Below, piece by piece: positions 1 through 64,000 of a DNA stretch of 64,000 nucleotides. Position numbers and translations under genes: made by a program. Every line of letters begins with the position of its first letter. Position 1 is the first letter of the stretch. A model generated the notes under the pieces. The model searched no databases and was not told the origin of the DNA. It worked only from the letters and a program-made list of their open reading frames with translations. The stretch is from a bacterium (GTDB lineage Bacteria > JAHJDO01). The stretch spans positions 3,841-67,840 of the forward strand of contig JAUSPT010000024.1 of the NCBI GenBank assembly GCA_030652805.1, given 5' to 3'.

Positions 1-294
1 GCACATAGCGCAGGTTTATTTAATGGGAAGTGGCATCATCTTGTTGGAACATGGGACGGTGGAACAACAGGGGCTAGTATGAAACTATATAAGGATGGCG
101 TTCAGATTAATGGCGTAGATGCGAGCAAGGGAACATTTGTTGCTGTGAGGGATTTAGATGCGAGTGTGATTATTGGAAGGATGTCTGCAAGTTATCCTCA
201 ATGGGACTTTGACGGCACAATCGACGAAGTCAGGATTTACAATAAGGCGTTGACAGCAACAGAAGTAAGGAGAATCTTTATAAAAGGAAGATAG
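1..294 (+). CDS. LamG (concanavalin A-like lectin/glucanase) domain protein, C-terminal fragment; 5' end lies outside the window.
   Basis: Frame 1 is open from position 1 (AHSAGLFNGKWHHLVGTWDGG...KLYKDGVQINGV...IDEVRIYNKALTATEV) to the stop at 292-294. The conserved Laminin_G_3-type C-terminal strand motifs (GxW.H.., DEVRIYNRALT) are seen in the translation. Confidence 0.6.
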   Translation, partial: AHSAGLFNGKWHHLVGTWDGGTTGASMKLYKDGVQINGVDASKGTFVAVRDLDASVIIGRMSASYPQWDFDGTIDEVRIYNKALTATEVRRIFIKGR

Positions 295-370
295 TTCCGT
301 ATTTTACAGCTTCCGTTTAGTCTGCCGTAAAATACCAAAATAAGATAGTGTTAAAAATCAGGAGAAAAAA

Positions 371-3300
371 ATGATGAAGAGAATAAGGATGTTAGCGTGT
401 ATTATCTGCGGATTTGGTCTATTGTTGGTAAGTCCTGTCTGGGGTACGGATATTAATAAAGATGCTGTAGGAATATGGAAGATAGATAAAGGTGAAGGAA
501 CAACCTTAAAGGATAGCTCAGGAAACGGTAACAATGGAACTATTAAAGGAGCAACATGGGTGAAGGAAGGTTCTGGGTGGGCATTAAGTTTTGATGGCAG
601 GGACGACTCTGTGGAAGTTCAGGACGCTCCCTCCTTAAGGCTTCAGCCTCCTTATACCATGGGTGTATGGTTTAAGACTACCAGCTCGAATGATGGGATG
701 TTTCTTATTGGTAAATCCAGGGGGTATGCCTATTGTCTTTTCATCACCCGCCAATCCAAATACTTGAGTAATAATATGCGGGCAACGGATGATAAGGTTT
801 ATAATATTGCGCATGTTTTAAAAGAAGAGAATGAAACCTTTGCTGATGATATATGGCATTTTGTAATAGGAACGGTAGAAAAAGGTAAGATAAAATTGTT
901 TATTGACGGAGAGTTAAAGGGGGAGAGAGAGTATCCGGAAGAGCTGAGTGTCCTGCACAGCGAGAACACGGCTCTCTCTCTGGTTATGGGGAGATGGGCT
1001 AAGGCGTATTATCAGGGAATGATTGGAGAGGCATTCATTCTCAAAAGAGCCATGACTAAAGAGGAAATCAAAATTCTCTTTGAGGAAGAAAAGAAAAAAT
1101 ATAGGGGAATATCCCTCAGGAAGACGTCGGACAAGCCGGTTATAGACGGCAAACTTACTGATACCTGCTGGCAGAACCAAAGACCATTAACCAATTTTTA
1201 TTTAAATAATATTGGTATCGAATTAGCCAAAAAACAGACGACTGCATATCTGACCTACGATGATAAGAATATATACGTGGGATACAGGTGTCAGGAGCCG
1301 CAAATGGCAGGAATAAAAGCACATATAGCTGATCATGATGGTCCTGTCTCGAGGGATGACTGCGTAGAATTTTTTGTCTCTCCAAAAGGAGAAGATGATT
1401 ATGTTTACTACCAGTTTATCCTGAACACCAATAATGCTTTATTTGACCAGAAGATAGCATGGAATGTCGAACACTGGGATAATCCTTTCTATGAATTTGA
1501 TTCTTCATGGAACTGCAAAGGTCTCAAAAGCGCCATTTATAGCGGGCAAGATTACTGGTCAGCAGAGATAGCCATACCTTTTTCTGAGCTTGGAGGGATT
1601 CCTAAACCAGGTGATAAGTGGCGCTTAAATCTTGCCAGAGAAGAGACCCAGTCAGGTGAATTAAGTACATTCTCCTCATTAGTAGGAGGTTTTCATCAAC
1701 CCAAACATTTCTCCAGAATAGATTTTGAAGATAATATAGCTATTCTAACCAGAGCCAAGAAGCAGTTTTTTGATACCTTGACAGTAAAAAGAGAACGGCC
1801 GCTCTATAAAGAATTGCTTACTGATAAACCGGGTAGTTATATAGTTCATAACTGGCAGCATTGGGGTAGTGAGAGCGCTATGAAGAAGTATAAATTAACC
1901 ATGGATGAATGGATAAAGATGAGGTTTGAGCGAATGGAGGAAGAAGCTAAGATTGGGATGATGGGAACGTGTTTACCCTGGTCACTCCGAGGTAGAACTC
2001 CTTGTGATACTCATAAAACACGCTTGGAACTTCACCAGAAATATGGCGCAATGGTAAATGCTCAATTTGCTAGTCAGGATGGCTGGTGTCTCCGGCAAAA
2101 AGCATTAAAAGAGGGAGCGGTCTTACAAAATCAAGGAGAGCCATATCATGTCCATGAGTCATGTTCTATTCTCGACCCGGTCTATGTAAAATTACTAAAG
2201 AAAAGCCTGACTGACTATGCCTATAAATACAAAGACCTGCCTTATCTCTATGCCTGGGAAGGAGAGGATGAACCTACCTTCCCTCTATATCGAGGCGATA
2301 TCAATACTGCTCCTGACTTGATAAAGAAGTGGAATAAGGAAGTAAAAAATAATTATGGATTTGGTAAGTATGAAATGCCAAAGTGGAAAAAGAGCCGATG
2401 GGCAAGACCTATGGCTGGAGAGGTTTTTAGTTATATTGCCTATAATAGATGGGCAGCTCAGAAGTATCTAGAACGGAATAAAGAACTCTATCAAATAGCA
2501 AAAAGGATTACTCCTAATATTAAGTTTTGCGCCGGGAACTTGGGTACTATCCACGGTATTGACACCTTTGACCATATCGGAATAGCGGAATATAGCGATA
2601 TTATGATGAACGACCCTTATGCTTCCGCTGAAGCAGGAGGTAGAGGAAGAGGGACGTTCAATCATGGTTTTGCCACTAAGCTTACGTATGATTTATCAAA
2701 TGGAAAAGACGTTTGGACAATCATTCAAGCATTTACTCATTACGGATTTAAGGCTACTCCGGATAGATTGAGGGAATGGGTTTCTCAATCTCTAAAGAAT
2801 GGCGCAAAAGTAATTGACTACCTAGAAGACGATGATTGTCTCAGCAATAAGCCTCTCTATCAGGAGATGTTGAGATTAGCTGGTATTATCACAAAAATGA
2901 ACAAAATAAGAATTCCTAAAGATTCTGATACGGCTATTCTTTATCCTTATTATTCCTCTTTTGCTGATGGCCGCTTTACAAATGCTGACGAGGTATATAC
3001 AGCCTATTCTCTTCTGGGGGAAAGGATTGGCTCGTGGTTCACATTCATAAGCGATTTCCAGATAGAAAAAGGACAAAAGAAGCTTTCTGATTACAAAGTG
3101 ATTTACATTCCCAGAGGAGATTATTTAACCGAGGAGATAGCAAAGAAAATAGAAGATTACGTTAGGAACGGCGGTATTGTAGTAGCTGGTGACCCAGGAA
3201 TATTCAACTGGAATATCAATGGAGAAAGTTTAGCCAACTACCGGGAGAGAATATTTGGTGTTAAGGTGAGAAATAAAATACAATCAAAGGAAATGATTGT

Positions 3301-3610
3301 AAATGGAAAGAAGTTACCTGTTTATATGGATAACGATGCAAGCAGTAGTAACTTTTACCGGAGCTATCCAGTTTATAAAATAGAAGTAGTTGGCTCTAAG
3401 GCAAAAGTAACAGGCTATTTGGAAAATGGGATACCGGGGGTAGTTGAGAATAAGTATGGTAAAGGCAGGGTAATATACTTTGCGGTAAATCCTTTTATTC
3501 CTCGGGCTGTCTTTGAACCCGCCTGGAGTGATTTTTTCAGGGAGATTCAAACTACAGCCGGATGCAAGATAGATCAGGATATATGGAATTTTGAACTGCA
3601 TGGAAACTAA
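371..3610 (+). CDS. Secreted multidomain glycoside-hydrolase-like protein: signal peptide, LamG domain, CBM9/DOMON-like domain, and a C-terminal GH42-type trimerisation (ThuA-like) domain.
   Basis: N-terminal signal peptide MMKRIRMLACIICGFGLLLVSPVWG. LamG-like block with the same DE..IYNRALT-type motif (GEAFILKRAMTKEEI). CBM9-like block (DGKLTDTCW...YLTYDDKNIYVGYRC...DDCVEFFVSP). C-terminal KVIYIPRGDYL...NGGIVVAGDPG is typical of the beta-galactosidase trimerisation domain. 1079-aa ORF with no internal stops. Confidence 0.55.
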   Translation: MMKRIRMLACIICGFGLLLVSPVWGTDINKDAVGIWKIDKGEGTTLKDSSGNGNNGTIKGATWVKEGSGWALSFDGRDDSVEVQDAPSLRLQPPYTMGVWFKTTSSNDGMFLIGKSRGYAYCLFITRQSKYLSNNMRATDDKVYNIAHVLKEENETFADDIWHFVIGTVEKGKIKLFIDGELKGEREYPEELSVLHSENTALSLVMGRWAKAYYQGMIGEAFILKRAMTKEEIKILFEEEKKKYRGISLRKTSDKPVIDGKLTDTCWQNQRPLTNFYLNNIGIELAKKQTTAYLTYDDKNIYVGYRCQEPQMAGIKAHIADHDGPVSRDDCVEFFVSPKGEDDYVYYQFILNTNNALFDQKIAWNVEHWDNPFYEFDSSWNCKGLKSAIYSGQDYWSAEIAIPFSELGGIPKPGDKWRLNLAREETQSGELSTFSSLVGGFHQPKHFSRIDFEDNIAILTRAKKQFFDTLTVKRERPLYKELLTDKPGSYIVHNWQHWGSESAMKKYKLTMDEWIKMRFERMEEEAKIGMMGTCLPWSLRGRTPCDTHKTRLELHQKYGAMVNAQFASQDGWCLRQKALKEGAVLQNQGEPYHVHESCSILDPVYVKLLKKSLTDYAYKYKDLPYLYAWEGEDEPTFPLYRGDINTAPDLIKKWNKEVKNNYGFGKYEMPKWKKSRWARPMAGEVFSYIAYNRWAAQKYLERNKELYQIAKRITPNIKFCAGNLGTIHGIDTFDHIGIAEYSDIMMNDPYASAEAGGRGRGTFNHGFATKLTYDLSNGKDVWTIIQAFTHYGFKATPDRLREWVSQSLKNGAKVIDYLEDDDCLSNKPLYQEMLRLAGIITKMNKIRIPKDSDTAILYPYYSSFADGRFTNADEVYTAYSLLGERIGSWFTFISDFQIEKGQKKLSDYKVIYIPRGDYLTEEIAKKIEDYVRNGGIVVAGDPGIFNWNINGESLANYRERIFGVKVRNKIQSKEMIVNGKKLPVYMDNDASSSNFYRSYPVYKIEVVGSKAKVTGYLENGIPGVVENKYGKGRVIYFAVNPFIPRAVFEPAWSDFFREIQTTAGCKIDQDIWNFELHGN

Positions 3611-3658
3611 AAATACTGTGAATTTTTACATTACCAACAAATCAGCGGGAGCATAAGA

Positions 3659-4750
3659 ATGACAAACAAAATCAATGCTGGGTTTATAGGGGTTGGGGCT
3701 TTTACAGATAGAATGCATCTTCCTCACACACTCGCTAATCCAAAATACAGGATTCACACTTTATGCGATTTAAATAAAGATTTATTAAAAGAGAGAGAAA
3801 AACAGTATAAACCAATAAAAACAACAACTGATTACCATGATATTTTAAAAGACCCGGAAATCGACATGGTTTTTATTGGCTCACGCCACGATAAACACGC
3901 TTTTTTTATAGAGGAATGCGCTAAAGTGGGTAAAAACGTAATGGTTGAGAAACCAATGGCTACAACAAATGAAGAATCGAGAAAAATAATTGATTGTGTG
4001 GATAAATCAAACATAAGACTTATGGTTGGTTATAATAGACGGTTTTCTCAGGCAATGATTGATGCAAAAAAAATATTCCAGGAAAATAAATCAACCGCAA
4101 CCAATGTATATTACCGCATGGCTGATGAAAATAAAGATATGGATTATTATGGCTTTGACGTGGATAAATTCGGAGGACATCTGGTTACAGAAGTTTGCCA
4201 CATATTTGACCTTTTATCGTGGTTTCTTGAAGAAGAGCCAAGGGAGATATATGCTGCAGGAGATCTAAAATCAAACCAAAATGTCACCATTACATTCATT
4301 AAAGGTTCTGTTGCTACTATCATAAACAGTACCAGAGGAACCCTGAACTATCCAAAAGAATACATGGAGGTTTTTTCAGGATACACAACTCTTGCAATTG
4401 ATTGGTTTTCGGAGATCCGTTTTTCAAAAGACGGAGAATATAGGCGAATTAATTATCCAATGAAGCGGGACGAAATCCCTGAGATTGTTTGCGAAAGTCC
4501 TAATATGACAAGTGAAGATATTTATAGGAAATATGAATTTATTGCTAAAAATAATCTATATTGGAAGAGAAAATTTCAGCCGGATAAAGGACACTATGCT
4601 GAACTCGATGTTTATGCTGATGCCCTGTTGAATGATAAACCGTCACCTGTTGATGAAAGAGATGGCGCAAGAGCAACTGCAATGGCGCAAGCTGCAAATG
4701 AATCAATCAAAAAGAAAGCCGTCCAGTCAATTGAGACTTTTTGGATTTAA
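3659..4750 (+). CDS. Gfo/Idh/MocA family NAD(P)-dependent oxidoreductase
   Basis: N-terminal Rossmann fold (AGFIGVGAFTDRMHLPH), then EKPMATT and GYNRRF motifs typical of the Gfo/Idh/MocA N-terminal domain. 363 aa. Confidence 0.75.
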   Translation: MTNKINAGFIGVGAFTDRMHLPHTLANPKYRIHTLCDLNKDLLKEREKQYKPIKTTTDYHDILKDPEIDMVFIGSRHDKHAFFIEECAKVGKNVMVEKPMATTNEESRKIIDCVDKSNIRLMVGYNRRFSQAMIDAKKIFQENKSTATNVYYRMADENKDMDYYGFDVDKFGGHLVTEVCHIFDLLSWFLEEEPREIYAAGDLKSNQNVTITFIKGSVATIINSTRGTLNYPKEYMEVFSGYTTLAIDWFSEIRFSKDGEYRRINYPMKRDEIPEIVCESPNMTSEDIYRKYEFIAKNNLYWKRKFQPDKGHYAELDVYADALLNDKPSPVDERDGARATAMAQAANESIKKKAVQSIETFWI

Positions 4751-4847
4751 AAAAAAGAATTCATATCAGTCACTCCCACTACTAAAAAAATTAGAACTTT
4801 GTGTTGAAATTAGGTATAATGCGGAAAACAGAGAGTAATATTTCGCA

Positions 4848-5040
4848 TGAAAGCCTTAAACTTCTTTGATTCCAATGGAATTTTGGGACAGCCTGTGTTT
4901 TCAAGTTCTACGGGCAAATTCGAATCTTATCTCAGTTCTGAGAAACTTATAAAAGAAATGGATCATTTTGGAATTGATTGTACTCTTGTATCTCACTGAG
5001 ATGCAGTCAATGATCATCCATCTGCAGAGAAAATTTTATC
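4848..5040 (+). pseudogene. Degenerate duplicate of the first ~190 nt of the downstream amidohydrolase gene (copy B at 6391-6585). It carries a 1-nt deletion after codon 4 and a TGG>TGA change.
   Basis: Direct nucleotide comparison: atgaaagccttaacttctttgattccaatggaattttgggacagcctgtg...tctcactgagatgcagtcaatgatcatccatct against atgaaacccttaaacttttttgattccaacggaattttgggacagcctgta...tctcactgggatgcagtcaatgatcatccatct. About 93% identity over ~190 nt, diverging after ...gatcatccatct. Confidence 0.8.
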
Positions 5041-5084
5041 GGATTCGCAATGATGGATTCTGTGAAGTAAAATTTTACAAAAGT

Positions 5085-5123
5085 AAGACAAATTTGCGTT
5101 GGTAATGCAAATTTGTCTTGACA
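5085..5123 (+). promoter_or_regulatory. Perfect 13-bp inverted repeat (AAGACAAATTTGC-N9-GCAAATTTGTCTT) overlapping a TTGACA -35-like hexamer immediately upstream of the AAA+ ATPase gene; operator-like.
   Basis: Read directly in the sequence at 5085-5097 and 5107-5119. TTGACA is at 5118-5123, about 30 nt upstream of the ATG at 5153. Confidence 0.5.
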
Positions 5124-5152
5124 TAGCCTAACATTAATGATACAAGTAGATT

Positions 5153-6382
5153 ATGACAGTACATGAAAATAAATATGTTCATAGAGAGCTTGAGAGCGTT
5201 TTAAAAAAAGTTGTCGAACATTTTCCTGCTGTAGCACTAACCGGCCCACGGCAATCTGGTAAATCTACTCTGCTTAAAAATATTTTTGGAGGAACTTATA
5301 CTATTATTTCCTTTGATGATCCAATCACAAGGGAAAGAGCAATTTCTGATCCCAAATCACTTATAAAGAGCGCTGGAGAAAAAATAATCTTTGATGAAAT
5401 TCAGCATGTTCCTCAGATTCTTTCATACATCAAAATACTCATTGATAATGATCGTCATAAGTATGGAAGGTTTATCATTACAGGCTCGCAGAAGTTCAGT
5501 CTTATCAGGAACTTAGGAGATACTTTGGCAGGCAGAATCGCCTTGCTTGACCTGCTACCATTTAGTATAGAAGAGAAAAAATGTGTATCTTTCTTGAAGA
5601 ATGAATTATCTGATGCACAAGGTAATTTTGAACACTGTTGTCTTCGAGGTTCGTTTCCTGAGATTACTATTCATTCGGAGATGGATTCTGATATATGGTA
5701 TGGCAGCTATCTTCAAACTTATTTAGAAAGAGATATTCGTACAATTTATAATATTGGTCTTTTGAGGGAATTTCAGCAGTTTCTGCGTTTATTGGCAGGC
5801 CGTTGCGCTCAAATATTAAATTTGAATAACTTTGCCAATGATTTAGGAGTGAGTGTTAATACGATCAAAAAATGGATTTCTGTACTGGAAGCGAGTCAGA
5901 TTATATACATTTTATCACCTTATTATCGAAATTTGGGGAAAAGGATTACAAAGAACCCAAAGGTTTATTTTCTAGATGTCGGATTAGTTTGTTATTTAAC
6001 AGGACTAAAGACTAAAGAACACTTGTTCAACGGTCCTTTGGCAGGGGCATTATTTGAGAATTTTGTTATTCAGGAAACAGTTAAATATTTCTCTGGTAAA
6101 GGAATAAGACCAAATCTTTTTTATTTGCGAACTCATAACGGTATGGAGGTGGATTTGATTATAGAGAAAGATATGCAGCTGTTTCCATTTGAAATCAAGC
6201 TAACCAAGACTCCAAGTATGGGTATTGCGGCACCTATTGAGAGGTTTAAAAAGATATTTTCAAAGCTAAATGTCAGCTCTGGCAAAATTGTTTCCTTGAC
6301 GGACGAGGATATGCCTTTAACAGAAAGTGTTTCAGCTCTGACTGTAAATTCTTATCTAAAGTGCCTGGATAGTTTTATTTGA
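5153..6382 (+). CDS. AAA+ ATPase of the AAA_14/DUF4143 family (ATP-binding protein), lying between the two copies of a 190-bp direct repeat
   Basis: Walker A LTGPRQSGKSTLL, Walker B IIFDEIQ, and a C-terminal region with the DUF4143 architecture (..NPKVYFLDVGL..). 409 aa. Confidence 0.7.
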   Translation: MTVHENKYVHRELESVLKKVVEHFPAVALTGPRQSGKSTLLKNIFGGTYTIISFDDPITRERAISDPKSLIKSAGEKIIFDEIQHVPQILSYIKILIDNDRHKYGRFIITGSQKFSLIRNLGDTLAGRIALLDLLPFSIEEKKCVSFLKNELSDAQGNFEHCCLRGSFPEITIHSEMDSDIWYGSYLQTYLERDIRTIYNIGLLREFQQFLRLLAGRCAQILNLNNFANDLGVSVNTIKKWISVLEASQIIYILSPYYRNLGKRITKNPKVYFLDVGLVCYLTGLKTKEHLFNGPLAGALFENFVIQETVKYFSGKGIRPNLFYLRTHNGMEVDLIIEKDMQLFPFEIKLTKTPSMGIAAPIERFKKIFSKLNVSSGKIVSLTDEDMPLTESVSALTVNSYLKCLDSFI

Positions 6383-7959
6383 AAGAAACAATGAAACCCT
6401 TAAACTTTTTTGATTCCAACGGAATTTTGGGACAGCCTGTATTTTCAAGTTCTACAGGCAAATTCGAATCTTATCTCGGTTCTGAGAAACTTATAAAAGA
6501 AATGGATCATTTCGGTATTGATTGTACTCTTGTATCTCACTGGGATGCAGTCAATGATCATCCATCTAGCGGCAATGCAAAATTGATAGAGGAGATTAAA
6601 GGGCATAATAGATTGTTTCCATGCTGGTTTGTTATCCCTCATCACACAGGAGAAATGCCTGAACCGAAGAAACTCATTAAAGAAATGATCTCCAAAAATG
6701 TCAGAGCAGTGAGATTATTCCCTATATTTCATAATTTCAGTATGGAAGAATGGTCAATAGGTCCTCTGCTGAAAGAACTGGAAAAGAACAATATCCTTGC
6801 TATTGTTCACTGTCCTACGGATAAGTTATATGACATCTGCAAAAAGCATAAAGAGCTTAATATTGTGGGATTAGCTCCATTAAGAGAACTTTATCCTCTT
6901 CTTGAAAAATTCGACAATTTATACGCTTCTCTGGAATACTATCCTGATAACAATCTGGTAGAGGACATATGCAGGCGTTTTGGAGCACACAGACTTGTAT
7001 TTGGAACAAGGCAGAAGGATCCATATGACACTCATTCTAATGTTTCAGCTAACTGGGTATCCGGTCCAACAAAGGCTATGGTTGAGTATGCCAATATTAC
7101 TGATGAAGAAAAACAAATGATAGCAAGCGGTAATTTGAAAAAATTATTAAAAATATCTTCCTGCCCGTTAATTAAACATAAGCCGCTTCCGAAACTTCCC
7201 TGCCCCATCATTGATTCTCATTTTCATCTGGGTGATATTGCATATAAGTACAAATCGGGGACTGATGTAGGCTCAATAATTAAAACTATGGATATTATAG
7301 GAGTAAATAAACTATGCATAAATTCCACAAGTGCGGTTAATGGTGCAACTCACTATGATGGAAATAATTATATCGGGTCTATATGCAAAAAATATCCTGA
7401 GAGATTTATTGGGTTTGCCGTAATTAACCCTAATTTCAATGATACTGAGGATGAAATCAAGAGATGCATTGAAACATTGGGATTAAAAGGAATAAAAATT
7501 CATCCGAGGATTCATCAGTGTAAGCTTTCTGATAAAAAATATAAACCTGTTTGGGAAGCTTCTGAAAAATACGGAATCCCTATACTTTCGCATACTGGAG
7601 AAGGTCAATTCGGAAGCAGTCCTGAAGCATTTGAACACATATCCGGGAAGTATCCAAAAGGAATATTTTTACTCGGTCATTCTGGAGATAATCTGGAGGG
7701 GCTGAATATTTGTATCGAAATTGCCAAAAAAAGGGATAATGTCTATCTTGGGACATCTGATATTGTGTTTGCATATAACGGAATATTAGAATATACAGTT
7801 AAACAAATTGGTGCAGATAAAATCTTGTTTGAATCCGATGCCTGTTATCTGGATTTCAAGTACTCGCTGGGTATTATTCTCTATGCGAAGATAAGTGACG
7901 AGGATAAGGCAAAGATATTAGGTCTTAATATGGCAGGAATATTAAAATTGAAACATTAA
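6379..7959 (+). CDS. Tandem amidohydrolase-2 (TIM-barrel metal-dependent hydrolase) domain protein; probable true start is the ATG at 6391 (MKPLNFF)
   Basis: Second half opens with the canonical Amidohydro_2 motif IIDSHFHLGD and contains downstream HTGEG and ESDA motifs. The first half is a more degenerate copy of the same fold. 526 aa. Confidence 0.6.
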   Translation: MKETMKPLNFFDSNGILGQPVFSSSTGKFESYLGSEKLIKEMDHFGIDCTLVSHWDAVNDHPSSGNAKLIEEIKGHNRLFPCWFVIPHHTGEMPEPKKLIKEMISKNVRAVRLFPIFHNFSMEEWSIGPLLKELEKNNILAIVHCPTDKLYDICKKHKELNIVGLAPLRELYPLLEKFDNLYASLEYYPDNNLVEDICRRFGAHRLVFGTRQKDPYDTHSNVSANWVSGPTKAMVEYANITDEEKQMIASGNLKKLLKISSCPLIKHKPLPKLPCPIIDSHFHLGDIAYKYKSGTDVGSIIKTMDIIGVNKLCINSTSAVNGATHYDGNNYIGSICKKYPERFIGFAVINPNFNDTEDEIKRCIETLGLKGIKIHPRIHQCKLSDKKYKPVWEASEKYGIPILSHTGEGQFGSSPEAFEHISGKYPKGIFLLGHSGDNLEGLNICIEIAKKRDNVYLGTSDIVFAYNGILEYTVKQIGADKILFESDACYLDFKYSLGIILYAKISDEDKAKILGLNMAGILKLKH

Positions 7960-7971
7960 AGGGAGTAAGGT

Positions 7972-8736
7972 ATGCGATTAAAAGATAAAGTTGCTGTTAT
8001 CACTGGGGCTGGTGCTGGAATGGGAAGAGCTGTAGCTCTCCGCTTTAGTAAAGAAGGGGCAAAAGTTGTTGTAGTTGATATCAACGAGAAAAATGGGAAA
8101 GACACAGTAGTCTCTATTACAAAAGCTGGAAATGATGCGATTTTTATCAAAGCTGATGTTTCCAAAACAAAAGAAGTAAAAAATATGTTCAAGGTAACTA
8201 TTGAAAAATATGGAGCATTGCACATTCTCTATAACAATGCTGGAATCTTCCTCAGGGGAATTGATAACTGTGTAACTGAGGTTTCAGAAGAAACATGGGA
8301 TAGATTTATGGATGTTAACTTGAAAAGCGTATTTCTTTGCTCTAAGTATGGCATTCCAAAAATAATAAAAAGCGGAGGAGGTTCTGTAATTAATGTTTCT
8401 TCAAGCGCTGGTATAATTGCATCTAAAAACGTTGACAGTTATACTGCGACTAAGGGAGCAATTATTTCTCTAACACGGTCTATGGCTGCTGAATACGCTC
8501 CGCAGAAAGTTTGCGTAAATTGCATTATTCCGTGTGGGATTGATACTCCAATGCTCGATGAAAGCAGAAAAAAACCAGACTGGGACGAAAAAAAGCACTT
8601 ATCTAAAATTCCAGCAAGAAGATTTGGAAAACCGGAAGAGGTTGCTAATATGGCGTTATTCCTGGCATCAGACGAAGCATCCTATGTTGTAGGAGCCGTT
8701 TTCGTAATTGATGGAGGAATAACATCTTCCCTTTAA
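7972..8736 (+). CDS. Short-chain dehydrogenase/reductase (SDR) family oxidoreductase
   Basis: TGAGAGMGRAV NAD(P)-binding motif, NNAG, and the catalytic S...Y..AxK arrangement (SSSAG ... YTATKGA). 254 aa. Confidence 0.85.
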   Translation: MRLKDKVAVITGAGAGMGRAVALRFSKEGAKVVVVDINEKNGKDTVVSITKAGNDAIFIKADVSKTKEVKNMFKVTIEKYGALHILYNNAGIFLRGIDNCVTEVSEETWDRFMDVNLKSVFLCSKYGIPKIIKSGGGSVINVSSSAGIIASKNVDSYTATKGAIISLTRSMAAEYAPQKVCVNCIIPCGIDTPMLDESRKKPDWDEKKHLSKIPARRFGKPEEVANMALFLASDEASYVVGAVFVIDGGITSSL

Positions 8737-8916
8737 TCAATTCTCTTTTGGCACGTAATCCACTGTTTCATCAATCAACATAACAGGGATACCTTCTCTT
8801 ATTGGATAGTATTTCTTGCAGGCGTCGCATACAAGCTTATCCTCGCCTTCAAGCCTTATATCCCCTTTGCATTTTGGACACGCCAGGATATCCAGAAGTT
8901 CCTTGTCTATTGCCAT
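8737..8916 (-). CDS. Trm112/UPF0434 family small protein (59 aa); below the 60-aa cutoff of the ORF track
   Basis: Minus-strand translation done by hand: MAIDKELLDILACPKCKGDIRLEGEDKLVCDACKKYYPIREGIPVMLIDETVDYVPKEN*. The LLxILxCPxCKG...L.C..C...YPI.DGIP.ML signature of the Trm112 family is present. ATG at 8914-8916, TGA at 8737-8739. Confidence 0.8.
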   Translation of the reverse strand: MAIDKELLDILACPKCKGDIRLEGEDKLVCDACKKYYPIREGIPVMLIDETVDYVPKEN

Positions 8917-8937
8917 AGTATTTTCTCCTTTTATCTG

Positions 8938-10035
8938 TTAAACAAATTCTTTTTTGTAGACTTCTAATGTTTTTTTTGCAGTATCTTGCCAGTTGAATTT
9001 CTCTATTTGCTTTATGCCCATCTTTATCATATCCTCTCTCAATTTGCTATCAGAAATAATTTTTTCTATTGCTTCAGCCAGAGAATCTGCATCCTTAGGC
9101 TCTACAGTTATGCCTGCATTACCAACAACTTCAGGCATTGAGGATACATTGGATGTCACAACAGGCACTCTGCTTGCCATCGCTTCTACAAGCGGCAAAC
9201 CAAACCCCTCATAAAGAGAGGGAAAAACAAATACATCACATATCTGGTAAAGAGATGGTAAATCCTCAAAATCTATGTTCTGGAGGAAAACTATGTCTTT
9301 ATCCACATTAAACTGTTCTGCATAAATTTTCAGTTCTCCAATTCTCTCCTTTTTCCCTCCAACCAAAAGAAGTTTTTGCTCTATACCTTTTTTTCTGAGT
9401 TTTGAATATGCTTCAATAAGCGCTTCAATATTTTTATGTTTCTTCATATTGCTTATATTAAGTATGTATTTTGCGTGTAGATTTAATTTGTCTCTCAACT
9501 TTTCACATTCTTCTTGAGACGCATCTCTCTTAAAGATTTCAGAGACTCCATTATGAATTACAACAACCTTATCTTCTTTCACACCTAAATAATTCACTAT
9601 ATCAATTTTTGTATTTTCAGATACAGCTATTATCTTTTTTGCTCTTATTGCCATCAGCTTAAACAATGACCTGGCATAGAAATATGCAGGTCTGGATTTG
9701 AGAAACTGAGGGAAAATAAGATGTATTAGATCATGAACAGTAACTATCATTTCTCCCTCATATATAACAGGGATATTGTAATGCGGGCAATGCAGAAATT
9801 CTACATTCCAGAGCTTTAAAGGCTCAATAACTTGTTCACTTATACTATAAATTGGCGAATAAAACTCCTTTATGAAAACATTAGGCTTTTGAGTATATTT
9901 AGAAAGCGCTTCCTTTTTGCCTAACAAAATATAGGCGTTGGACTTATCAATATCAAAGATATTTGTAAGCAGATTTTTTGTATAAGTACCAATACCCGAA
10001 TGCAAAATCATTCTGGCATCTATTGCAATACGCAA
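8938..10035 (-). CDS. Glycosyltransferase family 4 (GT4, GT-B fold)
   Basis: C-terminal EGFGLPLVEAMASRVPVV motif of retaining GT4 enzymes. 365 aa. Confidence 0.85.
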   Translation of the reverse strand: MRIAIDARMILHSGIGTYTKNLLTNIFDIDKSNAYILLGKKEALSKYTQKPNVFIKEFYSPIYSISEQVIEPLKLWNVEFLHCPHYNIPVIYEGEMIVTVHDLIHLIFPQFLKSRPAYFYARSLFKLMAIRAKKIIAVSENTKIDIVNYLGVKEDKVVVIHNGVSEIFKRDASQEECEKLRDKLNLHAKYILNISNMKKHKNIEALIEAYSKLRKKGIEQKLLLVGGKKERIGELKIYAEQFNVDKDIVFLQNIDFEDLPSLYQICDVFVFPSLYEGFGLPLVEAMASRVPVVTSNVSSMPEVVGNAGITVEPKDADSLAEAIEKIISDSKLREDMIKMGIKQIEKFNWQDTAKKTLEVYKKEFV

Positions 10036-10037
10036 GA

Positions 10038-11222
10038 CTAATCCTTTCTTAGAGTGTCTTTTATTATTTTATCCAGATTGTCAACATGGAGCTTCCATGT
10101 GTAATTATTTTCCACAAATTCTCTTGCTTTTTTTCCCATGCGGGAAGCATTAAGAGGATTCTTAGCAAGATTAATGATTGCCTCTGCTATTTTAGAGGGG
10201 TCTTCAGCAGGTGTTATAAAACCTGTTTCCCCGTTAATAACGATTTCAGGAAGCGGATCATAAGAAACAGTAATAACAGGAAGTCCTGATGCCATGTATT
10301 CAAATATCTTGAGAGGAGACCAGAAGAATCCGAAATCTTTTAATGGCTTATAATATGCTGCATTGTAAGGCGCAATGCCTACATCGGATACCGCCATAAA
10401 GTACGGCATCATTTCATATTTTTGTGTGCCGGTAAAAACTGCATACTGGCTCAAATGCATATCTCTGATTTTAGCTTTTACTTCATCCATGCACTCTCCT
10501 CCTCCAACAAAGAGAAACCGCACATTCTTAGCTTTGCTGACCACAGCTTTAACAAGTTCTGGAAGGTCAAGTGCACCATGCCACTTTCTGAATGTGCCTG
10601 CAAACACTACTGTAAACTTGTTTTCCAGATTGTACATTTTTCTGATTTTATTTGCTTTGTCTGTGTTTCGCAGTTCAGGTGCAAACATGTCTGTGTTTGC
10701 CGCCCATCTAACCTGCTCTATTTTTAGGCGGGCATGCTTAGGGACAACTGTAAGTGAAGTAGCTATAACCTTTTTTGCCTGTCTGAATTGAATATCTCTC
10801 CAGGTTCTAAGAAGATTAATAGTTGTTTTACATGTAATGTTATATCTCCATATAAGCTCTTCAGTATGAGGGCTGTTTACCTCAAGTATAAGCGGAATTT
10901 TCTTAAGCTTTGAATATATAGTTCCCACTCCGCCAAAGGTAACATATCTTTCAATGATTATATCAAACCTTCTCATCAGTAGTTCCGGAAGCAGTTTAAG
11001 ACCTGCAATAGAGAGAATTTTATTTAAATATTGCATGTTAGTGCGAAGGAGTTTCACCCCTTTTAAGTATTCAGAATGCGCTGATGTTCCTTGCTTTTGT
11101 GAGATTAAAGTTACTTCATATCCGAGTCTGGATAGATTTGAAGCAACCTCCCAAACATGTACTGATCCGCCGTTATTCCCGGGGACAGTCTCTCCTGTTA
11201 TGTATAACACCTTAATGCTCAT
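10038..11222 (-). CDS. Glycosyltransferase family 4 (GT4)
   Basis: GT4-like N-terminal domain and the C-terminal E..G..P.E.MA.G.PVI motif (FEYMASGLPVIT). 394 aa. Confidence 0.8.
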   Translation of the reverse strand: MSIKVLYITGETVPGNNGGSVHVWEVASNLSRLGYEVTLISQKQGTSAHSEYLKGVKLLRTNMQYLNKILSIAGLKLLPELLMRRFDIIIERYVTFGGVGTIYSKLKKIPLILEVNSPHTEELIWRYNITCKTTINLLRTWRDIQFRQAKKVIATSLTVVPKHARLKIEQVRWAANTDMFAPELRNTDKANKIRKMYNLENKFTVVFAGTFRKWHGALDLPELVKAVVSKAKNVRFLFVGGGECMDEVKAKIRDMHLSQYAVFTGTQKYEMMPYFMAVSDVGIAPYNAAYYKPLKDFGFFWSPLKIFEYMASGLPVITVSYDPLPEIVINGETGFITPAEDPSKIAEAIINLAKNPLNASRMGKKAREFVENNYTWKLHVDNLDKIIKDTLRKD

Positions 11223-11911
11223 ATTAACCTGTGTTCCTTAAAACTGAAATAGCCTTCAAGTCCTATAATAATGTGATCCAGCACATTAACATCTACAGTA
11301 CCGAGCGCTTTAATCAATACCTGTGTTATGTTCTTATCATCCTCTGAGGCTGTAAGACTTCCTCCTGGATGATTATGTGCAAGAATAACAGATACAGCTT
11401 TGTTCCCTAAAGCATGTTCCACTACCTTGCGAGGGTAAACCACTGCTTTATTTACAGTACCAACGTGTATTGTCTCTACTTTAACAGGTCTGTTGGCTGT
11501 ATTAAGGAAAATAACCTTAAAAATTTCATCCTTAGCTCCTCTTAATGAGGCTTGTAAGTAATCATAGACTGCTTTTGGTGAAGATATTATATTCTCCTGT
11601 TCCAAAAGATTCTCTAACAAGTACAAGGGAACAGCCTCTCTAAATAGATTAATAAGAGTAGCTGCATTTGTGCCCATCCCATTTACTGTACTTAGCGCTT
11701 CTATTTCTGCATCAAAGACCCCTCTAACGCTTTTAAACTTTTTAAGCAATGCTTTAGCGATTGGTTTTGTATCCTTACGAGATATTGCATAGGTAAGTAT
11801 CAATTCAAGAATTTCATAATCATGCCAATTGCCAAATCCGCTCTTTAGGTACTTTTCTCTAATTCTCTGTCTGTGTCCCAGATAGTCAGGCTTTGCTATT
11901 TTATTTTTCAC
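11219..11911 (-). CDS. radC: RadC-like JAB/MPN domain protein (UPF0758)
   Basis: JAMM motif HNHPGGSLTASEDD, plus an N-terminal helix-hairpin-helix-like region. 230 aa. Confidence 0.85.
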   Translation of the reverse strand: MKNKIAKPDYLGHRQRIREKYLKSGFGNWHDYEILELILTYAISRKDTKPIAKALLKKFKSVRGVFDAEIEALSTVNGMGTNAATLINLFREAVPLYLLENLLEQENIISSPKAVYDYLQASLRGAKDEIFKVIFLNTANRPVKVETIHVGTVNKAVVYPRKVVEHALGNKAVSVILAHNHPGGSLTASEDDKNITQVLIKALGTVDVNVLDHIIIGLEGYFSFKEHRLI

Positions 11912-11927
11912 CTTGAAATCCCTTCTG

Positions 11928-12986
11928 TCATCTTTGTTTTTCCTTTTCTATTTTCAGTTCTTTCCTCATAGACTTTTTTAGGGTTTTCGCGTCAGGAAGT
12001 TTTTCTTTAAACTCTTTTGGCAATCTTTTGGTTAGGTAATATTCAGCCACTCCTACGGGTTTTTTAACACTTCGTAAAGCGTACTCAACAACAATATTGT
12101 CTTTATCCGCACAAAGAATAATGCCTATCGGCGGATTCTCATCTTTTAATCTTACCTGTTCGTCCAACAGATGCAGATAAAAATCCATCTTACCAGTATA
12201 TTCCGGCTCAAATTTACCGGTTTTAAGTTCAATCGCCACGAGACATTTTAGTTCGCGGTTAAAGAAGAGAAGATCGATAAAATACTCGTTATGCCCCAGC
12301 CTCAGCCTGTATTGATTGCCGATGAACGAAAACCCCTTGCCGAGCTCAAGCATAAACCGTTTCAGTCTATCCACCAGCCTTTTTTCTAATTCTCGTTCTA
12401 AAACAGGTTTTGCAATACCAAGGAAGTCTAAATTATAGACGCTCTTTATTGACTCATCAGCCTGTTCAGCAAGATGTTTTGGAAGGGCTTTAGGAAAATT
12501 GTGGGTTTTTCGCCTAAGGCTTAAAGCGTAAGCGTCCGCTTTTATTTGATTAAGAAGAACATTTCGCGACCAGCTCATCTCGACCGATGCTTTTAAATAA
12601 TACGCTCTTTCTTTTTTGTTTTTGATCTTAGAAAAAATAAGAATGTTGTGCCCCCATGGCAATTCTCCAACAGCCTGTTGGAGAATTGGATCATCTTTGT
12701 ACTCAAGATAAAATTGACGCATATACCAGAGGTTTTGAGCTGAAAACCCAAATGTGGTTTTAAAATCTTTCTGCAAATCATTTGCAAGTTTTTCAACGAC
12801 TGCGTTCCCCCATTTATATTTTTCCTGTCTTTCTACAATCGTTTTGCCGATATCCCAATATAGATTAATAAGCTCCTTATTAATTTTTCGGACGACCTTA
12901 ATCCTGGACGAAAGGATACGTGATTTAATTTCCTTAAAAAAATTCCTATATTCTTTACTTAACGCATTTCCCATGTTTATCTCCAT
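11928..12986 (-). CDS. PDDEXK nuclease, DUF1016/YhcG family
   Basis: C-terminal FIDLLFFNRELKCLVAIELKTGKFEPEYTGKMDFYL matches the YhcG-type PD-(D/E)xK core. N-terminal DUF1016-like helical region. 352 aa. Confidence 0.7.
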   Translation of the reverse strand: MEINMGNALSKEYRNFFKEIKSRILSSRIKVVRKINKELINLYWDIGKTIVERQEKYKWGNAVVEKLANDLQKDFKTTFGFSAQNLWYMRQFYLEYKDDPILQQAVGELPWGHNILIFSKIKNKKERAYYLKASVEMSWSRNVLLNQIKADAYALSLRRKTHNFPKALPKHLAEQADESIKSVYNLDFLGIAKPVLERELEKRLVDRLKRFMLELGKGFSFIGNQYRLRLGHNEYFIDLLFFNRELKCLVAIELKTGKFEPEYTGKMDFYLHLLDEQVRLKDENPPIGIILCADKDNIVVEYALRSVKKPVGVAEYYLTKRLPKEFKEKLPDAKTLKKSMRKELKIEKEKQR

Positions 12987-13137
12987 TATTCATTTAAAAT
13001 ACTCCCTTTCTGTCATTGCGAGCCAAAGGCGGAGCAATCTCGTTTGTCATTCTCCGAATTGATCTGGGAATCCAGATGGTTAAGGTTTGACATTGTTTTT
13101 TAAAGGTCGCTGTGTCATTATCCCTCATTTTTTTCTT

Positions 13138-13623
13138 TTATCTGAATCCTATCCTCGGATTATCAATTTCATTCGCTTGGTTTTTCCAATATTCCAGTGT
13201 CTCATCCGGTGTAGAAAATACTCGTATTTTGTTTTTGTTAGAATTTTTAGACATAGGAAAACAGAGAAGATAACTCTTTACTTCTTCTCCTTCTTCAATT
13301 TTACTAATTTCGTTGTGGTAAATACCAATCTTAATAATGTGAGAAAATATTTGTAAAAGGAATTTGTCTTGGTCTATTTGTTTCTCATTTATATTCCATC
13401 TTACAAGCACTTTGTTAGCAATTCCCATATCAACTACAGACCAATCTTCATTGTCTTTAAGGATTTTAAAAAATTCATAATAGGAGGACTCCCTCTTATT
13501 GAGACGAAAACCTAGTCCATTATCCTTAAATGAGTATTCCGTTTTCCCTATACAAAACTCATTATCCTTTATATTTTCCATTTTCATGATTCTCCTTTTT
13601 GAAATTAGTGAAATTAGAGACAC
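13138..13623 (-). CDS. Hypothetical protein (no recognisable domain); likely start at the internal Met (MENIKDNEF)
   Basis: ORF only. It lies between the PDDEXK gene and the R-M genes and is co-directional with them. Confidence 0.35.
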   Translation of the reverse strand: MSLISLISKRRIMKMENIKDNEFCIGKTEYSFKDNGLGFRLNKRESSYYEFFKILKDNEDWSVVDMGIANKVLVRWNINEKQIDQDKFLLQIFSHIIKIGIYHNEISKIEEGEEVKSYLLCFPMSKNSNKNKIRVFSTPDETLEYWKNQANEIDNPRIGFR

Positions 13624-13646
13624 ATCCCATTTTCTGGTATTTTAAC

Positions 13647-16061
13647 CTATTCTCCCCATACTTCCTTGATTTTATCTTTTATATTTTGTCCAAAGATCGT
13701 GATTAATTCTTTATTAGCTTCAACTGCTTTCCATTCCTTCCTGATGCGAGAAACCACTTCTTCTTGAATTTCAAGAGAAGGCAAAAAAATCTTTAGCTCT
13801 TGCACATCCTTTTGATTAATACTCGGATATGCTCCTTTTCCCATCCTATCAATCATTTGTTTTTGAAGATATTCTCCGAAAAGCTGATAATATACAAATT
13901 GGGGAACGACTTTGCTGGATGCAGTCAATACTGCAAAACCCGTCGAAGCAATTGTGCTTTTAGGGAGTTCTGACAAATAGCAGAAAGCTTTTAGGTTTGG
14001 CCTTACTGTTGAAAGAAGAACGTCTCCATTTCTAACAACTCGTCTTGCTCTACTTGGTGCATCTATCCCTTTTATGCGATTGTTAAATGATACGATACCT
14101 GTTCCATTTTCAACAGATGTAATATCTATATAAACAAATTTATTTTCTCCGTATTTCTTTTTGGGATCAACAGTATCTGCATTTACTGCGAGCACATTCC
14201 CCAACTCCACCATCTCCCAATCAGGATCAATTTTGAAAGCAGGCTTATAATTTTCAACTACCTGTTTTGCGCCGTCAATAATTTTTTGATAATTGTCTAA
14301 TTCGGCAACAATCTGTTCCTGAACTTCAAGCGGCGGGAGAGGAATTTTAATTCTTTTTAATTCTTTAAAATGCCGGCTATAACCTAAATTCTTTATTTTT
14401 AAATTTTCTAAAATAAAATAGAAAAATCTCGGGATATATTCATCAGTGGGTTTTAATATTTTTACTCCGTCAGCACCTAAGACAAAATCAAAGTCAATAT
14501 ATTTAAAACATTTTGTATGATCTCCAAAAATTACAAGAGGCTCACTAACTCTAAAGACATCTTCTTCTCCATTCCAATATCCTGCAATAAATTTCTCGGA
14601 TTGATCAACGATTGGATATTTTCCCTCATTCAGAAATTTTTCCTTTTTTATTTTTGTTGAATACTCGATCTTCTCAATAGCATCTTCAACTTCCACAAAA
14701 TCCCACTTCCCGCTATAAATAACTGCTTCACGATACCTATCTCCGCTCAAGTTATAATCTCCGCTTTCTGCGATTTTTGTTTTTCCCACTGCATAAGCGA
14801 TTTTCTCATTGGGCTGAAAATTTTCAGCCCCTACAGTTTTTTGCCATCTCTGCAAAATTTCTAATGCCATCGGCAAATCATTTTCTTTTATTTCTCTTCT
14901 CTGCGCGCCTAATCCAAAGCCGTCATTGTTTATTTTTACAAACAGAATTTTATCTGTCTTTTTTGCCAGATTTTTATCCAACAACAATATTGATGTCTTA
15001 ACTCCAGCATAAGGATTGAAAACCCCTGGAGGTAGAGACACAACAGCATAAAGTGAATATTCAATGAGCATCTTGCGAAGTTTTTTATAAGCTGTCTCTG
15101 TCTTAAAAATTATACCTTCAGGGACAATAATCCCTGCGCGGCCATTAGGATTTAAATGCTCTGCAATATAATCAACAAAAAGCACCTCTGAGCGTTTTGC
15201 CTGCACGCTAAACCTCTTGTGCGGTTTGATTCCACCTTTCGGGCTCATGAACGGAGGATTTGCTAAGATAACGTCAAAGACCTCTTGCCATTTTTCTTCT
15301 GAGCTTAATGTGTCATATTCGTATATTTTGGGATTTTGGAATTTATGCAGATACATATTGGCTAGAGATAATCTCACCATATCAGGAGAAATATCATAGC
15401 CGGAGAAGTTTTCAATCAGCCTCTTTTTTTCATCAGGAGTTAAATGTACCCTGTCGTCTTTTTTGTTTTTTTCTAAAATATGTTTATATGAAGAAATTAA
15501 GAATCCGGCCGTACCACAGGCAGGGTCTAAAATAGTTTCATTCTTTTTAGGATCAACTACTTTTACAATAAAATCTATAATATGCCTGGGTGTTCTAAAC
15601 TGACCGGCATCACCCTGCGAACCCATAATAGAAAGCAGATATTCAAACGCATCGCCTAATTTTTCGCTATGGTCATATTCAAACTCGCCAATAACTTTAA
15701 GAAAACTTTTTAAAGTTTCAGGATCACGATACGGCAAATAGGCATTCTTAAAAATATCCCGAAATAATTGCGGGATATTTGGATTATGGTTCATCCGTTG
15801 AATTGCTTCTCCATACAACCCGACAAGTTCATGACCGCTTACACGAGGGTCAAATATTTTACTCCATGCATATTTTGCGTATTCCCCTGTGAAAAACTTG
15901 GATCTACCTCCCAATTCTTCAGCCTGCTTATCCATATCATCCATAAACTTGTAAATCAAGGCTATGGTAATCTGTTCAACCTGTGATTTCGGGTCAGGCA
16001 GCTTACCAACAAGAATATCCCTTGCTGTATCAATTCGTCTTTTTGTTCCATTAGTCAACAT
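13647..16061 (-). CDS. hsdMS: Type I restriction-modification methyltransferase with fused specificity subunit (HsdM-HsdS fusion)
   Basis: N-terminal N6-adenine methyltransferase (GTAGFL motif I, ILANPPF motif IV). C-terminal ~330 aa carries two HsdS conserved-region motifs, LPPLEVQEQIVAELD and LPSLEIQEEVVSRI, separated by target-recognition-domain-like segments. 804 aa. Confidence 0.8.
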   Translation of the reverse strand: MLTNGTKRRIDTARDILVGKLPDPKSQVEQITIALIYKFMDDMDKQAEELGGRSKFFTGEYAKYAWSKIFDPRVSGHELVGLYGEAIQRMNHNPNIPQLFRDIFKNAYLPYRDPETLKSFLKVIGEFEYDHSEKLGDAFEYLLSIMGSQGDAGQFRTPRHIIDFIVKVVDPKKNETILDPACGTAGFLISSYKHILEKNKKDDRVHLTPDEKKRLIENFSGYDISPDMVRLSLANMYLHKFQNPKIYEYDTLSSEEKWQEVFDVILANPPFMSPKGGIKPHKRFSVQAKRSEVLFVDYIAEHLNPNGRAGIIVPEGIIFKTETAYKKLRKMLIEYSLYAVVSLPPGVFNPYAGVKTSILLLDKNLAKKTDKILFVKINNDGFGLGAQRREIKENDLPMALEILQRWQKTVGAENFQPNEKIAYAVGKTKIAESGDYNLSGDRYREAVIYSGKWDFVEVEDAIEKIEYSTKIKKEKFLNEGKYPIVDQSEKFIAGYWNGEEDVFRVSEPLVIFGDHTKCFKYIDFDFVLGADGVKILKPTDEYIPRFFYFILENLKIKNLGYSRHFKELKRIKIPLPPLEVQEQIVAELDNYQKIIDGAKQVVENYKPAFKIDPDWEMVELGNVLAVNADTVDPKKKYGENKFVYIDITSVENGTGIVSFNNRIKGIDAPSRARRVVRNGDVLLSTVRPNLKAFCYLSELPKSTIASTGFAVLTASSKVVPQFVYYQLFGEYLQKQMIDRMGKGAYPSINQKDVQELKIFLPSLEIQEEVVSRIRKEWKAVEANKELITIFGQNIKDKIKEVWGE

Positions 16062-16075
16062 ATCTCAATTCTCTT

Positions 16076-18628
16076 TTAAGCAACAAAAGCATTTATCGGG
16101 ACATAATCTTTTATATATTCAACAACAGGGTCTCTCCATCCGTCCAGTTCTTTTAAGTCACTCATATCAAATCTTGAATTAGTTGCAAGTCTGCTGTATT
16201 CCTGCGAGTTCAAAATTTCCCGTAATTCGGCATCTATAATATATGCTTTCATAAACTGGCGTATGATATGGATAAACTTGTTTTCAGGATGATAAATAGA
16301 AATAAATTTCCCGATTTCTTCTTCAAGTAGCTCATCTTTGCTCTTGAATTTTTTAATTCGTCCGAATATTTTTTCTAAGATTTCACGCAAACCTAATCTT
16401 CGGTCAAGTTTAACGGACTTGCGTAACTTATCAATGTTGAAATATTTTTCCGGTTTGTCAAAAACTTCTTTTTTTATGTATGCTTCAGCTTCTTCGTATT
16501 TGCCTTCGTCAATCTTGCCTTTTATATATTCATCAGCTTTAACCGTTTCCTCAAATGTTTCAAATATCTTTCTGTCAATTTTCATGCCGCCAAAGCCAAT
16601 AATGGTTTCTGCAATCTCCTTTATGGGATCAGGACGGACGCTTTCGTATTCTTTCAATGGCGGAGGTGGCGGCGGAAATGGACCAGTGCCCCCTCCTGTT
16701 CCATGCGGCAATTCAATTACTTCATCATAATTAAATTTTTCTTCAAAATATTCGCAATTGGCAAAGAAATCAAAAAGTTTAAATCGTTCTTTTTTAGCTG
16801 CATATTTCTCTATCTCACCTAACTCATCTTTTTCGCTAAAGTTGAAATCAAATTTCCGAGTCCCTCTACCTTTCATTTGAATAAAATCTGTCGGCGAAAA
16901 AATAGGGCGCATTAAACATAGATTGAGAATATCTTCACAATCGTATCCTGTGGTCATCATCCCTACGGTAACACATACGCGGGTTCTACTGGAATTATAG
17001 CCGTCCTTAAAGGCTGTGTGTCCATTAAGAATGTTATTTGAAAAATTAATTGCCATCTGTTGTGCGCCGTCAATACGCGATGTTACTTGTACCGCAAAAT
17101 CAGATTTGTATTTATCGGGATATATTTTGTGCGCCAGCGCATTAAGTATCTGTGTGATTTTCGAGGCGTGATTCTGGCTTACGCAGAAGATAATACTTTT
17201 ACCTATCTCTCCTGTCAGCGGATCTTTTAACGCATTTTCTAAGAATGTCTTGCATAATGTCCTGTTAGTCTTTTCAGAATAGAACTTTCTTTCAAAGTCT
17301 TTTTGGAAATATGTCTTTTCCTCTTCTTCTCCTTCTTCATTTTTCAGCAATACAGAATAACCCATTTCTGAAAGCAATTCCGTTGTTATATCCGTCCTAG
17401 CATCAACAACAATAGGGTTTACCAGATATCCTTCCTTTACTCCATTCAGAAGAGTATATCTGAATGTTGGATTACTCGCTTCGCATCCAAAAGTTTTATA
17501 AGTATCCAATAATTGACGCCTTTCTAATTTACGAGGATCTCTTTCTGCCAATTTCTTTTCATCAATCTTTTTCAAGTAGTCCTTTGGCGTTGCAGTAAGT
17601 CCCAATTTATATCCGGTAAAATACTCAAAGACCGCACGGCTGTTGCCCCCGATTGATCTGTGTGCCTCATCCGATATAACCAAATCAAAATCTGTCGGAG
17701 AAAACAAATCCTTATATTTATTGTCAAAAAGAAACGACTGAACTGTTGATATAACAATTTCCGCTTTTTTCCAATCGTCCTTATTTTCTTTATAAATTAC
17801 CGATTTATAATCACTTTTCATATACTTAACAAAGTTCTTCCACGCTTGATCCTCTAACTCTAATCTATCAACAAGAAAAAGCACCCTTTTTGCGTTTCCT
17901 GTTCTTAAGAATAATTTAATGACGCCTGCTGCAACAAGAGTCTTTCCTGTGCCTGTTGCCATTTCAAATAAGAATCTGCTTTTTCTTTCCTTTACTGCTT
18001 CCTGCAAAGATTTAATGGCATTTATCTGATAATCCCTCAAGAATTTAAGACTGTCATCGTTAATAAAATCTTCTCTTTTTGTCTCATTAATCCAATTGGG
18101 GTCGCTTTTATAATCCGGCTTTTGAGAAATGACGATATAATCTGACTCAATGTATTCACGAACTAAATTGTTCGGATTAGGCTTGAAAGATTTTTTATAA
18201 GTTAAAGACTCACACGTTGGGAATGCGGTTATGATATGAGGATTACCTGTTTCAATGTCCCAAAAATAATGCAGATTACCATTTGATAGAATTACAAAAC
18301 GAACATTAAGATTTTTCGCATATGTACGAGCCTGTTCTTTCCCGCCTAAAGGATCTTTATCTTCCCTTTTTGCCTCTAAAACAACAAAAGGAAATCCTTT
18401 ATCATCTAAAAGAATATAATCTGCAAACCCGTTTTTTGTTTTCTCAAAATCTTCGCCAAGGTCAGTAAGCGCTTGTTCTGTGATTTTAACATTTGTCTCC
18501 AAGCAAATGTTGGCGGATCCGGTATCTGTATCAAAAAAGCGCCAGCCTGCGTCTTCAAGATATTTGTTTATTCGTATGCGTGCTTTGGCTTCTTTCTGCA
18601 TAGTTTTTATTCTTCTTTCAAATTCCAA
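16076..18628 (-). CDS. hsdR: Type I restriction enzyme R subunit (compact, EcoEI-like HsdR): N-terminal PD-(D/E)xK nuclease plus SF2 helicase
   Basis: HSDR_N-type nuclease block (ADYILLDDKGFPFVVLEAKRED). Helicase motif I EMATGTGKT and motif II VISDEAHR. Pro/Gly linker GTGGGTGPFPPPPPP. 850 aa. Confidence 0.8.
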   Translation of the reverse strand: MEFERRIKTMQKEAKARIRINKYLEDAGWRFFDTDTGSANICLETNVKITEQALTDLGEDFEKTKNGFADYILLDDKGFPFVVLEAKREDKDPLGGKEQARTYAKNLNVRFVILSNGNLHYFWDIETGNPHIITAFPTCESLTYKKSFKPNPNNLVREYIESDYIVISQKPDYKSDPNWINETKREDFINDDSLKFLRDYQINAIKSLQEAVKERKSRFLFEMATGTGKTLVAAGVIKLFLRTGNAKRVLFLVDRLELEDQAWKNFVKYMKSDYKSVIYKENKDDWKKAEIVISTVQSFLFDNKYKDLFSPTDFDLVISDEAHRSIGGNSRAVFEYFTGYKLGLTATPKDYLKKIDEKKLAERDPRKLERRQLLDTYKTFGCEASNPTFRYTLLNGVKEGYLVNPIVVDARTDITTELLSEMGYSVLLKNEEGEEEEKTYFQKDFERKFYSEKTNRTLCKTFLENALKDPLTGEIGKSIIFCVSQNHASKITQILNALAHKIYPDKYKSDFAVQVTSRIDGAQQMAINFSNNILNGHTAFKDGYNSSRTRVCVTVGMMTTGYDCEDILNLCLMRPIFSPTDFIQMKGRGTRKFDFNFSEKDELGEIEKYAAKKERFKLFDFFANCEYFEEKFNYDEVIELPHGTGGGTGPFPPPPPPLKEYESVRPDPIKEIAETIIGFGGMKIDRKIFETFEETVKADEYIKGKIDEGKYEEAEAYIKKEVFDKPEKYFNIDKLRKSVKLDRRLGLREILEKIFGRIKKFKSKDELLEEEIGKFISIYHPENKFIHIIRQFMKAYIIDAELREILNSQEYSRLATNSRFDMSDLKELDGWRDPVVEYIKDYVPINAFVA

Positions 18629-18656
18629 TTATACCACACCATACATAAAGCATAAA

Positions 18657-18676
18657 GGGCACAGCACGCTGTGCCC
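18657..18676 (-). terminator. Rho-independent terminator for the minus-strand oxidoreductase gene (GGGCACAG-CACG-CTGTGCCC, followed on the minus strand by TTTATGCTTTATG)
   Basis: Perfect 8-bp stem with a 4-nt loop, read in the sequence, immediately downstream of the stop at 18731 on the minus strand. Confidence 0.6.
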
Positions 18677-18730
18677 CTACGAATTTTGATTTCACCGAAC
18701 AATTATTGTTTGTTATTCTCCGACTATTAT

Positions 18731-19888
18731 TCATTTGTTAAAGGATTTACTGAGATCCCCGTCTATTTTCTTTGCTGTTTTTTTGGTAAATTTTGATTTT
18801 CTGATAAGCTCATTGAGCATTTTCTCGTATGCTCTGCTGTCGAGAGGCATTTCAACAGGTTTAGCAGTCATAGAAGAATAGAGTATAGCATTGCCAAGTT
18901 CCACTGAATGTATGCCTTCTTCAGCTGGAGCAATTAGTTTTTCTCCTTTAAGAATAGCATTCACAAAATTCTGGAGTATCTCAGCATGCTGCCCACCATT
19001 GCCGTTTACAGGAATGGTAATATTCCATACATCAGGTGTTGCAAAAATCTGTTTTGAGGTCTTGATAAATTTATTTGCTGGGACTTCATTACGAGTAAAG
19101 GTTAATACATCGCCCTCAAGAACCACTTTCCCGCATTCTCCGGCAATCTCCAGACGGTTTGTTCCAGGTGCTTCACCGGTAGACGTAATAAAAACACCCG
19201 TAGCTCCGTTTTTGTATTCCATGTATGCAGTAACTTCATCTTCTACCTCAATATTATGCCTTTTCCCAATACCGCAAAAACCGTGCACTTTTTTTGGCAT
19301 TCCGCACAACCACTGAAACAAGTCCAGCTGATGCGGGCACTGGTTCAGCAGCACTCCTCCTCCTTCACCCTTCCACGTTGCGCGCCAGGAGCCGGAGGCA
19401 AAGTATGCATTAGTGCGAAACCAGTTTGTGATAATCCATGTAACTCTGATAAGCGCCCCAAGCTCTCCAGAATCAATAAGCTGTTTAATTTTTTTGTAAT
19501 GAGGGTCTGTACGCATATTGAACATGGCTGCAAAAACCAGTTTGTTATTCTTTTTATGCGCAGCAATAAGACGCTCGCAGTCAGCCTTGTGCACTGAAAT
19601 TGGTTTCTCAACCAGAACATGGTGACCAGCATTAAGCGCGTCAATGCCAGTCGTAGTATGGAAGTAGTGCGGAGTAACGATCATCACTGCGTCAGACACT
19701 TTTCCCTTAAGAAGTTCTTTATGATCGTTAAATACCCTGCAGTTATATTTTTGCCCGGCAGCTTTAGCTCGTTCCAGATCAACATCACAGACACATGTTA
19801 ATTCGGCATTTTCTGTTTTTTTAATATTATTCATATGCAGACTTGCCATACATCCAGCACCAATCACTCCTATTCTTACGTTTTTCAT
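18731..19888 (-). CDS. Gfo/Idh/MocA family oxidoreductase
   Basis: N-terminal VRIGVIGAGCMASLH Rossmann fold, EKP motif (VLVEKPIS), and a C-terminal GFO_IDH_MocA_C-like region. 385 aa. Confidence 0.8.
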   Translation of the reverse strand: MKNVRIGVIGAGCMASLHMNNIKKTENAELTCVCDVDLERAKAAGQKYNCRVFNDHKELLKGKVSDAVMIVTPHYFHTTTGIDALNAGHHVLVEKPISVHKADCERLIAAHKKNNKLVFAAMFNMRTDPHYKKIKQLIDSGELGALIRVTWIITNWFRTNAYFASGSWRATWKGEGGGVLLNQCPHQLDLFQWLCGMPKKVHGFCGIGKRHNIEVEDEVTAYMEYKNGATGVFITSTGEAPGTNRLEIAGECGKVVLEGDVLTFTRNEVPANKFIKTSKQIFATPDVWNITIPVNGNGGQHAEILQNFVNAILKGEKLIAPAEEGIHSVELGNAILYSSMTAKPVEMPLDSRAYEKMLNELIRKSKFTKKTAKKIDGDLSKSFNK

Positions 19889-21015
19889 ACATCCCCCTTC
19901 GTTATTTCTTGTAGTTTATTGTAAACCGCTTTGCATACTTCCTCAACAGTTATTGCATCCATACAATAGTGTTTATCCTGCTTGCAAACAGGTTTCTTGC
20001 AGCCCAGACAAAAGGCGTCTTCTTTCTGTATGACTATATGCTCCTCTCCGTATGGCCGCCATATTCTGGGATCACCCGGTCCAAATAAGGCAATAACAGG
20101 TGTGTTAACTGCAGAAGCTATATGAGTTGCGCAGGTGTCAACACTTACAAGCAGATCTGCCCTTCTCAGAACCTCTGCATATTGACCAAGGTTCATTCCG
20201 CAATTTGAGGCTATCGGCTTAGCGTGCATATTGTTCTCTATTTCTTTTATTAAATCAGCATCATCAGGTCCTCCTGATATGCAGACTTTTGCTTTAAGTT
20301 TTTCTATTATAAAATCCCCAACTTGCGCAAATCTATCTGCTTGCCACTGATAAGATGTATTGCTTCCGGGATGTATGCATACAAGAGTATCTGTTTGCGC
20401 TACATTGTGCTCTTTTAGAAAACTTTCACACCTTTTTTGACTTTCATGTGATTCTCTAATATAGGGGCGCTGCTCTTTAAGAGGGAATCCTGCCTTTTCT
20501 ATGAGTTTTAACCAGCTATCTACTTCATGAGATACTTTTATTGAGTCCGAGTATTCCCACATAGGTTTATTCCAGTAAAGAGGCGCTTTTACCTTGTCTG
20601 TCAATAAGAATCCTCTGCAGCGATAGTTATAGCCTATACGCCTCTTTGAATTAGCCCAAAATGCTATAAGATTGCTGGTAAGCCTTGTATCCAGAACTAT
20701 TGCAAGGTCATAGATATGAGCAGGTAAAGTCTTAGAAAACTTCCATATTAGAAATGGATTTCTCCCATTTTTTTTACAGTCAAAATAAACAATATTATCA
20801 GCAAGCTCCTGATCTTCAACAATTGATTTGAGATTAGGGGAAACAGCCAAAGTTATATGCGCCTCAGGTAAATTTTCCCTAACTGCTCTTATTGCAGGGA
20901 ATGTTACAACTGTATCCCCTATGCGCAAGAGGTCCACTATTAAAACATTCTTAAACTCTGAGATATCCATAATTAATTTATAATAGCAAATATTCCACAA
21001 GATATCCATTGTCAT
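19885..21015 (-). CDS. Glycosyltransferase family 9 (ADP-heptose:LPS heptosyltransferase-like)
   Basis: GT9 architecture: VLIVDLLRIGDTV near the N-terminus and a C-terminal GPGDP...VSVDTCATHIA..NTPVIALFGP block. 376 aa. Confidence 0.75.
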   Translation of the reverse strand: MTMDILWNICYYKLIMDISEFKNVLIVDLLRIGDTVVTFPAIRAVRENLPEAHITLAVSPNLKSIVEDQELADNIVYFDCKKNGRNPFLIWKFSKTLPAHIYDLAIVLDTRLTSNLIAFWANSKRRIGYNYRCRGFLLTDKVKAPLYWNKPMWEYSDSIKVSHEVDSWLKLIEKAGFPLKEQRPYIRESHESQKRCESFLKEHNVAQTDTLVCIHPGSNTSYQWQADRFAQVGDFIIEKLKAKVCISGGPDDADLIKEIENNMHAKPIASNCGMNLGQYAEVLRRADLLVSVDTCATHIASAVNTPVIALFGPGDPRIWRPYGEEHIVIQKEDAFCLGCKKPVCKQDKHYCMDAITVEEVCKAVYNKLQEITKGDV

Positions 21016-21156
21016 GATAGTAGCTTTTTGATATAAGAAGTTACTCTAATAAGACGGGTAACTGACCAGAATTAGATGTATCTAAAAATAGTCTCGACCA
21101 ATTTAAGATATATAGTAAGCTAGAAGATGAACACCTAAAATTAAGGAGTTGCTTAA

Positions 21157-22572
21157 ATGAAATCTCTTATTGCAGAAGGTTATAAGATTTACCACGAATC
21201 TAAGATAGAGAAAGATGGGAAAATCTATTTTCTCGTCAGTAAAGATATCAAGAAATATCTGATTTCAAATGATACGAAATTTGAGAAGTCTGTAGAAAAG
21301 GTATCTACATATAGTGTCTATGAAAAAACTCACCTCAATGCTCTTAGATTATGCAATTTATTTAAACATCTAAAACCCGCTGCTTGCGGAATTAAAAGAA
21401 GTTTTGGTTTTGGAGACAGATTGGGATTAGCTACTCCGGGCCATATTAAGACCATTAAAGGCAGGGATATATTTCCGATTCTTTCCCAGCAGTCTATACG
21501 AGAAATGGAACGCACAGGTCGCAGTATGGAAATTGTCTTGGATGATGCTATGTGGGGAGTTTTTCAGGAAGGATACAGGAAAGGCTATGGAGCAGATATT
21601 GACCATGTCAAAGAGCAGGATGATGTTATTAAAGCATGTGAACATGGTTATACTATGTACACCATAGACCCTTCAGATTATATTAATGACAACGTAAAGG
21701 ATATGTCTCATGAGGAACTTACATCAACGTATGAAAGCATTCCAAACACAGACTTCTACGAAAAGCTTTATTTAGGAAAGAACTATAAAATAGGTGCAAA
21801 CACATACAAGATGACCAAGACTGAGCTGATGAATATTATTTCTGTCTATGCCAAGGCATTAGAGCATATTGTGAATTGTTATAATATTGTAAAAGAGAGG
21901 ATTTTAAACGGTTTTGATTTTGAGGCATCAGTAGATGAAACTGACACTCCGACCACTCTTTTGGCTCACATATTTATTGTAGAGGAACTCAGGCGAAACG
22001 GAGTCAATTTTACAAGTCTTGCCTTAAGGTTTATCGGGGAATTTGAAAAAGGGATTGATTATATTGGTGACATAGAGATATTTAAAAAAGATTTCTTAGC
22101 TCATGCTGATATATGCCGTCACTTTGGCAGATATAAGTTAAGCATTCATAGCGGCAGTGATAAATTTTCCATTTATCCGACAATCGCAGAATCTACTGAA
22201 GGAGTATTTCACATCAAGACAGCCGGAACAAACTGGCTGGAGGCAGTCCGTCTTATCAGTCATAAGAACCCTGCTCTATACCGGCGCATGCACCAGATCG
22301 CACTTAGTAATTTTGAAAAAGATCGTAAATCTTATCATGTTACCACTGATCTATCCAGAATTCCCGCGCTTAGTAAACTCTCCGATGAGGAGCTTCCCGG
22401 GCTTCTTAATGAAAATAATTCCAGGCAGCTTCTGCATATTACATACGGGAGCATCTTGAAAGATATGAAAGAGGAGATCTATAAGACCTTAAATATTTAC
22501 GAGAATGAGCATTATGAGATGCTTGAAACCCACTTAGGTAAACATCTGGATTATGCAACGAGCAGCTTCTGA
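21157..22572 (+). CDS. TIM-barrel sugar epimerase/isomerase-like protein, possibly of the UxaE (tagaturonate/fructuronate epimerase) family
   Basis: 471 aa, close to UxaE length, with GFGDRLG, HSGSDKF and HIKTAGTNWLEA blocks. The family assignment is from memory of the fold and not verified. Confidence 0.35.
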   Translation: MKSLIAEGYKIYHESKIEKDGKIYFLVSKDIKKYLISNDTKFEKSVEKVSTYSVYEKTHLNALRLCNLFKHLKPAACGIKRSFGFGDRLGLATPGHIKTIKGRDIFPILSQQSIREMERTGRSMEIVLDDAMWGVFQEGYRKGYGADIDHVKEQDDVIKACEHGYTMYTIDPSDYINDNVKDMSHEELTSTYESIPNTDFYEKLYLGKNYKIGANTYKMTKTELMNIISVYAKALEHIVNCYNIVKERILNGFDFEASVDETDTPTTLLAHIFIVEELRRNGVNFTSLALRFIGEFEKGIDYIGDIEIFKKDFLAHADICRHFGRYKLSIHSGSDKFSIYPTIAESTEGVFHIKTAGTNWLEAVRLISHKNPALYRRMHQIALSNFEKDRKSYHVTTDLSRIPALSKLSDEELPGLLNENNSRQLLHITYGSILKDMKEEIYKTLNIYENEHYEMLETHLGKHLDYATSSF

Positions 22573-23672
22573 TACAATAATTCTGTTTGCTGCGCCATTA
22601 TTCGTGCATCATAGTTTGATTTAATAAACTTGCTTGCATTTCTGCCCAGTTCATTTGCAAGACCTTCATTATCAAGAAGTTGTATTACAGCTTTTGCTAA
22701 CGATTCTGCGTCTTTGGAAGGGATTAATAAACCGGTCTTTCCATGTTCTATAATTTCTCTTATCCCATCTACATCCGTTCCTACAACTGGTTTCCCGAGA
22801 TACATTGCCTCAACAAGTACTCTTGGCAGTCCTTCAAACAATGAAGGCTGAACAATTATGTCACACATGAATATAACATTTGCAATGTCTTTTCTGTATC
22901 CAAGAAACCTTACATGTTTATGAATATTTAACTTTCTGCAAATACTCTCAAGATATTCTCTTGTTATGTTATCTTCTCCACATATTAGAAATGCAATATT
23001 TTTGTGTTCCTCTAATACTATTTTGCAAGCTTGAAGAAAATACAGATGTCCTTTTTTACCAATCTCTCTATTTCTAACTCTTGCAATTATACCAACCAGT
23101 TTCTCTCTCTCTTTATGAGTATCTATATCAACATTCAACCTCTCAAAATCAGTTCCATTAATAATATGGATTACTTTGCGTCCAGTTATTTTAATTTCTT
23201 GAAGCAGGTCTTTTTTTGTTGCATCAGAAACAGCGATAATCTTTCCTGATATATGCTTCAGGACAAATTTATAAAACCTGGCATTAAAGTTATTAACTCT
23301 TTCACCTTCCTGATTCATGTTGATACGGTCATGAATCGTCACAATATGTGGGATTCCCTGGATTAGAGATGCGACTGCGCCCAACAGATCCTCTCTTCTA
23401 TTGTGTGTGTGAATAATGTGGATGTTGTTCTCACGGATGATTCTCGTTATATTCTTTAATGAGCGGAAACTGAACTTAGATGTAATTTCATTGTATGCTA
23501 TTTCAAAGCCTTCATTCTTTAATACTGCTCCAAACTCACTATTCTCAGGAACTGCAGTAAGCACGCTGAATTTCTCCTTATCAAGATATTTTATAAGCGC
23601 TCTTATATGCTCCTCATTTCCGCCGAATACTCTTGAGTTTGATACCTGAAGTATGTTTATGCGTTGCTTCAT
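22551..23672 (-). CDS. Glycosyltransferase family 4 (GT4)
   Basis: EGLPRVLVEAMYLGKPVVGTDVDG C-terminal motif. 373 aa. Confidence 0.8.
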   Translation of the reverse strand: MKQRINILQVSNSRVFGGNEEHIRALIKYLDKEKFSVLTAVPENSEFGAVLKNEGFEIAYNEITSKFSFRSLKNITRIIRENNIHIIHTHNRREDLLGAVASLIQGIPHIVTIHDRINMNQEGERVNNFNARFYKFVLKHISGKIIAVSDATKKDLLQEIKITGRKVIHIINGTDFERLNVDIDTHKEREKLVGIIARVRNREIGKKGHLYFLQACKIVLEEHKNIAFLICGEDNITREYLESICRKLNIHKHVRFLGYRKDIANVIFMCDIIVQPSLFEGLPRVLVEAMYLGKPVVGTDVDGIREIIEHGKTGLLIPSKDAESLAKAVIQLLDNEGLANELGRNASKFIKSNYDARIMAQQTELLYQKLLVA

Positions 23673-25849
23673 TCTATTACGATATCATTTTCTGTAAAAT
23701 ATACACTATCTGCCTTTATAAGTTGAGGAAGTTCCCAAACTTGTTTTGCTTTAGCTTTTTTATTGATAAGTCTTATAAGATAATCAGGCAAATAAGTATT
23801 TTCTAAGACGATGTCCTTGATCCGGAATATAAATCTCTTTTCATCTTCTGTTCCAAGCTCACATATCGTCTTGATGTGCAGTTCTTTTATGAATTTTGTC
23901 CTGCCCCCTATAATGACATTATTATCCTCAAAATTAACCTGTTGCGCATATATCTTTTTTAATTTCTTTTTCAGAAATTCCCTGAAACAATCTTTAGATA
24001 TTATTAATTTTGGCTGCTGAGCATTGCCTGATTCCACACTAATAGTAGAATGAAACAGTAGATCATCCATATTAAGTTTGACCTTGCTCCAGTTGAGACG
24101 AATCTTTGCATTTATACCGCGTTTCAACCTTAGATTATCAGTCATTATAACTATCTCATCAAAATAGCCATTTCTGAAATTCCGTGATGGATTTATGCGC
24201 ATGTTTAAATTGACATCAGAAGAGATTCTACTCTTAAATCTATATTCTAATAATTCCTGTATTTTAGATGCATCTAATTCCTTTTTGATATCCTCGATTT
24301 CAATATCTTTTCTCAAAACAACCCTATACACACCAAATTGCTCGTCTCCTCTTTTGTATATTTTATGCGCAGAAGCGGCTTGATACCATGCTGTTTTCCA
24401 ATCCTTCTTCAGCGTATCATTGAGCATGGGTATCATATTCAGGGCATCTTTGTATGCAACGACATAGATGCCGTTATAAAACTTGTCGCGTGTATCTTCC
24501 GCGAATTTTTCAATACCTCCGTACAGGAGTGTTTTCATGCGCCATTCTTTACCATAGCAGTAATACCACATCTCCCATGGAACCTCCCGCGTGAAATAAA
24601 TAATACTATTCGGGAGTACGTTATCCTTTAGATATACAGATACATCACTCATACCATCACTTTTTGAATAAACTGCTCCCATGTCCAATTTCCCGATATT
24701 CTTTGTGGAGCAAAGACCTGATAATATTATTACTAAAATAAAACTTGTTCTTATAAACTTGTTTCTCATTACAGGAGGTTTGATAATATAATTCAGGATT
24801 CTGGCAAGCACTATGATCATAAAAGGGGATATTAGAAGCAGGTATCTGTCATATACTTTGAATTGAAACACAACAAAAAGAAGTATGTGGGTATATACAA
24901 AAAGTGTCAGAATAATATCGGCAATAATCTTAAATTTCCTTCTAAATTTAATATTAAAGAAAAGTCTTATAGAGTTATAAATGAGTAAAGGGATTGACAG
25001 GATAAACAGGATATTTAAGGGTATGGAGTTGAACGTAAGTTTTATATACTGCCACCATTGCCTGATTCGCTCAAGGAAACTTCCAAGATCAAGTGTAAAC
25101 ACGCCGCTCTGGTGTGAATATGCCTTTCCCAGCATCCCGAATCTTGGCCTCTGGCATAGAGCAGACCATGCAAAAACCAGCGCTAGGATAATTAGGCAGC
25201 CATAGATCCACTTAGAATATTTTTTTAGATACGGTTTTATATTAAAAGCGTTGTTGCTCTTCCAAAAAAGCAATATTGAAAAACATATAAATACTGGAAT
25301 AGCCATAACAGCAGGTTGTTTCGTGCCAAGCGCCAGGCCAAAAACAATACCTGATAAAAAGGCTTTATCAATGCATAAAAGATAGAAACTCCACAAAATA
25401 AAAAACGACATAAGCACATCTATAAATACTGTTGGACCAAATACGATATTGTAAGGAGAGACAGCGAGCAGAAATGATGCCCAGAGAGCAGTTTCTCTAT
25501 TAAAAAGTCTTATGCAGATAAGATATATTAAGAATATGCCGGCTATACTTCCCATGAGATTCGGAAGTCTGAGAACATTAACATGATTGCCTAAAACTTT
25601 AACAAATGGAGCTGTTACATAGAAGAAAACAGGAGGTCTGTCCACATCAGTTGAACGAAAGAGCCAGTCGCCTTTTGTTGCAATATCTAAAATATAGGAG
25701 CCGTGCAACCCTTCATCACAATGAAAATCATGAGTTGAAAACACACTCAGCCTGAACGCCACACCAAGCAATATGATTGCAATTAATGGAACATTCCAAT
25801 CCCTATTGTTCCAGACGTCCCTAAGCTTGCTTATGAATTTTGTATTCAT
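23669..25849 (-). CDS. GT-C fold membrane glycosyltransferase (PMT/ArnT-like, GT39/GT83-type N-terminus) with a ~330-aa C-terminal extracytoplasmic domain
   Basis: First extracytoplasmic loop motif HDFHCDEGLHGSYILDIATKGDW...DVDRPPVFFY (DE plus PP(L/V) signature of PMT/ArnT/YkcB). Multiple predicted TM helices. Paralog of the adjacent gene. 726 aa. Confidence 0.7.
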   Translation of the reverse strand: MNTKFISKLRDVWNNRDWNVPLIAIILLGVAFRLSVFSTHDFHCDEGLHGSYILDIATKGDWLFRSTDVDRPPVFFYVTAPFVKVLGNHVNVLRLPNLMGSIAGIFLIYLICIRLFNRETALWASFLLAVSPYNIVFGPTVFIDVLMSFFILWSFYLLCIDKAFLSGIVFGLALGTKQPAVMAIPVFICFSILLFWKSNNAFNIKPYLKKYSKWIYGCLIILALVFAWSALCQRPRFGMLGKAYSHQSGVFTLDLGSFLERIRQWWQYIKLTFNSIPLNILFILSIPLLIYNSIRLFFNIKFRRKFKIIADIILTLFVYTHILLFVVFQFKVYDRYLLLISPFMIIVLARILNYIIKPPVMRNKFIRTSFILVIILSGLCSTKNIGKLDMGAVYSKSDGMSDVSVYLKDNVLPNSIIYFTREVPWEMWYYCYGKEWRMKTLLYGGIEKFAEDTRDKFYNGIYVVAYKDALNMIPMLNDTLKKDWKTAWYQAASAHKIYKRGDEQFGVYRVVLRKDIEIEDIKKELDASKIQELLEYRFKSRISSDVNLNMRINPSRNFRNGYFDEIVIMTDNLRLKRGINAKIRLNWSKVKLNMDDLLFHSTISVESGNAQQPKLIISKDCFREFLKKKLKKIYAQQVNFEDNNVIIGGRTKFIKELHIKTICELGTEDEKRFIFRIKDIVLENTYLPDYLIRLINKKAKAKQVWELPQLIKADSVYFTENDIVIE

Positions 25850-28074
25850 GTCCCAAACACAATCTTTGATTTTTCAATACTAACATGTCTTAGGGGAACT
25901 CCTAGAAATAGGCTCTTTAAATTAAATAAAGGATTTAGTTTTTTTGATATCAAAGGCAGTGACCATGAAGGAATTTTTATATTACCAAGTCTTGCATTTA
26001 CCAGAGTTATCTCTACAGCAGCCCCATCCTTGATATTAAGTGTTCCGCTCATCTGAAAATTAATATCTCTGCCTAATAAATGCGCAGTGCCATCTAATCT
26101 CAGATTTTTTCCGGAACCAGTTAGCTGACAAGCGCTTACCTGCTTATTTGTACTTAAAATATGATTTGTAATATCCTCAATAGAGACCTCTGCATATATA
26201 TTATTGCTCTGCGCAGGTACAAGTTTATGATATAAGAAAAGAGCCTCCGGATTTACGCGGGCATCTTTCCATATAAGCCTTATTAATCCTTTAAATTTCC
26301 TGCCAAGTTTTATTCCAGAGGCAGCGCAGATAATATCTCCCAGCTTTCCTTCGTTTAAATCAAGTTTGTTCCCGGATGCCAATGTTATCTGGAACTCTTT
26401 GGGATTGCGCCACGTTCTTGCAAATATTGATTTCAGATAAGTTTCAAGTTTTTTAGAATTTTTGTATGAATTAATATTTGCAGAAGCAAGGGTTATAGAT
26501 GGTTTGAGATTTACTTTATATAATTTGAAATTTAATTTTTTATGTCCATAAGCATTATAAACATTGCTAATTTCATAATACGTCATTTGGGGATTTTTAG
26601 TGAATGCATCCTGAACTTTCTTAATCTGACCTGTATGTTCAAGCAGTAAATAAACTCCCTCATCTACACGGTCCCATATCTCCTCTGAGAACTTCCCAAT
26701 AGGTATATCGTTGCTGAACTCCACTGGTCTAATCTTAAAGCCTTTATCAAAGAAGTAGTAATGTGCGTTTGGCCATAATGACCTGGTATAATAAATGGTT
26801 GAAGATTTCTCTGCGTTTGCAGAAAAATATTCTACTGCATTTTGAAACCCGTCTTCATTATCCCATCTTGCACCAAGTTTCAGATTCTTCATGCCGTCCA
26901 GTGTTCCTGAAAGAAGATTAATAAGCAAGACAAGTCCCAAACTAAGAGCAAATATTGCTGCCAAAGCAGAGTATTTTGTTTTAGTGAAAAATTGCAAAAG
27001 CAGAGATAGATATCTGGCTAACAATATGAATACGAAAGGGATAATAAATATCAGATAATGAGGAGAGAATCCAAACCTGAACAAGCTGAAAGTTCCAAGC
27101 ATAAGTACGATATATCCAGCCACACATAAGCTTATGATATTCTCAAATCTGTGCTTGTTTTTGAGATTCATAATTTCGTAAGCAATTAATGCAGGAGCAC
27201 TGATAAGAAAGAACACATTCACTACTGAGCTGTTAGTAAACTTTGAAAATAAACTTAGCCAGTGAAAAAGTCTTGATGTAAATTCTCCAGCCATAATTTT
27301 AAAAACTCCACCTGTTGCGTTTACCTGAAATATAATACCAAGCCTTGGATCTTCAAAGAATACTGCCCATATAAGCAGGACTGCAAACACTATAGAGAAC
27401 CCAAAAATAAGTTTCATTAAAGGCTTCTTTATATAAAAACTAAATTCAGAATGCTTTGTTTGCACCCATTTCATATATCTTAATATTATGAAAAATGCTC
27501 CAATAATCGGCATGGCAAGAACGCCGAATTGTTTTGCGCAAAAACACAGGCCAAGAAAAATTCCAGCCCAGAATTCCCTATAGATACACAGAAAATATAT
27601 AGAGAAAAGAAGCAGGCAGGCAAACAGAGTGTCTTCAAAAACCGTTGACCCGTAAAGTATGTTATACGGAGAAATTGCCATAAGAAAGGCGGCTATTAGT
27701 CCGGTGTTTTTATCAAAACATTTGCAGCATATTTGATAAACAAGCCAGATGCTAATCAGGCTTGCAAAGAAATTCGGAAGTCTGGCAGTGTTATCTCCGA
27801 ATCCGAATATTCTGAAAGATAATGCTGCAAGATAAGGAAGTAAAGGGGGCTTATCAACATCTTCAGCTTGAAAGAACCAGTCTCCTCTAAGAGCAATCTC
27901 AGCTCCTCTAAAACTGTATAAGGCTTCATCTCCATGAAAATCTCCTAATCCAAACACACTTATACGCAATAAAGCCCCAAGAATAAGAATTATTATCAGT
28001 AATAAATTTTTATTCTGATTCTGGGAGGTTAGTCCGGTAATTAATCTACGAAACGATATTTCAGAAGAGACCAA
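25846..28074 (-). CDS. GT-C fold membrane glycosyltransferase (PMT/ArnT-like), paralog of 23669-25849
   Basis: Same loop motif, GDFHGDEALYSFRGAEIALRGDWFF...DVDKPPLLPY. Co-linear C-terminal domain (KGLIRLIWKD against NAKIRLNWSK; EDITNHIL against EDIKKELD). 742 aa. Confidence 0.7.
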   Translation of the reverse strand: MVSSEISFRRLITGLTSQNQNKNLLLIIILILGALLRISVFGLGDFHGDEALYSFRGAEIALRGDWFFQAEDVDKPPLLPYLAALSFRIFGFGDNTARLPNFFASLISIWLVYQICCKCFDKNTGLIAAFLMAISPYNILYGSTVFEDTLFACLLLFSIYFLCIYREFWAGIFLGLCFCAKQFGVLAMPIIGAFFIILRYMKWVQTKHSEFSFYIKKPLMKLIFGFSIVFAVLLIWAVFFEDPRLGIIFQVNATGGVFKIMAGEFTSRLFHWLSLFSKFTNSSVVNVFFLISAPALIAYEIMNLKNKHRFENIISLCVAGYIVLMLGTFSLFRFGFSPHYLIFIIPFVFILLARYLSLLLQFFTKTKYSALAAIFALSLGLVLLINLLSGTLDGMKNLKLGARWDNEDGFQNAVEYFSANAEKSSTIYYTRSLWPNAHYYFFDKGFKIRPVEFSNDIPIGKFSEEIWDRVDEGVYLLLEHTGQIKKVQDAFTKNPQMTYYEISNVYNAYGHKKLNFKLYKVNLKPSITLASANINSYKNSKKLETYLKSIFARTWRNPKEFQITLASGNKLDLNEGKLGDIICAASGIKLGRKFKGLIRLIWKDARVNPEALFLYHKLVPAQSNNIYAEVSIEDITNHILSTNKQVSACQLTGSGKNLRLDGTAHLLGRDINFQMSGTLNIKDGAAVEITLVNARLGNIKIPSWSLPLISKKLNPLFNLKSLFLGVPLRHVSIEKSKIVFGT

Positions 28075-28739
28075 ATTGCTATCACTCCATCTTTTTTCTT
28101 TATTTTTTTGCCTTCTTCATATGTGCGAGGATTGTACTTGATCGGCACTTCACAGATTTTATATCCTTTTTTTCTGACTTTTGCAGTGAATTCCGTACAG
28201 AACTCAAATCCAAAACATCTTAAATTAATATTATTCAGCACCTCTTTTCTGAACATTTTGTAGCATGTTAATACATCTGTAACGAATGGGAGGTAAAGAA
28301 TATTTGCTATCAGGCTTACTAATATATTCCCCAGATAATACTGAAAATACATCATCTTGTTTCTGCCCTTGATTCTTGAGCCGTATACAATCACAGCGCC
28401 GTTATTTATCTGTTTTAGTAATTTGCAATATTCCTGCGGAGAATACTCCAGATCAGCATCCTGCACAACTATAATGTCTCCATCAACATATTTAAATCCT
28501 GTTCTAAGCGCAGCTCCCTTACCCTTATGCTGTTTATGGAAGAAAACCCTGAGATTTGCATATTGAGAAACCAGCTCTTTAAGTATTTCACGTGTTCCAT
28601 CAGTGGATACATTGTCCACAATTATAATCTCTTTATTAATGTTTAGCGCATCTACTCTTTTTACGATCTCTCTGATAGTATCCTTTTCATTATAGCATGG
28701 AATAACAACTGATAGCTTCATAGCCTTTGCTCCCTGCAA
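28041..28739 (-). CDS. GT2 polyprenyl-phosphate sugar synthase (Dpm1/ArnC-like glycosyltransferase)
   Basis: KLSVVIPCYNE...VDNVSTDGT...VVQDADLEYSP: GT2 DxD architecture typical of dolichyl/undecaprenyl-phosphate glycosyltransferases. 232 aa (the likely start at MKLSV gives ~226 aa). Confidence 0.8.
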   Translation of the reverse strand: MQGAKAMKLSVVIPCYNEKDTIREIVKRVDALNINKEIIIVDNVSTDGTREILKELVSQYANLRVFFHKQHKGKGAALRTGFKYVDGDIIVVQDADLEYSPQEYCKLLKQINNGAVIVYGSRIKGRNKMMYFQYYLGNILVSLIANILYLPFVTDVLTCYKMFRKEVLNNINLRCFGFEFCTEFTAKVRKKGYKICEVPIKYNPRTYEEGKKIKKKDGVIAIWSLLKYRFVD

Positions 28740-30247
28740 TGTATCTTATACTTCCAGTACGTCCAGGTCAATATGCTGCCCACAATTACTATCGCCATAA
28801 ATATCCAGATATATTTGCCCATAAGGGGTAACACAAATGAACTGTGCCATATTCTTTCTATGACAGTTTTGAAAGGAATATGCTCCCTGAATATATACAA
28901 ATAGTCCCATATATACTGTCCCTCGTATGAGTTACACTGCTTATTATAATATACCAGATTCGCCTTTGTCAGCAAAAAAAGACAGTATGAATATATAGCT
29001 GAGAGACCTACAATGGTTTTGGTTAAACGGATTTTTTTATATCTATTCAGGAATGCGCATAAGCCGAGTCCTAAAAATGGAATTGTGCATGTTAAATATC
29101 TCTGCGCATAGCATCCACCAGCATTATATTCTGTTCTCAGTCCATAAATAAGAGCTATTAATAAGAAATTAACCAGAGCTATTATACCTGCTAAAGATAA
29201 CTTTTTATCTCTATGTTTAATAAGAAATGCAAGCCCGATAAAGGAAAGTGTAAAACACGGGAACCACAGCAAAAAGCCGTGATCAACCGAAAACAAAAGG
29301 TTTATAACAGGCGGAGGTATTTTTAGTATGCTTATCCACCCATAACCGCCGTATCCTGCCTCAAACCATGAGCCAAACTGCGTATGGCACTGATATATGG
29401 AGAGAAAAAACACTACAACCAGAGGAGCTGTATAAATAGCTATATTCTTTATGATTGCTGATATTCTCAATCCTTTATAACAGAGAATAAGCGCAAAAAG
29501 ATATGGTAAGAATAGCAAGCCATTTACATATCTTGTCCATGCGGAAAGGGCAACACAAAGTCCAAGTGCAAATGTTAAGAACGTACTTTTTCCTCCTTTG
29601 GCTATCTTTTTCTGCAATATTATGAACACATAAAAAGACAGCGTGACTAAGAAGGTGCTTCCTGCGTGGCTGAAACCGTTTGTTGCATAATAAAGGAGAG
29701 GGCTTGCAAAAAAGCATACAAGTGTTGTAAACAGGCTGATATCTCTTGGGAAATTTAATTCAATAAGAATCTTAAATAGAATTAACATAGCGAGAATTGC
29801 ATATATGTTGTGAGCAAGGATTACAGACAATATATTCAGGAATTTTCGGGAACTCAGTCCCTTATAAGGTAGTGTGCGTGGGGTATTATTGAAGGAAGGG
29901 GGATTGAATTTAATGAATTTTGCCACAACTTGCGAAACTAAATAAAAAGGCGCGTCAAGAAGAGTCATGCCAAGGGGATAACCAGTTACCCATCTTCCTG
30001 TTTTCTCGCAGTATTGAGTTCCATTCCCATTCCAGCCATACATATTGTTGCCGAGGTCAAGGTCTCTATCTTCAATAATAGATTCAAGATTTGCAAAATG
30101 CCCCCAGCCATCATTTCCACCAAGCCCGTCTTCAAATATGAAACAATGCAGGGCAAGAACAAGTATGAGGAAAACAAGTTCCCACGAAAGGTATTTTCTC
30201 TTACTCATCATTCTTTTTGAAGTATACACAATATAAACTCTTTGCAC
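28718..30247 (-). CDS. Polytopic membrane protein, probable GT-C-type glycosyltransferase
   Basis: About 12 hydrophobic segments and an N-terminal extracytoplasmic loop with acidic/aromatic residues (DGLGGNDGWGHF...YPLGMTLLDAPFY). Context next to the GT2 and GT-C genes. Confidence 0.45.
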   Translation of the reverse strand: MQRVYIVYTSKRMMSKRKYLSWELVFLILVLALHCFIFEDGLGGNDGWGHFANLESIIEDRDLDLGNNMYGWNGNGTQYCEKTGRWVTGYPLGMTLLDAPFYLVSQVVAKFIKFNPPSFNNTPRTLPYKGLSSRKFLNILSVILAHNIYAILAMLILFKILIELNFPRDISLFTTLVCFFASPLLYYATNGFSHAGSTFLVTLSFYVFIILQKKIAKGGKSTFLTFALGLCVALSAWTRYVNGLLFLPYLFALILCYKGLRISAIIKNIAIYTAPLVVVFFLSIYQCHTQFGSWFEAGYGGYGWISILKIPPPVINLLFSVDHGFLLWFPCFTLSFIGLAFLIKHRDKKLSLAGIIALVNFLLIALIYGLRTEYNAGGCYAQRYLTCTIPFLGLGLCAFLNRYKKIRLTKTIVGLSAIYSYCLFLLTKANLVYYNKQCNSYEGQYIWDYLYIFREHIPFKTVIERIWHSSFVLPLMGKYIWIFMAIVIVGSILTWTYWKYKIHCREQRL

Positions 30248-30325
30248 AAACTTGTTTCACGATGTAGAATACATAACTGAATTTTATCATATAAGCAAAA
30301 CTGAAAGATACAGGAGAAATAAAGA

Positions 30326-31267
30326 ATGGCCAGGGTACTTGTTACAGGAGGTGGAGGATTTATAGGGTCTCATTTAACTGAGAAGCTTGTTGAATTAGGC
30401 CATGAAGTAACAGTTATTGACAATCTATCGCATGGAAATCTGGAGAATCTTGAATCAGTTGCTAAAAAGATTAACTTACTTAACGAAGATATTCTTAATC
30501 CTGATGTCTTACAAAAGGTTACTGGGGGCAAGGAATACATCTTTCATTTAGCTGCAAACACATCTATAAACAAAAGTCTTGAGAAACCATCATGGAGCGC
30601 AGAATTAAATATAATGACTACGATCAGACTGTTGGAGACTGCAGTAAGGCACAAGGTAAGGCGAGTGATATTTTCTTCAAGCGCTTCTGTTTACGGGTAT
30701 GCTAAAATTCTTCCTGTAAAGGAGACAATGCCGGTAGCTCCTGCATCTCCATATGCTTTAGAAAAAGTAACAGGAGAAAACTATATGAGGTTGTTTGCAG
30801 AATTATACGACATCGATACTGTGTCTTTAAGGTATTTTAATGTGTTTGGACCGCGTCAAAATCCTGATCTTCCTCATCCAGGAGGAGTGACTATTGTAAT
30901 CAATCAAATTCGTAAAACTGGCTCTTCTCAATTGCAGGGTGACGGAATGCAAACGCGGGATATGATTTATGTTGGGAATATAGTAAATGCAAACATTCTT
31001 GCAATGGAAAAACAGTCTGATTCAAAAGGGGTTGCATATAATATTTGCACAGGCAAGTCTATATCAATAGCAGAGCTTCATAATAAGATTTCCAAGTTTA
31101 TGAAAACTGATTCATCCAGAGAATATCTGCCTTTACCAGAGGGGAATATAATAGATTCTAAAGGCGATCCTGCATTGGCTAAAGCTGAGCTGGGTTTTGA
31201 AGCAGAAATTGATTTGGATGAAGGACTAAAAAGAACAATTGAGTGGAGCAATGACAAAAATGCTTAA
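30326..31267 (+). CDS. NAD-dependent epimerase/dehydratase (UDP-sugar 4-epimerase family, GalE/WbpP-like)
   Basis: VLVTGGGGFIGSHL Rossmann motif; catalytic YxxxK (YALEKV). 313 aa. Confidence 0.85.
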   Translation: MARVLVTGGGGFIGSHLTEKLVELGHEVTVIDNLSHGNLENLESVAKKINLLNEDILNPDVLQKVTGGKEYIFHLAANTSINKSLEKPSWSAELNIMTTIRLLETAVRHKVRRVIFSSSASVYGYAKILPVKETMPVAPASPYALEKVTGENYMRLFAELYDIDTVSLRYFNVFGPRQNPDLPHPGGVTIVINQIRKTGSSQLQGDGMQTRDMIYVGNIVNANILAMEKQSDSKGVAYNICTGKSISIAELHNKISKFMKTDSSREYLPLPEGNIIDSKGDPALAKAELGFEAEIDLDEGLKRTIEWSNDKNA

Positions 31268-32384
31268 ACAAGGGGTTGAAACCCCTTGTTCAATATTCCA
31301 GATTTTCTTATTTTCATTCTTGCTATTAGCCAGTACCTGCGGATTTGCTCAATCTAAAATTGTGAGAGTATTGATCTTTAAATCCAGCACTTCGCTCACA
31401 CTTTCTTCTCAAGGACCTGTTGTTATAAAAGCGGGGGATAATGTCTTGAAAAGAGAAAAGAGATTGGAAGAAATCGTTTTAAAACGCAAAAATAATGCCG
31501 TAAGGTTTGGAAGAGACGAATACAAAACATTAGATTTTATATCAAAAGGCTTCCCCATATCAGTGAATAACAGAGCGTATAGAGGGGATATTAGAATAAG
31601 TGTTCACCAAAAACAGCTTCTCGTAGTCAATTATGTTGATATAGAGAGCTATTTAAAGAGTGTTGTCCCGTCCGAGATGTTTTCCGCATGGCCTATGGAG
31701 GCCTTAAAAGCACAGGCGGTTGTAGCACGCACATATGCGCTTTATCACATGGCTGGCCCGAGCAAAGAGTATGACTTATGTTCAGAGGCAAAATCTCAGA
31801 TGTATAAAGGTGTATGTTCCGAGAGCAGCAACTCTAATATGGCTGTGTATTTAACAGAAAAAATGTGCCTGTATGACAATAAGAAACTGGTTCCCACTTA
31901 TTTTCATTCAACATGCGGCGGTAATACGATCAATGCGGACAATATATGGGAAAAGGCGTTGGATTCCATAGAGGGCGTTGATTGCAAGTTCTGTAAGGAC
32001 TCACCTCATTATAAATGGAAAAAATCAATGGGAAGGAGAAAACTCGGAAAAATTCTGAGCAAAAAAGGGTTCAAGATAGGTAAAATAAAAAAGATAAGAC
32101 TTGAAAAAGGCAAACCTTATAGGATTTTCATAGAAGATAAATATGGAAAATCGCAAGTATTGAATGTAGCTAAATTTAGAATGCTTGTTGGGTCTGAGAT
32201 AGTTAGAAGTAGTAATTTTAGAGTTAAAGTCGGATGGTTTAGAGTGAAGTTCAAAGGAAACGGATGGGGCCATTGTGTAGGGTTATGCCAGTGGGGGGCA
32301 CACGGAATGGCTCTTAAAGGATATAGCTGTGAGCAGATTCTGCAGCATTATTATCCTAACCTTGATCTAAAAAGAATGTTTTAA
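31239..32384 (+). CDS. SpoIID/LytB domain protein
   Basis: SpoIID-family blocks (EALKAQAVVARTYAL, FHSTCGGNT) and an N-terminal hydrophobic segment. 381 aa; the real start is probably an internal Met. Confidence 0.7.
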   Translation: MSGAMTKMLKQGVETPCSIFQIFLFSFLLLASTCGFAQSKIVRVLIFKSSTSLTLSSQGPVVIKAGDNVLKREKRLEEIVLKRKNNAVRFGRDEYKTLDFISKGFPISVNNRAYRGDIRISVHQKQLLVVNYVDIESYLKSVVPSEMFSAWPMEALKAQAVVARTYALYHMAGPSKEYDLCSEAKSQMYKGVCSESSNSNMAVYLTEKMCLYDNKKLVPTYFHSTCGGNTINADNIWEKALDSIEGVDCKFCKDSPHYKWKKSMGRRKLGKILSKKGFKIGKIKKIRLEKGKPYRIFIEDKYGKSQVLNVAKFRMLVGSEIVRSSNFRVKVGWFRVKFKGNGWGHCVGLCQWGAHGMALKGYSCEQILQHYYPNLDLKRMF

Positions 32385-33419
32385 ATGCATATTTCTCTTT
32401 TTGATTATTCTCTTCCGGAGAAACTGGTTGCGCAATATCCTGCCTCTCAACGTGACAAATCCAGGTTAATGATTATTAACAGAGAAACTGGAGATATTAC
32501 TCATAGGTCTTTTTCTAATATAGTTGATTATCTTTCCAAAGATGATTTGTTAGTCATAAACAACACAAAGGTGATACATGCCAGATTGAGAGGGATAAAA
32601 GAAGCCACAGGAGCTCGCATAGAAATACTGCTAATCAGAGATTTGGGTAATAATATATGGAATGTACTTGCAAAGCCGTCAAAAAGGCTAAAGATAGGAA
32701 CAATTATTAATTGCAGTAAGAATCTTTCTGCCGAAGTCATAGAAAAGAATAATGACGGTGTAGTAAGGATTAAGTTCAGTTTCACAGGTAATTTCATGGA
32801 AATTATATCTAAAATTGGCCAGGTTCCTCTTCCTCCATATATAAAAAGGGCAAGTATCAAATCCTATGACACCAGAAGATATCAGACAGTTTATGCTAAA
32901 GAAGCCGGATCTATTGCTGCGCCAACTGCAGGACTGCATTTTACAAAGAGTTTGTTAAAAAAGATTAAAGAAAAGGGAATTCAAATTGCTGAGGTAACAC
33001 TTCATGTGAGCGTTGACACATTCAAGCCTGTTACGGAGACAGAAATAGAAAAACACAGGATGCAGTCAGAATACTATGAGATAACAAAAGAGGCATTTTT
33101 CACAGTAAAAAAAGCTATACAGGAGCAAAAGAGAATAATAGCAGTTGGAACAACAAGTGTGAGAGTTCTTGAATCAGTGAATTTTGATGCTGATAATCCA
33201 AAGAAAAATCTTTCAGCATGGACAGACCTTTTTATATATCCCGGATATAAATTTAAAGTAGTGAACGCTATTATTACAAACTTTCATCTTCCAAAGTCAA
33301 CGCTATTAATTTTAATACATGCTTTTGCGGGCAGAAAACTTATAACAAAGACATACAAAGAGGCAATTAAAAAGGAGTACAGGTTCTATAGTTATGGAGA
33401 TGTGACGTTTGTCACATAA
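32385..33419 (+). CDS. queA: S-adenosylmethionine:tRNA ribosyltransferase-isomerase
   Basis: Canonical QueA N-terminus FDYSLPEKLVAQYPASQRDKSRLM, plus TAGLHFT and GTTSVR blocks. 344 aa. Confidence 0.9.
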   Translation: MHISLFDYSLPEKLVAQYPASQRDKSRLMIINRETGDITHRSFSNIVDYLSKDDLLVINNTKVIHARLRGIKEATGARIEILLIRDLGNNIWNVLAKPSKRLKIGTIINCSKNLSAEVIEKNNDGVVRIKFSFTGNFMEIISKIGQVPLPPYIKRASIKSYDTRRYQTVYAKEAGSIAAPTAGLHFTKSLLKKIKEKGIQIAEVTLHVSVDTFKPVTETEIEKHRMQSEYYEITKEAFFTVKKAIQEQKRIIAVGTTSVRVLESVNFDADNPKKNLSAWTDLFIYPGYKFKVVNAIITNFHLPKSTLLILIHAFAGRKLITKTYKEAIKKEYRFYSYGDVTFVT

Positions 33420-33423
33420 TAAC

Positions 33424-33451
33424 TTGACAATCAATAGCCAATAACTATAAT
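33424..33451 (+). promoter_or_regulatory. Consensus sigma-70 promoter (TTGACA-N16-TATAAT) for the fabG-acpP-fabF operon
   Basis: TTGACA at 33424-33429 and TATAAT at 33446-33451, read directly, about 20 nt upstream of the fabG RBS (GGGAGGAAGC). Confidence 0.7.
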
Positions 33452-33471
33452 GCCAGCGATGAATTAAGAAA

Positions 33472-34224
33472 TTGGGAGGAAGCATGAAGCTTGGTGGAAA
33501 AACAGCAGTTGTAACTGGTTCAGCTCAGGGTATTGGAAAGGAAATAGCGTGTAGTCTGGCAAAGGAGGGCGCAAATGTTGTAGTTTCCGATATAGATCTT
33601 GAACTTGCAGAACAAACAGCAGCCGAGATAAGAAAAATGGGAAGAGAAACGCTGGTTATAAAAGCTGATGTTTCTATGCCAGAGGAAGCTGCAAACATTA
33701 TAGAAAAAACGATTGACAAATTAGGAAGCCTGGATATACTCATCAACAATGCTGGAATAACCAGGGACAACTTTATTTTACGCATGAAGGATGAGGACTG
33801 GGATAAGGTGTTAGCAATAAATCTTAAGGGGACATTTAACTGTATTAAAGCGGCTGCAAAAGTTATGTTAAAGCAAAGAAAAGGCAAAATAGTAAACATG
33901 GCATCCATTATAGGATTAATAGGCAATGCTGGGCAGGCGAATTATGCTGCCTCTAAAGCAGGTGTAATTGCCCTAACCAAGTCCGCTGCCAAAGAATTCG
34001 GCTCAAGAGGAATAACTGTTAATGCTATAGCACCTGGTTTTATAAGCACAAGAATGACAGAAGTGCTTAAAGAAGATACAAAACAAAAAATGCTGGGCAA
34101 TATTCCTCTAGGTAGATTTGGCTTACCCACTGATGTTGCAAATCTTGTTTTATTTCTTGTCTCTGATGAAGCAAATTACATCACAGGACAGGTAATTAAT
34201 GTAGACGGTGGAATGGTAACTTGA
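33472..34224 (+). CDS. fabG: 3-oxoacyl-[ACP] reductase
   Basis: [16 protein letters not shown], and the S...Y..SK catalytic triad (YAASKAG). Located next to acpP and fabF. 250 aa. Confidence 0.9.
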
Positions 34225-34246
34225 AGTTTTCAAAAAAAGGAGGAGA

Positions 34247-34486
34247 TTGAGTATGTCAAGTGAAAAAAGAGTGAAAGAGATTATTGTTGAACAGCTTGGT
34301 GTAAAGCCGGAAGAGGTTACTAATGAGGCATCTTTTGTTGATGATTTAGGCGCAGATTCATTAGATACAGTAGAACTTGTTATGGCACTTGAAGAGGAAT
34401 TTGACATTGAAATACCCGATGAAGATGCAGAAAAGATTGTTACAGTTGTCGATGCGACAAACTACATAGATAAGCACGTCCAATAA
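34247..34486 (+). CDS. acpP: Acyl carrier protein
   Basis: [27 protein letters not shown] with the phosphopantetheine-attachment Ser. 79 aa. Confidence 0.95.
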
Positions 34487-34505
34487 GAGCATTTCGGTTA
34501 TAGTC

Positions 34506-35747
34506 ATGGAGAAAAATAGGGTTGTTATAACAGGTATAGGGGCGGTAACGCCTGTTGGTAATAATCCTGATATTTTTTGGAAAAACATATGCGATGGAAA
34601 GAGCGGGGTAGATCGCATCAGCTTGTTTGATCCATCAGATTTTGATAGCAAGATAGCTGGACAGATTAAAGATTTTGATTCTTCTATGTATCTTAGCCAA
34701 AAAGATATAAAAAGGATGGATCGTTTTGTGCAATTTGCTGTTGCCTGTAGTAAAATGGCTTTAGAGAATAGTGGATTAGATACAGATAAAGAGGATAAGA
34801 GCAGAATAGGTGTTCTTATAGGTTCTGGGATTGGCGGATTAAAGGTAATTGAAGATCAGCACAATGTGCTCTTGCAGAAAGGCCCTTCAAGGGTATCTCC
34901 TTTTCTTATTCCGATGTTGATAATAGACATGGCTAGTGGACAAGTTGCAATTCAATTTGGTCTTAAAGGTCCGAATTTTGCGATTGCTACTGCGTGCGCT
35001 TCCGGCTCTCATGCAATAGGAGAGGCTTTTAGGATTATTCAAAGAGGAGAAGCAGATATAATGATAGCAGGGGGAACAGAGACTGCAATAACTCCTATTG
35101 GTGTTGCCGGCTTCTGTAAGATGAAGGCTCTTTCTACAAGAAATGATAAGCCTGAGAAAGCAAGCAGACCATTTGACAGGGATAGAGATGGTTTTGTAAT
35201 TGGGGAAGGAGCAGGTATTCTGCTTCTTGAAGATTTGGATCATGCAACAAGGAGAGGTGCATACATTTATGCAGAATTAGCAGGTTTTGGTATGACTGCT
35301 GATGCATATCATATAACATCTCCATCTCCTGAGGGTGAGGGAGCTGCGCAAGCAATGAAATTGGCTTTGGACGATGCGACGCTAAATCCTGAAGATATTG
35401 ATTACATTAATGCACATGGCACTTCAACCCCTTTCAATGACAGATGTGAGACAAAGGCTATTAAAACTGTATTCGGCAAGTATGCAAAAAACATACCTGT
35501 GAGTTCAACGAAATCTATGACGGGTCATCTTTTAGGAGCGAGTGGAGGGGTTGAATTGATAACATGTGTCTTAAGCATAAAGCATGGCATTATTACTCCA
35601 ACTATAAACTATGAAAATCCGGATCCTGAATGTGATCTTGATTATGTGCCTAATACTGCGAGAGAATGCAAGGTTCAATATGCGATGTCAAATTCATTTG
35701 GTTTTGGCGGTCATAATTCAGCTTTAGTTGTAAAGAAATTTGAATAA
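34506..35747 (+). CDS. fabF: 3-oxoacyl-[ACP] synthase II
   Basis: Active-site [12 protein letters not shown] (Cys), and catalytic HGTST and GHLLGASG blocks. 413 aa. Confidence 0.9.
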
Positions 35748-35781
35748 TGATGATTTCTAAAATTTCAAGGAGACAATAGTT

Positions 35782-37695
35782 ATGAAAAAACTTTCAATAT
35801 TCTTATTAATATTTTCAGTAATCTTAACCAGTGTAACTCCTGCATATAGTTGGCCGTGGTCCAGAAATCGTCGTCCGCTTCCGCCCAAAACAGCAACAAT
35901 CCAAGGCAGAGTAACAAATTCCCTAACAAATCAAGCCATATCCGGCGCAGCAGTCCGAGCAGGCAGTTACAGAGCCAGTACAAATGCAAATGGGCAGTAT
36001 GTAATAAAAAATATTAATGTATGGTTCTGGGGAAGAATATATAGAGTAAGCGCATCAGCAAATGGATATTACTCAAGTTCTAAATGGATATATGTGAGAG
36101 CAGGAAGAACATACACATTAAACTTCAGATTAAGACCCAAAAAACCGCTAATATTAGTCAAGATAACTTCCCCTGAAGACAATTCATACATAAGCGGGTC
36201 AAGCTTAGATGTAAAAGTAGCATGGCAGGGCAGAGCAGGAATAATAGACTTATATTTAGATAATAGTTTAGCTGGAAGCTACAGAACATGGCGCTGGTGG
36301 CATAGAACAGGAATTCATACATTTAAAATAGACATTTCAGTTCAACAAGATGGAGAGCACAAGCTCAAAGCAATAGCATACAGATCACACATGAGAAAAG
36401 GCTACAAAGCAGAGTCTAAAGAGATAACATTCGTGTTAGATAACACCTCCCCTGTAATTTCAGCTCTATTACCAGAAGATAACGCTTTAATTAACAACAA
36501 CCAGCCAGAGATCTCAGCAGTGTTGTCGGATGCTACAAGCGGGATTGGCAAAGAGACAATCATATTGAAACTTGATGATGCAGAAGTGACTTCAGCTTAT
36601 GATGAGGTAACAGGGGAACTAAGTTATACACCAGAAACAGCGCTTGAAGACGGAATTCATACAGTTTCTATTGAGGTAAAGGATAGAGCGGAAAATGAAG
36701 CAAGTGCAAGCTCAACATTTAGAGTGGAAACAGACACAACACCGCCAAGCATAACTGATTTATCTCCAAAAGACGCTTCCACAATCTACTACACAACGCC
36801 AAAAATCTCAGTAAAATATTCTGATGATAAATCAGGTATAGATAAAACCACAGTAAAGATGTTGGTAAACGCAGTAGATGTAACAGCAAGCAGTATAATT
36901 ACAGATGAAGGTATTTCGTACAAACCTACAGAAGAACTCACAGAAGGCGGAGTAACAGTAAATATAGAGGTGAAAGACAAGGCAGGGAATCTAGCAACGA
37001 AGGAATTTAGTTTTGAGATAAAGATATTGACAGCGGAAGATCTTTTGCAGGCAGTAAAGAATAATCACGACTCAATTACCAGTATGAAGACAGACTATAC
37101 TGTTGAATCGTTGTTAAATTCAGAGCCTGTTCTTGAGACGCAGTATGTAAGGTGTTTTTACAAAGACCCTTCAAAAACGAAGTTATATACTTATGAAGAT
37201 TCAGATATGACAAACAAGCTGAGTATATTAATAATGGATGATACAAGCATATACGATGTAGATCCAAACACAGGAGATATAGACGAAGTAAATACTTTTG
37301 AAGCAGAGGGGCTTGGAATTGAGTTTGAAGCATACGGTGATACAGAACTGTTTTTTGAATCTCATGACGTAACCAGTGAGACAATAGATGGAATGAGTGG
37401 CATAGGAGAAATAACAGCAGTCCCTGAGAATGCCAATGATACCTATTCCAAGATAAAGTTAAAAATAGATTATCCCAAAGAGATTATCGTAGGAATGTCT
37501 TTTTATGACAATGATGATGAATATATAAGCGGATTTGAGGTAGTTGAAGCTGTAGAGATTGACGGTATCTGGGTTCCAAAGAAAGTAATTGAAACACCTG
37601 CGTTAGAAGGGATGCAGGTTATTCAAACATACAGTAACATTGAAATAAATGTTGATATTCCTAATGACGCATTTGATCCGGGAAAGCAGTTATGA
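35782..37695 (+). CDS. Secreted protein with a carboxypeptidase-regulatory-like N-terminal domain, two ~95-aa bacterial Ig-like repeats and a C-terminal LolA-like/unknown domain
   Basis: Signal peptide. Internal repeats TSPVISALLPEDN...TVSIEVKDRAENEASA and TTPPSITDLSPKDAS...TVNIEVKDKAGNLAT. Confidence 0.5.
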   Translation: MKKLSIFLLIFSVILTSVTPAYSWPWSRNRRPLPPKTATIQGRVTNSLTNQAISGAAVRAGSYRASTNANGQYVIKNINVWFWGRIYRVSASANGYYSSSKWIYVRAGRTYTLNFRLRPKKPLILVKITSPEDNSYISGSSLDVKVAWQGRAGIIDLYLDNSLAGSYRTWRWWHRTGIHTFKIDISVQQDGEHKLKAIAYRSHMRKGYKAESKEITFVLDNTSPVISALLPEDNALINNNQPEISAVLSDATSGIGKETIILKLDDAEVTSAYDEVTGELSYTPETALEDGIHTVSIEVKDRAENEASASSTFRVETDTTPPSITDLSPKDASTIYYTTPKISVKYSDDKSGIDKTTVKMLVNAVDVTASSIITDEGISYKPTEELTEGGVTVNIEVKDKAGNLATKEFSFEIKILTAEDLLQAVKNNHDSITSMKTDYTVESLLNSEPVLETQYVRCFYKDPSKTKLYTYEDSDMTNKLSILIMDDTSIYDVDPNTGDIDEVNTFEAEGLGIEFEAYGDTELFFESHDVTSETIDGMSGIGEITAVPENANDTYSKIKLKIDYPKEIIVGMSFYDNDDEYISGFEVVEAVEIDGIWVPKKVIETPALEGMQVIQTYSNIEINVDIPNDAFDPGKQL

Positions 37696-38675
37696 AAAAA
37701 ATTAGTTTATTACTATTTATACTCACAATATGTTTAGCTGTAACTATACCTTCTTACGCAAAAAGGCTAAAAGGATGTGATTATGTAAGTTATCATAGTC
37801 CCTGCTGGATGCCTGATTCAAAACATATCGTGTACATAAAACATATAAGTCATCACAAGTATCGTTATGGCTGGCTGGCTGCGGTGAGCAAGAGCGGAGA
37901 TTTATGGGTGGGAAACGATTATTATATCTACAAGATGAATGTAGAGACGAAAAAAGAAGAGATAATTAAAAAATATTTTTCAAAGGTAGATCAGATAAAG
38001 TCTAAGTATGAGTATTTTGTTGACGAGAACGGAAAAGCAAAGAGATTTCCATATAAAATGGAATCTTTTAAGATAGATTGTTCTAAAGACGGGAAATGGA
38101 TATGTTTTAATTCGGGGACGTTGCATCTTTTAAGCGCAGACGGAAAGATATTAAAAAAACTGCCTGTAGCTGGTGGCATCCCCAAATTTTCCCCGGATGG
38201 CAAAAGAATACTTTACGGTGTTTCTAGTGATGTAAGAACACATGAAGGAAAATATGTATGCAAGAAAGACGATTTAAGACTGATAGATGTAGATGGAGAA
38301 AATGACAGATTATTGGTTGAAAATGCTACACATGGCATCTGGCATCCAAGCGGAGAGAAAATAGGATATCACAGAGAAAAAGATAAAATAGATTTCTGGA
38401 CAGTAAATGTTGATGGAACGAATAAAAAAGCCGAGTTCAAAGCAAATTGTTATCCATGTGATTGGTCGCCTGATGGTGGGTATATAAACACTGTGGGAAG
38501 ATTTCTCGATATGCAAGGAAAGAGAATGAAGACAGGTTTTAAAAGTATTCCCTCATATGGAAAATTTTCACCTGATGGACTCAAAATGGTTGGAGAAAGT
38601 TTAGGCATAACTTTCTCCAAAATTGGAGACGAAAAAGAAACGGTATTGCTTAAAGATTATTCAAAGGAATATTAA
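37692..38675 (+). CDS. Secreted TolB-like (PD40/WD40-like) beta-propeller repeat protein
   Basis: Signal peptide and repeated xSPDGK/WSPDG blades (FSPDGKRILYG, WSPDGGYI, FSPDGLKMVG). Start overlaps the upstream stop (ATGA). Confidence 0.6.
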   Translation: MKKISLLLFILTICLAVTIPSYAKRLKGCDYVSYHSPCWMPDSKHIVYIKHISHHKYRYGWLAAVSKSGDLWVGNDYYIYKMNVETKKEEIIKKYFSKVDQIKSKYEYFVDENGKAKRFPYKMESFKIDCSKDGKWICFNSGTLHLLSADGKILKKLPVAGGIPKFSPDGKRILYGVSSDVRTHEGKYVCKKDDLRLIDVDGENDRLLVENATHGIWHPSGEKIGYHREKDKIDFWTVNVDGTNKKAEFKANCYPCDWSPDGGYINTVGRFLDMQGKRMKTGFKSIPSYGKFSPDGLKMVGESLGITFSKIGDEKETVLLKDYSKEY

Positions 38676-38690
38676 ATACGGGAGAGAAAG

Positions 38691-41396
38691 ATGAGAAATA
38701 AGAGATTTAATTTTCTAATAATATTATTGTGTACGATGTTTTTGTTCACATCTTTTTCAATAGAGGCAGACCAATTATACACAACGGAAACTGCTTGGGA
38801 GGATAATCTGGATGTTTACCGTCCTTGTCCTGTATTATTCCTTCACGGTTTTGCAGCAGGTTCGCCGGAAACATGGCAAAAGGTAGTAGATAACCTTAAA
38901 ACTCATCATTTTGATTTCTATTATAGGGGAGAGAAGTATGGACACAGTTTTGGTAATAAAGTTAGTCCGTATCTAGAATCTATTCAATTCTTCAATGAAG
39001 CTGATGAACCGGTGGTAGGCAAGAACAACTCCGTAGATACATACAAAGCGGGAGACTGTTATGTGGACAGAGGCTTGAGGGATATAAATGATCCGGGTGG
39101 AGCTAATAAGGTTTACTATTGGCTGCACAAACGTGTTCCAGATGGTGTTAATGACAGATTATCTTTTCTTGATAAGGAATCCACTCCAATAATTGGGACT
39201 TATACAGTTGACAGTGAAAAGCCAAAGGTAAACATGATTTGCCACAGTCTGGGAGGATTGTCTGCAAGGCAGTTTTTGAAACAGTATGGGGATGAAAATG
39301 TGGCGAAGCTGATAACCGTGGGCACTCCTCATTTAGGCTCTCCTCTTGCTGCAGCGGCGCATGGTGGATATGTGGGAACTCAGCTTATAGCCAAGGCAAT
39401 TGCATCTACATTCTATATTCCAAGACTATCAAAAATTCTAATTCCAAAGATTGAGGGAGCCTCATTATGGCCGCCAAAGATTAAGATAGGCATCAGAAAA
39501 TCCACTTTTACTTCCTATGTTTCAGGTATAAAAAACACACGCGTTAATCTTCCTGATTTAGCAGATATTGATATTCAGGGAGACGCAGTAAGCGATTTGG
39601 TACCCGGATGTGAATTTTTAAATCAGCTAAATAGTTCTGTTCCTGGCGGTCCGAAATATTACTGCGTTTACGGGCAGTATTCTGCAATTCCATATATTCA
39701 TATTGGAGTCAATGCGATAGGTGGAGATATGGTAGTTCCTGTAGCCAGCCAGAGAGCCGATGGAGTGGGAATTCCATGGAAGGAAATGAAGAGGATTTAT
39801 ACATATCATTCAAACGAAGGAGCCACTTTAGCGGAGAATGATTGTAAAACTCTTTTAGGATTCCTTGATGATACAGAACCAGTCCTTGACTTAGTCCGAG
39901 TTTTAGAATCAAAAGACATAAATCTTTCAACGCTTCCTGAAAGGCCGGAAGGAGATTGGGACAATGAAGACACTGACTGGAGACAGCACTCAGCAGGTGG
40001 AAGTGTAATAGAACTGGATATATTGAAATATGGCAAGGTTTACATCGAAGGTAAAGTTGACAACGAATATCTTCCTGCAACAAGTGAAGTAAAGATAGCA
40101 GTTTTTAAAAGGGATAAAAATCAATCAGCCACTTATGATGAAGATGAATTAGAATACTGGGGGTATGAATCTGATGATTTTGGCTATGTAACAAAGAAAT
40201 GGAGTAATCTTGAAGAAGCAAAAGAGACTAGATGTTTAAAGCCTTATGCAAATCAGATACCAGCACCAGCAGGATTCAGATATAAGGTAGAATTTAATTT
40301 TAAAGACCCAGATAAACCAGAACCTGGAATATATGAAGCAAAAGTCTTCGTTGAAAACCCAGCAGGCTTGAAATCAGAGGTAAAATCTTTAAAAGTAACG
40401 TTTTTTGACAGTAGCACAGGATTAGATTGCGGATATTGGAATGGTAGTTTTGCCTTTATCCATAAAAATGCCTATGAACCGCCTATGATTTATAAACATC
40501 CAAATTATGAGCTAATAGATATAGAGTGTCCAGAGTTGTTGCCTTTACGTGGTAATTACTTAAGTGATAAATGGTATTATGATGGTGATAGTTGGAATGA
40601 GATCTATGAGCCAGACTGGGGTGAAGGGGATTGGAGTGATAGAGGGACAAGCTCTATACAAACCACAGGTAATGAACCTTATGGTAAAATAACTAAATTA
40701 GGTAAAGAGATAAACGTCGATGGCGAAAACAGATATTATTTTAAAGCGCGCATTTGGCTTCTTTCTGGTGGAGTATGGAGTTATACTGACCATATAGGTG
40801 GTTATGTTTATGATGGACAGTGCTATGAAGAGGGATGGGCGTACGCTAGTGGAGGAGTACAAGGTGCATGGAAATGGGGCAATGATATATGTTATTTAGC
40901 GGCACATGGTACTTCTCATGGTACTTATGCTATGTATTGTAAAAATGGGGTTTATTTAGGTACAAGTTTATTCTCATATCGTGGAATTGGTCTTACAGTT
41001 TGTCCCAATTTAGTTTATGCAAGAGCTACTTCTTATTATGCACGGGCTGATTATGGTCTTGCTAGACCAGATGGAATAATAACCTTAGAGAGGATAGGTC
41101 ATATACCTCCTTATTATGGCTCTTATCACGCTTTGTCTAATGGTTGTTTGCGAATTAAAAGCACTTCTCAACGTCAATATGAGTATTATATTGATGCTGT
41201 AAAAAATAGTGGCACTTACTCTTTGCCTCAATATAACGGATATGAGTTTAGCGGCATAAGTTTCTATCGTAACAGTGGGAATGAAGTTATTGCGATAGTA
41301 AGTAGTTGGCAACATCCTGATGAAGATATGACAAGAATAATGAGCTTTAATCCCATAACAAATAGCTGGACAGATTATGGAGAAGTTCCGTGGTAA
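38691..41396 (+). CDS. Secreted alpha/beta-hydrolase (lipase/esterase, PGAP1/DUF676-like) with a large Trp/Tyr/Gly-rich C-terminal domain of unknown function
   Basis: Signal peptide. LFLHGFAAGS oxyanion region, nucleophile elbow ICHSLGG, VGTPHLGSP. The C-terminal ~350 aa is rich in W/Y/G with no recognisable domain. 901 aa. Confidence 0.55.
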   Translation: MRNKRFNFLIILLCTMFLFTSFSIEADQLYTTETAWEDNLDVYRPCPVLFLHGFAAGSPETWQKVVDNLKTHHFDFYYRGEKYGHSFGNKVSPYLESIQFFNEADEPVVGKNNSVDTYKAGDCYVDRGLRDINDPGGANKVYYWLHKRVPDGVNDRLSFLDKESTPIIGTYTVDSEKPKVNMICHSLGGLSARQFLKQYGDENVAKLITVGTPHLGSPLAAAAHGGYVGTQLIAKAIASTFYIPRLSKILIPKIEGASLWPPKIKIGIRKSTFTSYVSGIKNTRVNLPDLADIDIQGDAVSDLVPGCEFLNQLNSSVPGGPKYYCVYGQYSAIPYIHIGVNAIGGDMVVPVASQRADGVGIPWKEMKRIYTYHSNEGATLAENDCKTLLGFLDDTEPVLDLVRVLESKDINLSTLPERPEGDWDNEDTDWRQHSAGGSVIELDILKYGKVYIEGKVDNEYLPATSEVKIAVFKRDKNQSATYDEDELEYWGYESDDFGYVTKKWSNLEEAKETRCLKPYANQIPAPAGFRYKVEFNFKDPDKPEPGIYEAKVFVENPAGLKSEVKSLKVTFFDSSTGLDCGYWNGSFAFIHKNAYEPPMIYKHPNYELIDIECPELLPLRGNYLSDKWYYDGDSWNEIYEPDWGEGDWSDRGTSSIQTTGNEPYGKITKLGKEINVDGENRYYFKARIWLLSGGVWSYTDHIGGYVYDGQCYEEGWAYASGGVQGAWKWGNDICYLAAHGTSHGTYAMYCKNGVYLGTSLFSYRGIGLTVCPNLVYARATSYYARADYGLARPDGIITLERIGHIPPYYGSYHALSNGCLRIKSTSQRQYEYYIDAVKNSGTYSLPQYNGYEFSGISFYRNSGNEVIAIVSSWQHPDEDMTRIMSFNPITNSWTDYGEVPW

Positions 41397-41482
41397 AGAA
41401 AATTGGAGGCATAACCCATTACAACGCTAACACTCGCAATGACTTGGCAGGATAGGAATAATTAACCTAAGGAGATAGACAT

Positions 41483-42622
41483 ATGGATTTTAGTTTAACA
41501 GAAGAACAGCAGATGATGCTTGAGGAAGTTAAGAAAGTTTGTAAAGAAAAAATAGCTCCAAGAGCAGAGGAGGTTGACGAAAAAGGTGAATTCCCGAAAG
41601 AGAACATTGATCTTTTGGCCAATATGGATTTACTTGGGCTTGTTATCCCTGAGGAATATGGCGGTCTTGGCATGGGTTTTTTAACATGGGCTCTTGTTGC
41701 TGAGGAGATTTCAAAAGCATGTGGAACAACAGGTCTTATTTTTGGAGCTAATTTGCTTTGTGTGTATCCACTGATGACTTTTGGCACAGAAGAGCAAAAG
41801 AAAAAATATCTGCCGTCTCTGGCAAAGGATAAGCTCGCAGCGTTTGCTCTCACTGAGCCGGAAGCAGGCTCTGACGCTGGAAACGTCAAGACAACCGCAA
41901 AGCTTGAAGGAGATCAATATATAATAAATGGCAGAAAGATCTTTAATACGAATGGTGGAGAAGCAAGCATCTATATTATTATTGCAAGTACACATCCGGC
42001 TCAGGGGCCTCGCGGTCTGAGTGCGTTCATAGTCGAGGAAGACACTCCTGGATTTACAATAGGGCAAAAGTTTAACAAGATGGGGTTCAGTGCACTTCCG
42101 AATGTAGAACTTGTTTTTGATGATTGTAAGGTGCCAAAAGAAAATCTATTATTAAAAGAAAGACGTGGTTTTCGAGTTGCAATGGAAACATTTGATGCAG
42201 GCAGAATCGGAGTTGGCATAGGCGCGCTTGGCATTGCTGAGGCAGCGTTCGAAGCCGCTCTCAAATACGCAAAGGAAAGAGTGCAATTTGGAAAGCCGAT
42301 AGCCTCTTTTCAGGCGATTCAACATATTTTGGCTGATATGGCAACAGAGATTGAGGCAGTAAAATTGATACTTTATAAATCAGCATGGCTTAAGGACCAG
42401 AATCAGCCTTTTGAAAAATATGCTTCAATGGGAAAACTAAAGGCTTCAGAAGTTGCTATGCACGTATCTACAAAAGCTGTGCAGGTTTTTGGCGGATACG
42501 GATATATGAAGGAATATCCTGTGCAGAGGTATATGAGAGAAGCCAAACTGTTTGAAATAATAGAAGGCACCTCTGAAATCCAACGCAGTGTTATTGCAAA
42601 CTTTTTATTAAAGGGACGTTAA
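41483..42622 (+). CDS. Acyl-CoA dehydrogenase (short-chain/butyryl-CoA dehydrogenase-like)
   Basis: ACAD N-, middle- and C-terminal domain blocks (ALTEPEAGSDAG, catalytic Glu region EIIEGTSEIQR). 379 aa. Confidence 0.85.
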   Translation: MDFSLTEEQQMMLEEVKKVCKEKIAPRAEEVDEKGEFPKENIDLLANMDLLGLVIPEEYGGLGMGFLTWALVAEEISKACGTTGLIFGANLLCVYPLMTFGTEEQKKKYLPSLAKDKLAAFALTEPEAGSDAGNVKTTAKLEGDQYIINGRKIFNTNGGEASIYIIIASTHPAQGPRGLSAFIVEEDTPGFTIGQKFNKMGFSALPNVELVFDDCKVPKENLLLKERRGFRVAMETFDAGRIGVGIGALGIAEAAFEAALKYAKERVQFGKPIASFQAIQHILADMATEIEAVKLILYKSAWLKDQNQPFEKYASMGKLKASEVAMHVSTKAVQVFGGYGYMKEYPVQRYMREAKLFEIIEGTSEIQRSVIANFLLKGR

Positions 42623-42625
42623 ATC

Positions 42626-43417
42626 ATGCAGTTCATTGTTTGTATAAAACAAGTTCCTGATACTGAAGAGATAAACAATGTTAAAATAGATTCCCAGACA
42701 AACACAATGATTAGAGAAGGGATAAAGAATGTTATAAATCCCTTTGATGAGAACGCAATTGAGGAAGCTCTTAAGTTAAGAGAAAAATATGGAGGCAAGG
42801 TCACTGTTATCAGCATGGGGCCTCCACAGGTAGAGGCTGCGCTTAAATCTGCTCTGGCAATGGGTGCAGATGAAGCGATACTTATTTGCGATAGAGCATT
42901 TGCTGGTTCAGATACACTTGCTACATCATACACATTGGCTCAAGCCATAAATAAAATAGGGAAGTTTGACATTGTATTATTTGGTAAACAGGCTATAGAT
43001 GGTGATACTGCCCAGGTTGGACCTGGTGTTGCAGAACAGCTCGGTATAGCGCAAATAACATATGCCCGAAAAATAGAGATTAATGACAATATATTAAGGG
43101 CTGAGAGAGCATTAGAGAATTCTTTTGAGGTTGTAGAGGTAAAGCTTCCATGCGCGGTGACAGTTACAAAAGAGATTAATGAACCACGTTATGCTTCGAT
43201 GAAGGGGCTTCTTATGGCAAGGAAAAAGCAGATTCATGTTTGGAGCGCTGAGGACTTGGATGTTGATAAGGACAAGATAGGGCTGGATGGTTCTCCTACT
43301 CAGGTAGTTAAAATATTCACTCCACAGACAAAACATGAAGGTGAAATTCTGGATGGGACATCTTCAGAAGTTGTAGATAAACTTGTTTCAAAATTAACAG
43401 AACATAAGCTTTTCTAA
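42626..43417 (+). CDS. etfB: Electron transfer flavoprotein beta subunit
   Basis: MQFIVCIKQVPDT N-terminus and GADEAIL...DTLATSY blocks, directly after the acyl-CoA dehydrogenase gene. No etfA follows. Confidence 0.85.
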   Translation: MQFIVCIKQVPDTEEINNVKIDSQTNTMIREGIKNVINPFDENAIEEALKLREKYGGKVTVISMGPPQVEAALKSALAMGADEAILICDRAFAGSDTLATSYTLAQAINKIGKFDIVLFGKQAIDGDTAQVGPGVAEQLGIAQITYARKIEINDNILRAERALENSFEVVEVKLPCAVTVTKEINEPRYASMKGLLMARKKQIHVWSAEDLDVDKDKIGLDGSPTQVVKIFTPQTKHEGEILDGTSSEVVDKLVSKLTEHKLF

Positions 43418-43439
43418 TCTTTTATCCTCAAACTAACAT

Positions 43440-43513
43440 GTGCCTGTAGCTCAGTTGGATAGAGCGTTGGGTTGCGGACCCAAAGGTCGGAGGTTCAAAT
43501 CCTCTCAGGCATG
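43440..43513 (+). tRNA. tRNA-Arg (anticodon GCG as read by manual folding)
   Basis: Cloverleaf folded by hand: acceptor GTGCCTG/CAGGCAT, D-arm GCTC-AGTTGGATA-GAGC, anticodon stem TTGGG/CCCAA with loop TTGCGGA, T-arm GGAGG-TTCAAAT-CCTCT. CCA is not encoded. Confidence 0.75.
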
Positions 43514-43520
43514 CCGCAAT

Positions 43521-43607
43521 GGAGAGATCGCGTAGCCTGGCTTAGCGCGCACGCTTGGAAAGCGTGTAACCTGAAAGGGTTCGAGGGTTCAAATCCCTCT
43601 CTCTCCG
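43521..43607 (+). tRNA. tRNA-Ser (anticodon GGA), long variable arm
   Basis: Acceptor GGAGAGA/TCTCTCC, 3-bp D-stem, anticodon loop TTGGAAA, long extra arm, T-arm GAGGG-TTCAAAT-CCCTC. Discriminator G. Confidence 0.8.
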
Positions 43608-43627
43608 CCGGTTTCTTTCAGCTTCTT

Positions 43628-45553
43628 TCATTCACGGTGCCTTTTTCCAAGAAGCATAATATCTCGTAGTCCTTCGATACTTTTAGCATGTAACCAGTCT
43701 TTGTCAAAGTTTGCATCTTGAGTAATTTGTGCAATTGCTGATAAAGCGCGCAGATGAAAATTCCTTTCATCACGTGTGCCAACTAATATGAATACAGCAT
43801 AAACAGGAGTTGACGATTCTATAAAGTTAATGCCAGCTTCACATCTTACTATAACCAGTTCGAATTTGTGCTTGCCGTCAATAATTATATGTGGAATTGC
43901 CAATCCTGGCTTTATTACTGTTGTTGAAGTTTTCTCCCGCGCAATTAAAGAATCGAGCACTTGCTTTGCGTCCATGTTTAATCTGCTAGCGAGTTTTTCT
44001 GCAATAATTGCGAAGAATTCTTTAAGTGTAACTTGTTTTGTTATATCAATTACTTTGCATCTTTTTACTAATTCGTCAAATCTGTCTTCTATTATTTTGT
44101 CCCGTTCTTTTAGAACTTCGCGTAGCTCAGCTCCTAATGAATCACCTGCAATCTCTTTGGCAGTTATACGCTCAACAATATGTATTAGAGCGGACTTGCG
44201 CATGGATATCTTGCGAACATAAATCCTATGCCATAAAATACAGGAAAGGATAAAGCTTCCCGTTCCAAGGATTGCTATAGTTCCCATCTTATATATTAGA
44301 AACCCATAACAGATGATTCCTGCTATTTGTAACCAGGGATACAATGGCGAGCGGAATGTTGGCTTATAATTCAGAATTTTGCTTTCACGCATAACAATGC
44401 ATGCTAGGAACGCAAATATAAATAATACGAGCTGCATGGTGGAGGCTACTTTTACAAGATTTTCAAGATTTAGAAAAAGCATCACTATTATCATGAAAAT
44501 TCCTGTAAATATTATAGAAAAATGTGGTGTGTTAGATCGTTTGTTTATGTTTGCAAGAAATCCTGGCAGAAGATGATCACGACTCATTGCCATAGGAAAA
44601 CGTGATGCAGCCAGTATACCCGCGTTGGCAGTAGTAATAAAAGCAAGTATTGCAGCGATTGCCATAACCAAGCTGCCAATTTTACCAAATATTTTATATC
44701 CCCCAGTTGATATTGGAGTCAGGGAATGCGCCAGTTCATGCTTGTCGAGCAAGCCCACTGTTACAAAAATTGCTAAACCATAAAGAAGCAGTACAACGCA
44801 AAATGCCAGTATCATTCCGTACGGGATGTTCTTTGTTGGATTCTTTACCTCTTCTGCAACACTTGCAACCTTTGTCAATCCACAAAACGATATAAAGACC
44901 ATACCGGCTGCTGCAAACAGCGCGTGCTTGTCAGACAGCATAAAAGGAGTGTATCTGTTGACATCAATAAACATTGTTCCGCGAGATATATATAAAACCA
45001 ATAAACCGATGAGCAGAATTACAAAGAAAACCTGAAACCTTCCTGTGAATTTAACGCTTGTCAGGTTGAGAATTATAAAAAACACACAGAATCCTACAGC
45101 AATGAGTTTAATCTGCCAATCTGTGATATTTGGGTTGATCAATGTTGCAAATACACCAATGCCAACTAATGAGAACGCGCTTTTAAGACTGAGCGAAAAC
45201 CAACTGGCGAATCCACCCATTGTGCCTGCCGCTGAGCCCATACTTCGCTCAATAAAGAAGTAATCGCCGCCGGCTTTAGGCATAGCTGTAGTCAATTCAG
45301 CCTCAGAAAATAACGCTGGTAGAATGAGTATGCCTGCCAGAATATAGACTAGAATCACTGCTGGACCAACTTTAGCATAGATCAGTCCAGGAAGGATAAA
45401 CAGTCCTGAACTAATCATTGCGCCAGCAGCGATGCAAAATACGTCAATACCCCTCAGTTGGCGGATTAATCTTTTGCCTTGATTATTATGAGACATAATC
45501 TGTATATTATACTGCCAAATCTCATAATTGCGAGAACTTTTAGAAAAACGCAA
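43628..45553 (-). CDS. APC-superfamily amino-acid permease fused to a C-terminal PTS EIIA type-2 (PtsN/EIIA-Ntr-like) domain
   Basis: About 12 TM segments of amino-acid/polyamine/organocation permease type (GAMISSGLFILPG...). C-terminal ~150 aa carries the EIIA-2 active-site motif GLAIPHIIIDG (phosphorylatable His). 641 aa. Confidence 0.7.
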   Translation of the reverse strand: MRFSKSSRNYEIWQYNIQIMSHNNQGKRLIRQLRGIDVFCIAAGAMISSGLFILPGLIYAKVGPAVILVYILAGILILPALFSEAELTTAMPKAGGDYFFIERSMGSAAGTMGGFASWFSLSLKSAFSLVGIGVFATLINPNITDWQIKLIAVGFCVFFIILNLTSVKFTGRFQVFFVILLIGLLVLYISRGTMFIDVNRYTPFMLSDKHALFAAAGMVFISFCGLTKVASVAEEVKNPTKNIPYGMILAFCVVLLLYGLAIFVTVGLLDKHELAHSLTPISTGGYKIFGKIGSLVMAIAAILAFITTANAGILAASRFPMAMSRDHLLPGFLANINKRSNTPHFSIIFTGIFMIIVMLFLNLENLVKVASTMQLVLFIFAFLACIVMRESKILNYKPTFRSPLYPWLQIAGIICYGFLIYKMGTIAILGTGSFILSCILWHRIYVRKISMRKSALIHIVERITAKEIAGDSLGAELREVLKERDKIIEDRFDELVKRCKVIDITKQVTLKEFFAIIAEKLASRLNMDAKQVLDSLIAREKTSTTVIKPGLAIPHIIIDGKHKFELVIVRCEAGINFIESSTPVYAVFILVGTRDERNFHLRALSAIAQITQDANFDKDWLHAKSIEGLRDIMLLGKRHRE

Positions 45554-45632
45554 GATATTACAAATTAAGGCAATATAATTTGAGAAATATAGTTATGTTA
45601 AAGATACACTCTCTCAAAAAGGAGTATTAACT

Positions 45633-47327
45633 ATGATGACAGATTTAGAAATTGCACAAGCCGCAAAACTTAAACCAATTCAGGAGATTGCCAAAAATAT
45701 TGGGCTAAAAGATGATGAACTAGAATTGTATGGTAAGTACAAGGCAAAAATTATTCTTGAAGTCCAGGATAGGTTACATACACAATCAAATGGTAAGTAT
45801 ATTGATGTAACAGCCATTACTCCTACTCCTCTTGGTGAAGGAAAAACTGTTACAACTATTGGCCTGAGTATGGCACTCAACAGAATAGGCAAAAAGACAA
45901 TTACTGCAATAAGACAGCCTTCAATGGGTCCCACATTTGGAATTAAAGGTGGTGCAGCAGGCGGAGGATATTCACAAGTTGTACCTATGGAGGATTTCAA
46001 TCTTCATCTTACAGGGGATATACACGCTGTAGGAGTAGCTCATAACCTTCTTGCAGCATTTATTGACAACTCTCTTCAGAAAAAGAATCCATTAAATATA
46101 GATCCATTTAGTATTACATGGCGCCGTGTTGTTGATATCAGCGATAGAGCTCTGAGAAATATTGTAATAGGCCTGGGCGGCAAGATAGATGGAGTTCCTA
46201 GGGAAACCGGTTTTGATATAACTGTAGCTTCAGAAGTTATGGCAATCCTTGCTTTAACAACAGGCTTAAAAGATTTAAGGAAAAGGTTGGGCAGAATAGT
46301 AATTGGTTACACGAGAGATGAGGAGCCTGTAACAGCGGAAGATCTTAAATGCGCAGGCGCAATGACTGTTCTGATGAAAGACGCGATAAAGCCAACTTTA
46401 ATGCAGACATTAGAGAATACGCCTGTGTTTGTGCATGCAGGTCCATTTGCAAATATTGCACACGGCAATAGTTCTATACTGGCTGACAAAATAGGATTAA
46501 AACTTGCTGATTATGTAGTAACAGAGAGTGGATTTGGAGCAGATTGCGGAGCAGAAAAATTTCTTAACATCAAATGCCGTTATAGTAAACTAATTCCCGA
46601 TGCGGCTGTAATAGTATGTACTGTTAGGGCACTTAAGATGCACAGCGGTGATTTTACAGTTGTTGCTGGAAAACCGCTTGATGAGGGATTAATCAAAGAA
46701 AATCTGGATGCTATTGAGCGTGGAGCTTGTAATCTGGAGAAACATATTGAAAATATAAAATTGTTTGGAATTCCTGTAGTAGTTGCTGTGAATAGATTCA
46801 CTACTGATACAGATAAAGAAATAGAATTAATAAGAGAAATAGCTAAAGGGGCTGGCGCGGAAGATGCGGTTGAGAGTACTGTGTGGGCTGAAGGAGGTAA
46901 GGGAGGAGAAGAACTTGCAAAGAAAGTTGTTGAAGTTGCAGAGAAACCCAGTAATTTTAAATTTCTATATGATTTAGAACAATCAATAGAAGAGAAGATG
47001 ACTATCATTGCAAAAAAGATTTACGGAGCTGATGGGATAGATATTTCTCCTGTGGTTAGAAAGAAGATCCGTATGTATGAAAAAAATGGGCTTGATAAAC
47101 TACCTATCTGTATGGCAAAGACACATCTTTCACTTTCTCATGATCCAAAATTAAAGGGAAGACCAAAAGGTTTCACAGTTCCAATAAAAGACATTAGACT
47201 ATCTGCAGGAGCAGGTTTTCTTTACCCTCTACTTGGAGACATGCGAACAATGCCAGGACTTCCGACTACCCCTGCTGGTACAAAGGTAGATATTGACAGT
47301 ACAGGGAAAACTGTTGGATTGTTTTAA
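45633..47327 (+). CDS. fhs: Formate--tetrahydrofolate ligase
   Basis: Characteristic FTHFS N-terminus ([17 protein letters not shown]), P-loop [15 protein letters not shown], and the conserved C-terminus. 564 aa. Confidence 0.95.
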
Positions 47328-47417
47328 TAATTTGAAAAAAGGGCTTGTATTTTTTTTAAACTTAATTAGAATTAGATAAACGTTTGAAAAATTAACTTTG
47401 GAAGGAGGTGTAGAAAT

Positions 47418-47678
47418 ATGTGGAGTTTAATTGGAGGAATAGCTGCTATAGTACTTGGAGCTCTGGGATTAAAAATATGGTGGTTGCTTTTTCTGAAAGG
47501 TCTTGCTGCTACTGTTCCAGCAATATTAGTTCTTGGCGGCATAGCTGCTGTTGCTGCTGGTGTCAGTTCTATTAAAGATGATATTGCGGCTAAAAAGGAG
47601 AAGGAGGAAGAGAAGGAAAAGCCAGCTGCTGAGGAAGTAAAACCAGAGGAGAAAAAGGAAGAAGAGAAAAGCGAATAA
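47418..47678 (+). CDS. Small membrane protein with two hydrophobic helices and a Lys/Glu-rich C-terminal tail
   Basis: ORF with a strong RBS (GGAAGGAGGTG), followed by a clear terminator. No family recognised. Confidence 0.5.
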   Translation: MWSLIGGIAAIVLGALGLKIWWLLFLKGLAATVPAILVLGGIAAVAAGVSSIKDDIAAKKEKEEEKEKPAAEEVKPEEKKEEEKSE

Positions 47679-47697
47679 AAATTTTTTATATGGTTAA

Positions 47698-47745
47698 AGG
47701 GACAGAGTAAGTCACAGGACGTGTGATTTATCTGTCCCTTTTATT
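47698..47745 (+). terminator. Rho-independent terminator (AGGGACAGA ... TCTGTCCCT + TTTTATT)
   Basis: 9-bp perfect stem at 47698-47706 / 47731-47739, followed by a T-run. Confidence 0.6.
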
Positions 47746-47835
47746 GTGCTTGACATAGCATGCTGTAATTGATATGTTTCCCCTCGATATGTGTCCTGAT
47801 TTAGGGTAACTTACTTAATAGCATAGGAAGAAGTA

Positions 47836-49905
47836 ATGCAAATTGGAGATGTTAAAAAGATAAGAAATATCGGCATTATGGCTCATATTGATGCGGGTAA
47901 AACGACAACAACAGAAAGAATGCTATTCTTTGCAGGCAGGATACATCGCATAGGCGAAGTTCATGACGGGGCTGCTACAATGGACTGGATGGAACAGGAA
48001 AGAGAGAGGGGAATAACAATCACGTCTGCGGCCACAACATGTATCTGGCGTAAGCATCATATTAATATCATTGACACTCCAGGGCATGTAGATTTCACTG
48101 CAGAGGTAGAACGAAGTCTAAGGGTTTTAGATGGTGCAGTAGCAATATTTTGCGCAGTTGGCGGTGTAGAGCCGCAAACTGAAACTGTATGGAGGCAGTC
48201 GGAAAAATATAAAATTCCCAAGATTGTCTTTATTAATAAAATGGATAGAATTGGAGCAGATTTTTTTGCTGTACTTGAGATGATAGACAAGAAACTTGGA
48301 GTTAACTATGTGCCAATTCAGTTGCCTATTGGAAAGGAAGATAATTTTCATGGCATTATAGATATTGTGGAAGAAAAGGCATTTTTCTTCAATCCGGAAG
48401 ACGCTATGGAAGAGCCGAAAGAACGAGAAATTCCAGAAGACTATGTAAAGATGACGAAGAAATATAGAAATGAGCTAATAGAAAAACTTGCTGACACAGA
48501 TGACAGTCTCATGAATAAATATATTGAAAATCAGCCCATTACAATAGAGGAAATTAAGAATTCTCTTAACAAAGCAACTATAAAATCCGAGATATTCCCT
48601 GTGCTGTGCGGCGCAGCTTTCAAGAACAAGGGAGTCAGGAGGCTTATGGAAGCTGTTGTCGATTACCTGCCAAGTCCAGAAGAGGCCCCCCCTGTAGAAG
48701 TTATAGATAGTGATTCAGGAGAAAAGAGCCTGTTCAGTTTCGGAGAAAAAAAGGATTTATTGGGGCTCGCTTTTAAGATTGCTGTTGACCCTCATATTGG
48801 AAAACTTGTTTATTGCAGAATATATTCGGGTTCAATAAAACAAGGTGAATATGTTTTCAAGGCAGGGTCATCAAAGAAAGAAAGAATATCCCGTATTGTA
48901 AAGATGCACGCTAATAAAAAAGAAGCTGTGAATAGTCTCAGCGCAGGAGATATAGGAGCAATAATCGGGCCAATGAACATTACTACTGGAGATACAATAT
49001 GTAAACAAAATTCTAATCTTTTTCTCGAGAACATAGAATTTCCAACACCTGTAATTTCAGTGGCAATTGAAGCAAAGAACAAGATTGAGCAAGAGAAACT
49101 TTCGGATTCCATAAGAAAATTATCTAATGAGGACCCGACATTTAATTTCTTTTTTAATGAAGAGACATCCCAAACTATTCTTTCTGGTATGGGTGAACTG
49201 CATCTTGAGATCCTGGTAGATAGATTAAAGAGGGAGTTTAAAGTGTCTGCGAATGTAGGCAAGCCTAAAGTTGCTTTCAAGGAGACAATAACCAATATTC
49301 AGGAAGAAAAATACAAACATCAGAAGCAAACTGGTGGAAGAGGGCAATTTGCAGAAGTACACATAGAACTAATTCCTGCAAAGAGAGGTGAAGGGTTCGA
49401 ATTTATTAATGATATCAAGCAGGGAGCTATTCCAAGAGAATTTATTCCTGCTGTTGAAAAGGGCTGTATTGAGGCAATGGAAGCAGGAATTTTTGCGGGA
49501 TATCCTGTAATTGATGTAAAAGTAAGATTATTTGACGGAAGATTTCACGAAGTTGACTCTTCTGAAATAGCTTTTAAGGTAGCCGGGTACTATGCATTCA
49601 AAAGTGCGTTTATGAAGGCAGGTCCAAGGCTTGTTGAGCCGATTATGACAGTAGATATATCTACTCCGGAAGAGTATTTTGGTTCAATCATGTCTGATAT
49701 AACATCAAGAAGAGGTAAGATAATCCTGATAGAAAAAAAGGCTAAGAGCCAGTTAATAAAGGCTGAGGTTCCGCTTATGGAACTTTTCGGTTACGCTACA
49801 CAGCTGAGATCACTATCACAGGGACGAGCAACAGAGTCTATGCGGTTTGAAAGATATGACAAAGCTCCTCCGCATGTTGTCAGTAAAATAATAGAAGACA
49901 ATTAA
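47836..49905 (+). CDS. Elongation factor G paralog (EF-G2-like translational GTPase), stand-alone (not in an rpsL-rpsG-fusA context)
   Basis: G1 [10 protein letters not shown]3 DTPGH, G4 NKMD, and EF-G domains II-V. 689 aa. Confidence 0.85.
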
Positions 49906-49911
49906 ATTAAC

Positions 49912-49932
49912 GGGTCAAGCACGCTTGACCCC
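49912..49932. terminator. Hairpin (GGGTCAAG-CACG-CTTGACCC) between convergent EF-G and HD-domain genes; candidate bidirectional terminator
   Basis: Perfect 8-bp stem read in the sequence. T-rich on the minus-strand side only. Confidence 0.45.
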
Positions 49933-49934
49933 TA

Positions 49935-51386
49935 CTAGATATTTGTAGACAGAGCTTCCCTTGTTCTGAATATTTCTTCAAATGCTCTGACTAGTTTCTT
50001 TTTATGTCTATAGTCATGAGCGTATATCCTGCAGAGGTAGACTCTGGAAGGCACAAATTCAAATAGCTCCTTTAACGTTTCTTTCTGGACCTTTCCAGAC
50101 GCAAGCTCGTATAAGAAAATCTGTTTGTCTCCCATAGCCATGGGATTATCAGGCATTGGATCAAGGGCAGGAATATCTATGCGAAAATCTATCTTATCAG
50201 GAGAGAGGTTTTCCTTTATTTTCGCTTCCAATCTTTCAACATCTGAATAGAAAATATCTGCATAATTTTCTGTATCCTTTAATCTTTCAAATTTCTCATA
50301 AACCATTTTCCACTGCCTTTGTCTCATAAGAATCTTCTCCCATTCTCTGCCAAGCCGGCAGATACTTTGATTTAGGCTGTATTTCCATTTATCTACACTC
50401 GCAAACAATGACCATTCTGTAAGATATAAATAATCATTGAGATGATTTATAGGATTTTTATTTTCAAAGACCACTTTCATTGTTTCAGAGAATATATCCT
50501 TTAAACACAGATCTATGGACCTTGTAGCTCTGTGGTAATAAACAGCAGAATAAAGACTCAATCTGGCATTAACAAAATTGAGCAATGCTGTCTTCCCAGC
50601 TCCATGAAGCGTTAAACCTTTTGATGATATAAATGTATAGTGCAGAATGCGTTCAAGATCAATAATGCCTCTGGAAAAGCCTGTTATATACGAATCTCTT
50701 AATACATAGTCAAGATTATCTACAGTATATATTCCACTAAAAAGAGGTAGTAAGAATTTAAGCCACTTTGGGAAAGATGAGCGAGTTCTGTCTTTTTTAG
50801 GCTTTTCAATAAGAAAAGATATGTACAAAGGGTCAATAACCTCACCTTTAGCAAAATCTCCGGATGGACTTCTTTTGATTTTCTTTAATAATGAGGCTAG
50901 CTTTGCTTTTATTATTGTCTTTGATATTGTCTCATGGGAAACATTAAATTGTTTGAGATAATTGTCATCAAAAAAATGTCCGAATGGTCCATGCCCTATA
51001 TCATGAAGCAGGCCTGCAAGTCTCATCAGCTCTTCTAGGTAATTACTTGACGGGCAATCCGGACAGACTTTTTTTATTGACGGATATAGATGCAGGGCAA
51101 ACCTGCCTGCTACATGCATTGTTCCAAGTGAATGCTGAAATCTGCTGTGCTCAGCTGAAGGAAAAACCCAGAATGCGCTTTGAAGTTGATGTATGCGTCT
51201 GAGCCGCTGTACCCACGGATTATCAATAATATCACGTTCTGTAATCTCTGTTTTATCTTCCTCAGTTGGAGAAGTAAATTTGATGTAATTATGTATAGGG
51301 TCGCTTATTAGATCTATGCCTGAATAAAAAGAATCGTTTTCACCTAGCTCTTTTGTTTCCATTACCTGAGCCTCACATTTTATCAA
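49935..51386 (-). CDS. HD-domain phosphohydrolase of the dGTPase/SAMHD1-like family
   Basis: HSLGTMHVAGRF ... GLLHDIGHGPFGHFFD (H..HD...D metal-binding motif of dNTP triphosphohydrolases). 483 aa. Confidence 0.7.
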   Translation of the reverse strand: MIKCEAQVMETKELGENDSFYSGIDLISDPIHNYIKFTSPTEEDKTEITERDIIDNPWVQRLRRIHQLQSAFWVFPSAEHSRFQHSLGTMHVAGRFALHLYPSIKKVCPDCPSSNYLEELMRLAGLLHDIGHGPFGHFFDDNYLKQFNVSHETISKTIIKAKLASLLKKIKRSPSGDFAKGEVIDPLYISFLIEKPKKDRTRSSFPKWLKFLLPLFSGIYTVDNLDYVLRDSYITGFSRGIIDLERILHYTFISSKGLTLHGAGKTALLNFVNARLSLYSAVYYHRATRSIDLCLKDIFSETMKVVFENKNPINHLNDYLYLTEWSLFASVDKWKYSLNQSICRLGREWEKILMRQRQWKMVYEKFERLKDTENYADIFYSDVERLEAKIKENLSPDKIDFRIDIPALDPMPDNPMAMGDKQIFLYELASGKVQKETLKELFEFVPSRVYLCRIYAHDYRHKKKLVRAFEEIFRTREALSTNI

Positions 51387-51461
51387 TAGTTACTTTTCTA
51401 TTAGTATACAAACATTCCTTTGTGTGTCAATAATATCAGATGATCACGGATTTCCCAGTTT

Positions 51462-52793
51462 TTACCGGGATAATAAACAGGCTGGAATAAACAGGGCTTG
51501 AGTATCGTTTAACTGTCGGCTGTCAAGGAAATCTTTTGTAACAACCAATGTATTTTTAGCATTTATCTGACTCATGCCACTTTTCATTGCTCTGGGAACC
51601 TTTGCCGATTTAAGCGGTTGATATTTAACTTCAATAGCCATATCCCTGATTAAAAAGTCTATTTCGGTACCACTGTAAGTCCTCCAAAAGGATACGGGGT
51701 TGGCTATATCTTGAAGTCCTGCCAGTAGTTGGAATATTACGTTTTCAACCAGATGACCTTTATCTATCCGATCCGATAACGGAAGGAACTGATTAATAAG
51801 TGCATTGCGTATGCCTGTATCATAAAAATATGTTTTAGGTGATTTAATAACTCTTTTCTTCACATTAGAAAAATACGGCGGTATCAAGTCAACTACGAAT
51901 GTAACCGAAAGGATATCCAGATACCTCTGCAGGGTGCGATATGTGATTCCAAGGGGAGTAGTAAGTTCAGAATAGACCGTCAGGCTGCCTATTTGACCGG
52001 CCAGAATCTTAATCAACTGAGTAAAAGAGCCCAGATGATCTATATCAAATAGGGTGTGAATATCCTTGCGCAGATAATCATTGATAATACTCTGAAGGCG
52101 TTTCTGCTTAATATCTGCTGAATCGGCCATAACCACGGCTGGGTGACCACCGTAAACAGTATATTCTTCAAAAAGCGGTATCAGTCTCTGTAGAAAAGGT
52201 TGTATCGCAGGAGGCTCTGGCATCCTTTTCCCAAAGATATTTCGCAAACAAAATTTTTCGGTGAGTTCCGATAACTGATGCTCCTGCCTAAAATTGAGAA
52301 ATTCTTTGAATGCAAGAGACTGTAGATGAAATTCCTGTTTCCTACCGGGCAGAGTGTCCTTGAATTTTTTCCGTAATCCGGTAGATGAGGAACCCGAAGC
52401 GATTATTTTTATTTCAGGGTGGTGGTCAACAAGAAGTTTTACCAGTTGAGATGGATTGTCCAAATACTGAATTTCGTCAATGAACAGATAAAGAATACGT
52501 TTTGAATGAAATTTTTTCCCGGCCAGGCGCAAATGTTCTAATAAAGCTGAAACACCGCTATTACAGATTTCCAGGTCGGCAGAAGATTCTAAGTCGAAAA
52601 AAGCTATATTTTCAAGATTTGCTATTTTAGTCTTAAGTAAATACTGGGCCAGAAGAAACATAAGGCAGCTTTTTCCCACCTGTCTGGAACCAACGATAAT
52701 AATAGATTCACGTTCAGACAACCATGGGATAATTTGTTCCATAATATCTCTTTTGTTTAACTTGCGATTGACGACATCTTCAGTTTTTATCAT
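51462..52793 (-). CDS. AAA+ ATPase, AAA_14/DUF4143 family (second copy in the window)
   Basis: Walker A VGSRQVGKSCL, Walker B LFIDEIQ, and a C-terminal DUF4143-like region (KTYFYDTGI). 443 aa. Confidence 0.7.
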   Translation of the reverse strand: MIKTEDVVNRKLNKRDIMEQIIPWLSERESIIIVGSRQVGKSCLMFLLAQYLLKTKIANLENIAFFDLESSADLEICNSGVSALLEHLRLAGKKFHSKRILYLFIDEIQYLDNPSQLVKLLVDHHPEIKIIASGSSSTGLRKKFKDTLPGRKQEFHLQSLAFKEFLNFRQEHQLSELTEKFCLRNIFGKRMPEPPAIQPFLQRLIPLFEEYTVYGGHPAVVMADSADIKQKRLQSIINDYLRKDIHTLFDIDHLGSFTQLIKILAGQIGSLTVYSELTTPLGITYRTLQRYLDILSVTFVVDLIPPYFSNVKKRVIKSPKTYFYDTGIRNALINQFLPLSDRIDKGHLVENVIFQLLAGLQDIANPVSFWRTYSGTEIDFLIRDMAIEVKYQPLKSAKVPRAMKSGMSQINAKNTLVVTKDFLDSRQLNDTQALFIPACLLSR

Positions 52794-52966
52794 ATTAGTG
52801 CCTCCATAGACAATTATATCATGGAAAATATTGTTGTCAATGTCAAAAATTTTCTATTAAATAAAAATAATAGATTGTTTTGTAGTAATAAGTTATAATT
52901 AAATTTCTAACGAGGTTTAGCTGATGGCTTTGCCTACCAAAGAAAGGATTTGGAAGGGAATTAAAA

Positions 52967-54664
52967 ATGGAAGCAAGAAAAACAGGAATTGATATTTTAG
53001 GCAATAAGCCCTGGGGTACACACTTCTGCCAATTTTACCAGACCAAAAATGATTTAATTGATATTCTGGTGCCGTATTTTAAAGCGGGATTAGAAAATAA
53101 TGAATTTTGCATGTGGGTTACTTCAGAGCCTCTAAATGTTGAAGAAACAAAGGAATCGTTAAGAAAGGCTGTAAAAGACCTGGATAAGTATATCAAAAAA
53201 GGTCAGATAGAAATACTTGATTACAGCCAGTGGTATACCAAAGCAGGAAAATTCGAACAGGATAGGGTATTACAGGGCTGGGTCAAAAAGGAGAAGGAAG
53301 CCATAAAGAAAGGGTTTGACGGTCTCCGCCTCACAGGCAATACTTTCTGGCTTGAGAAAAAGGACTGGAAGAGTTTTGCTGATTATGAAGAAGTGGTAAA
53401 CAATGTTATAGGTAAATATAAAATGCTCGCAATCTGCACCTATTCCCTTGAAAAGTGCAATCTATTTAAAGTCCTGGATGTAGTCAAAAACCACCAATTC
53501 GCTCTCATACAGCGTGCAGGTAAATGGGAGATTATTGAAAGCGCCGAGCTCAGGAAGGCGGAGGAGGAGCTAAGGGAAAACGAAGAGAAGTATCGAGACT
53601 TGTGGGAGAACGTAAATGACCTTATTCAGAGCGTTAAACCAGATGGTACGTTTGTATATGTTAACCGTGCCTGGCGAGAAACTCTTGGGTATAATGAGAA
53701 AGAAATCCCAGATCTCTCGTTGTTGGATATCATTCATCCCGACAGTCATGCGCACTGTATGGAGATATTTAAGCGTTTGTTAGCTGGAGAAAAGGTCGAA
53801 TACATTGAAGCTGCGTTCCTGGCCAAGGATGGCAAGACAATTATGGTCGAGGGAAGCGCAAACTGTCGCTTCGTAGATGGCAAGCCTGTTACTACACGCG
53901 CTATTTTCCGTGATGTCACCGAGCGCAAGAAGGTGGAGAAGAGGAAATCGGAATTTCTTTCTCATGTATCCCACGCCTTAAGGACACCCTTGGCTTCGAT
54001 TAAATCCTTTGTAGAGATTCTCTTAAAGTACAAAGATGTGAATCCGACCGAACAAAGTGAGTTTCTGACTGTAATTAATAATGAAACTGACCGTTTAACT
54101 CGCCTGATAAATCAACTTTTAGATTTAGACAAGATAGAACAGGACGAGTTAAAATGGAAATTTGTGTCTTGTGATATCTCGAATATAGTTCAGAACGCAA
54201 TTAGTGAGCTAGAGCCATTGATACAAGAAAAAAATATTGTAGTTAATATGAATCTTCCTTCTCAGGATTTGATTGTTAATGGAGATAAAGATAGATTAAA
54301 TGAGGTGTTCATAAATCTAATAGGCAATGCAATTAAATTTACTCCTAGTAAGAGAGAGATTAGGATAACCGTTAAAAATAAAGGGAAAGTTGTCGAAGTC
54401 AGTATAGCTGATACAGGTATAGGAATACCCAAGGATGAGTTGACCAATATCTTTGAAAGGTTCAAGAGATTAGATAACTCCATTAATAGAAAGCTAACAG
54501 GAACAGGTTTGGGCTTATACATATGCAAGCAAATTATAGAAAAGCATGAAGGTAAGATTTGGGCTGAGAGCCATGGAAGTAAGGGTGCTAAATTTATTTT
54601 TGTCTTACCAAAGTATAAAGCTAAGTCAACTAAAAAGAGAATCGAACCCAAAAGAGGTTCATAG
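52967..54664 (+). CDS. Sensor histidine kinase with an N-terminal MEDS sensory domain, a PAS domain, HisKA and HATPase_c
   Basis: MEDS-type block (HFCQFYQTKNDLIDILVPYFKAGLENNEFCMWV). PAS (VNRAWRETLGYNEKEI). H-box SHVSHALRTPL. N/G1/G2 boxes (LIGNAIKFT, DTGIGI, GTGLGL). 565 aa. Confidence 0.8.
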   Translation: MEARKTGIDILGNKPWGTHFCQFYQTKNDLIDILVPYFKAGLENNEFCMWVTSEPLNVEETKESLRKAVKDLDKYIKKGQIEILDYSQWYTKAGKFEQDRVLQGWVKKEKEAIKKGFDGLRLTGNTFWLEKKDWKSFADYEEVVNNVIGKYKMLAICTYSLEKCNLFKVLDVVKNHQFALIQRAGKWEIIESAELRKAEEELRENEEKYRDLWENVNDLIQSVKPDGTFVYVNRAWRETLGYNEKEIPDLSLLDIIHPDSHAHCMEIFKRLLAGEKVEYIEAAFLAKDGKTIMVEGSANCRFVDGKPVTTRAIFRDVTERKKVEKRKSEFLSHVSHALRTPLASIKSFVEILLKYKDVNPTEQSEFLTVINNETDRLTRLINQLLDLDKIEQDELKWKFVSCDISNIVQNAISELEPLIQEKNIVVNMNLPSQDLIVNGDKDRLNEVFINLIGNAIKFTPSKREIRITVKNKGKVVEVSIADTGIGIPKDELTNIFERFKRLDNSINRKLTGTGLGLYICKQIIEKHEGKIWAESHGSKGAKFIFVLPKYKAKSTKKRIEPKRGS

Positions 54665-54681
54665 AGTAATAGGAGAGATCT

Positions 54682-55368
54682 ATGGCTAAGAGAACAATCT
54701 TAGTAGTTGATGATGATCCTAATATCATTCAAGCGGTCTCTTTTGTTTTAAAAAAGGAAGGATATATAGTTACTACAGCTGTTGATGGAAAAGAAGCATT
54801 TAAAAAAGCTAAAGAAGAATTACCTCACCTAATTATTCTTGATGTTATGTTACCGAAACTGAGTGGATTTGAGGTCTGTAAACGATTAAAAGCTAATACT
54901 CAAACCAGAAAAATTCGTACTATTATGTTGACTGCTAGGAGTGAAGAAAAGGATAAAAGGTTGGGTGAGAAGTTAGGTGTGAATGCTTATATTACTAAAC
55001 CTTATAATATTGATGAGGTTCTATTTACAGTAAAGAGAGCTATAGAGAAAAAAGAATTACAGAGATCAATTGAAAAAATGAAAAAAGCAGCCTTGGTGGG
55101 GTATATGGGAGAGGCGATGTCTCATGAGATATTTAATCCTTTATCTGTTGTTTCTGGCTCCGTCCAACTTTTAATGAGCAGGATTAAAAAAGGCAAAAAG
55201 CTAACTACAAAAGAATATGAAGATTTCTTTAAAAATATTACTAAAAATGTAGAAAGGTGCATAGAGATTATAAATATTTTTAGGAAATTTTATGCATCTA
55301 TAGGCATTGAGATTAAGCCTAGAAATTTAGAAGAAACGTTAAGGGATATATTGGAAGGCAAGATATGA
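54682..55368 (+). CDS. Response-regulator receiver domain fused to a HisKA-like (DHp) domain, with no ATPase domain
   Basis: REC: ILVVDDDPNI...ILDVMLPKLSGFEV...KPY. C-terminal H-box-like MSHEIFNPLSVVSGSVQLL. 228 aa. Overlaps the next gene by ATGA. Confidence 0.65.
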   Translation: MAKRTILVVDDDPNIIQAVSFVLKKEGYIVTTAVDGKEAFKKAKEELPHLIILDVMLPKLSGFEVCKRLKANTQTRKIRTIMLTARSEEKDKRLGEKLGVNAYITKPYNIDEVLFTVKRAIEKKELQRSIEKMKKAALVGYMGEAMSHEIFNPLSVVSGSVQLLMSRIKKGKKLTTKEYEDFFKNITKNVERCIEIINIFRKFYASIGIEIKPRNLEETLRDILEGKI

Positions 55369-56438
55369 TTATGAGTAAAGAGTTTAGCAGAGCTCTGTTT
55401 GAGTACAATCCTATTGAAACCGTAGTCGTGGATTTGGAAGGAAGAATAATCGACTTTAATCTGGCAAAAAAGAACTCAGGGGATAGATTGCCCAATATTG
55501 GGGATGGGATGTACAAGGATTATGCAGCTCATCATGAGATTGACATGTATGCTGAATTGATAAAATGTATCAGAACAAGTAAGGTAAAAAAGTTTCCTGA
55601 GAAAAAATATAAAAAGAGGTTTCTATCCATAACAATAGCTCCCTTTCCCAAAGGGGCAATTATAACATCTCTAGATGTCACCGAGCACAAGAAAGAGACA
55701 GAAATAGAGAGGAAAAGAGCTACAGAGGCGAAAAAGGATTATGAACAACTACAAGCCAATAAGGACGATTTGATTCGCTCCGAGAAACTTGCCTTTACCG
55801 GCCGCATAGCCGCAAATATTGCTCATGAGATAAGAAATCCCCTGACCAATGTAGCTATGGCAGTCCAGCAGCTTGGGAAAACCATTAAACAGGAAGGACA
55901 CATTGCTAAACATATGGACATCATTAAAAGAAACACAGAAAGGATTAACTATTTAATTACTGAACTCCTAAATTGTGCCCGCCCGCCAAAACTTAATATA
56001 CAGCCATGTAATATTCATAAGGTATTAGAAGATATTTTAGAGTCCAACAAGACTAAGATTAGTTCAAAAAATATAAAGATAATTAAAAGGTTTACCTCTG
56101 ACACATTCATAATAAAGATTGATAAAGAACAAATGCAGCGTGCCTTCTTAAACATAGTCATCAATGCTATTGAAGCTATGCCCAAGAGAGGCAAATTGAC
56201 CATTATTACAGAGTTTAAGGGAAATCTTTTTGAGGTGAAGGTTCAAGATACAGGTAAAGGCATTCCTGAAGAAGATATTATCAGGATATTTGACCCTTTC
56301 TTTAGTTCCAAGTCCGGGGGTGTAGGCTTAGGATTGACTATATGTTATGGGATTATTGTGAGCCATGGCGGTACTATAGAGGTAGAAAGCAAGCCGAAAG
56401 AAGGGTCTATCTTTATGGTATCTTTGCCAATTGGGTAA
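55365..56438 (+). CDS. Histidine kinase (PAS-like N-terminus, HisKA, HATPase_c) with no obvious membrane segments
   Basis: H-box AHEIRNPLTNV; N box NAIEAM; G boxes DTGKGI and GVGLGL. 357 aa. Confidence 0.75.
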   Translation: MIMSKEFSRALFEYNPIETVVVDLEGRIIDFNLAKKNSGDRLPNIGDGMYKDYAAHHEIDMYAELIKCIRTSKVKKFPEKKYKKRFLSITIAPFPKGAIITSLDVTEHKKETEIERKRATEAKKDYEQLQANKDDLIRSEKLAFTGRIAANIAHEIRNPLTNVAMAVQQLGKTIKQEGHIAKHMDIIKRNTERINYLITELLNCARPPKLNIQPCNIHKVLEDILESNKTKISSKNIKIIKRFTSDTFIIKIDKEQMQRAFLNIVINAIEAMPKRGKLTIITEFKGNLFEVKVQDTGKGIPEEDIIRIFDPFFSSKSGGVGLGLTICYGIIVSHGGTIEVESKPKEGSIFMVSLPIG

Positions 56439-56547
56439 AGATCAAAAGTTAGAAAAAGTAAAATTTTGAGATAAAAAAGGCACAAAGTGACAAAGGCGCA
56501 AAAGATGCTCGTTTACATAACGGAGAGTGAATATAAACTCACCCTGA

Positions 56548-56598
56548 CCCTCTCTTGAGTAGAGAGGGAATGTTCCCCTTCTCTGTCAAGAGAAGGGG
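56548..56598 (+). other. Two adjacent GC-rich stem-loops (CCCTCTC-N7-GAGAGGG; CCCCTTCTCT-N4-AGAGAAGGGG) in the 210-nt intergenic region
   Basis: Read directly in the sequence; no T-tract follows. Candidate RNA element or attenuator between the kinase gene and the DUF4339-REC gene. Confidence 0.4.
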
Positions 56599-56648
56599 CG
56601 AGGGGATGAGTTGAGTTCACTAAATATTTACGACGACGGAGTGTAATA

Positions 56649-57257
56649 GTGGAAATAAAATATGATATTAGAAGAGGCGCAGATATATATCGGGCAATTT
56701 ATGGAGCTCGATTACAGAAATGGATTCTTGCAGGTAAGATAAAGCGAGGAGAAGTAATTGTCTGGCGAAGCGGTCTTTCAGGCTGGCGCAAAGCCGAAGA
56801 ACTTGAAGAACTGGCGCCATTTTTTGAACAGTGGGAAAAAGAACAATTAAGAGAAACAAAGAGGCAAAAAGAGCAAGTCTTCTTAAGGAAGAAACAGAAG
56901 AAGATAAAGAATATTTTGATAATAGACGATGAGAAGGATTTGTGTTCGCTCCTGTCTGACGCCTTAATCCAGAGAAACTACAATGTATCGATTGCAAACA
57001 CAAAAAGAGAAGCTATGGCTTATCTTAAAAAGAAATCACCTGATTTAGTTCTGTTAGACCTAAAACTACCTGATGGCGATGGAATAAAAATCCTTCCTAG
57101 GATCAAAAGGGTAAATCCAGAGACAGTAGTGATTGTAATTTCTGCCTATGGAAGCGAAGAAAGCAGACAAATGGCAAAAAAGGGAGGAGCTTTTACCTTT
57201 ATAAACAAGCCGTTTACTGAAGAAGATATATTAAGGAGTATAAAAGTACTCTCATAA
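56649..57257 (+). CDS. Single-domain response regulator with an N-terminal DUF4339 (GYF-like) domain
   Basis: DUF4339-like IYGARLQKWILAGKIKRGEVIVWRSGLSGWRKAEEL, then REC (ILIIDDEKDL ... LLDLKLPDGDG ... KPF). 202 aa. Confidence 0.65.
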   Translation: MEIKYDIRRGADIYRAIYGARLQKWILAGKIKRGEVIVWRSGLSGWRKAEELEELAPFFEQWEKEQLRETKRQKEQVFLRKKQKKIKNILIIDDEKDLCSLLSDALIQRNYNVSIANTKREAMAYLKKKSPDLVLLDLKLPDGDGIKILPRIKRVNPETVVIVISAYGSEESRQMAKKGGAFTFINKPFTEEDILRSIKVLS

Positions 57258-57268
57258 CAGAGGGCAGC

Positions 57269-58648
57269 ATGGAGACGATTCTAATAGTAGATGATGAGAA
57301 GGACTTGCGTTTTAATCTTTCCAACATTTTGAAGGACGAAGGTTACAACGCAATCGCTGTGGGAGACGGAAGGAAAGCGCTTAATGCAGTTAAGAAAAAT
57401 TCTCCCAATTTGGTCCTGCTGGATATGAAGCTTCCTGAAATGGATGGGATGCAGATTCTAGAGAAGATGAAGCTGATTGATAAGGATTTGATTATTATAA
57501 TGCTTACTGCTTATGGAAATCTAAATGGAGCGGTAAAAGCAATGAAATTAGGGGCATTTGACTATCTTGCCAAGCCTTTTGATAATGAAGAATTAATTCT
57601 TGTAATAAAAAGGGCTCTTCGGACCCAATATTTAGCCAAGGAAGTAGAAACTCTAAAAAAACGGGTTGGTGAAAAAATTACAGCAGAAGAGCTAATGGGA
57701 GAAAGCCCTCAAATAAAGCAAGTCTTAAAACAGATTAAGATAATTGCTCCGACCAATATGACTGTAATACTTCAAGGTGAAAGCGGAACAGGCAAGGAAT
57801 TGATTGCTCAGATGATCCATCAGGAAAGTCCGCGAAAAAATGACCCTTTTATTGCTATAGACTGTGGCGCAATTCCCGATACATTGGCTGAGAGTGAACT
57901 CTTTGGTCATGAGAAAGGCGCCTTTACAGGAGCTGATGCTCAAAAAGAAGGCAGGTTTGAAGAGGCTAATGGAGGAACTCTGTTTCTGGATGAGATTACA
58001 AATCTCTCTTCTACTACGCAGAGAAAACTTCTCAGAGTGATACAGGAAAGAAGGCTTCAGCATATAGGCGGCAAGAGAAGTATAAAAGTTGACGTCAGAA
58101 TAATCGTGGCTACGAACATTAATCTCTCAGGCGCGGTAAGGCGGGGTAAATTTAGAGAGGACCTCTTCCATAGGTTAAATGAATTTCATATTTCACTTCC
58201 CCCGCTTCGGGAAAGAAAAGATGACATCCCCCATTTAGCCATGCGTTTTTTGGGGGGAGGAAATCAGGAATTAAATAAAAAAATAGAAGGGTTTTCTTCT
58301 GATGTAATGAAATTGCTTCTGGATTATCCCTGGCCGGGCAATGTTAGAGAATTAAAGAATGTAGTCAGAAAAGCAGTGCTTCTGTGCGATTCCAATCATA
58401 TCAAACCGGAACACTTTCCATTAGATAATATTGCTTCCACTAAAAAGCTTGAATTTCAGCAGGATTTGGATAAAGGAGTCTCCCTCAAAGAGATAACTAA
58501 AAAAGCGACAGGACAGATAGAAAAGGAAGCTATTGAGCAAGCACTGGCAAAAGCCGGCGGCAATAAAAGTAAAACCGCCAAAATCCTCAAAATAGACCGC
58601 ATGACCCTCTATTCTAAGATGAAGGAATATCAGATACGTAGACTGTAA
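57269..58648 (+). CDS. Sigma-54-dependent transcriptional activator (NtrC family: REC, AAA+ sigma-54 interaction domain, Fis-type HTH)
   Basis: REC (ILIVDDEKDL...LLDMKLPEMDG). Walker A GESGTGKE, GAFTGA motif, ESELFGHEKGAFTGA, Walker B LFLDEI. C-terminal HTH (AGGNKSKTAKILKIDRMTLY). 459 aa. Confidence 0.9.
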   Translation: METILIVDDEKDLRFNLSNILKDEGYNAIAVGDGRKALNAVKKNSPNLVLLDMKLPEMDGMQILEKMKLIDKDLIIIMLTAYGNLNGAVKAMKLGAFDYLAKPFDNEELILVIKRALRTQYLAKEVETLKKRVGEKITAEELMGESPQIKQVLKQIKIIAPTNMTVILQGESGTGKELIAQMIHQESPRKNDPFIAIDCGAIPDTLAESELFGHEKGAFTGADAQKEGRFEEANGGTLFLDEITNLSSTTQRKLLRVIQERRLQHIGGKRSIKVDVRIIVATNINLSGAVRRGKFREDLFHRLNEFHISLPPLRERKDDIPHLAMRFLGGGNQELNKKIEGFSSDVMKLLLDYPWPGNVRELKNVVRKAVLLCDSNHIKPEHFPLDNIASTKKLEFQQDLDKGVSLKEITKKATGQIEKEAIEQALAKAGGNKSKTAKILKIDRMTLYSKMKEYQIRRL

Positions 58649-58720
58649 ATCGTATATCGTATACAGCACACGGCTAACGAAATACGGACGACGAAATACG
58701 AAATACAGCATGCAAAGCGC

Positions 58721-58793
58721 TGTAGAATAGAGTCTACACTATATAAAGGAACACGTAGGGTTGTTGTAAAATAAATTCTACACAGATGTAGAA
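58721..58793 (+). promoter_or_regulatory. Two palindromes with TGTAGA/TCTACA half-sites (TGTAGAatagagTCTACA; TTCTACAcagaTGTAGAA), 120-190 bp upstream of the sigma-54 promoter; candidate enhancer (UAS) sites
   Basis: Read directly at 58721-58738 and 58776-58793. Their position relative to the -24/-12 element is typical for bacterial enhancer-binding-protein sites. Confidence 0.5.
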
Positions 58794-58910
58794 ACAACTC
58801 TACGCTTTTTGCCTTTAAATTTCCTCTGCTTTTAAGCTCCTCAGAATTCTTTCAAAAGATATTTTTAAAAAAGAGGATACGCAAGCCGAAATTTTTTTTA
58901 GCAGATACTT

Positions 58911-58925
58911 TGGCACGGAATTTGC
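58911..58925 (+). promoter_or_regulatory. Sigma-54 (-24/-12) promoter TGGCACG-GAAT-TTGCT upstream of gvpA
   Basis: Exact match to the TGGCACG-N4-TTGCW consensus, with the GG and GC dinucleotides separated by 10 nt. An NtrC-family activator gene sits immediately upstream. Confidence 0.75.
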
Positions 58926-58934
58926 TTTTACAAT

Positions 58935-59022
58935 ACAGATGGTCGCAGATGAAAAATCGCAGATGGGTACAGATGTTCAATCTGCGCTGGTCTGTGAAAA
59001 TAATCTGCGCTAATCTGTGAAA
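58935..59022 (+). repeat. Array of 8 heptamer/octamer repeats in the predicted gvpA 5' leader: 4x (A/CG)CAGATG forward, then 4x ATCTG(CGC/TGAAA) inverted
   Basis: Sequence read directly: ACAGATGgtCGCAGATGaaaaatCGCAGATGggtACAGATGttcAATCTGCGCtggTCTGTGAAAataATCTGCGCtaATCTGTGAAA. Confidence 0.7.
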
Positions 59023-59039
59023 GAGGGGAGGTGGAAAAA

Positions 59040-59246
59040 ATGGCAGTAGAAAAAGCAATCGGTTCATCTAGTTTGGTTGAGGTTATTGACAGAATCCTTG
59101 ACAAGGGTGTTGTGGTTGATGCATGGGTTAGAATTTCTTTAGTTGGTATTGAATTACTCGCTATTGAAGCAAGAGTCGTAGTCGCATCAGTCGAGACATA
59201 CCTGAAGTATGCTGAAGCAATTGGTCTAACCGCAACAGCAGCTTAA
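59040..59246 (+). CDS. gvpA: Gas vesicle structural protein GvpA
   Basis: [68 protein letters not shown] is nearly identical in pattern to canonical GvpA (…[27 protein letters not shown](L/I)L(A/T)IEARVVIASV(E/D)[11 protein letters not shown]…). RBS GGAGG 9 nt upstream of the ATG at 59040. The ORF track's GTG start at 59031 is less likely. Confidence 0.97.
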
Positions 59247-59288
59247 GTATAGTTTAAAAAAAGGATTCTTGCCGAGCCACCCTTTTGA

Positions 59289-59372
59289 GCGCAGATTGGC
59301 GCAGATGTAAAAGACAGATGCACACAGAGAAATCTGTGATAATCAGCGTAAAAAAATCAGTGTTAATCTGTG
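59289..59372 (+). repeat. Second cluster of the same CAGATG/ATCTGTG repeats immediately 3' of gvpA (GCGCAGAT, GCGCAGATG, ACAGATG, 2x ATCTGTG)
   Basis: Sequence read directly: gaGCGCAGATtgGCGCAGATGtaaaagACAGATGcacacagagaaATCTGTGataatcagcgtaaaaaaatcagtgttaATCTGTGg. Confidence 0.65.
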
Positions 59373-59435
59373 GTTTAAACAGCATGGTTCGCCAAGAGAT
59401 TCCTTTTTCCGTTCTGAGAAAAAAGGGGTAAAATT

Positions 59436-60134
59436 ATGGGAAGTGCCGAGGAAATGAAGAATTTGGCGCAAGGAATTGTTTCTTCTTATCAGGCCAGAGT
59501 TTCTGAAGTAGCCACGGTCATGGACAATGCTCACCAAATTCTTGAAGATTTTAAGCTCAAAAGAAGTGAGATGAGCAGTCAACTTAGAGAAACCCTTGCC
59601 AATGGAGAGTCTCTCAGAAAAAAGGATTTTGATAATATGATGAAAGGCATCCTTTCCCATCAAGAAGAAAGAGAAAAAGAGGTAAAAGATTTATTAAAGA
59701 CTTTTTTTGAAGAACAAAAAGAAATAGCTGAAGCCATTAGGAAGAATTTGGCCGAAGGCGAAAGCGTGAGAATAAGTGATTTTAAAAAGATGCTCCAGGA
59801 TATTCAGGCAAGGCAGAAACTCAGGGAAAATGAAGTAAGAACGACCCTAAAGGAATTTCAGGAAGGACATAGGGAGATGGCTGAGTCTTTGCACAGCCTT
59901 TTAAATAAAGAAGAGTCCTTACGGATTGAGGACTTTAAAGAGATGCTAAAAGATATTCGTTCAAGACAGATAGAGCGGAAAAAAGAAGTCAGAACCAAAC
60001 TTGATGAATTCAGGAAAGAACATCAAAATATGACTTCCGAATGGAATAAACTAACCGGTCTTATGGCCGAGAAAAGAGCCAGCAAGCTGAGAGGAGGTGA
60101 GAGAGAGGAAAAGTTGGAAGTTGCCAGGGTTTAA
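59436..60134 (+). CDS. Repeat protein (three ~50-aa repeats, consensus L..GES.R..DFK.ML.DI..RQ..RE.EV...L.EF...H.EM) of unknown family; candidate gas-vesicle-associated protein
   Basis: Good RBS (AAAAGGGG). Repeats identified by eye in the translation (SQLRETLANGESLRKKDFDNMM…; RKNLAEGESVRISDFKKML…; HSLLNKEESLRIEDFKEML…). Shares its N-terminal ~40 aa and repeat type with the next gene. 232 aa. Confidence 0.6.
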   Translation: MGSAEEMKNLAQGIVSSYQARVSEVATVMDNAHQILEDFKLKRSEMSSQLRETLANGESLRKKDFDNMMKGILSHQEEREKEVKDLLKTFFEEQKEIAEAIRKNLAEGESVRISDFKKMLQDIQARQKLRENEVRTTLKEFQEGHREMAESLHSLLNKEESLRIEDFKEMLKDIRSRQIERKKEVRTKLDEFRKEHQNMTSEWNKLTGLMAEKRASKLRGGEREEKLEVARV

Positions 60135-60204
60135 TTTTGGATCCTGGGTAAGTAACCTGATGTATGGGAACTAAGAAACTAGAAGTTTAAGAGGAGGAAT
60201 AAAG

Positions 60205-61236
60205 ATGGGAATAGCAAGTGATATCAAAGCACTGGGTGAGGACATTGTTGCCTCTTATGATACGCGAGTAAGGGCGATAGGTGTGCTTGTCAAGGACGTC
60301 GACAAAATGCTTAAGGGTCTTCATACGGATCATAAGAGTATGGCTGCCAATCTTAAAGCTGGCCTTAACAAGGGAGAAGAAGATAGGCTCAATGCCTTTA
60401 AGCCAATGATAGCAGAAATTCAGAAGCGGACAAAGGAAATAGAAGTCTATGTTAAAACTCTGCTCAAAAAGTTTCACAGCGAGCATATGGAAATGTCTGC
60501 CAATCTTAATGCCTCTCTTGCAAAAGGAGAAGAGGATCGACTTAAGGACTTTAGAGCAATGATGGCTGATGTTAAGAAGTTTGTAGCGGATATGGTTGAT
60601 ACGACTGCGAAACTGATGAAGCAAATTCAGGCTGAACAGAAAGATAGAAATAAAGGAGTAGCTGATCTCCTTGCAAAGTTTGCGCAAGACCATGCATCTA
60701 TGGCAGATGAGCTTAGAAAAAGCCTTGCAAAAGGAGAAACAAACAGGCTTGAAGACTTCAAAAAGATGATAGATAGTATCCAAAAATATGTGGCTGATGT
60801 AATTAGTGCGACTAAGCAGCTAATTAGCGAAATTCAAGCAAGGCAGGATGAGAGAAACAAAGAGGTTCTTGCTCTCTTACAGGCATTCCAGGCCGAAAGA
60901 GAAAAGATGGCTGCTAACTGGCAGGCTCTGGCTGCAACAATGGAGAAGAGAAGAGGCGGTAAGCCGATTCCAGTTAAAGTAGAAGCCAGGCAGGAAGTAA
61001 AGACTGTTGAAGAGGCAGTGAAAGAAAAACCCAAAGCTAAACCTAAGGCTGGGCCTAAACCCAAAACACCTGAAGGTCAGATATTAGCTTTGCTTAGGGA
61101 GCATGCTGAAGGCATGAGCTTGCCGAATTTAGGAAATGAAGCAGGCTGCCACTTTATAAAGCTGACCAGTCCAATGAGAGGTCTGCTGGATAAAGGCAAA
61201 GTTAGAAAAGAAGATAATCTTTACTTTATTGCTTAG
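60205..61236 (+). CDS. Paralogous repeat protein (three longer repeats of the same L.KGEEDRL.DFK.M family), with a Lys/Pro-rich linker (KPKAKPKAGPKPKTP) and a C-terminal winged-helix-like domain
   Basis: RBS AGGAGGAATAAAG. Repeats ANLKAGLNKGEEDRLNAFKPMI…, ANLNASLAKGEEDRLKDFRAMM…, RKSLAKGETNRLEDFKKMI…. C-terminal GQILALLREHAEGMSLPNLGNEAGCHFIKLTSPMRGLLDKGKV resembles a wHTH. 343 aa. Confidence 0.6.
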   Translation: MGIASDIKALGEDIVASYDTRVRAIGVLVKDVDKMLKGLHTDHKSMAANLKAGLNKGEEDRLNAFKPMIAEIQKRTKEIEVYVKTLLKKFHSEHMEMSANLNASLAKGEEDRLKDFRAMMADVKKFVADMVDTTAKLMKQIQAEQKDRNKGVADLLAKFAQDHASMADELRKSLAKGETNRLEDFKKMIDSIQKYVADVISATKQLISEIQARQDERNKEVLALLQAFQAEREKMAANWQALAATMEKRRGGKPIPVKVEARQEVKTVEEAVKEKPKAKPKAGPKPKTPEGQILALLREHAEGMSLPNLGNEAGCHFIKLTSPMRGLLDKGKVRKEDNLYFIA

Positions 61237-61252
61237 TGAATGGAGGTGAAAG

Positions 61253-61573
61253 ATGAGCGAGATAAAATGTGCTTTCTGCAAAGGCACGGGCAAGGATCCA
61301 TTTGATCTTCTATCCGAGCTTGCTGTCTGCCAGGTTTGCGGAGGCAGGGGTAAAGTTGAGGTAAAAGAGCCGGCAATCAAGTGTGTCTTTTGTAGCAGCA
61401 CCGGTATCTATCCTCGTAGTCGAGTTACCTGCACTGTATGTAATGGCAAAGGAATGGTTGCGGTTAAAGGCGCGACTGACGAGTGCCCTAAGTGCAAAGG
61501 CACAGGCAGAGCAATAGATAGCGGACTTCCCTGCATTAAATGTGGAGGCAAAGGGGTCGTTTCAAAAAAATGA
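61253..61573 (+). CDS. DnaJ-type zinc-finger mini-protein with six CxxCxGxG motifs (three zinc-centre pairs) and no J-domain
   Basis: CAFCKGTG, CQVCGGRG, CVFCSSTG, CTVCNGKG, CPKCKGTG, CIKCGGKG read in the translation. RBS GGAGGTG. 106 aa. Confidence 0.75.
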   Translation: MSEIKCAFCKGTGKDPFDLLSELAVCQVCGGRGKVEVKEPAIKCVFCSSTGIYPRSRVTCTVCNGKGMVAVKGATDECPKCKGTGRAIDSGLPCIKCGGKGVVSKK

Positions 61574-61755
61574 CTGAATTAAACTCCTCCAGGGAAGACT
61601 TTCTTAGAAAAAGAAAGGAAGCGTTAGATAAGTTGAGTTCCTGCCGGGAAGGTTTTAGAAGGAAGGAGAAGAGAATAAAAGCGGATTTGGCAGAGGCGGG
61701 CAAGACTTGGGAGAAAGTGAGCCAAAAGTTCAAGTGGTGGCAGTCTCTGCCCTAG
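61570..61755 (+). CDS. Small basic hypothetical protein (61 aa from the ATG overlapping the upstream stop; the ORF track starts it at 61540)
   Basis: ATGA overlap with the preceding gene suggests translational coupling. No family recognised. Confidence 0.3.
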   Translation: MTELNSSREDFLRKRKEALDKLSSCREGFRRKEKRIKADLAEAGKTWEKVSQKFKWWQSLP

Positions 61756-61795
61756 AGGAAAAGAAAACAAAAATCAAAAAAGGAGGTAAGATAAG

Positions 61796-62716
61796 ATGGC
61801 AGCTGTTGAGGAGATGACCACAGTACTTGAACCAAGTCCTTTATCAGACTTTGTGGAAACAAAGTATGTGAAGGATGTCACTAATCGGACACTTTCCTAT
61901 ATTAAGGCCGGTTTTCCGGTCCATTTTCGAGGTCCTTCAGGGACAGGAAAGACCACTCTGGCTATGCATGTAGCCAGTAAGGTTAAAAGGCCGGTGGTAA
62001 TGATTCACGGGGATGAAGAGTTTACAACCTCTGATTTGGTGGGTGGTGAACATGGCTACAGGTTTAGAAAGGTTGTAGACAGATTTGTCTCCAGGGTGTT
62101 GAAAGTGGAAGAAGATATGGTAAAGCGCTGGGTGGATAACCGTTTAACGGTTGCCTGTAAGTATGGTTTTACCCTTATCTATGATGAATTCACACGTTCC
62201 CGTCCTGAGGCAAACAATATTCTTCTCTCTATTTTGCAGGAGAAGATGATGGATCTGCCAGTGGGAAGAGGCGGAGAAGAACCGTATTTAAAGGTTGACC
62301 CTGATTTTACCGCTATTTTCACATCAAACCCTGAGGAATATGCCGGAGTTCATCGGAGTCAGGACGCTCTTAGGGACAGAATGATAACCATGGATTTGGA
62401 CCATTTTGATTATGATACGGAAATAGGTATTACCAGGGCAAAATCCAAACTCTCTAAACAAGATTCTGAGAGGATAGTTAATATTGTAAGAGGATTGAGG
62501 GAATCAGGAAAGTGTGAGTATGCACCAACCGTACGCGGCTGTATTATGATTGCTAAGACGCTTAAAGTTCTGGGCACTGCTCCTGCTAAGAGTAATGGTT
62601 CCTTCAGCGCGATGTGTCAGGACATATTGGCTTCTGAGACCAGTAGAGTTGGCTCAAAGACGAATCAGGACAGGGTAAAGGGGATAGTTAAGGAGTTGGT
62701 TAAGAAATATAGTTAA
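61796..62716 (+). CDS. gvpN: Gas vesicle protein GvpN (MoxR/CbbQ-like AAA+ ATPase)
   Basis: Walker A GPSGTGKTTLA, Walker B LIYDEFTRS, ~300-aa length and gvp context. RBS AAGGAGG. Confidence 0.85.
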   Translation: MAAVEEMTTVLEPSPLSDFVETKYVKDVTNRTLSYIKAGFPVHFRGPSGTGKTTLAMHVASKVKRPVVMIHGDEEFTTSDLVGGEHGYRFRKVVDRFVSRVLKVEEDMVKRWVDNRLTVACKYGFTLIYDEFTRSRPEANNILLSILQEKMMDLPVGRGGEEPYLKVDPDFTAIFTSNPEEYAGVHRSQDALRDRMITMDLDHFDYDTEIGITRAKSKLSKQDSERIVNIVRGLRESGKCEYAPTVRGCIMIAKTLKVLGTAPAKSNGSFSAMCQDILASETSRVGSKTNQDRVKGIVKELVKKYS

Positions 62717-62794
62717 AAGACAGAGGGCAGAAGGCAGAAAGCAGAAAAATCTGCTCTCAGAAATCTGGTTTCTGAATAAGAGAGGAGAAAGAAA

Positions 62795-62965
62795 ATGACA
62801 CTGATGAGGACGTTTTCTAAAGTGGAAAAAGATGGGAAGATAAAACTTCCCGGTAATATTCAGCGAGCAGCAGGTCTTAAAGAAGGCCAGTTGATTGAGC
62901 TGAAGATTGTAGGAGCAAGCAGGAAGAAGAATATCTTGCTCTCGGCTAAAGATAGCGCAAGATAG
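62795..62965 (+). CDS. AbrB/SpoVT/MazE-type swapped-hairpin DNA-binding mini-protein (56 aa; below the ORF-track cutoff)
   Basis: Hand translation: MTLMRTFSKVEKDGKIKLPGNIQRAAGLKEGQLIELKIVGASRKKNILLSAKDSAR*. The KVxKxGxIxLPxxIRxxLGLKEGDxLE pattern is typical of the AbrB/SpoVT N-terminal domain. RBS AGAGGAG. Confidence 0.6.
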   Translation: MTLMRTFSKVEKDGKIKLPGNIQRAAGLKEGQLIELKIVGASRKKNILLSAKDSAR

Positions 62966-63000
62966 GTCTGTAAGTTTCTCACATTATAAGGGAGAGAACA

Positions 63001-63336
63001 ATGAAGGATGTTAATAGTCTGCCGGGACTCCATAAGTTGAGGACTATGTTTAGTGCCAAGAAGAGGTCCATACCAAAGGTTCAAAGCTCGGGTTATTTAG
63101 ATTTGTATATGCTCGGGAAAGAGAAAGAGAGACTCCTGAAGGAAGATGAGAGGCTGGATATGAGAAAAGACACTCTCAAGAAGCGCCTGGAGGAGATAGA
63201 CCTGGAGATGAATCAACTACAGGAGGTCTCGAAAAGCGGGATTAAATCTGCTCCGGACATAGGTTTTTCAGGAGGCACTTTCACGCAGAAAAATGGAGTC
63301 AAAAAAGAGTGGAAAAAGATGTCTTTAAATTATTAA
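63001..63336 (+). CDS. Hypothetical protein; weak resemblance to GvpG (hydrophobic YLDLYML segment followed by a charged coiled coil)
   Basis: ORF with RBS (GGGAGAGAACA). GYLDLYMLGKEKERLLKEDERL...RLEEIDLEMNQLQE is reminiscent of GvpG but not verified. 111 aa. Confidence 0.35.
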   Translation: MKDVNSLPGLHKLRTMFSAKKRSIPKVQSSGYLDLYMLGKEKERLLKEDERLDMRKDTLKKRLEEIDLEMNQLQEVSKSGIKSAPDIGFSGGTFTQKNGVKKEWKKMSLNY

Positions 63337-63351
63337 CAACTGCATAGGTGG

Positions 63352-63750
63352 TTGAGAATGAATTGGAACACATTTGACTTTAAAAGCGGGAAAAGCGGAA
63401 GAACCAGGTCAGGACGAAGGATAGGTGAGATTTTGGAAGGGGATAAGTTTAGATGTTCATTATGCAGAGGCACAGGGATATTACCCCGAACCAAGGGCAC
63501 AAGATGTCATGTATGTAAAGGCTCAGGCATAGTTTCCTTAACCGGACCGGCAGTAGTATGCGCTTACTGCAAAGGCAGAGGCGATTATCCGCCGAGGACA
63601 AGTCTTACCTGTACGGTTTGCGGAGGGAAGGGTTTAGTTAGCATTACCAAACCCATTGAAATATGCGAACATTGCCGGGGAACCGGTGCTGAGCCGGGCA
63701 ATAAACTACCTTGCTTAAAATGCAAAGGTAAGGGTGTGATTACAAAATAG
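63352..63750 (+). CDS. Second DnaJ-type zinc-finger mini-protein (six CxxCxGxG motifs), paralog of 61253-61573
   Basis: CSLCRGTG, CHVCKGSG, CAYCKGRG, CTVCGGKG, CEHCRGTG, CLKCKGKG. 132 aa. Confidence 0.75.
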   Translation: MRMNWNTFDFKSGKSGRTRSGRRIGEILEGDKFRCSLCRGTGILPRTKGTRCHVCKGSGIVSLTGPAVVCAYCKGRGDYPPRTSLTCTVCGGKGLVSITKPIEICEHCRGTGAEPGNKLPCLKCKGKGVITK

Positions 63751-63767
63751 AAATCGGGAGAGAGACT

Positions 63768-64000
63768 ATGAAAATAGAAGAAGTAGAGAAGGCGATCACA
63801 GATTTCTTTAAGAGCAGTCTTGGTGGAAAGGCAAAAGTAATAAAGATAGTAAAATCTCAGGATGGCTGGACAGGTGAGGCAGAGATTTATGAGGAGAGTT
63901 CATTTATTAAATCTTTAGGACTATCTACCAGAGTTCAGGATAGGAATATTTACGGGATTAAATTGACTGATGCCTTGGAAGTGGTCTCTTACGCGCGAAA
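63768..64000 (+). CDS. Hypothetical protein, 5' fragment (continues beyond the window); possibly a further gvp accessory gene
   Basis: ATG at 63768 with RBS GGGAGAGAG. MKIEEVEKAITDFFKSSLGGKAKVIKIVKSQDGWTGEAEIYEES…, no stop before the window end. Confidence 0.4.
   Translation, partial: MKIEEVEKAITDFFKSSLGGKAKVIKIVKSQDGWTGEAEIYEESSFIKSLGLSTRVQDRNIYGIKLTDALEVVSYAR

Follow-up and report, generated by a model that had tools for sequence, protein, structure and literature searches.

Region 58911-64000 of the window, by which we mean the whole 64,000-nucleotide stretch of DNA analysed, contains a sigma-54 promoter, gvpA, two helical-repeat proteins (RepA and RepB), two six-motif CxxCxGxG zinc-finger proteins (Znf1 and Znf2), a basic 61-aa protein, gvpN, an AbrB-fold mini-protein (p56), a coiled-coil 111-aa protein (p111) and a GvpO-like ORF cut by the window end; kinase and response regulator genes precede it (Table 1). 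All 11 ORFs of the region are intact and close-packed with coupled starts, and the gvp genes have the highest GC within the window. On sequence evidence, we identify GvpA, GvpN, the NtrC-type activator, the -24/-12 promoter, the DnaJ-type zinc fingers and the AbrB fold. A previous sequence-only reading had called a gas-vesicle locus with the promoter, gvpA, gvpN, the two repeat proteins, the two zinc-finger proteins, the AbrB-like protein and the basic 61-aa protein; profile matches, motif counts and a promoter scan found each of these elements where it had been placed, and p111 and the truncated GvpO-like ORF were not on its list.

Table 1. Features of the gas-vesicle locus and of the regulatory genes preceding it (window positions).
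Feature	Position	Strand	Basis
MEDS-PAS histidine kinase	52967-54664	+	Pfam
REC-HisKA protein	54682-55368	+	Pfam
PAS histidine kinase	55365-56438	+	Pfam
GYF-REC response regulator	56649-57257	+	Pfam
NtrC-type sigma-54 enhancer-binding response regulator (REC, AAA+ sigma-54 interaction domain, Fis-type HTH)	57269-58648	+	Pfam
Three imperfect palindromes TGTAGA-N6-TCTACA, putative activator sites	58721, 58765, 58787 (span 58721-58804)	+	repeat family D4
Sigma-54 (-24/-12) promoter TGGCACGGAATTTGCT	58911-58926	+	strict TGGCAY-N5-TTGCW match
Long hairpin, predicted 5' end of gvpA mRNA	58934-59019	+	folding, z-score
gvpA, major gas-vesicle shell protein, 68 aa	59040-59246	+	PF00741, NF006874, PDB matches
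Second long hairpin, gvpA-RepA spacer	59274-59390	+	folding, shared repeats
RepA, 232-aa charged all-helical protein, three 51-aa repeats	59436-60134	+	repeats, AlphaFold model
RepB, 343-aa RepA paralogue, repeats 51/69/69 aa	60205-61236	+	repeats, alignment
Znf1, 106-aa stand-alone DnaJ-type zinc-finger protein, six CxxCxGxG	61253-61573	+	PF00684
61-aa basic protein	61570-61755	+	alignment A2; 61 aa also in L083/L085
gvpN, AAA+ (AAA_5) ATPase	61796-62716	+	TIGR02640
p56, 56-aa AbrB/SpoVT/MazE-fold (swapped-hairpin) protein	62795-62965	+	profile A1 vs PDB
p111, 111-aa coiled-coil protein	63001-63336	+	family clustering, model
Znf2, 130-aa six-CxxCxGxG zinc-finger protein, basic N-terminal extension	63358-63750	+	PF00684
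GvpO-like gene, 5' part, cut by window end	63768-64000	+	similarity to L083/L084

The gvp call is supported by matches of GvpA to PF00741 (2e-16) and NF006874 (1e-38) and of GvpN to TIGR02640 (1.3e-101, 339 bits, above the cutoff of 267). The gvpA ORF spans 59031-59246 with its real ATG at 59040, and the product, which would build the shell, matches PDB structures 8gbs (1.3e-30) and 7r1c (5.6e-24). By a hand count on the alignment, 56 of 68 residues (~82%) are identical to Anabaena flos-aquae GvpA (8gbs), in agreement with the claimed closeness to the cyanobacterial protein. The hairpin at the predicted 5' end of the gvpA mRNA (MFE -41.4 kcal/mol, z = -6.9, none of 200 shuffles equally stable) is made of the repeats CAGATGG..CAGATG and AATCTGCGC..TCTGTG, lies directly before a free RBS, GAGGGGAGGTGG, and has no Rfam match. 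The second hairpin (MFE -40.4 kcal/mol, z = -4.0) shares sequence motifs with it, namely repeat families D1-D3 and inverted repeats I7/I14/I21. In relatives the hairpin trend is weak, with a median z of about -1.6 and ~20% of values below -3. The two stem-loops probably stabilise a gvpA segment of the transcript, and the shell protein would therefore be made in excess over the helpers.

With regard to regulation, a scan of both strands of the window gave TGGCACGGAATTTGCT as the sole strict TGGCAY-N5-TTGCW match; it lies 263 nt downstream of the activator gene. The activator matches PF00158 (7e-71), PF00072 (3.5e-31) and PF02954 (HTH_8, 1.8e-15), contains a GAFTGA motif and is 97% identical to its counterpart in the sister genome L002. 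The three palindromes, which sit 107-190 nt upstream of the promoter, are putative binding sites of this activator; L002 also has three such sites with identical 44/22-nt spacing, and paired sites follow the orthologous activators in L027 and L003. The L002 locus starts at its contig end, and the comparison covers the PAS kinase and GYF-REC genes (from 55377 on), which share 91-93% DNA identity; homologous kinase/regulator genes lie upstream of gvpA in many related loci. A sigma-54 site within 350 nt of gvpA was found in 10 of 22 related loci with an upstream activator versus 3 of 35 without one. As a counterpoint, this also means that only 10 of the 22 activator-bearing loci have a recognisable site there. 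The unique promoter match, the upstream activator, the co-occurrence of promoter and activator and the conserved palindromes together provide good support for the proposed sigma-54 control, a mode of regulation already documented in Serratia sp. ATCC 39006 (PMC4982088). In our model, a phosphorelay of the MEDS-PAS kinase, further kinases and receivers would activate the NtrC-type regulator, which would then bind the three palindromes and open the promoter.

RepA and RepB each carry three repeats anchored on G-E-x-x-R-[LI]-x-D-F, with a unit of 51 aa in RepA and 51-69 aa in RepB. The AlphaFold model of RepA consists of four helices of 45-53 residues each (pLDDT 68), and its homologues form more than 120 clusters (63-90% identity), all unnamed or with unrelated automated names. 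RepB is ~32% identical to RepA, as estimated from the L083 orthologues, and continues into a Lys/Pro-rich linker and a C-terminal domain of ~55 aa, which is conserved in nine RepB-type proteins from other loci; its winged-helix look was judged by eye only. Sub-threshold Apolipoprotein (PF01442) matches were seen in 44 of 120 RepA/RepB family members. The 61-aa protein, whose start overlaps the Znf1 stop as ATGA and for which a pI of 10.6 was computed on the 71-aa ORF containing it, belongs, as one of the short members, to a family in which the long forms have the same N-terminal head as RepA (hhalign of alignment A2 against A3: probability 79%, E 1.7e-5). We propose that the long helical repeats of RepA, RepB and the 61-aa paralogue most likely lie on the outside of the shell, where they would act as GvpC-like stiffeners or scaffolds. 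RepA always follows gvpA in related loci, and this slot, right behind gvpA and ahead of gvpN, is where gvpC lies in cyanobacteria and Serratia; the tandem helical repeats are charged and hydrophilic like GvpC, and Rep copy number, one to four per related locus, varies as for structural paralogues. These points make it possible but doubtful that the three proteins are instead cytoplasmic scaffolds or positioning adaptors that group or anchor vesicles, or regulators that work via the winged-helix-like domain of RepB. Such roles would fit the RepB linker and C-terminal domain, the only marginal amphipathicity of the Rep helices, the absence of a PF01304 (GvpC) match in RepA and the lack of any sequence or fold relation of RepA/RepB to GvpC. 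In addition, several related clusters encode a Volactin-type actin and small winged-helix-like proteins, a hint of a positioning apparatus.

Both zinc-finger proteins match PF00684 (cutoff 32.7 bits; Znf1 2.7e-11, 44 bits; Znf2 3.6e-13, 50 bits) and, more weakly, BSD2_CRD. Each contains exactly six CxxCxGxG motifs, a number kept in 66 of 76 zinc-finger family members of related loci, which have up to three paralogues per cluster. Znf2 starts at the ATG at 63358 behind the RBS AGGTGG and is 97% identical in L083. The motif occurs four times in DnaJ and in BSD2, a stand-alone DnaJ-type zinc-finger protein that acts as a chaperone for Rubisco, and twice in anti-TRAP. Znf1 and Znf2 resemble BSD2, Bacillus anti-TRAP and the DnaJ cysteine-rich domain in their repeats, and also have no J domain, but differ by their six motifs, implying three zinc centres, and by being encoded inside a gvp operon. 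By analogy with BSD2, we propose that they are putative zinc-binding, holdase-type assembly chaperones for the aggregation-prone GvpA/J proteins. Their partners would be the J-domain GvpL/F, Hsp20, ArsA-like ATPase and Cdc48 whose genes lie farther downstream in relatives. Both are small and basic and also match Anti-TRAP models (PF15777, 33 and 39.5 bits, cutoff 32; NF058604, ~1e-9), which could indicate regulators that, like anti-TRAP, bind and inactivate GvpN, the activator or an RNA-binding factor. We consider this unlikely, as the Anti-TRAP and DnaJ models overlap on the same motif, which is present six times and not twice, the context is rich in chaperones, and up to three paralogues per cluster suit a diversity of clients better than a single switch.

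The fold of p56 is backed by its family profile A1, which matches PDB 2glw (2.6e-9), SpoVT (1.2e-4) and AbrB (0.007-0.03), and by PF04014 matches in 17 of 24 family members; it may be a small DNA-binding or adaptor module. Clustering of the 81 fetched loci gave ~25 proteins of this family, and ORF comparison gave p56-like ORFs in ~30 loci. The p111 protein has a conserved N-terminal RSIP..YLDLYML, one long coiled-coil helix (residues 31-79 in the model), a disordered linker and a conserved C-terminal KKEWKKMxLNY. It follows gvpN in nearly all 81 loci (n = 73, window copy included), and its family comprises 461 representative clusters among 1.84 billion proteins. The family HMM scored 18.9 bits against the post-gvpN protein of Methylosinus, compared with a maximum of 6.1 in 2000 shuffles. 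From this score, obtained with the Methylosinus protein, and its position, p111 probably corresponds to the protein that follows GvpN in proteobacterial clusters (GvpV position). By analogy with Serratia, GvpN and p111 would drive the growth of bicones into cylinders. The GvpO-like fragment is 93.5% identical to 85-89-aa proteins of the metagenome contigs L083/L084; on its own it matches no profile, and family members from L079 and L021 reach 27.6 and 21.5 bits, respectively, with PF05800 GvpO (cutoff 25).

The search found 222 GvpN relatives, and 81 loci (80 GTDB and the Logan contig L001) were fetched and compared. Every relative comes from a MAG or a metagenome contig. The order GvpA-RepA-RepB-Znf-(p71)-GvpN-(p56)-p111-(Znf)-...-Hsp20-ArsA-Cdc48-GvpL+J-GvpF-GvpF-GvpG-GvpO-GvpF-GvpJ/K is found in L002-L081 and recurs in at least 80 species-level GTDB genomes. 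Downstream, the 80 syntenic loci encode GvpF/L (3-4 copies), GvpG, GvpO and GvpJ/K, and in 44 of the 49 loci reaching that far the GvpL/F after Cdc48 carries a fused J domain whose HPD motif is intact. In the near-identical contigs L083/L084 (GvpN 96% identical), GvpO and then a GvpJ-like gene lie just past the point where the window ends. The canonical GvpF/L, G, J, K and O and the Hsp20, ArsA-like and Cdc48-like ATPases are thus present downstream in relatives. By this proxy, the canonical genes are expected beyond the window, as predicted for the assembly genes and as the GvpO-like start within the window already indicates.

The suggestion of a variant from one low-GC genome did not hold. 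GvpN is 80-89% identical to that of the 80 GTDB loci, across 33-61% GC and ~15 phylum labels, which are the submitters' own and may include binning errors, and 40-43% identical to haloarchaeal GvpN; for host EF-G, identity does not exceed 58% once two close relatives are set aside. Compared with L002, the regulator genes share 91-96% DNA identity and gvpA and gvpN 82-83%, and nothing aligns in between, so that this sister genome combines near-identical regulator DNA with a different structural cassette. The cluster therefore looks horizontally mobile. Since the order of the helper genes is kept in at least 80 genomes of uncultured bacteria with ~15 phylum labels, we regard the locus as one of a conserved cluster class, a version of a known system that is widespread, has spread horizontally and is largely undescribed. 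The idea of a new accessory complement stands in part: no curated gvp model in Pfam or NCBIfam recognised the repeat family, the zinc fingers with six motifs or the AbrB-like gene, and a literature search found no published description of them, but the interleaved genes recur across these genomes and p111 probably corresponds to the GvpV-position protein.

Taken together, and judging the explanation as a whole, we think it probable that region 58911-64000 is the front half, next to the promoter, of a gas-vesicle operon that depends on sigma-54 and belongs to a widespread, horizontally exchanged cluster class of uncultured, mostly anaerobic bacteria. The cluster might make no vesicles in its host and be silent or decaying, as reported for certain clusters of Streptomyces and Anabaena PCC 7120; under laboratory conditions gas-vesicle clusters are frequently cryptic (PMC7204071), and most tested clusters failed in E. 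coli (PMC10344784). Here, the intact, tightly packed and start-coupled ORFs, the strong conservation of the protein sequences across many hosts and the intact dedicated promoter and activator make this rather improbable. That the small genes, which have no gvp annotations, are unrelated passengers in a canonical cluster, such as stray zinc-finger genes or an AbrB/MazE antitoxin remnant, as this fold is typical of antitoxins, is hardly credible and contradicted by synteny, given the order and orientation that they keep in hosts with 33-61% GC, the family sizes in the 81 loci (p111, n = 73; zinc fingers in at least 50 loci; AbrB-like, ~25), the absence of a toxin partner and small-gene starts that overlap neighbouring stops.

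Gas vesicles are gas-filled flotation organelles, and this kind of system is known. While the sequence-only reading was right about the gvp locus, its control and the assembly genes that follow, the sigma-54 and Hsp20/ArsA parts are not new, as sigma-54/NtrC control of gvpA is known from Serratia and ArsA/Hsp20-type clusters since 2010. The cyanobacterial gvpA-gvpC-gvpN arrangement of Anabaena flos-aquae shares the closely similar GvpA and a hydrophilic helical repeat protein between gvpA and gvpN, whereas its GvpC has 33-residue repeats (PF01304) instead of the 51-69 residues of RepA/RepB, which do not match PF01304, and its accessory set (J, K, F, G, V, W) is without zinc-finger and AbrB genes. 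The ArsA/Hsp20 clusters of Pelodictyon luteolum, Polaribacter irgensii and Geobacter uraniireducens (Castillo and Saier, 2010, PMC2963123) have hsp20, an arsA homologue, gvpN, several L/F paralogues, G, J, K/M and O in common with the relatives of our locus. By that paper's own gene list they are without zinc-finger, AbrB-like and repeat-protein genes and the J-domain fusion, and their ArsA has two domains (~600 aa), compared with a single domain (~311 aa) in the relatives described here.

On plasmid pMSC49b of Methylosinus sp. C49 (NZ_AP022334.1), gvpA, a hypothetical gene, gvpN and a gene for a 108-aa hypothetical protein, the one matched by the p111 HMM, are followed by GvpF, G, J, H and a CDC48-family ATPase, and a sigma-54-dependent regulator, a PAS protein and a response regulator lie upstream. 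In contrast, GvpN identity is only 51%, the gene between gvpA and gvpN encodes no relative of RepA, and zinc-finger and AbrB-like genes are absent. In the Serratia sp. ATCC 39006 cluster, gvpA1-gvpC-gvpN-gvpV-gvpF1-gvpG... with gvrA/B/C (Tashiro et al., 2016, PMC4982088), a recognisable GvpC is encoded and DnaJ-type zinc-finger, AbrB-like, ArsA-like and Cdc48-like genes are missing. It nevertheless resembles our locus in the order gvpA, repeat protein, gvpN and small protein, in the pairing of GvpN with that following small protein, and in the transcription of gvpA from a sigma-54 promoter with an NtrC-family regulator and two-component partners in the locus, the regulators of the present locus being placed upstream and in the same orientation.

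All genes from position 52967 to the end of the window lie on the forward strand and are tightly packed (see table). The gvp shell protein (PF00741) and GvpN (TIGR02640) are both encoded there, and every element that the sequence-only reading had listed, namely gvpA, gvpN, the promoter and the repeat, zinc-finger, AbrB-like and 61-aa genes, is present as it had stated. The gvpA product matches PF00741 at 2e-16, NF006874 with 131 bits (cutoff 100) and PDB 8gbs, an Anabaena GvpA to which it is ~82% identical, at 1.3e-30; GvpN reaches 339.5 bits in the TIGR02640 equivalog model (cutoff 266.8).

Features of the gvp locus and of the regulatory genes preceding it
Feature	Position	Strand	Details
MEDS-PAS histidine kinase, REC-HisKA protein, PAS kinase, GYF-REC regulator	52967-57257	+	Pfam
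NtrC-type activator	57269-58648	+	REC, sigma-54 interaction domain (E 7e-71) with GAFTGA, Fis-type HTH
Three imperfect palindromes TGTAGA-N6-TCTACA	58721, 58765, 58787		in the activator-gvpA spacer
Sigma-54 -24/-12 promoter TGGCACGGAATTTGCT	58911-58926		strict motif match
Hairpin 1	58934-59019		-41.4 kcal/mol, z = -6.9
gvpA	ATG 59040 to 59246	+	68 aa; PF00741, NF006874
Hairpin 2	59274-59390		z = -4.0
RepA	59436-60134	+	
RepB	60205-61236	+	
Znf1	61253-61573	+	
61-aa basic protein	61570-61755	+	ATG overlaps the Znf1 stop as ATGA
GvpN	61796-62716	+	TIGR02640 at 1e-101
AbrB-like 56-aa protein	62795-62965	+	
p111	63001-63336	+	111 aa
Znf2	63358-63750	+	RBS AGGTGG
Truncated ORF (GvpO-like)	63768 to window end	+	

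A scan for GvpN in one genome per GTDB species yielded 222 relatives, and the loci of the best 80, whose GvpN proteins are 80-89% identical to that of the window, were analysed by ORF calling, BLAST and clustering. Counts given here cover 81 loci (these 80 and a Logan contig), many of which end at contig ends, and family sizes include the window proteins. The recurring order begins with (kinases/regulators)-GvpA-RepA-RepB (1 to 4 paralogues)-Znf-(61-aa family)-GvpN-(AbrB-like)-p111-(Znf)-(GvpO-GvpJ-like), continues with Hsp20-ArsA-like ATPase-Cdc48-like double AAA+-GvpL/F with a C-terminal J domain-GvpF-GvpF-GvpG-GvpO-GvpF and ends with GvpJ/GvpK-small protein-GvpJ-like-~200-aa protein, as assigned by Pfam. 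Sequence comparison shows the gene identities, a conserved order, a promoter and activator architecture and, in relatives, a chaperone-rich downstream context. The genes interleaved with gvpA and gvpN had been thought to fall outside the described gvp sets; this stands insofar as no curated gvp model matched them, but they are members of a recurrent arrangement, found in the same order in 80 loci. A rival view, that the accessory genes are mere passengers of the cluster, is very unlikely in the face of this recurrence.

No GvpF/L, GvpG or GvpJ/K gene lies inside the window, and the expectation that canonical assembly genes follow just downstream is borne out through relatives only. The closest of these, two ENA metagenome contigs nearly identical to the window (L083/L084), share its gene order and are 96% identical to it in GvpN, 100% in the AbrB-like protein, 97% in Znf2, 93% in RepB, 88% in RepA and 93.5% in the GvpO fragment. 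Beyond the point where the window ends they encode GvpO (85-89 aa), a 98-aa GvpJ-like PF00741 protein, two small proteins that appear winged-helix-like by eye and have no recorded Pfam match, a zinc-ribbon protein and another zinc finger with six motifs, the third of the cluster. GvpF/L, GvpG and GvpK were found in the syntenic loci. The 77-aa GvpO fragment of the window does not match PF05800; with this model, complete proteins of the family reach 27.6 bits (cutoff 25) or fall short of it at 21.5 bits. Exact-protein look-ups for sequence continuing past 64000 gave a 1.9-kb Logan contig only, and an exact 40-mer had no match in JGI metagenomes; genes past this position are accordingly assigned to the cluster by proxy. 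The source is an NCBI MAG contig of 101,049 bp with the locus tags Q7J67_01465 and Q7J67_01495. Some related loci contain further genes. A Volactin-family actin homologue (PF25216, E 5e-93) lies between GvpF genes in L079 (9509-10997) and is also found in L006, L008, L028 and L038. Its partner is a small protein, winged-helix-like as judged by eye and unmatched in Pfam, and the pair hints at a cytoskeletal positioning of vesicles. In L055 (18845-19450), a GvpA/J-type domain (PF00741) is fused to a GvpK domain (PF05121) in a 201-aa protein, and several other loci of the class have such a fusion. About a dozen loci encode a ~235-250-aa membrane protein with MscS-type transmembrane-helix repeats (PF05552) ahead of gvpA or a zinc-finger gene (for example L021 6747-7505 and L055 8437-9138), a protein absent from the window.

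The sequence-only reading had placed the locus under sigma-54 control, and this is supported by several lines of evidence. The palindromes, the promoter and hairpin 1 all lie in the 391 nt that separate the activator gene from gvpA. TGGCACGGAATTTGCT, with -24 GG and -12 GC elements at canonical spacing, is the sole strict -24/-12 match on both strands of the 64 kb and lies 114 nt before the gvpA ATG, or 130 nt when counted from the first base of the motif. The adjacent activator carries a sigma-54 interaction AAA+ domain (PF00158, 237.8 bits), with GAFTGA read in the translation. Among the relatives, 22 loci have an upstream activator, and 10 of them show a sigma-54-like site within 350 nt of gvpA, versus 3 of the 35 loci that lack an activator. 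The palindrome triplet is kept at identical spacing in a sister genome (L002), and L027 and L003 have two such palindromes following their orthologous activator genes. Many relatives, of a type labelled Planctomycetota, possess the MEDS kinase and a receiver protein with neither activator nor sigma-54 site, and sigma-54 control is therefore a feature of a subtype. We propose that a phosphorelay would activate the enhancer-binding protein, which in turn would trigger sigma-54 transcription; a cluster that is silent in this host would be an unlikely alternative, against which the unique promoter match and the neighbouring activator gene speak. This mode of control is not new here, as sigma-54/NtrC regulation of gas-vesicle genes has already been described in Serratia, where transcription of gvpA1 starts at a sigma-54 promoter controlled by the NtrC-like GvrA (PMC4982088).

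The two hairpins flank gvpA and are related in sequence, both being built from CGCAGAT/ATCTGCG and ACAGAT/ATCTGT repeats, and the first ends just 5' of a free RBS. An Rfam search of 58500-64000 returned no family for either, and the idea that they belong to a genome-wide repeat element was rejected, as the core motif is confined to these sites within the 64 kb. Both are exceptionally stable in the window; in relatives, hairpin stability is a weak trend (median z ~-1.6, with ~20% below -3). We infer that the hairpins may stabilise the mRNA segment containing gvpA and thereby raise the ratio of GvpA to its helper proteins.

RepA consists of three 51-aa repeats with the anchor G-E-S-x-R-I-x-D-F, and in its AlphaFold model, for which 56 homologues were used, the repeat motifs connect four helices of 45-53 residues (pLDDT 68). 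The paralogue RepB combines repeats of 51, 69 and 69 aa with a linker rich in Lys and Pro and a C-terminal domain that is conserved. As long forms of the 61-aa family carry the RepA N-terminal head (hhalign probability 79%, E 1.7e-5), the RepA, RepB and 61-aa genes form one family; the 81 loci hold ~32 proteins of the 61-aa type and ~160 of the RepA/RepB type, the latter count including some PAS-domain ORFs lumped in by clustering. Two traits are reminiscent of GvpC, the gene position directly downstream of gvpA and the hydrophilic helical repeats (GRAVY -1.0 for RepA and -0.54 for RepB). The GvpC model PF01304 matches none of the three proteins, and for RepA and RepB there was no hit even at an E of 0.1; their repeats are 51-69 rather than 33 aa long. 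The model is also absent from the 25 families most matched by 120 repeat-family members. Sub-threshold matches to Apolipoprotein A1/A4/E in 44 and to ApoLp-III in 30 of these 120 proteins would fit long amphipathic, surface-binding helices and are no evidence of homology. Hydrophobic moments computed for the helices of RepA and RepB gave a marginal signal (z from 0 to 2.6), which is hence not counted as evidence. A Foldseek search of the PDB with the RepA model retrieved generic helical bundles only (best E 0.09), and the RepA profile found no specific relative among PDB sequences. A kinship of RepA with the Methylosinus protein encoded between gvpA and gvpN was also considered and dropped (E 0.41). 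Judged by gene place and helical repeats, RepA, RepB and their short paralogue would probably act as GvpC-like external helices or scaffolds on the shell; a positioning or regulatory role would be the less likely rival explanation, in favour of which the missing PF01304 match counts.

Znf1 (106 aa) and Znf2 (130 aa) score 44 and 50 bits with PF00684 (cutoff 32.7) and contain six CxxCxGxG motifs each. Neither protein matches the J domain (PF00226) or has a client-binding domain, and DnaJ equivalog models give ~40 bits against cutoffs above 330; by sequence, both are stand-alone cysteine-rich modules. The family comprises 76 proteins in 50 loci, with up to three six-motif members per cluster and exactly six motifs in 66 of the 76. 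Of the 49 loci extending beyond Cdc48, 44 have a C-terminal J domain with an intact HPD motif on the GvpL/F protein that follows it (for example L021 16811-17959, L011 16681-17808 and L038 16112-17245). A J-domain GvpL/F together with free zinc-finger proteins looks like a split DnaJ. We propose that the zinc-finger proteins would serve as holdases for GvpA/J and, jointly with the J domain on the GvpL/F nucleator, would recruit host Hsp70 to nascent GvpA/J, backed up by Hsp20, the Get3/ArsA-like ATPase and the Cdc48-like unfoldase. That the zinc fingers are instead anti-TRAP-like regulators is a less likely rival, against which the six motifs and the accompanying J domain count.

The 56-aa protein belongs to the AbrB/SpoVT/MazE swapped-hairpin family, the profile of its family matching PDB 2glw at 2.6e-9, SpoVT at 1.2e-4 and AbrB at 0.007-0.03. 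PF04014 is matched by 17 of 24 members, with the window copy on its own below detection, and the family counts ~25 proteins in the 81 loci; it would act as a small regulator or adaptor. The p111 gene follows gvpN in nearly all 81 loci (73 family members, window copy counted), and its product has one confident long helix (residues 31-79) with conserved sequence on both sides, a motif at the N-terminus and a peptide at the C-terminus. A HMMER pass over 1.84 billion representatives found 461 clusters, all of ~100-130 aa, for which the database names 'hypothetical', 'ankyrin' and 'TOPRIM nuclease' are not real annotations; ten distant representatives included no cultured or named member, all being metagenomic (one 'hypothetical protein', nine nameless). 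A small protein also follows gvpN in Methylosinus and in Serratia, where it is GvpV and where vesicles do not develop beyond bicones when either gvpN or gvpV is lost (PMC4982088). An HMM of 324 p111 relatives scores 18.9 bits on the Methylosinus 108-aa protein (maximum of 6.1 in 2000 shuffles), and hhalign gives an E of 0.0034 but a probability of 9.5%. From this match and the Serratia gene position, p111 is probably, with moderate confidence, a GvpV-position homologue, the comparison running through the Methylosinus protein and gene order rather than the Serratia GvpV sequence. GvpN and p111 together would drive vesicle enlargement.

The host is a deep-branching, barely sampled lineage, as its EF-G (47836-49905), encoded in the window together with a formate-tetrahydrofolate ligase, has two relatives at 92-93% and then at most 58% identity to mixed phyla among 5.8 billion protein clusters. 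GvpN and GvpA, in contrast, are 80-89% and 90-99% identical to genes of MAGs under about 15 phylum labels, an upper estimate since submitter labels may hold binning errors. These include Planctomycetota, Omnitrophota, Nitrospirota, Nitrospinota, Elusimicrobiota, Desulfobacterota, Cloacimonadota, Bacteroidota/Ignavibacteria, Desantisbacteria, Sumerlaeota, Saganbacteria, Chrysiogenota, Bacillota and others, and the GC content of the related loci spans 33 to 61%. GvpN identity falls to 51% for cultured Methylosinus and ~40% for haloarchaeal GvpN. Within the window, GC is highest in the gvp genes. When the sister locus L002 (1-7254) is aligned with 55377-62715, the kinase, regulator and activator DNA is 91-96% identical, promoter and gvpA 82% and gvpN 83%, with no identity over RepA/RepB or after gvpN; RepA/RepB, the AbrB-like gene and the second zinc finger cannot be aligned. 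High identity in the regulators versus broken identity in the cassette indicates that a structural cassette was replaced behind a conserved activator and regulator. Both this mosaic and the EF-G contrast are independent of phylum labels. RepA and Znf2 had no match among 72,556 plasmids. Elsewhere in the window, the reverse strand encodes an APC-family amino-acid permease fused to a C-terminal PtsN/PTS-IIA-like nitrogen-regulatory domain (43628-45553), an unusual fusion, here in a genome using sigma-54 regulation; a type I restriction-modification pair (13647-18628), in which an HsdR-like enzyme is joined by a methyltransferase similar to HsdM and to the MAD2 defence methylase; and two adjacent membrane proteins of 726 and 742 aa (23669-28074) with Agl23-like, flippase-associated N-terminal regions.

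One tentative reading, which we consider somewhat unlikely, is that the cluster class is a self-contained, horizontally mobile gas-vesicle kit with its own proteostasis machinery, in which a new family of 51-residue-repeat helical proteins (RepA, RepB and the short paralogue) replaces GvpC on the shell. Chaperones of its own would explain how near-identical clusters could work in hosts under so many phylum labels, very small-celled uncultured lineages such as Omnitrophota among them. If this held, buoyancy control would be common among anoxic groundwater and sediment bacteria. Ecologically, the cluster class implies a wide occurrence of buoyancy organelles among uncultured anaerobic lineages, where the trait was previously undescribed. 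Gas vesicles serve as acoustic reporter genes, and the class may be relevant to acoustic-reporter engineers as well as gas-vesicle biologists. Most natural gvp clusters fail on transfer to new hosts (PMC10344784); a class that evidently moved between very different bacteria and has dedicated chaperone-like genes is an obvious place to look for components that make vesicle expression portable. Together with the J-domain GvpL/F and the repeat family, the six-motif zinc fingers are candidates for two steps, namely keeping the hydrophobic GvpA soluble while delivering it to the growing shell, and reinforcing the shell without GvpC.

Compared with known systems, the RepA/RepB/61-aa family, stand-alone six-motif zinc fingers, the AbrB-fold protein and the GvpL/F-J fusion are absent from Pfam/NCBIfam gvp models. 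We found no published account of zinc-finger, repeat or AbrB genes or of a GvpL/F-J fusion in gvp clusters, a weak negative in a search that covered subscription journals little, and no earlier description of a cluster class that many uncultured phyla have in common with GvpN proteins 80-89% identical. Already described are the gvp cluster as such, the layout gvpA-repeat protein-gvpN-small protein and the association of Hsp20 and ArsA with gvp clusters (Castillo and Saier, 2010, PMC2963123). The Serratia-like cluster on plasmid pMSC49b of Methylosinus sp. C49 likewise begins with a sigma-54 regulator, a PAS protein and a response regulator and continues with gvpA, a hypothetical gene, gvpN, the 108-aa hypothetical protein, GvpF, G, J, H and CDC48, so that the association of CDC48 with gvp genes is already annotated in Methylosinus.

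Follow-up and report, generated by a model that had tools for sequence, protein, structure and literature searches.

Two paralogous amphipathic-helix proteins encoded between gvpA and gvpN are candidate functional counterparts of GvpC

The window analyzed here, a stretch of 64,000 nt from contig JAUSPT010000024.1, contains a gas vesicle locus in which two paralogous genes, designated P1 and P2, lie directly 3′ of gvpA, as the first-pass annotation had described, and are followed by a small gene for a zinc-finger protein and by gvpN. The main features of the locus, with positions referred to the window, are:

57269–58648: NtrC-type sigma-54 activator gene, directly upstream of the promoter match
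58911–58926, + strand: sigma-54-type promoter consensus, TGGCACGGAATTTGCT, approximately 115 nt 5′ of the gvpA ATG
58934–59019, + strand: extended imperfect hairpin within the 5′ leader of gvpA, with CAGATG / ATCTGYG repeats
59040–59246, + strand: gvpA, major gas vesicle shell gene, 68 aa counted from the ATG at 59040
59258–59410, + strand: hairpin followed by a T-rich run in the gvpA-P1 intergenic region
59436–60134, + strand: P1, the paralog without a tail, 232 aa (exact ORF coordinates)
60205–61236, + strand: P2, the tailed paralog, 343 aa (exact ORF coordinates)
61253–61573, + strand: small DnaJ-type zinc-finger gene with CXXCXGXG repeats (PF00684, 44 bits, cut-off 32.7)
61796–62716, + strand: gvpN, AAA+ ATPase (TIGR02640, 339.5 bits)

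For gvpA, the ATG at 59040 was preferred to the GTG at 59031 that appears in the ORF listing. Its product scored 131 bits with NF006874 (cut-off 100), also matched PF00741 in the NCBIfam and Pfam scans, and is 82% identical to GvpA from Nostoc; helix α2, the docking site for GvpC, is the same as in Nostoc save for one Ile/Val difference. The downstream boundary of the gvpC slot is gvpN, whose product is 83–87% identical between loci of different phyla, and the zinc-finger gene occupies the same place between P2 and gvpN in most loci, with orthologs that are 64–84% identical. The locus also has a dedicated regulatory system of its own, consisting of a kinase, a response regulator and NtrC, and TGGCACGGAATTTGCT matches TGGYAYN5TTGCW exactly, being the sole match with zero mismatches on the + strand of the window.

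Both flanks of gvpA are occupied by structured elements. RNA folding of positions 58930–59045 yielded −41.4 kcal/mol (z −6.5), with none of 200 shuffles being as stable, and the leader contains three repeat families (D1–D3) whose motif is confined, within the window, to the surroundings of gvpA. The hairpin between gvpA and P1 (−60.3 kcal/mol, z −5.2) has conserved arms in 11 loci, which represent about 10 phyla, and RNAalifold predicted 26 pairs for it, 11 of which show compensatory double changes. An Rfam scan of the gvpA flanks gave no real family match, and a simple terminator scan did not pick up this long hairpin, which is probably a leaky terminator or an element for mRNA stability or processing. 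As a leaky terminator, it would hold P1 and P2 at sub-stoichiometric levels relative to GvpA.

The products of P1 and P2 show 31% identity across their full helical part (BLASTP, E 3e-33). Both are composed of repeat units bounded by terminal modules, and in P2 these are followed by a tail:

P1, aa 1–30, + strand: conserved N-terminal module
P1, aa 31–81 (59526–59678), + strand: 51-aa unit 1
P1, aa 82–132 (59679–59831), + strand: 51-aa unit 2
P1, aa 133–183 (59832–59984), + strand: 51-aa unit 3, all three in register
P1, aa 184–215, + strand: conserved C-terminal helix
P2, aa 1–250 (60205–60954), + strand: helical domain, with the N-terminal module in aa 1–30
P2, aa 31–81 (60295–60447), + strand: 51-aa unit
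P2, aa 82–150 (60448–60654), + strand: 69-aa unit 1
P2, aa 151–219 (60655–60861), + strand: 69-aa unit 2
P2, aa 220–250, + strand: conserved C-terminal helix
P2, aa 251–288 (60955–61068), + strand: Lys/Pro-rich linker, containing KEKPKAKPKAGPKPKTP, pLDDT <50
P2, aa 289–343 plus stop codon (61069–61236), + strand: C-terminal winged helix-turn-helix, modelled by AlphaFold2 as H-H-H-β-hairpin

P1 consists of three exact 51-aa units and a partial fourth, and its self-similarity at offset 51 is 201, vs. 29 for the best of 200 shuffles. Each 69-aa unit of P2 is a 51-aa unit with an insert of 18 aa; here the self-similarity scores are 172 (offset 69) and 83 (offset 51), vs. −11 for the best shuffle. 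The periodicity noticed in the initial reading is, then, far above chance, but the units span 51 (and 69) aa instead of the 48–50 aa estimated at the time. The N-terminal module common to both proteins and the repeat motif, also recognized at that stage, turned out to be conserved family-wide, the latter as L..GE..R..DF..M. The length of the unit differs within the family (33 aa in Chlorobium, around 40 aa in Dehalococcoidia and 51/69 aa in the window), with the terminal modules conserved.

AlphaFold2 modelled P2 as a long helix over aa 3–249 (in two segments, aa 3–173 and 181–249, with a break at the third KGE motif and a helix pLDDT of only ~55–65) plus a winged helix (aa 289–343), in agreement with the helical repeats and the DNA-binding-like domain initially suspected. 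Hydrophobicity along P1 and P2 oscillates with a period of 99° (3.64 residues per turn) that remains in phase over 215–250 residues, with a power of 147 in P1 (shuffle maximum, 117) and 210 in P2 (shuffle maximum, 113). The peak falls at 98.25–100° in 22 of the 23 orthologs, and at 98.25° in the genuine GvpC from Nostoc; likewise, the hydrophobic columns from 191 aligned units lie on one face of the helix, with a mean resultant length of 0.75. This 3.6-residue periodicity is also compatible with a non-supercoiled helical bundle or with a P1-P2 heterodimer.

The gene order gvpA-P1-P2-(zinc-finger gene)-gvpN was found in all 16 genome loci compared, from Actinomycetota, Elusimicrobia, Nitrospinota, Phycisphaerae, Bacteroidota, Nitrospirota, Thermodesulfobacteriota, Latescibacterota, Dehalococcoidia, Desulfovibrionales and Chlorobium, and it is shared by additional contigs from metagenomes and by Prosthecochloris SCSIO W1101. 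The pair is conserved in about 10 phyla, among them a gas-vacuolate Prosthecochloris from an enrichment culture, and orthologs of P1 were located directly 3′ of gvpA in 13 loci. Using phmmer, P1 retrieved 550 representative clusters (50% identity), and the search with P2 yielded 260 homologs; none of the NCBI or UniRef entries for these homologs bears a functional name, all being annotated as hypothetical protein, and ten divergent P1-type cluster representatives that we looked up were likewise hypothetical proteins or had no name. A tblastn search of a plasmid collection with P1 and P2 gave zero matches, and the hypothetical proteins occupying the gvpA-gvpN slot in plasmids from Methylosinus, Spartinivicinus and Octadecabacter appear unrelated to P1/P2. 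Between loci, P1 and P2 are 25–63% identical, whereas GvpA and GvpN are 83–98% identical in most cases, with lower values only in Chlorobium and in Dehalococcoidia MAGs; this rapid divergence of the pair beside stable GvpA and GvpN is as expected for a peripheral binder.

P2 differs from P1 in its tail. The Lys/Pro-rich linker and the winged-helix-like domain, both already perceived in the first-pass annotation, were confirmed by a pI of 10.0 for aa 251–288, where 11 of the 38 residues are K or R, and by a pLDDT for aa 289–343 of ~87 in the full P2 model, or 82.5 when the domain was modelled by itself. P1 orthologs lack a tail, while those of P2 end either in a winged helix or in a K/R-rich tail. 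Some homologs of the winged-helix type are annotated with Pfam PF28101. Of 102 P2 cores, 57 carry a winged-helix and 42 a basic tail, with at least 11 switches between the two types, and the most similar P2 pair with differing tails is 87% identical. In most winged-helix orthologs the linker is acidic instead. The consensus of the winged helix is polarized in charge: helix 3 and the wing bear basic residues, helices 1–2 acidic ones. In comparison, helix 3 from the window has fewer basic residues than the family consensus.

Foldseek comparisons of the winged helix against the PDB retrieved MarR-family proteins, Zα domains, Sso10a and AspA (TM 0.76–0.81, rmsd ~1 Å). The similarity to the MarR family is one of fold (TM 0.76–0.80 to MexR, Rv2887 and OhrR); two homologs, P0045 and P0081, surpass the Pfam MarR_2 cut-off of 27 (29.5 and 30.2 bits, respectively), and the winged helix of P2 from the window is below every Pfam threshold and did not match MarR at E ≤ 1. 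However, members of this family (PF12802/PF01047) are ~140–150 aa long and include dimerization helices, whereas the P2 domain comprises ~55 aa placed on a 250-residue helix; because the flanking dimerization helices are absent, we rejected the identification of P2 as a MarR-type regulator. Zα domains, compact winged helices of ~60 aa, match the P2 domain in fold and size, with a TM (target-length) of 0.80–0.88 and an rmsd of 0.9–1.4 Å to ORF112, ZBP1 and ADAR1; comparing the family profile to PDB sequences also retrieved the Zα domains from ADAR1 and ZBP1, with marginal E-values of 0.005–0.05. In ADAR1, Z-DNA is contacted by Asn173 and Tyr177, from helix 3, and by Trp195, from the wing. The HMMER alignment pairs INRVLYSL from ADAR1 with LgriakkL from the family, which replaces Asn with Gly and Tyr with Lys; a Zα function for the P2 tail was therefore discarded, since the contact residues are not conserved. 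Many winged helices serve protein contacts. The tail would most likely operate as an adaptor with a polyanion as its ligand, for instance nucleoid DNA.

Curated models cover only two GvpC sequence families, and the earlier impression that P1 and P2 do not resemble known GvpC proteins was corroborated with both of them. P1, P2 and their relatives from Chlorobium, Dehalococcoidia and Prosthecochloris had no match at E ≤ 1 with the cyanobacterial models PF01304 (Gas_vesicle_C) and TIGR02641 (gvpC_cyan_rpt), although these recognized GvpC from Nostoc with 160.4 and 132.8 bits; similarly, P1/P2 and relatives did not match the haloarchaeal model Halo_GVPC (PF05465), which scored 244.8 bits with the Halobacterium control. 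Using hhalign, the probability of homology to Nostoc GvpC was 37% with a single sequence and 10.6% in a profile-profile comparison, and that to Halobacterium GvpC and to the slot protein from Methylosinus was 0.2% and 0.4%, none of the four values being significant. As there is no significant homology to either known family, the case for GvpC rests on analogy and position.

The analogy is closest with cyanobacterial GvpC, whose gene in Nostoc is also located between gvpA and gvpN, as in the window and all related loci, and which likewise forms one long amphipathic helix, with a periodicity of 98–99° and tandem repeats between short terminal modules, the number of repeats differing between relatives. 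The proposal made in the first-pass annotation, that P1 and P2 are GvpC analogs, is thus reinforced in two respects, their presence in the gvpC slot of every related locus examined and their in-phase amphipathic helices, and as to function stays a proposal. The N-terminal modules of cyanobacterial GvpC and of P1/P2 also align weakly in register (LVKDTHKML vs. LFKETHEFL), and this should be taken only as a lead. Conversely, cyanobacterial GvpC has 33-residue repeats and a single gene, whereas P1/P2 are two conserved paralogs with 51/69-aa units containing a central Gly-Glu, and the winged-helix or poly-lysine tail belongs to P2. Haloarchaeal GvpC occupies the same slot (gvpA-gvpC-gvpN in Halobacterium) and is built in three parts like P2: the helical repeats come first, a charged linker follows, and the C-terminus is a small globular domain whose fold is of a DNA-binding type; it differs in its extremely acidic repeats of 32–40 aa, with a weak periodicity peak at 102.5°, and in the fold of the C-terminus, which is a zinc finger in Halobacterium and a winged helix in P2. 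This zinc finger exceeds the Pfam threshold for ROS_MUCR (28.3 bits, cut-off 25.4), so a domain of DNA-binding type on a shell protein, first thought to be an unusual combination, is not without precedent. The C-terminal domain of Halobacterium GvpC reportedly mediates the association of GvpC with itself and with the proteins GvpN, O, F, H, I and L, so that its partners are Gvp proteins rather than DNA (PMC9372576).

In the published geometry, one GvpC repeat of 33 aa measures 49.5 Å and covers four GvpA subunits along the rib at a spacing of 12.1–12.7 Å (PMC9994262; PMC10185304). The same arithmetic, which borrows its spacings from measurements on other species and treats the helix as ideal, gives 76.5 Å for 51 aa, vs. 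76.2 Å for six GvpA subunits; accordingly calculated, 18 aa correspond to 5 turns and around 2 subunits, 51 aa to 14 turns and around 6 subunits, and 69 aa to 19 turns and around 8 subunits. Unit lengths are whole helical turns, and the hydrophobic face is thereby kept in phase.

By analogy, we consider it probable, with due reserve, that P1 and P2 are structural proteins of the outer vesicle surface that do the job of GvpC, and that they constitute a third sequence family beside the two with models (GvpC from Serratia was compared by description). Each of them would be a single, very long amphipathic α-helix, of ~32 nm in P1 and ~37 nm in P2, laying its hydrophobic face on the exposed α2 helices of GvpA and running as a rod along the rib, which would make the shell thicker and stiffer. 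Its repeat units would obey two constraints at once, whole helical turns and whole GvpA subunits; the Gly-Glu conserved in every unit probably works as a hinge, allowing the rod to follow the curvature of the vesicle, and molecules are probably linked head to tail through their conserved modules at the N- and C-termini.

An alternative is that P1 and P2 act as transient scaffolds or chaperones for assembly, holding the hydrophobic GvpA or serving, with GvpN and the zinc-finger protein, as a template on which ribs grow, and are not stable components of the finished vesicle. The neighborhood of chaperone-like genes is suggestive of this: the window has the DnaJ-type zinc-finger gene and gvpN, and related loci encode HSP20, a CDC48-like ATPase and a fusion of GvpF/L with DnaJ. 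In Halobacterium, moreover, GvpC interacts with numerous accessory Gvp proteins and promotes the dimerization of GvpA (PMC9372576; PMC9501494). However, a strictly periodic, in-phase helix of more than 200 residues with units that track the lattice suggests a periodic polymer as the target, not monomers, and a scaffold leaves unexplained both the conservation of two paralogs and the predicted polyanion-binding tail; we thus regard this explanation as unlikely. It is still less probable that P2 is mainly a DNA-binding regulator, a winged helix carried on a long oligomerizing helix, with P1 as its partner or antagonist, the two tuning gvp transcription, perhaps through titration onto vesicles in the way that granules titrate PhaR. 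The nearest folds to the winged helix are indeed those of DNA binders, MarR-family repressors among them, MarR_2 is matched above its threshold by two homologs, and structured repeat elements lie on either side of gvpA, but around 40% of the P2 orthologs carry a low-complexity poly-lysine tail incapable of reading sequence, exchanged at least 11 times. Additionally, the dimerization helices of MarR are missing, P1 has no DNA-binding part, and the locus already possesses its kinase, response-regulator and NtrC system and a sigma-54 promoter.

We assign a similarly low probability to P1/P2 forming filaments or bundles of a cytoskeletal kind, which would position or cluster vesicles without binding along the ribs. 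Helices of such length, given their conserved terminal modules, could polymerize head to tail, the P2 tail could anchor to the nucleoid, and there is a precedent for a dedicated clustering factor in GvpU, which drives vesicle clustering (bioRxiv 10.1101/2023.06.01.543273); nevertheless, the period of 3.64 residues per turn departs from the 3.5 of heptads, unit length varies in 18-residue steps, as predicted from a lattice constraint, and both the position and the sub-stoichiometric design of expression mirror those of gvpC. Lastly, that these proteins are phasin- or apolipoprotein-like coats of PHA granules or lipid droplets, found near gvpA by chance, seems highly improbable. One gene of the cluster from Prosthecochloris was called "apolipoprotein" (PMC10158934), and Pfam and NCBIfam scans of P1, P2 and distant relatives gave weak coiled-coil matches to ApoLp-III, Apolipoprotein, Baculo_PEP_C, Vps5 and SOGA, among others; all of these are under the curated cut-offs and driven by composition, no phasin family from Pfam or NCBIfam matched P1/P2 at E ≤ 1, and at every locus examined, whatever the phylum, the pair occurs strictly within gvp operons, between gvpA and gvpN. 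The confident match to an unrelated family, such as a phasin or an apolipoprotein, that would contradict the first-pass annotation did not appear above any curated cut-off. Among PDB sequences, P2 matched only troponin C, marginally (E ≥ 0.2), and these matches were discarded.

Within the preferred reading of P1 and P2 as GvpC-like surface proteins, a tailed P2, with either a winged helix or poly-lysine, and a tail-less P1 would make a pair resembling PhaF/PhaI from Pseudomonas putida, two related proteins of which one is tailed and one is tail-less, the likeness being one of architecture. PhaF and PhaI bind the granule surface through an amphipathic helix and form hetero-oligomers, and the C-terminal tail of PhaF, which is AKP-rich, histone-like and binds DNA non-specifically, ties PHA granules to the nucleoid for their segregation (PMC7590123). 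The KPKAKPKAGPKPK linker from the window and the poly-lysine tails of its orthologs are reminiscent of that tail. Nonetheless, PhaF/PhaI belong to another organelle, have no sequence relation to P1/P2 and, as phasins, lack a strict lattice-like periodicity, so the analogy is limited to mechanism. It is conceivable, if rather unlikely as a whole, that P2 couples vesicles to the chromosome, with the rod on the shell and the tail on nucleoid DNA, leading to PhaF-like spreading and inheritance of the vesicles by both daughter cells, that free P2 could feed back on gvp expression, and that the units of 18, 33, 51 and 69 aa form a vernier of helical turns against GvpA subunits. In any case, a tailed and tail-less pair with interchangeable tails raises the nucleoid tethering of gas vesicles, a question that is new to these organelles.

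To tune the stiffness of gas vesicles, nature and the engineering of ultrasound reporters alike rely on one handle, GvpC. If P1 and P2 are indeed its counterparts, they would represent a third GvpC family, widespread in anaerobic and uncultivated phyla with the ~550 clusters found, whose repeat quantum of 51 aa (~6 GvpA), modified in 18-residue steps, would provide a natural test for repeat lengths set by the lattice, as well as new scaffolds for engineering. The predictions for the family are directly testable, as Prosthecochloris in enrichment culture shows visible vesicles. To our knowledge, the "GvpC" from Serratia sp. ATCC 39006 is the sole GvpC functionally tested beyond cyanobacteria and haloarchaea. 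Compared by description only, its gene similarly adjoins gvpA1 and gvpN, in a cluster with NtrC-type and kinase regulators, and differs in being a single gene in the slot, not a pair (PMC4982088). If it were homologous, the P1/P2 family would already have a validated member: deletion of the Serratia gene reduced the collapse pressure of the vesicles from 0.43 to 0.14 MPa (PMC4982088).

The segment 59436–61236 corresponds exactly to two plus-strand ORFs, coding for the paralogous repeat-helix proteins P1 and P2, within a gas vesicle operon that includes:

59031/59040–59246, gvpA, just upstream of P1 (NF006874, 131 bits; PF00741)
59436–60134, plus strand, P1, ORF of 232 aa
60205–61236, plus strand, P2, ORF of 343 aa
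61253–61573, small DnaJ-type zinc-finger gene, after P2 (PF00684)
61796–62716, gvpN (TIGR02640, 339.5 bits)

The order gvpA, P1 ortholog, P2 ortholog, usually the zinc-finger gene, and gvpN was found wherever there was upstream sequence to compare, in MAG loci from Actinomycetota, Elusimicrobia, Nitrospinota, Phycisphaerae, Bacteroidota, Nitrospirota, Thermodesulfobacteriota, Desulfovibrionales, Dehalococcoidia and Chlorobium, as well as in a Latescibacter single-cell genome and the complete genome of Prosthecochloris sp. SCSIO W1101. The same slot between gvpA and gvpN holds gvpC in Nostoc and Halobacterium, which bears out the GvpC-like position noticed in the first-pass annotation. Cultures of Prosthecochloris have gas vesicles visible by microscope, and the authors gave genes of its cluster the loose names "gvpC", "apolipoprotein" and "myocilin-like", with no accompanying analysis (PMC10158934). 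GvpA and GvpN share 83–98% identity in most loci, the Chlorobium and Dehalococcoidia MAGs being the only ones with lower values; for P1 and P2 the range across the compared loci is 21–63%. By sequence identity, P1 and P2 form two distinct groups of orthologs: P1 from the window shares 63% identity with the first gene of one compared locus (L009) and about 30% with the second, so their duplication is old.

P1 and P2 are 31% identical (E = 3e-33) and collinear from residue 1, save for two 18-residue insertions in P2. Self-similarity was 201 at offset 51 for P1 (best of 200 shuffles, 29); for P2, offset 69 gave 172 and offset 51 gave 83 (best shuffle, −11). These values sustain the two paralogous repeat proteins proposed by the first-pass annotation; the period is 51 residues, not about 48–50 as estimated there. 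Setting the units in register also recovered the proposed common N-terminal module: P1 comprises this module (aa 1–30), then three units of 51 aa and a conserved C-terminal helix. P2 starts with the same module, continues with one unit of 51 aa and two of 69 aa (51 + 18), and closes with the same C-terminal helix. Among 191 distinct aligned units, the hydrophobic columns lie on one face (R = 0.75) and the most conserved part is a Gly-Glu ... Arg ... Phe core. Units were gained or lost between close relatives, with the N- and C-terminal modules conserved throughout, and their length varies by lineage, from 51 and 69 aa in the window to shorter units in Chlorobium (33 aa) and Dehalococcoidia (about 40 aa). 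Two distant P2 orthologs (L021 10001–11008 and L018 2726–3688) retain the N-terminal module and the winged helix with changed repeat lengths: the one from the Chlorobium MAG shows near-perfect 33-residue repeats (SAGQAKML.EFH.TL..SVEKLLQTFSAERQDM), and the one from the Dehalococcoidia MAG repeats of some 40 residues.

An AlphaFold2 model of P2 returned the anticipated long helix, with residues 3–249 forming essentially one helix whose sole break is at the third Lys-Gly-Glu motif. Fourier analysis of hydrophobicity gave a single sharp peak at 99 degrees (3.64 residues per turn) for both proteins, which kept its phase along 215 residues of P1 and 250 of P2 (power 147 and 210 versus shuffle maxima of 117 and 113). 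The peak is at 98.25–100 degrees in 22 of 23 orthologs, and at 98.25 degrees in genuine Nostoc GvpC; a heptad coiled coil would be expected to peak near 103 degrees.

In published structures, GvpC is placed along the ribs, on helix alpha2 of GvpA, and one 33-residue repeat measures 49.5 Å, equivalent to four GvpA subunits at 12.1–12.7 Å spacing (PMC9994262, PMC10185304). The unit lengths of P1 and P2, converted by arithmetic of this published repeat and not by measurement, correspond to:

18 aa, 5 helical turns, 27 Å, about 2 GvpA subunits
51 aa, 14 helical turns, 76.5 Å, about 6 GvpA subunits (76.2 Å at 12.7 Å spacing)
69 aa, 19 helical turns, 103.5 Å, about 8 GvpA subunits

Therefore, by this arithmetic, the units would satisfy helical phase and the GvpA lattice at once. 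GvpA from the window is 82% identical to that of Nostoc, with the same alpha2 helix but for one Ile/Val change, and therefore presents the same docking surface.

Searches with P2 retrieved 260 homologs, and those with P1 yielded 550 representative clusters (50% identity level), of which 280 had E ≤ 1e-10. Most homologs are nameless, "hypothetical protein" is the sole name given by NCBI or UniRef, and JGI labels are generic or spurious. No Pfam or NCBIfam threshold was reached by P1, P2 or their distant relatives from Chlorobium, Dehalococcoidia and Prosthecochloris, in a Pfam copy older than PF28101; the newer PF28101.1 stands in the precomputed annotation of several winged-helix homologs (P0012, P0017, P0023, P0027, P0030, P0031, P0033 and P0035). 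This negative is meaningful because GvpC from Nostoc (160 bits on PF01304, 133 bits on TIGR02641) and Halobacterium (245 bits on PF05465) did score, in agreement with the early impression that the sequences are unlike known GvpC. A profile-profile comparison of the family with a cyanobacterial GvpC alignment was not significant (probability 10.6%), albeit within it the N-terminal modules align in register (LVKDTHKML versus LFKETHEFL).

We consider that P1 and P2 probably belong to the outer shell as GvpC-type proteins and form a third sequence family, devoid of a curated model. Most likely, they function like GvpC without being demonstrable members of the cyanobacterial or haloarchaeal GvpC families, the two from which they were set apart. 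Should the functionally validated "GvpC" of Serratia 39006 (PMC4982088) belong to the P1/P2 family, the function of the family would already have been shown experimentally and our assignment would be less new. Alternatively, P1 and P2 could serve transiently as a scaffold for assembly, act as a regulator, form a positioning filament or be an unrelated phasin-like protein, four alternatives that jointly make up a serious but minor possibility.

The Lys/Pro-rich linker and winged-helix-like end ascribed to P2 were also corroborated. Residues 251–288 form a disordered Lys/Pro-rich linker (pI 10.0), followed by a confidently modelled helix-helix-helix-beta-hairpin domain (AlphaFold2 pLDDT about 87 within the full-length model and 82.5 when modelled by itself). 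Foldseek placed it among nucleic-acid-binding winged helices (TM 0.76–0.81, rmsd about 1 Å), including MarR-family proteins, the Zalpha domains of ORF112, ADAR1 and ZBP1, Sso10a, and the pNOB8 centromere-binding protein. Two homologs passed the MarR_2 threshold, and the family profile matched Zalpha sequences marginally (E 0.005–0.05). A MarR regulator was ruled out because the domain lacks the dimerisation helices, and the Zalpha contact residues are not conserved.

P1 orthologs have no tail. Of 102 distinct P2-type cores, 57 carry a winged helix and 42 a K/R-rich low-complexity end. The tail changed type at least 11 times in a neighbour-joining tree of these cores, and the closest pair with unlike tails have cores 87% identical. 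This free exchange of winged helix and poly-lysine tail suggests a common, non-sequence-specific polyanion partner, most simply DNA. The closest mechanistic precedent for a tailed P2 and a tail-less P1 is the phasin pair PhaF and PhaI of Pseudomonas putida, which both coat PHA granules via amphipathic helices, the AKP-rich histone-like tail of PhaF tying the granules to the nucleoid (PMC7590123). Halobacterium GvpC, like P2, also ends in a small domain of DNA-binding type, there a zinc finger (pNRC100 gvpC product, L025 1667–2815; Pfam ROS_MUCR, 28.3 bits versus a threshold of 25.4, residues 317–371). However, its C-terminal domain is reported to mediate contacts of GvpC with itself and with GvpN, O, F, H, I and L (PMC9372576), and with this counter-precedent the role of the P2 tail is the weakest part of our model.

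The 189-nt spacer between gvpA and P1 contains a long hairpin (−60 kcal/mol, z −5.2), which matches no Rfam family:

59258–59410, conserved hairpin and T-rich run, between gvpA and P1

Its arms in the window (AGGATTCTTGCCGA... and ...TCGCCAAGAAATTCCT, then the T-rich run) are kept in 11 loci from about ten phyla (the window plus L002, L005, L009–L012, L014–L016 and L020), between gvpA and the P1 ortholog. The consensus arms are AGGATTCTTGCCGArYYAYCCTT and AAAAGCATGrYTCGCCAAGAAATTCCTT; the tip varies, one C-C mismatch is conserved, and compensatory changes occur in 11 of 26 pairs. We read it as a leaky terminator or stability element that would keep gvpA mRNA in excess of P1 and P2 mRNA, which fits a minor shell component. 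Another hairpin occurs in the gvpA 5′ leader (58934–59019; −41 kcal/mol, z −6.5), made of roughly 23-nt CAGATGG.CGCAGATG / AATCTGCGCTRRTCTGTG repeats; this motif recurs at the tip of the hairpin that follows gvpA, making that tip larger (59290–59372), and was found nowhere else in the 64 kb.

In proteobacterial plasmids of Methylosinus, Spartinivicinus and Octadecabacter, the gvpA-gvpN slot is occupied by an unannotated "hypothetical protein" (L026 3450–3956, L027 3550–3843 and L028 3288–3914) that resembles neither P1/P2 nor known GvpC at any detectable level, so further families that have escaped recognition may occupy this position. After gvpN, two conserved genes encode a 56-aa product (62795–62965) with 67–89% identity between phyla and a coiled-coil protein of 111 aa (63001–63336), both without family match in Pfam and NCBIfam scans. 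The genes at 61253–61573 and 63352–63750 encode small paralogs made up of little else than DnaJ-type CXXCXGXG zinc-finger repeats (PF00684, 44 and 50 bits), in fixed cluster positions across phyla; related clusters also encode a GvpF/L-DnaJ fusion. These small proteins may act as holdases devoted to gas vesicle proteins. Directly upstream of gvpA there is an unusually long signalling cassette (52967–58648), followed by a promoter consensus:

52967–54664, MEDS-PAS histidine kinase
54682–55368, receiver-HisKA protein
55365–56438, second kinase
56649–57257, response regulator with an extra N-terminal domain
57269–58648, NtrC-type sigma-54 activator
58911–58926, perfect match to the sigma-54 promoter consensus, TGGCACGGAATTTGCT, upstream of gvpA

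The sigma-54 consensus fits with the NtrC-type activator encoded in the cassette.
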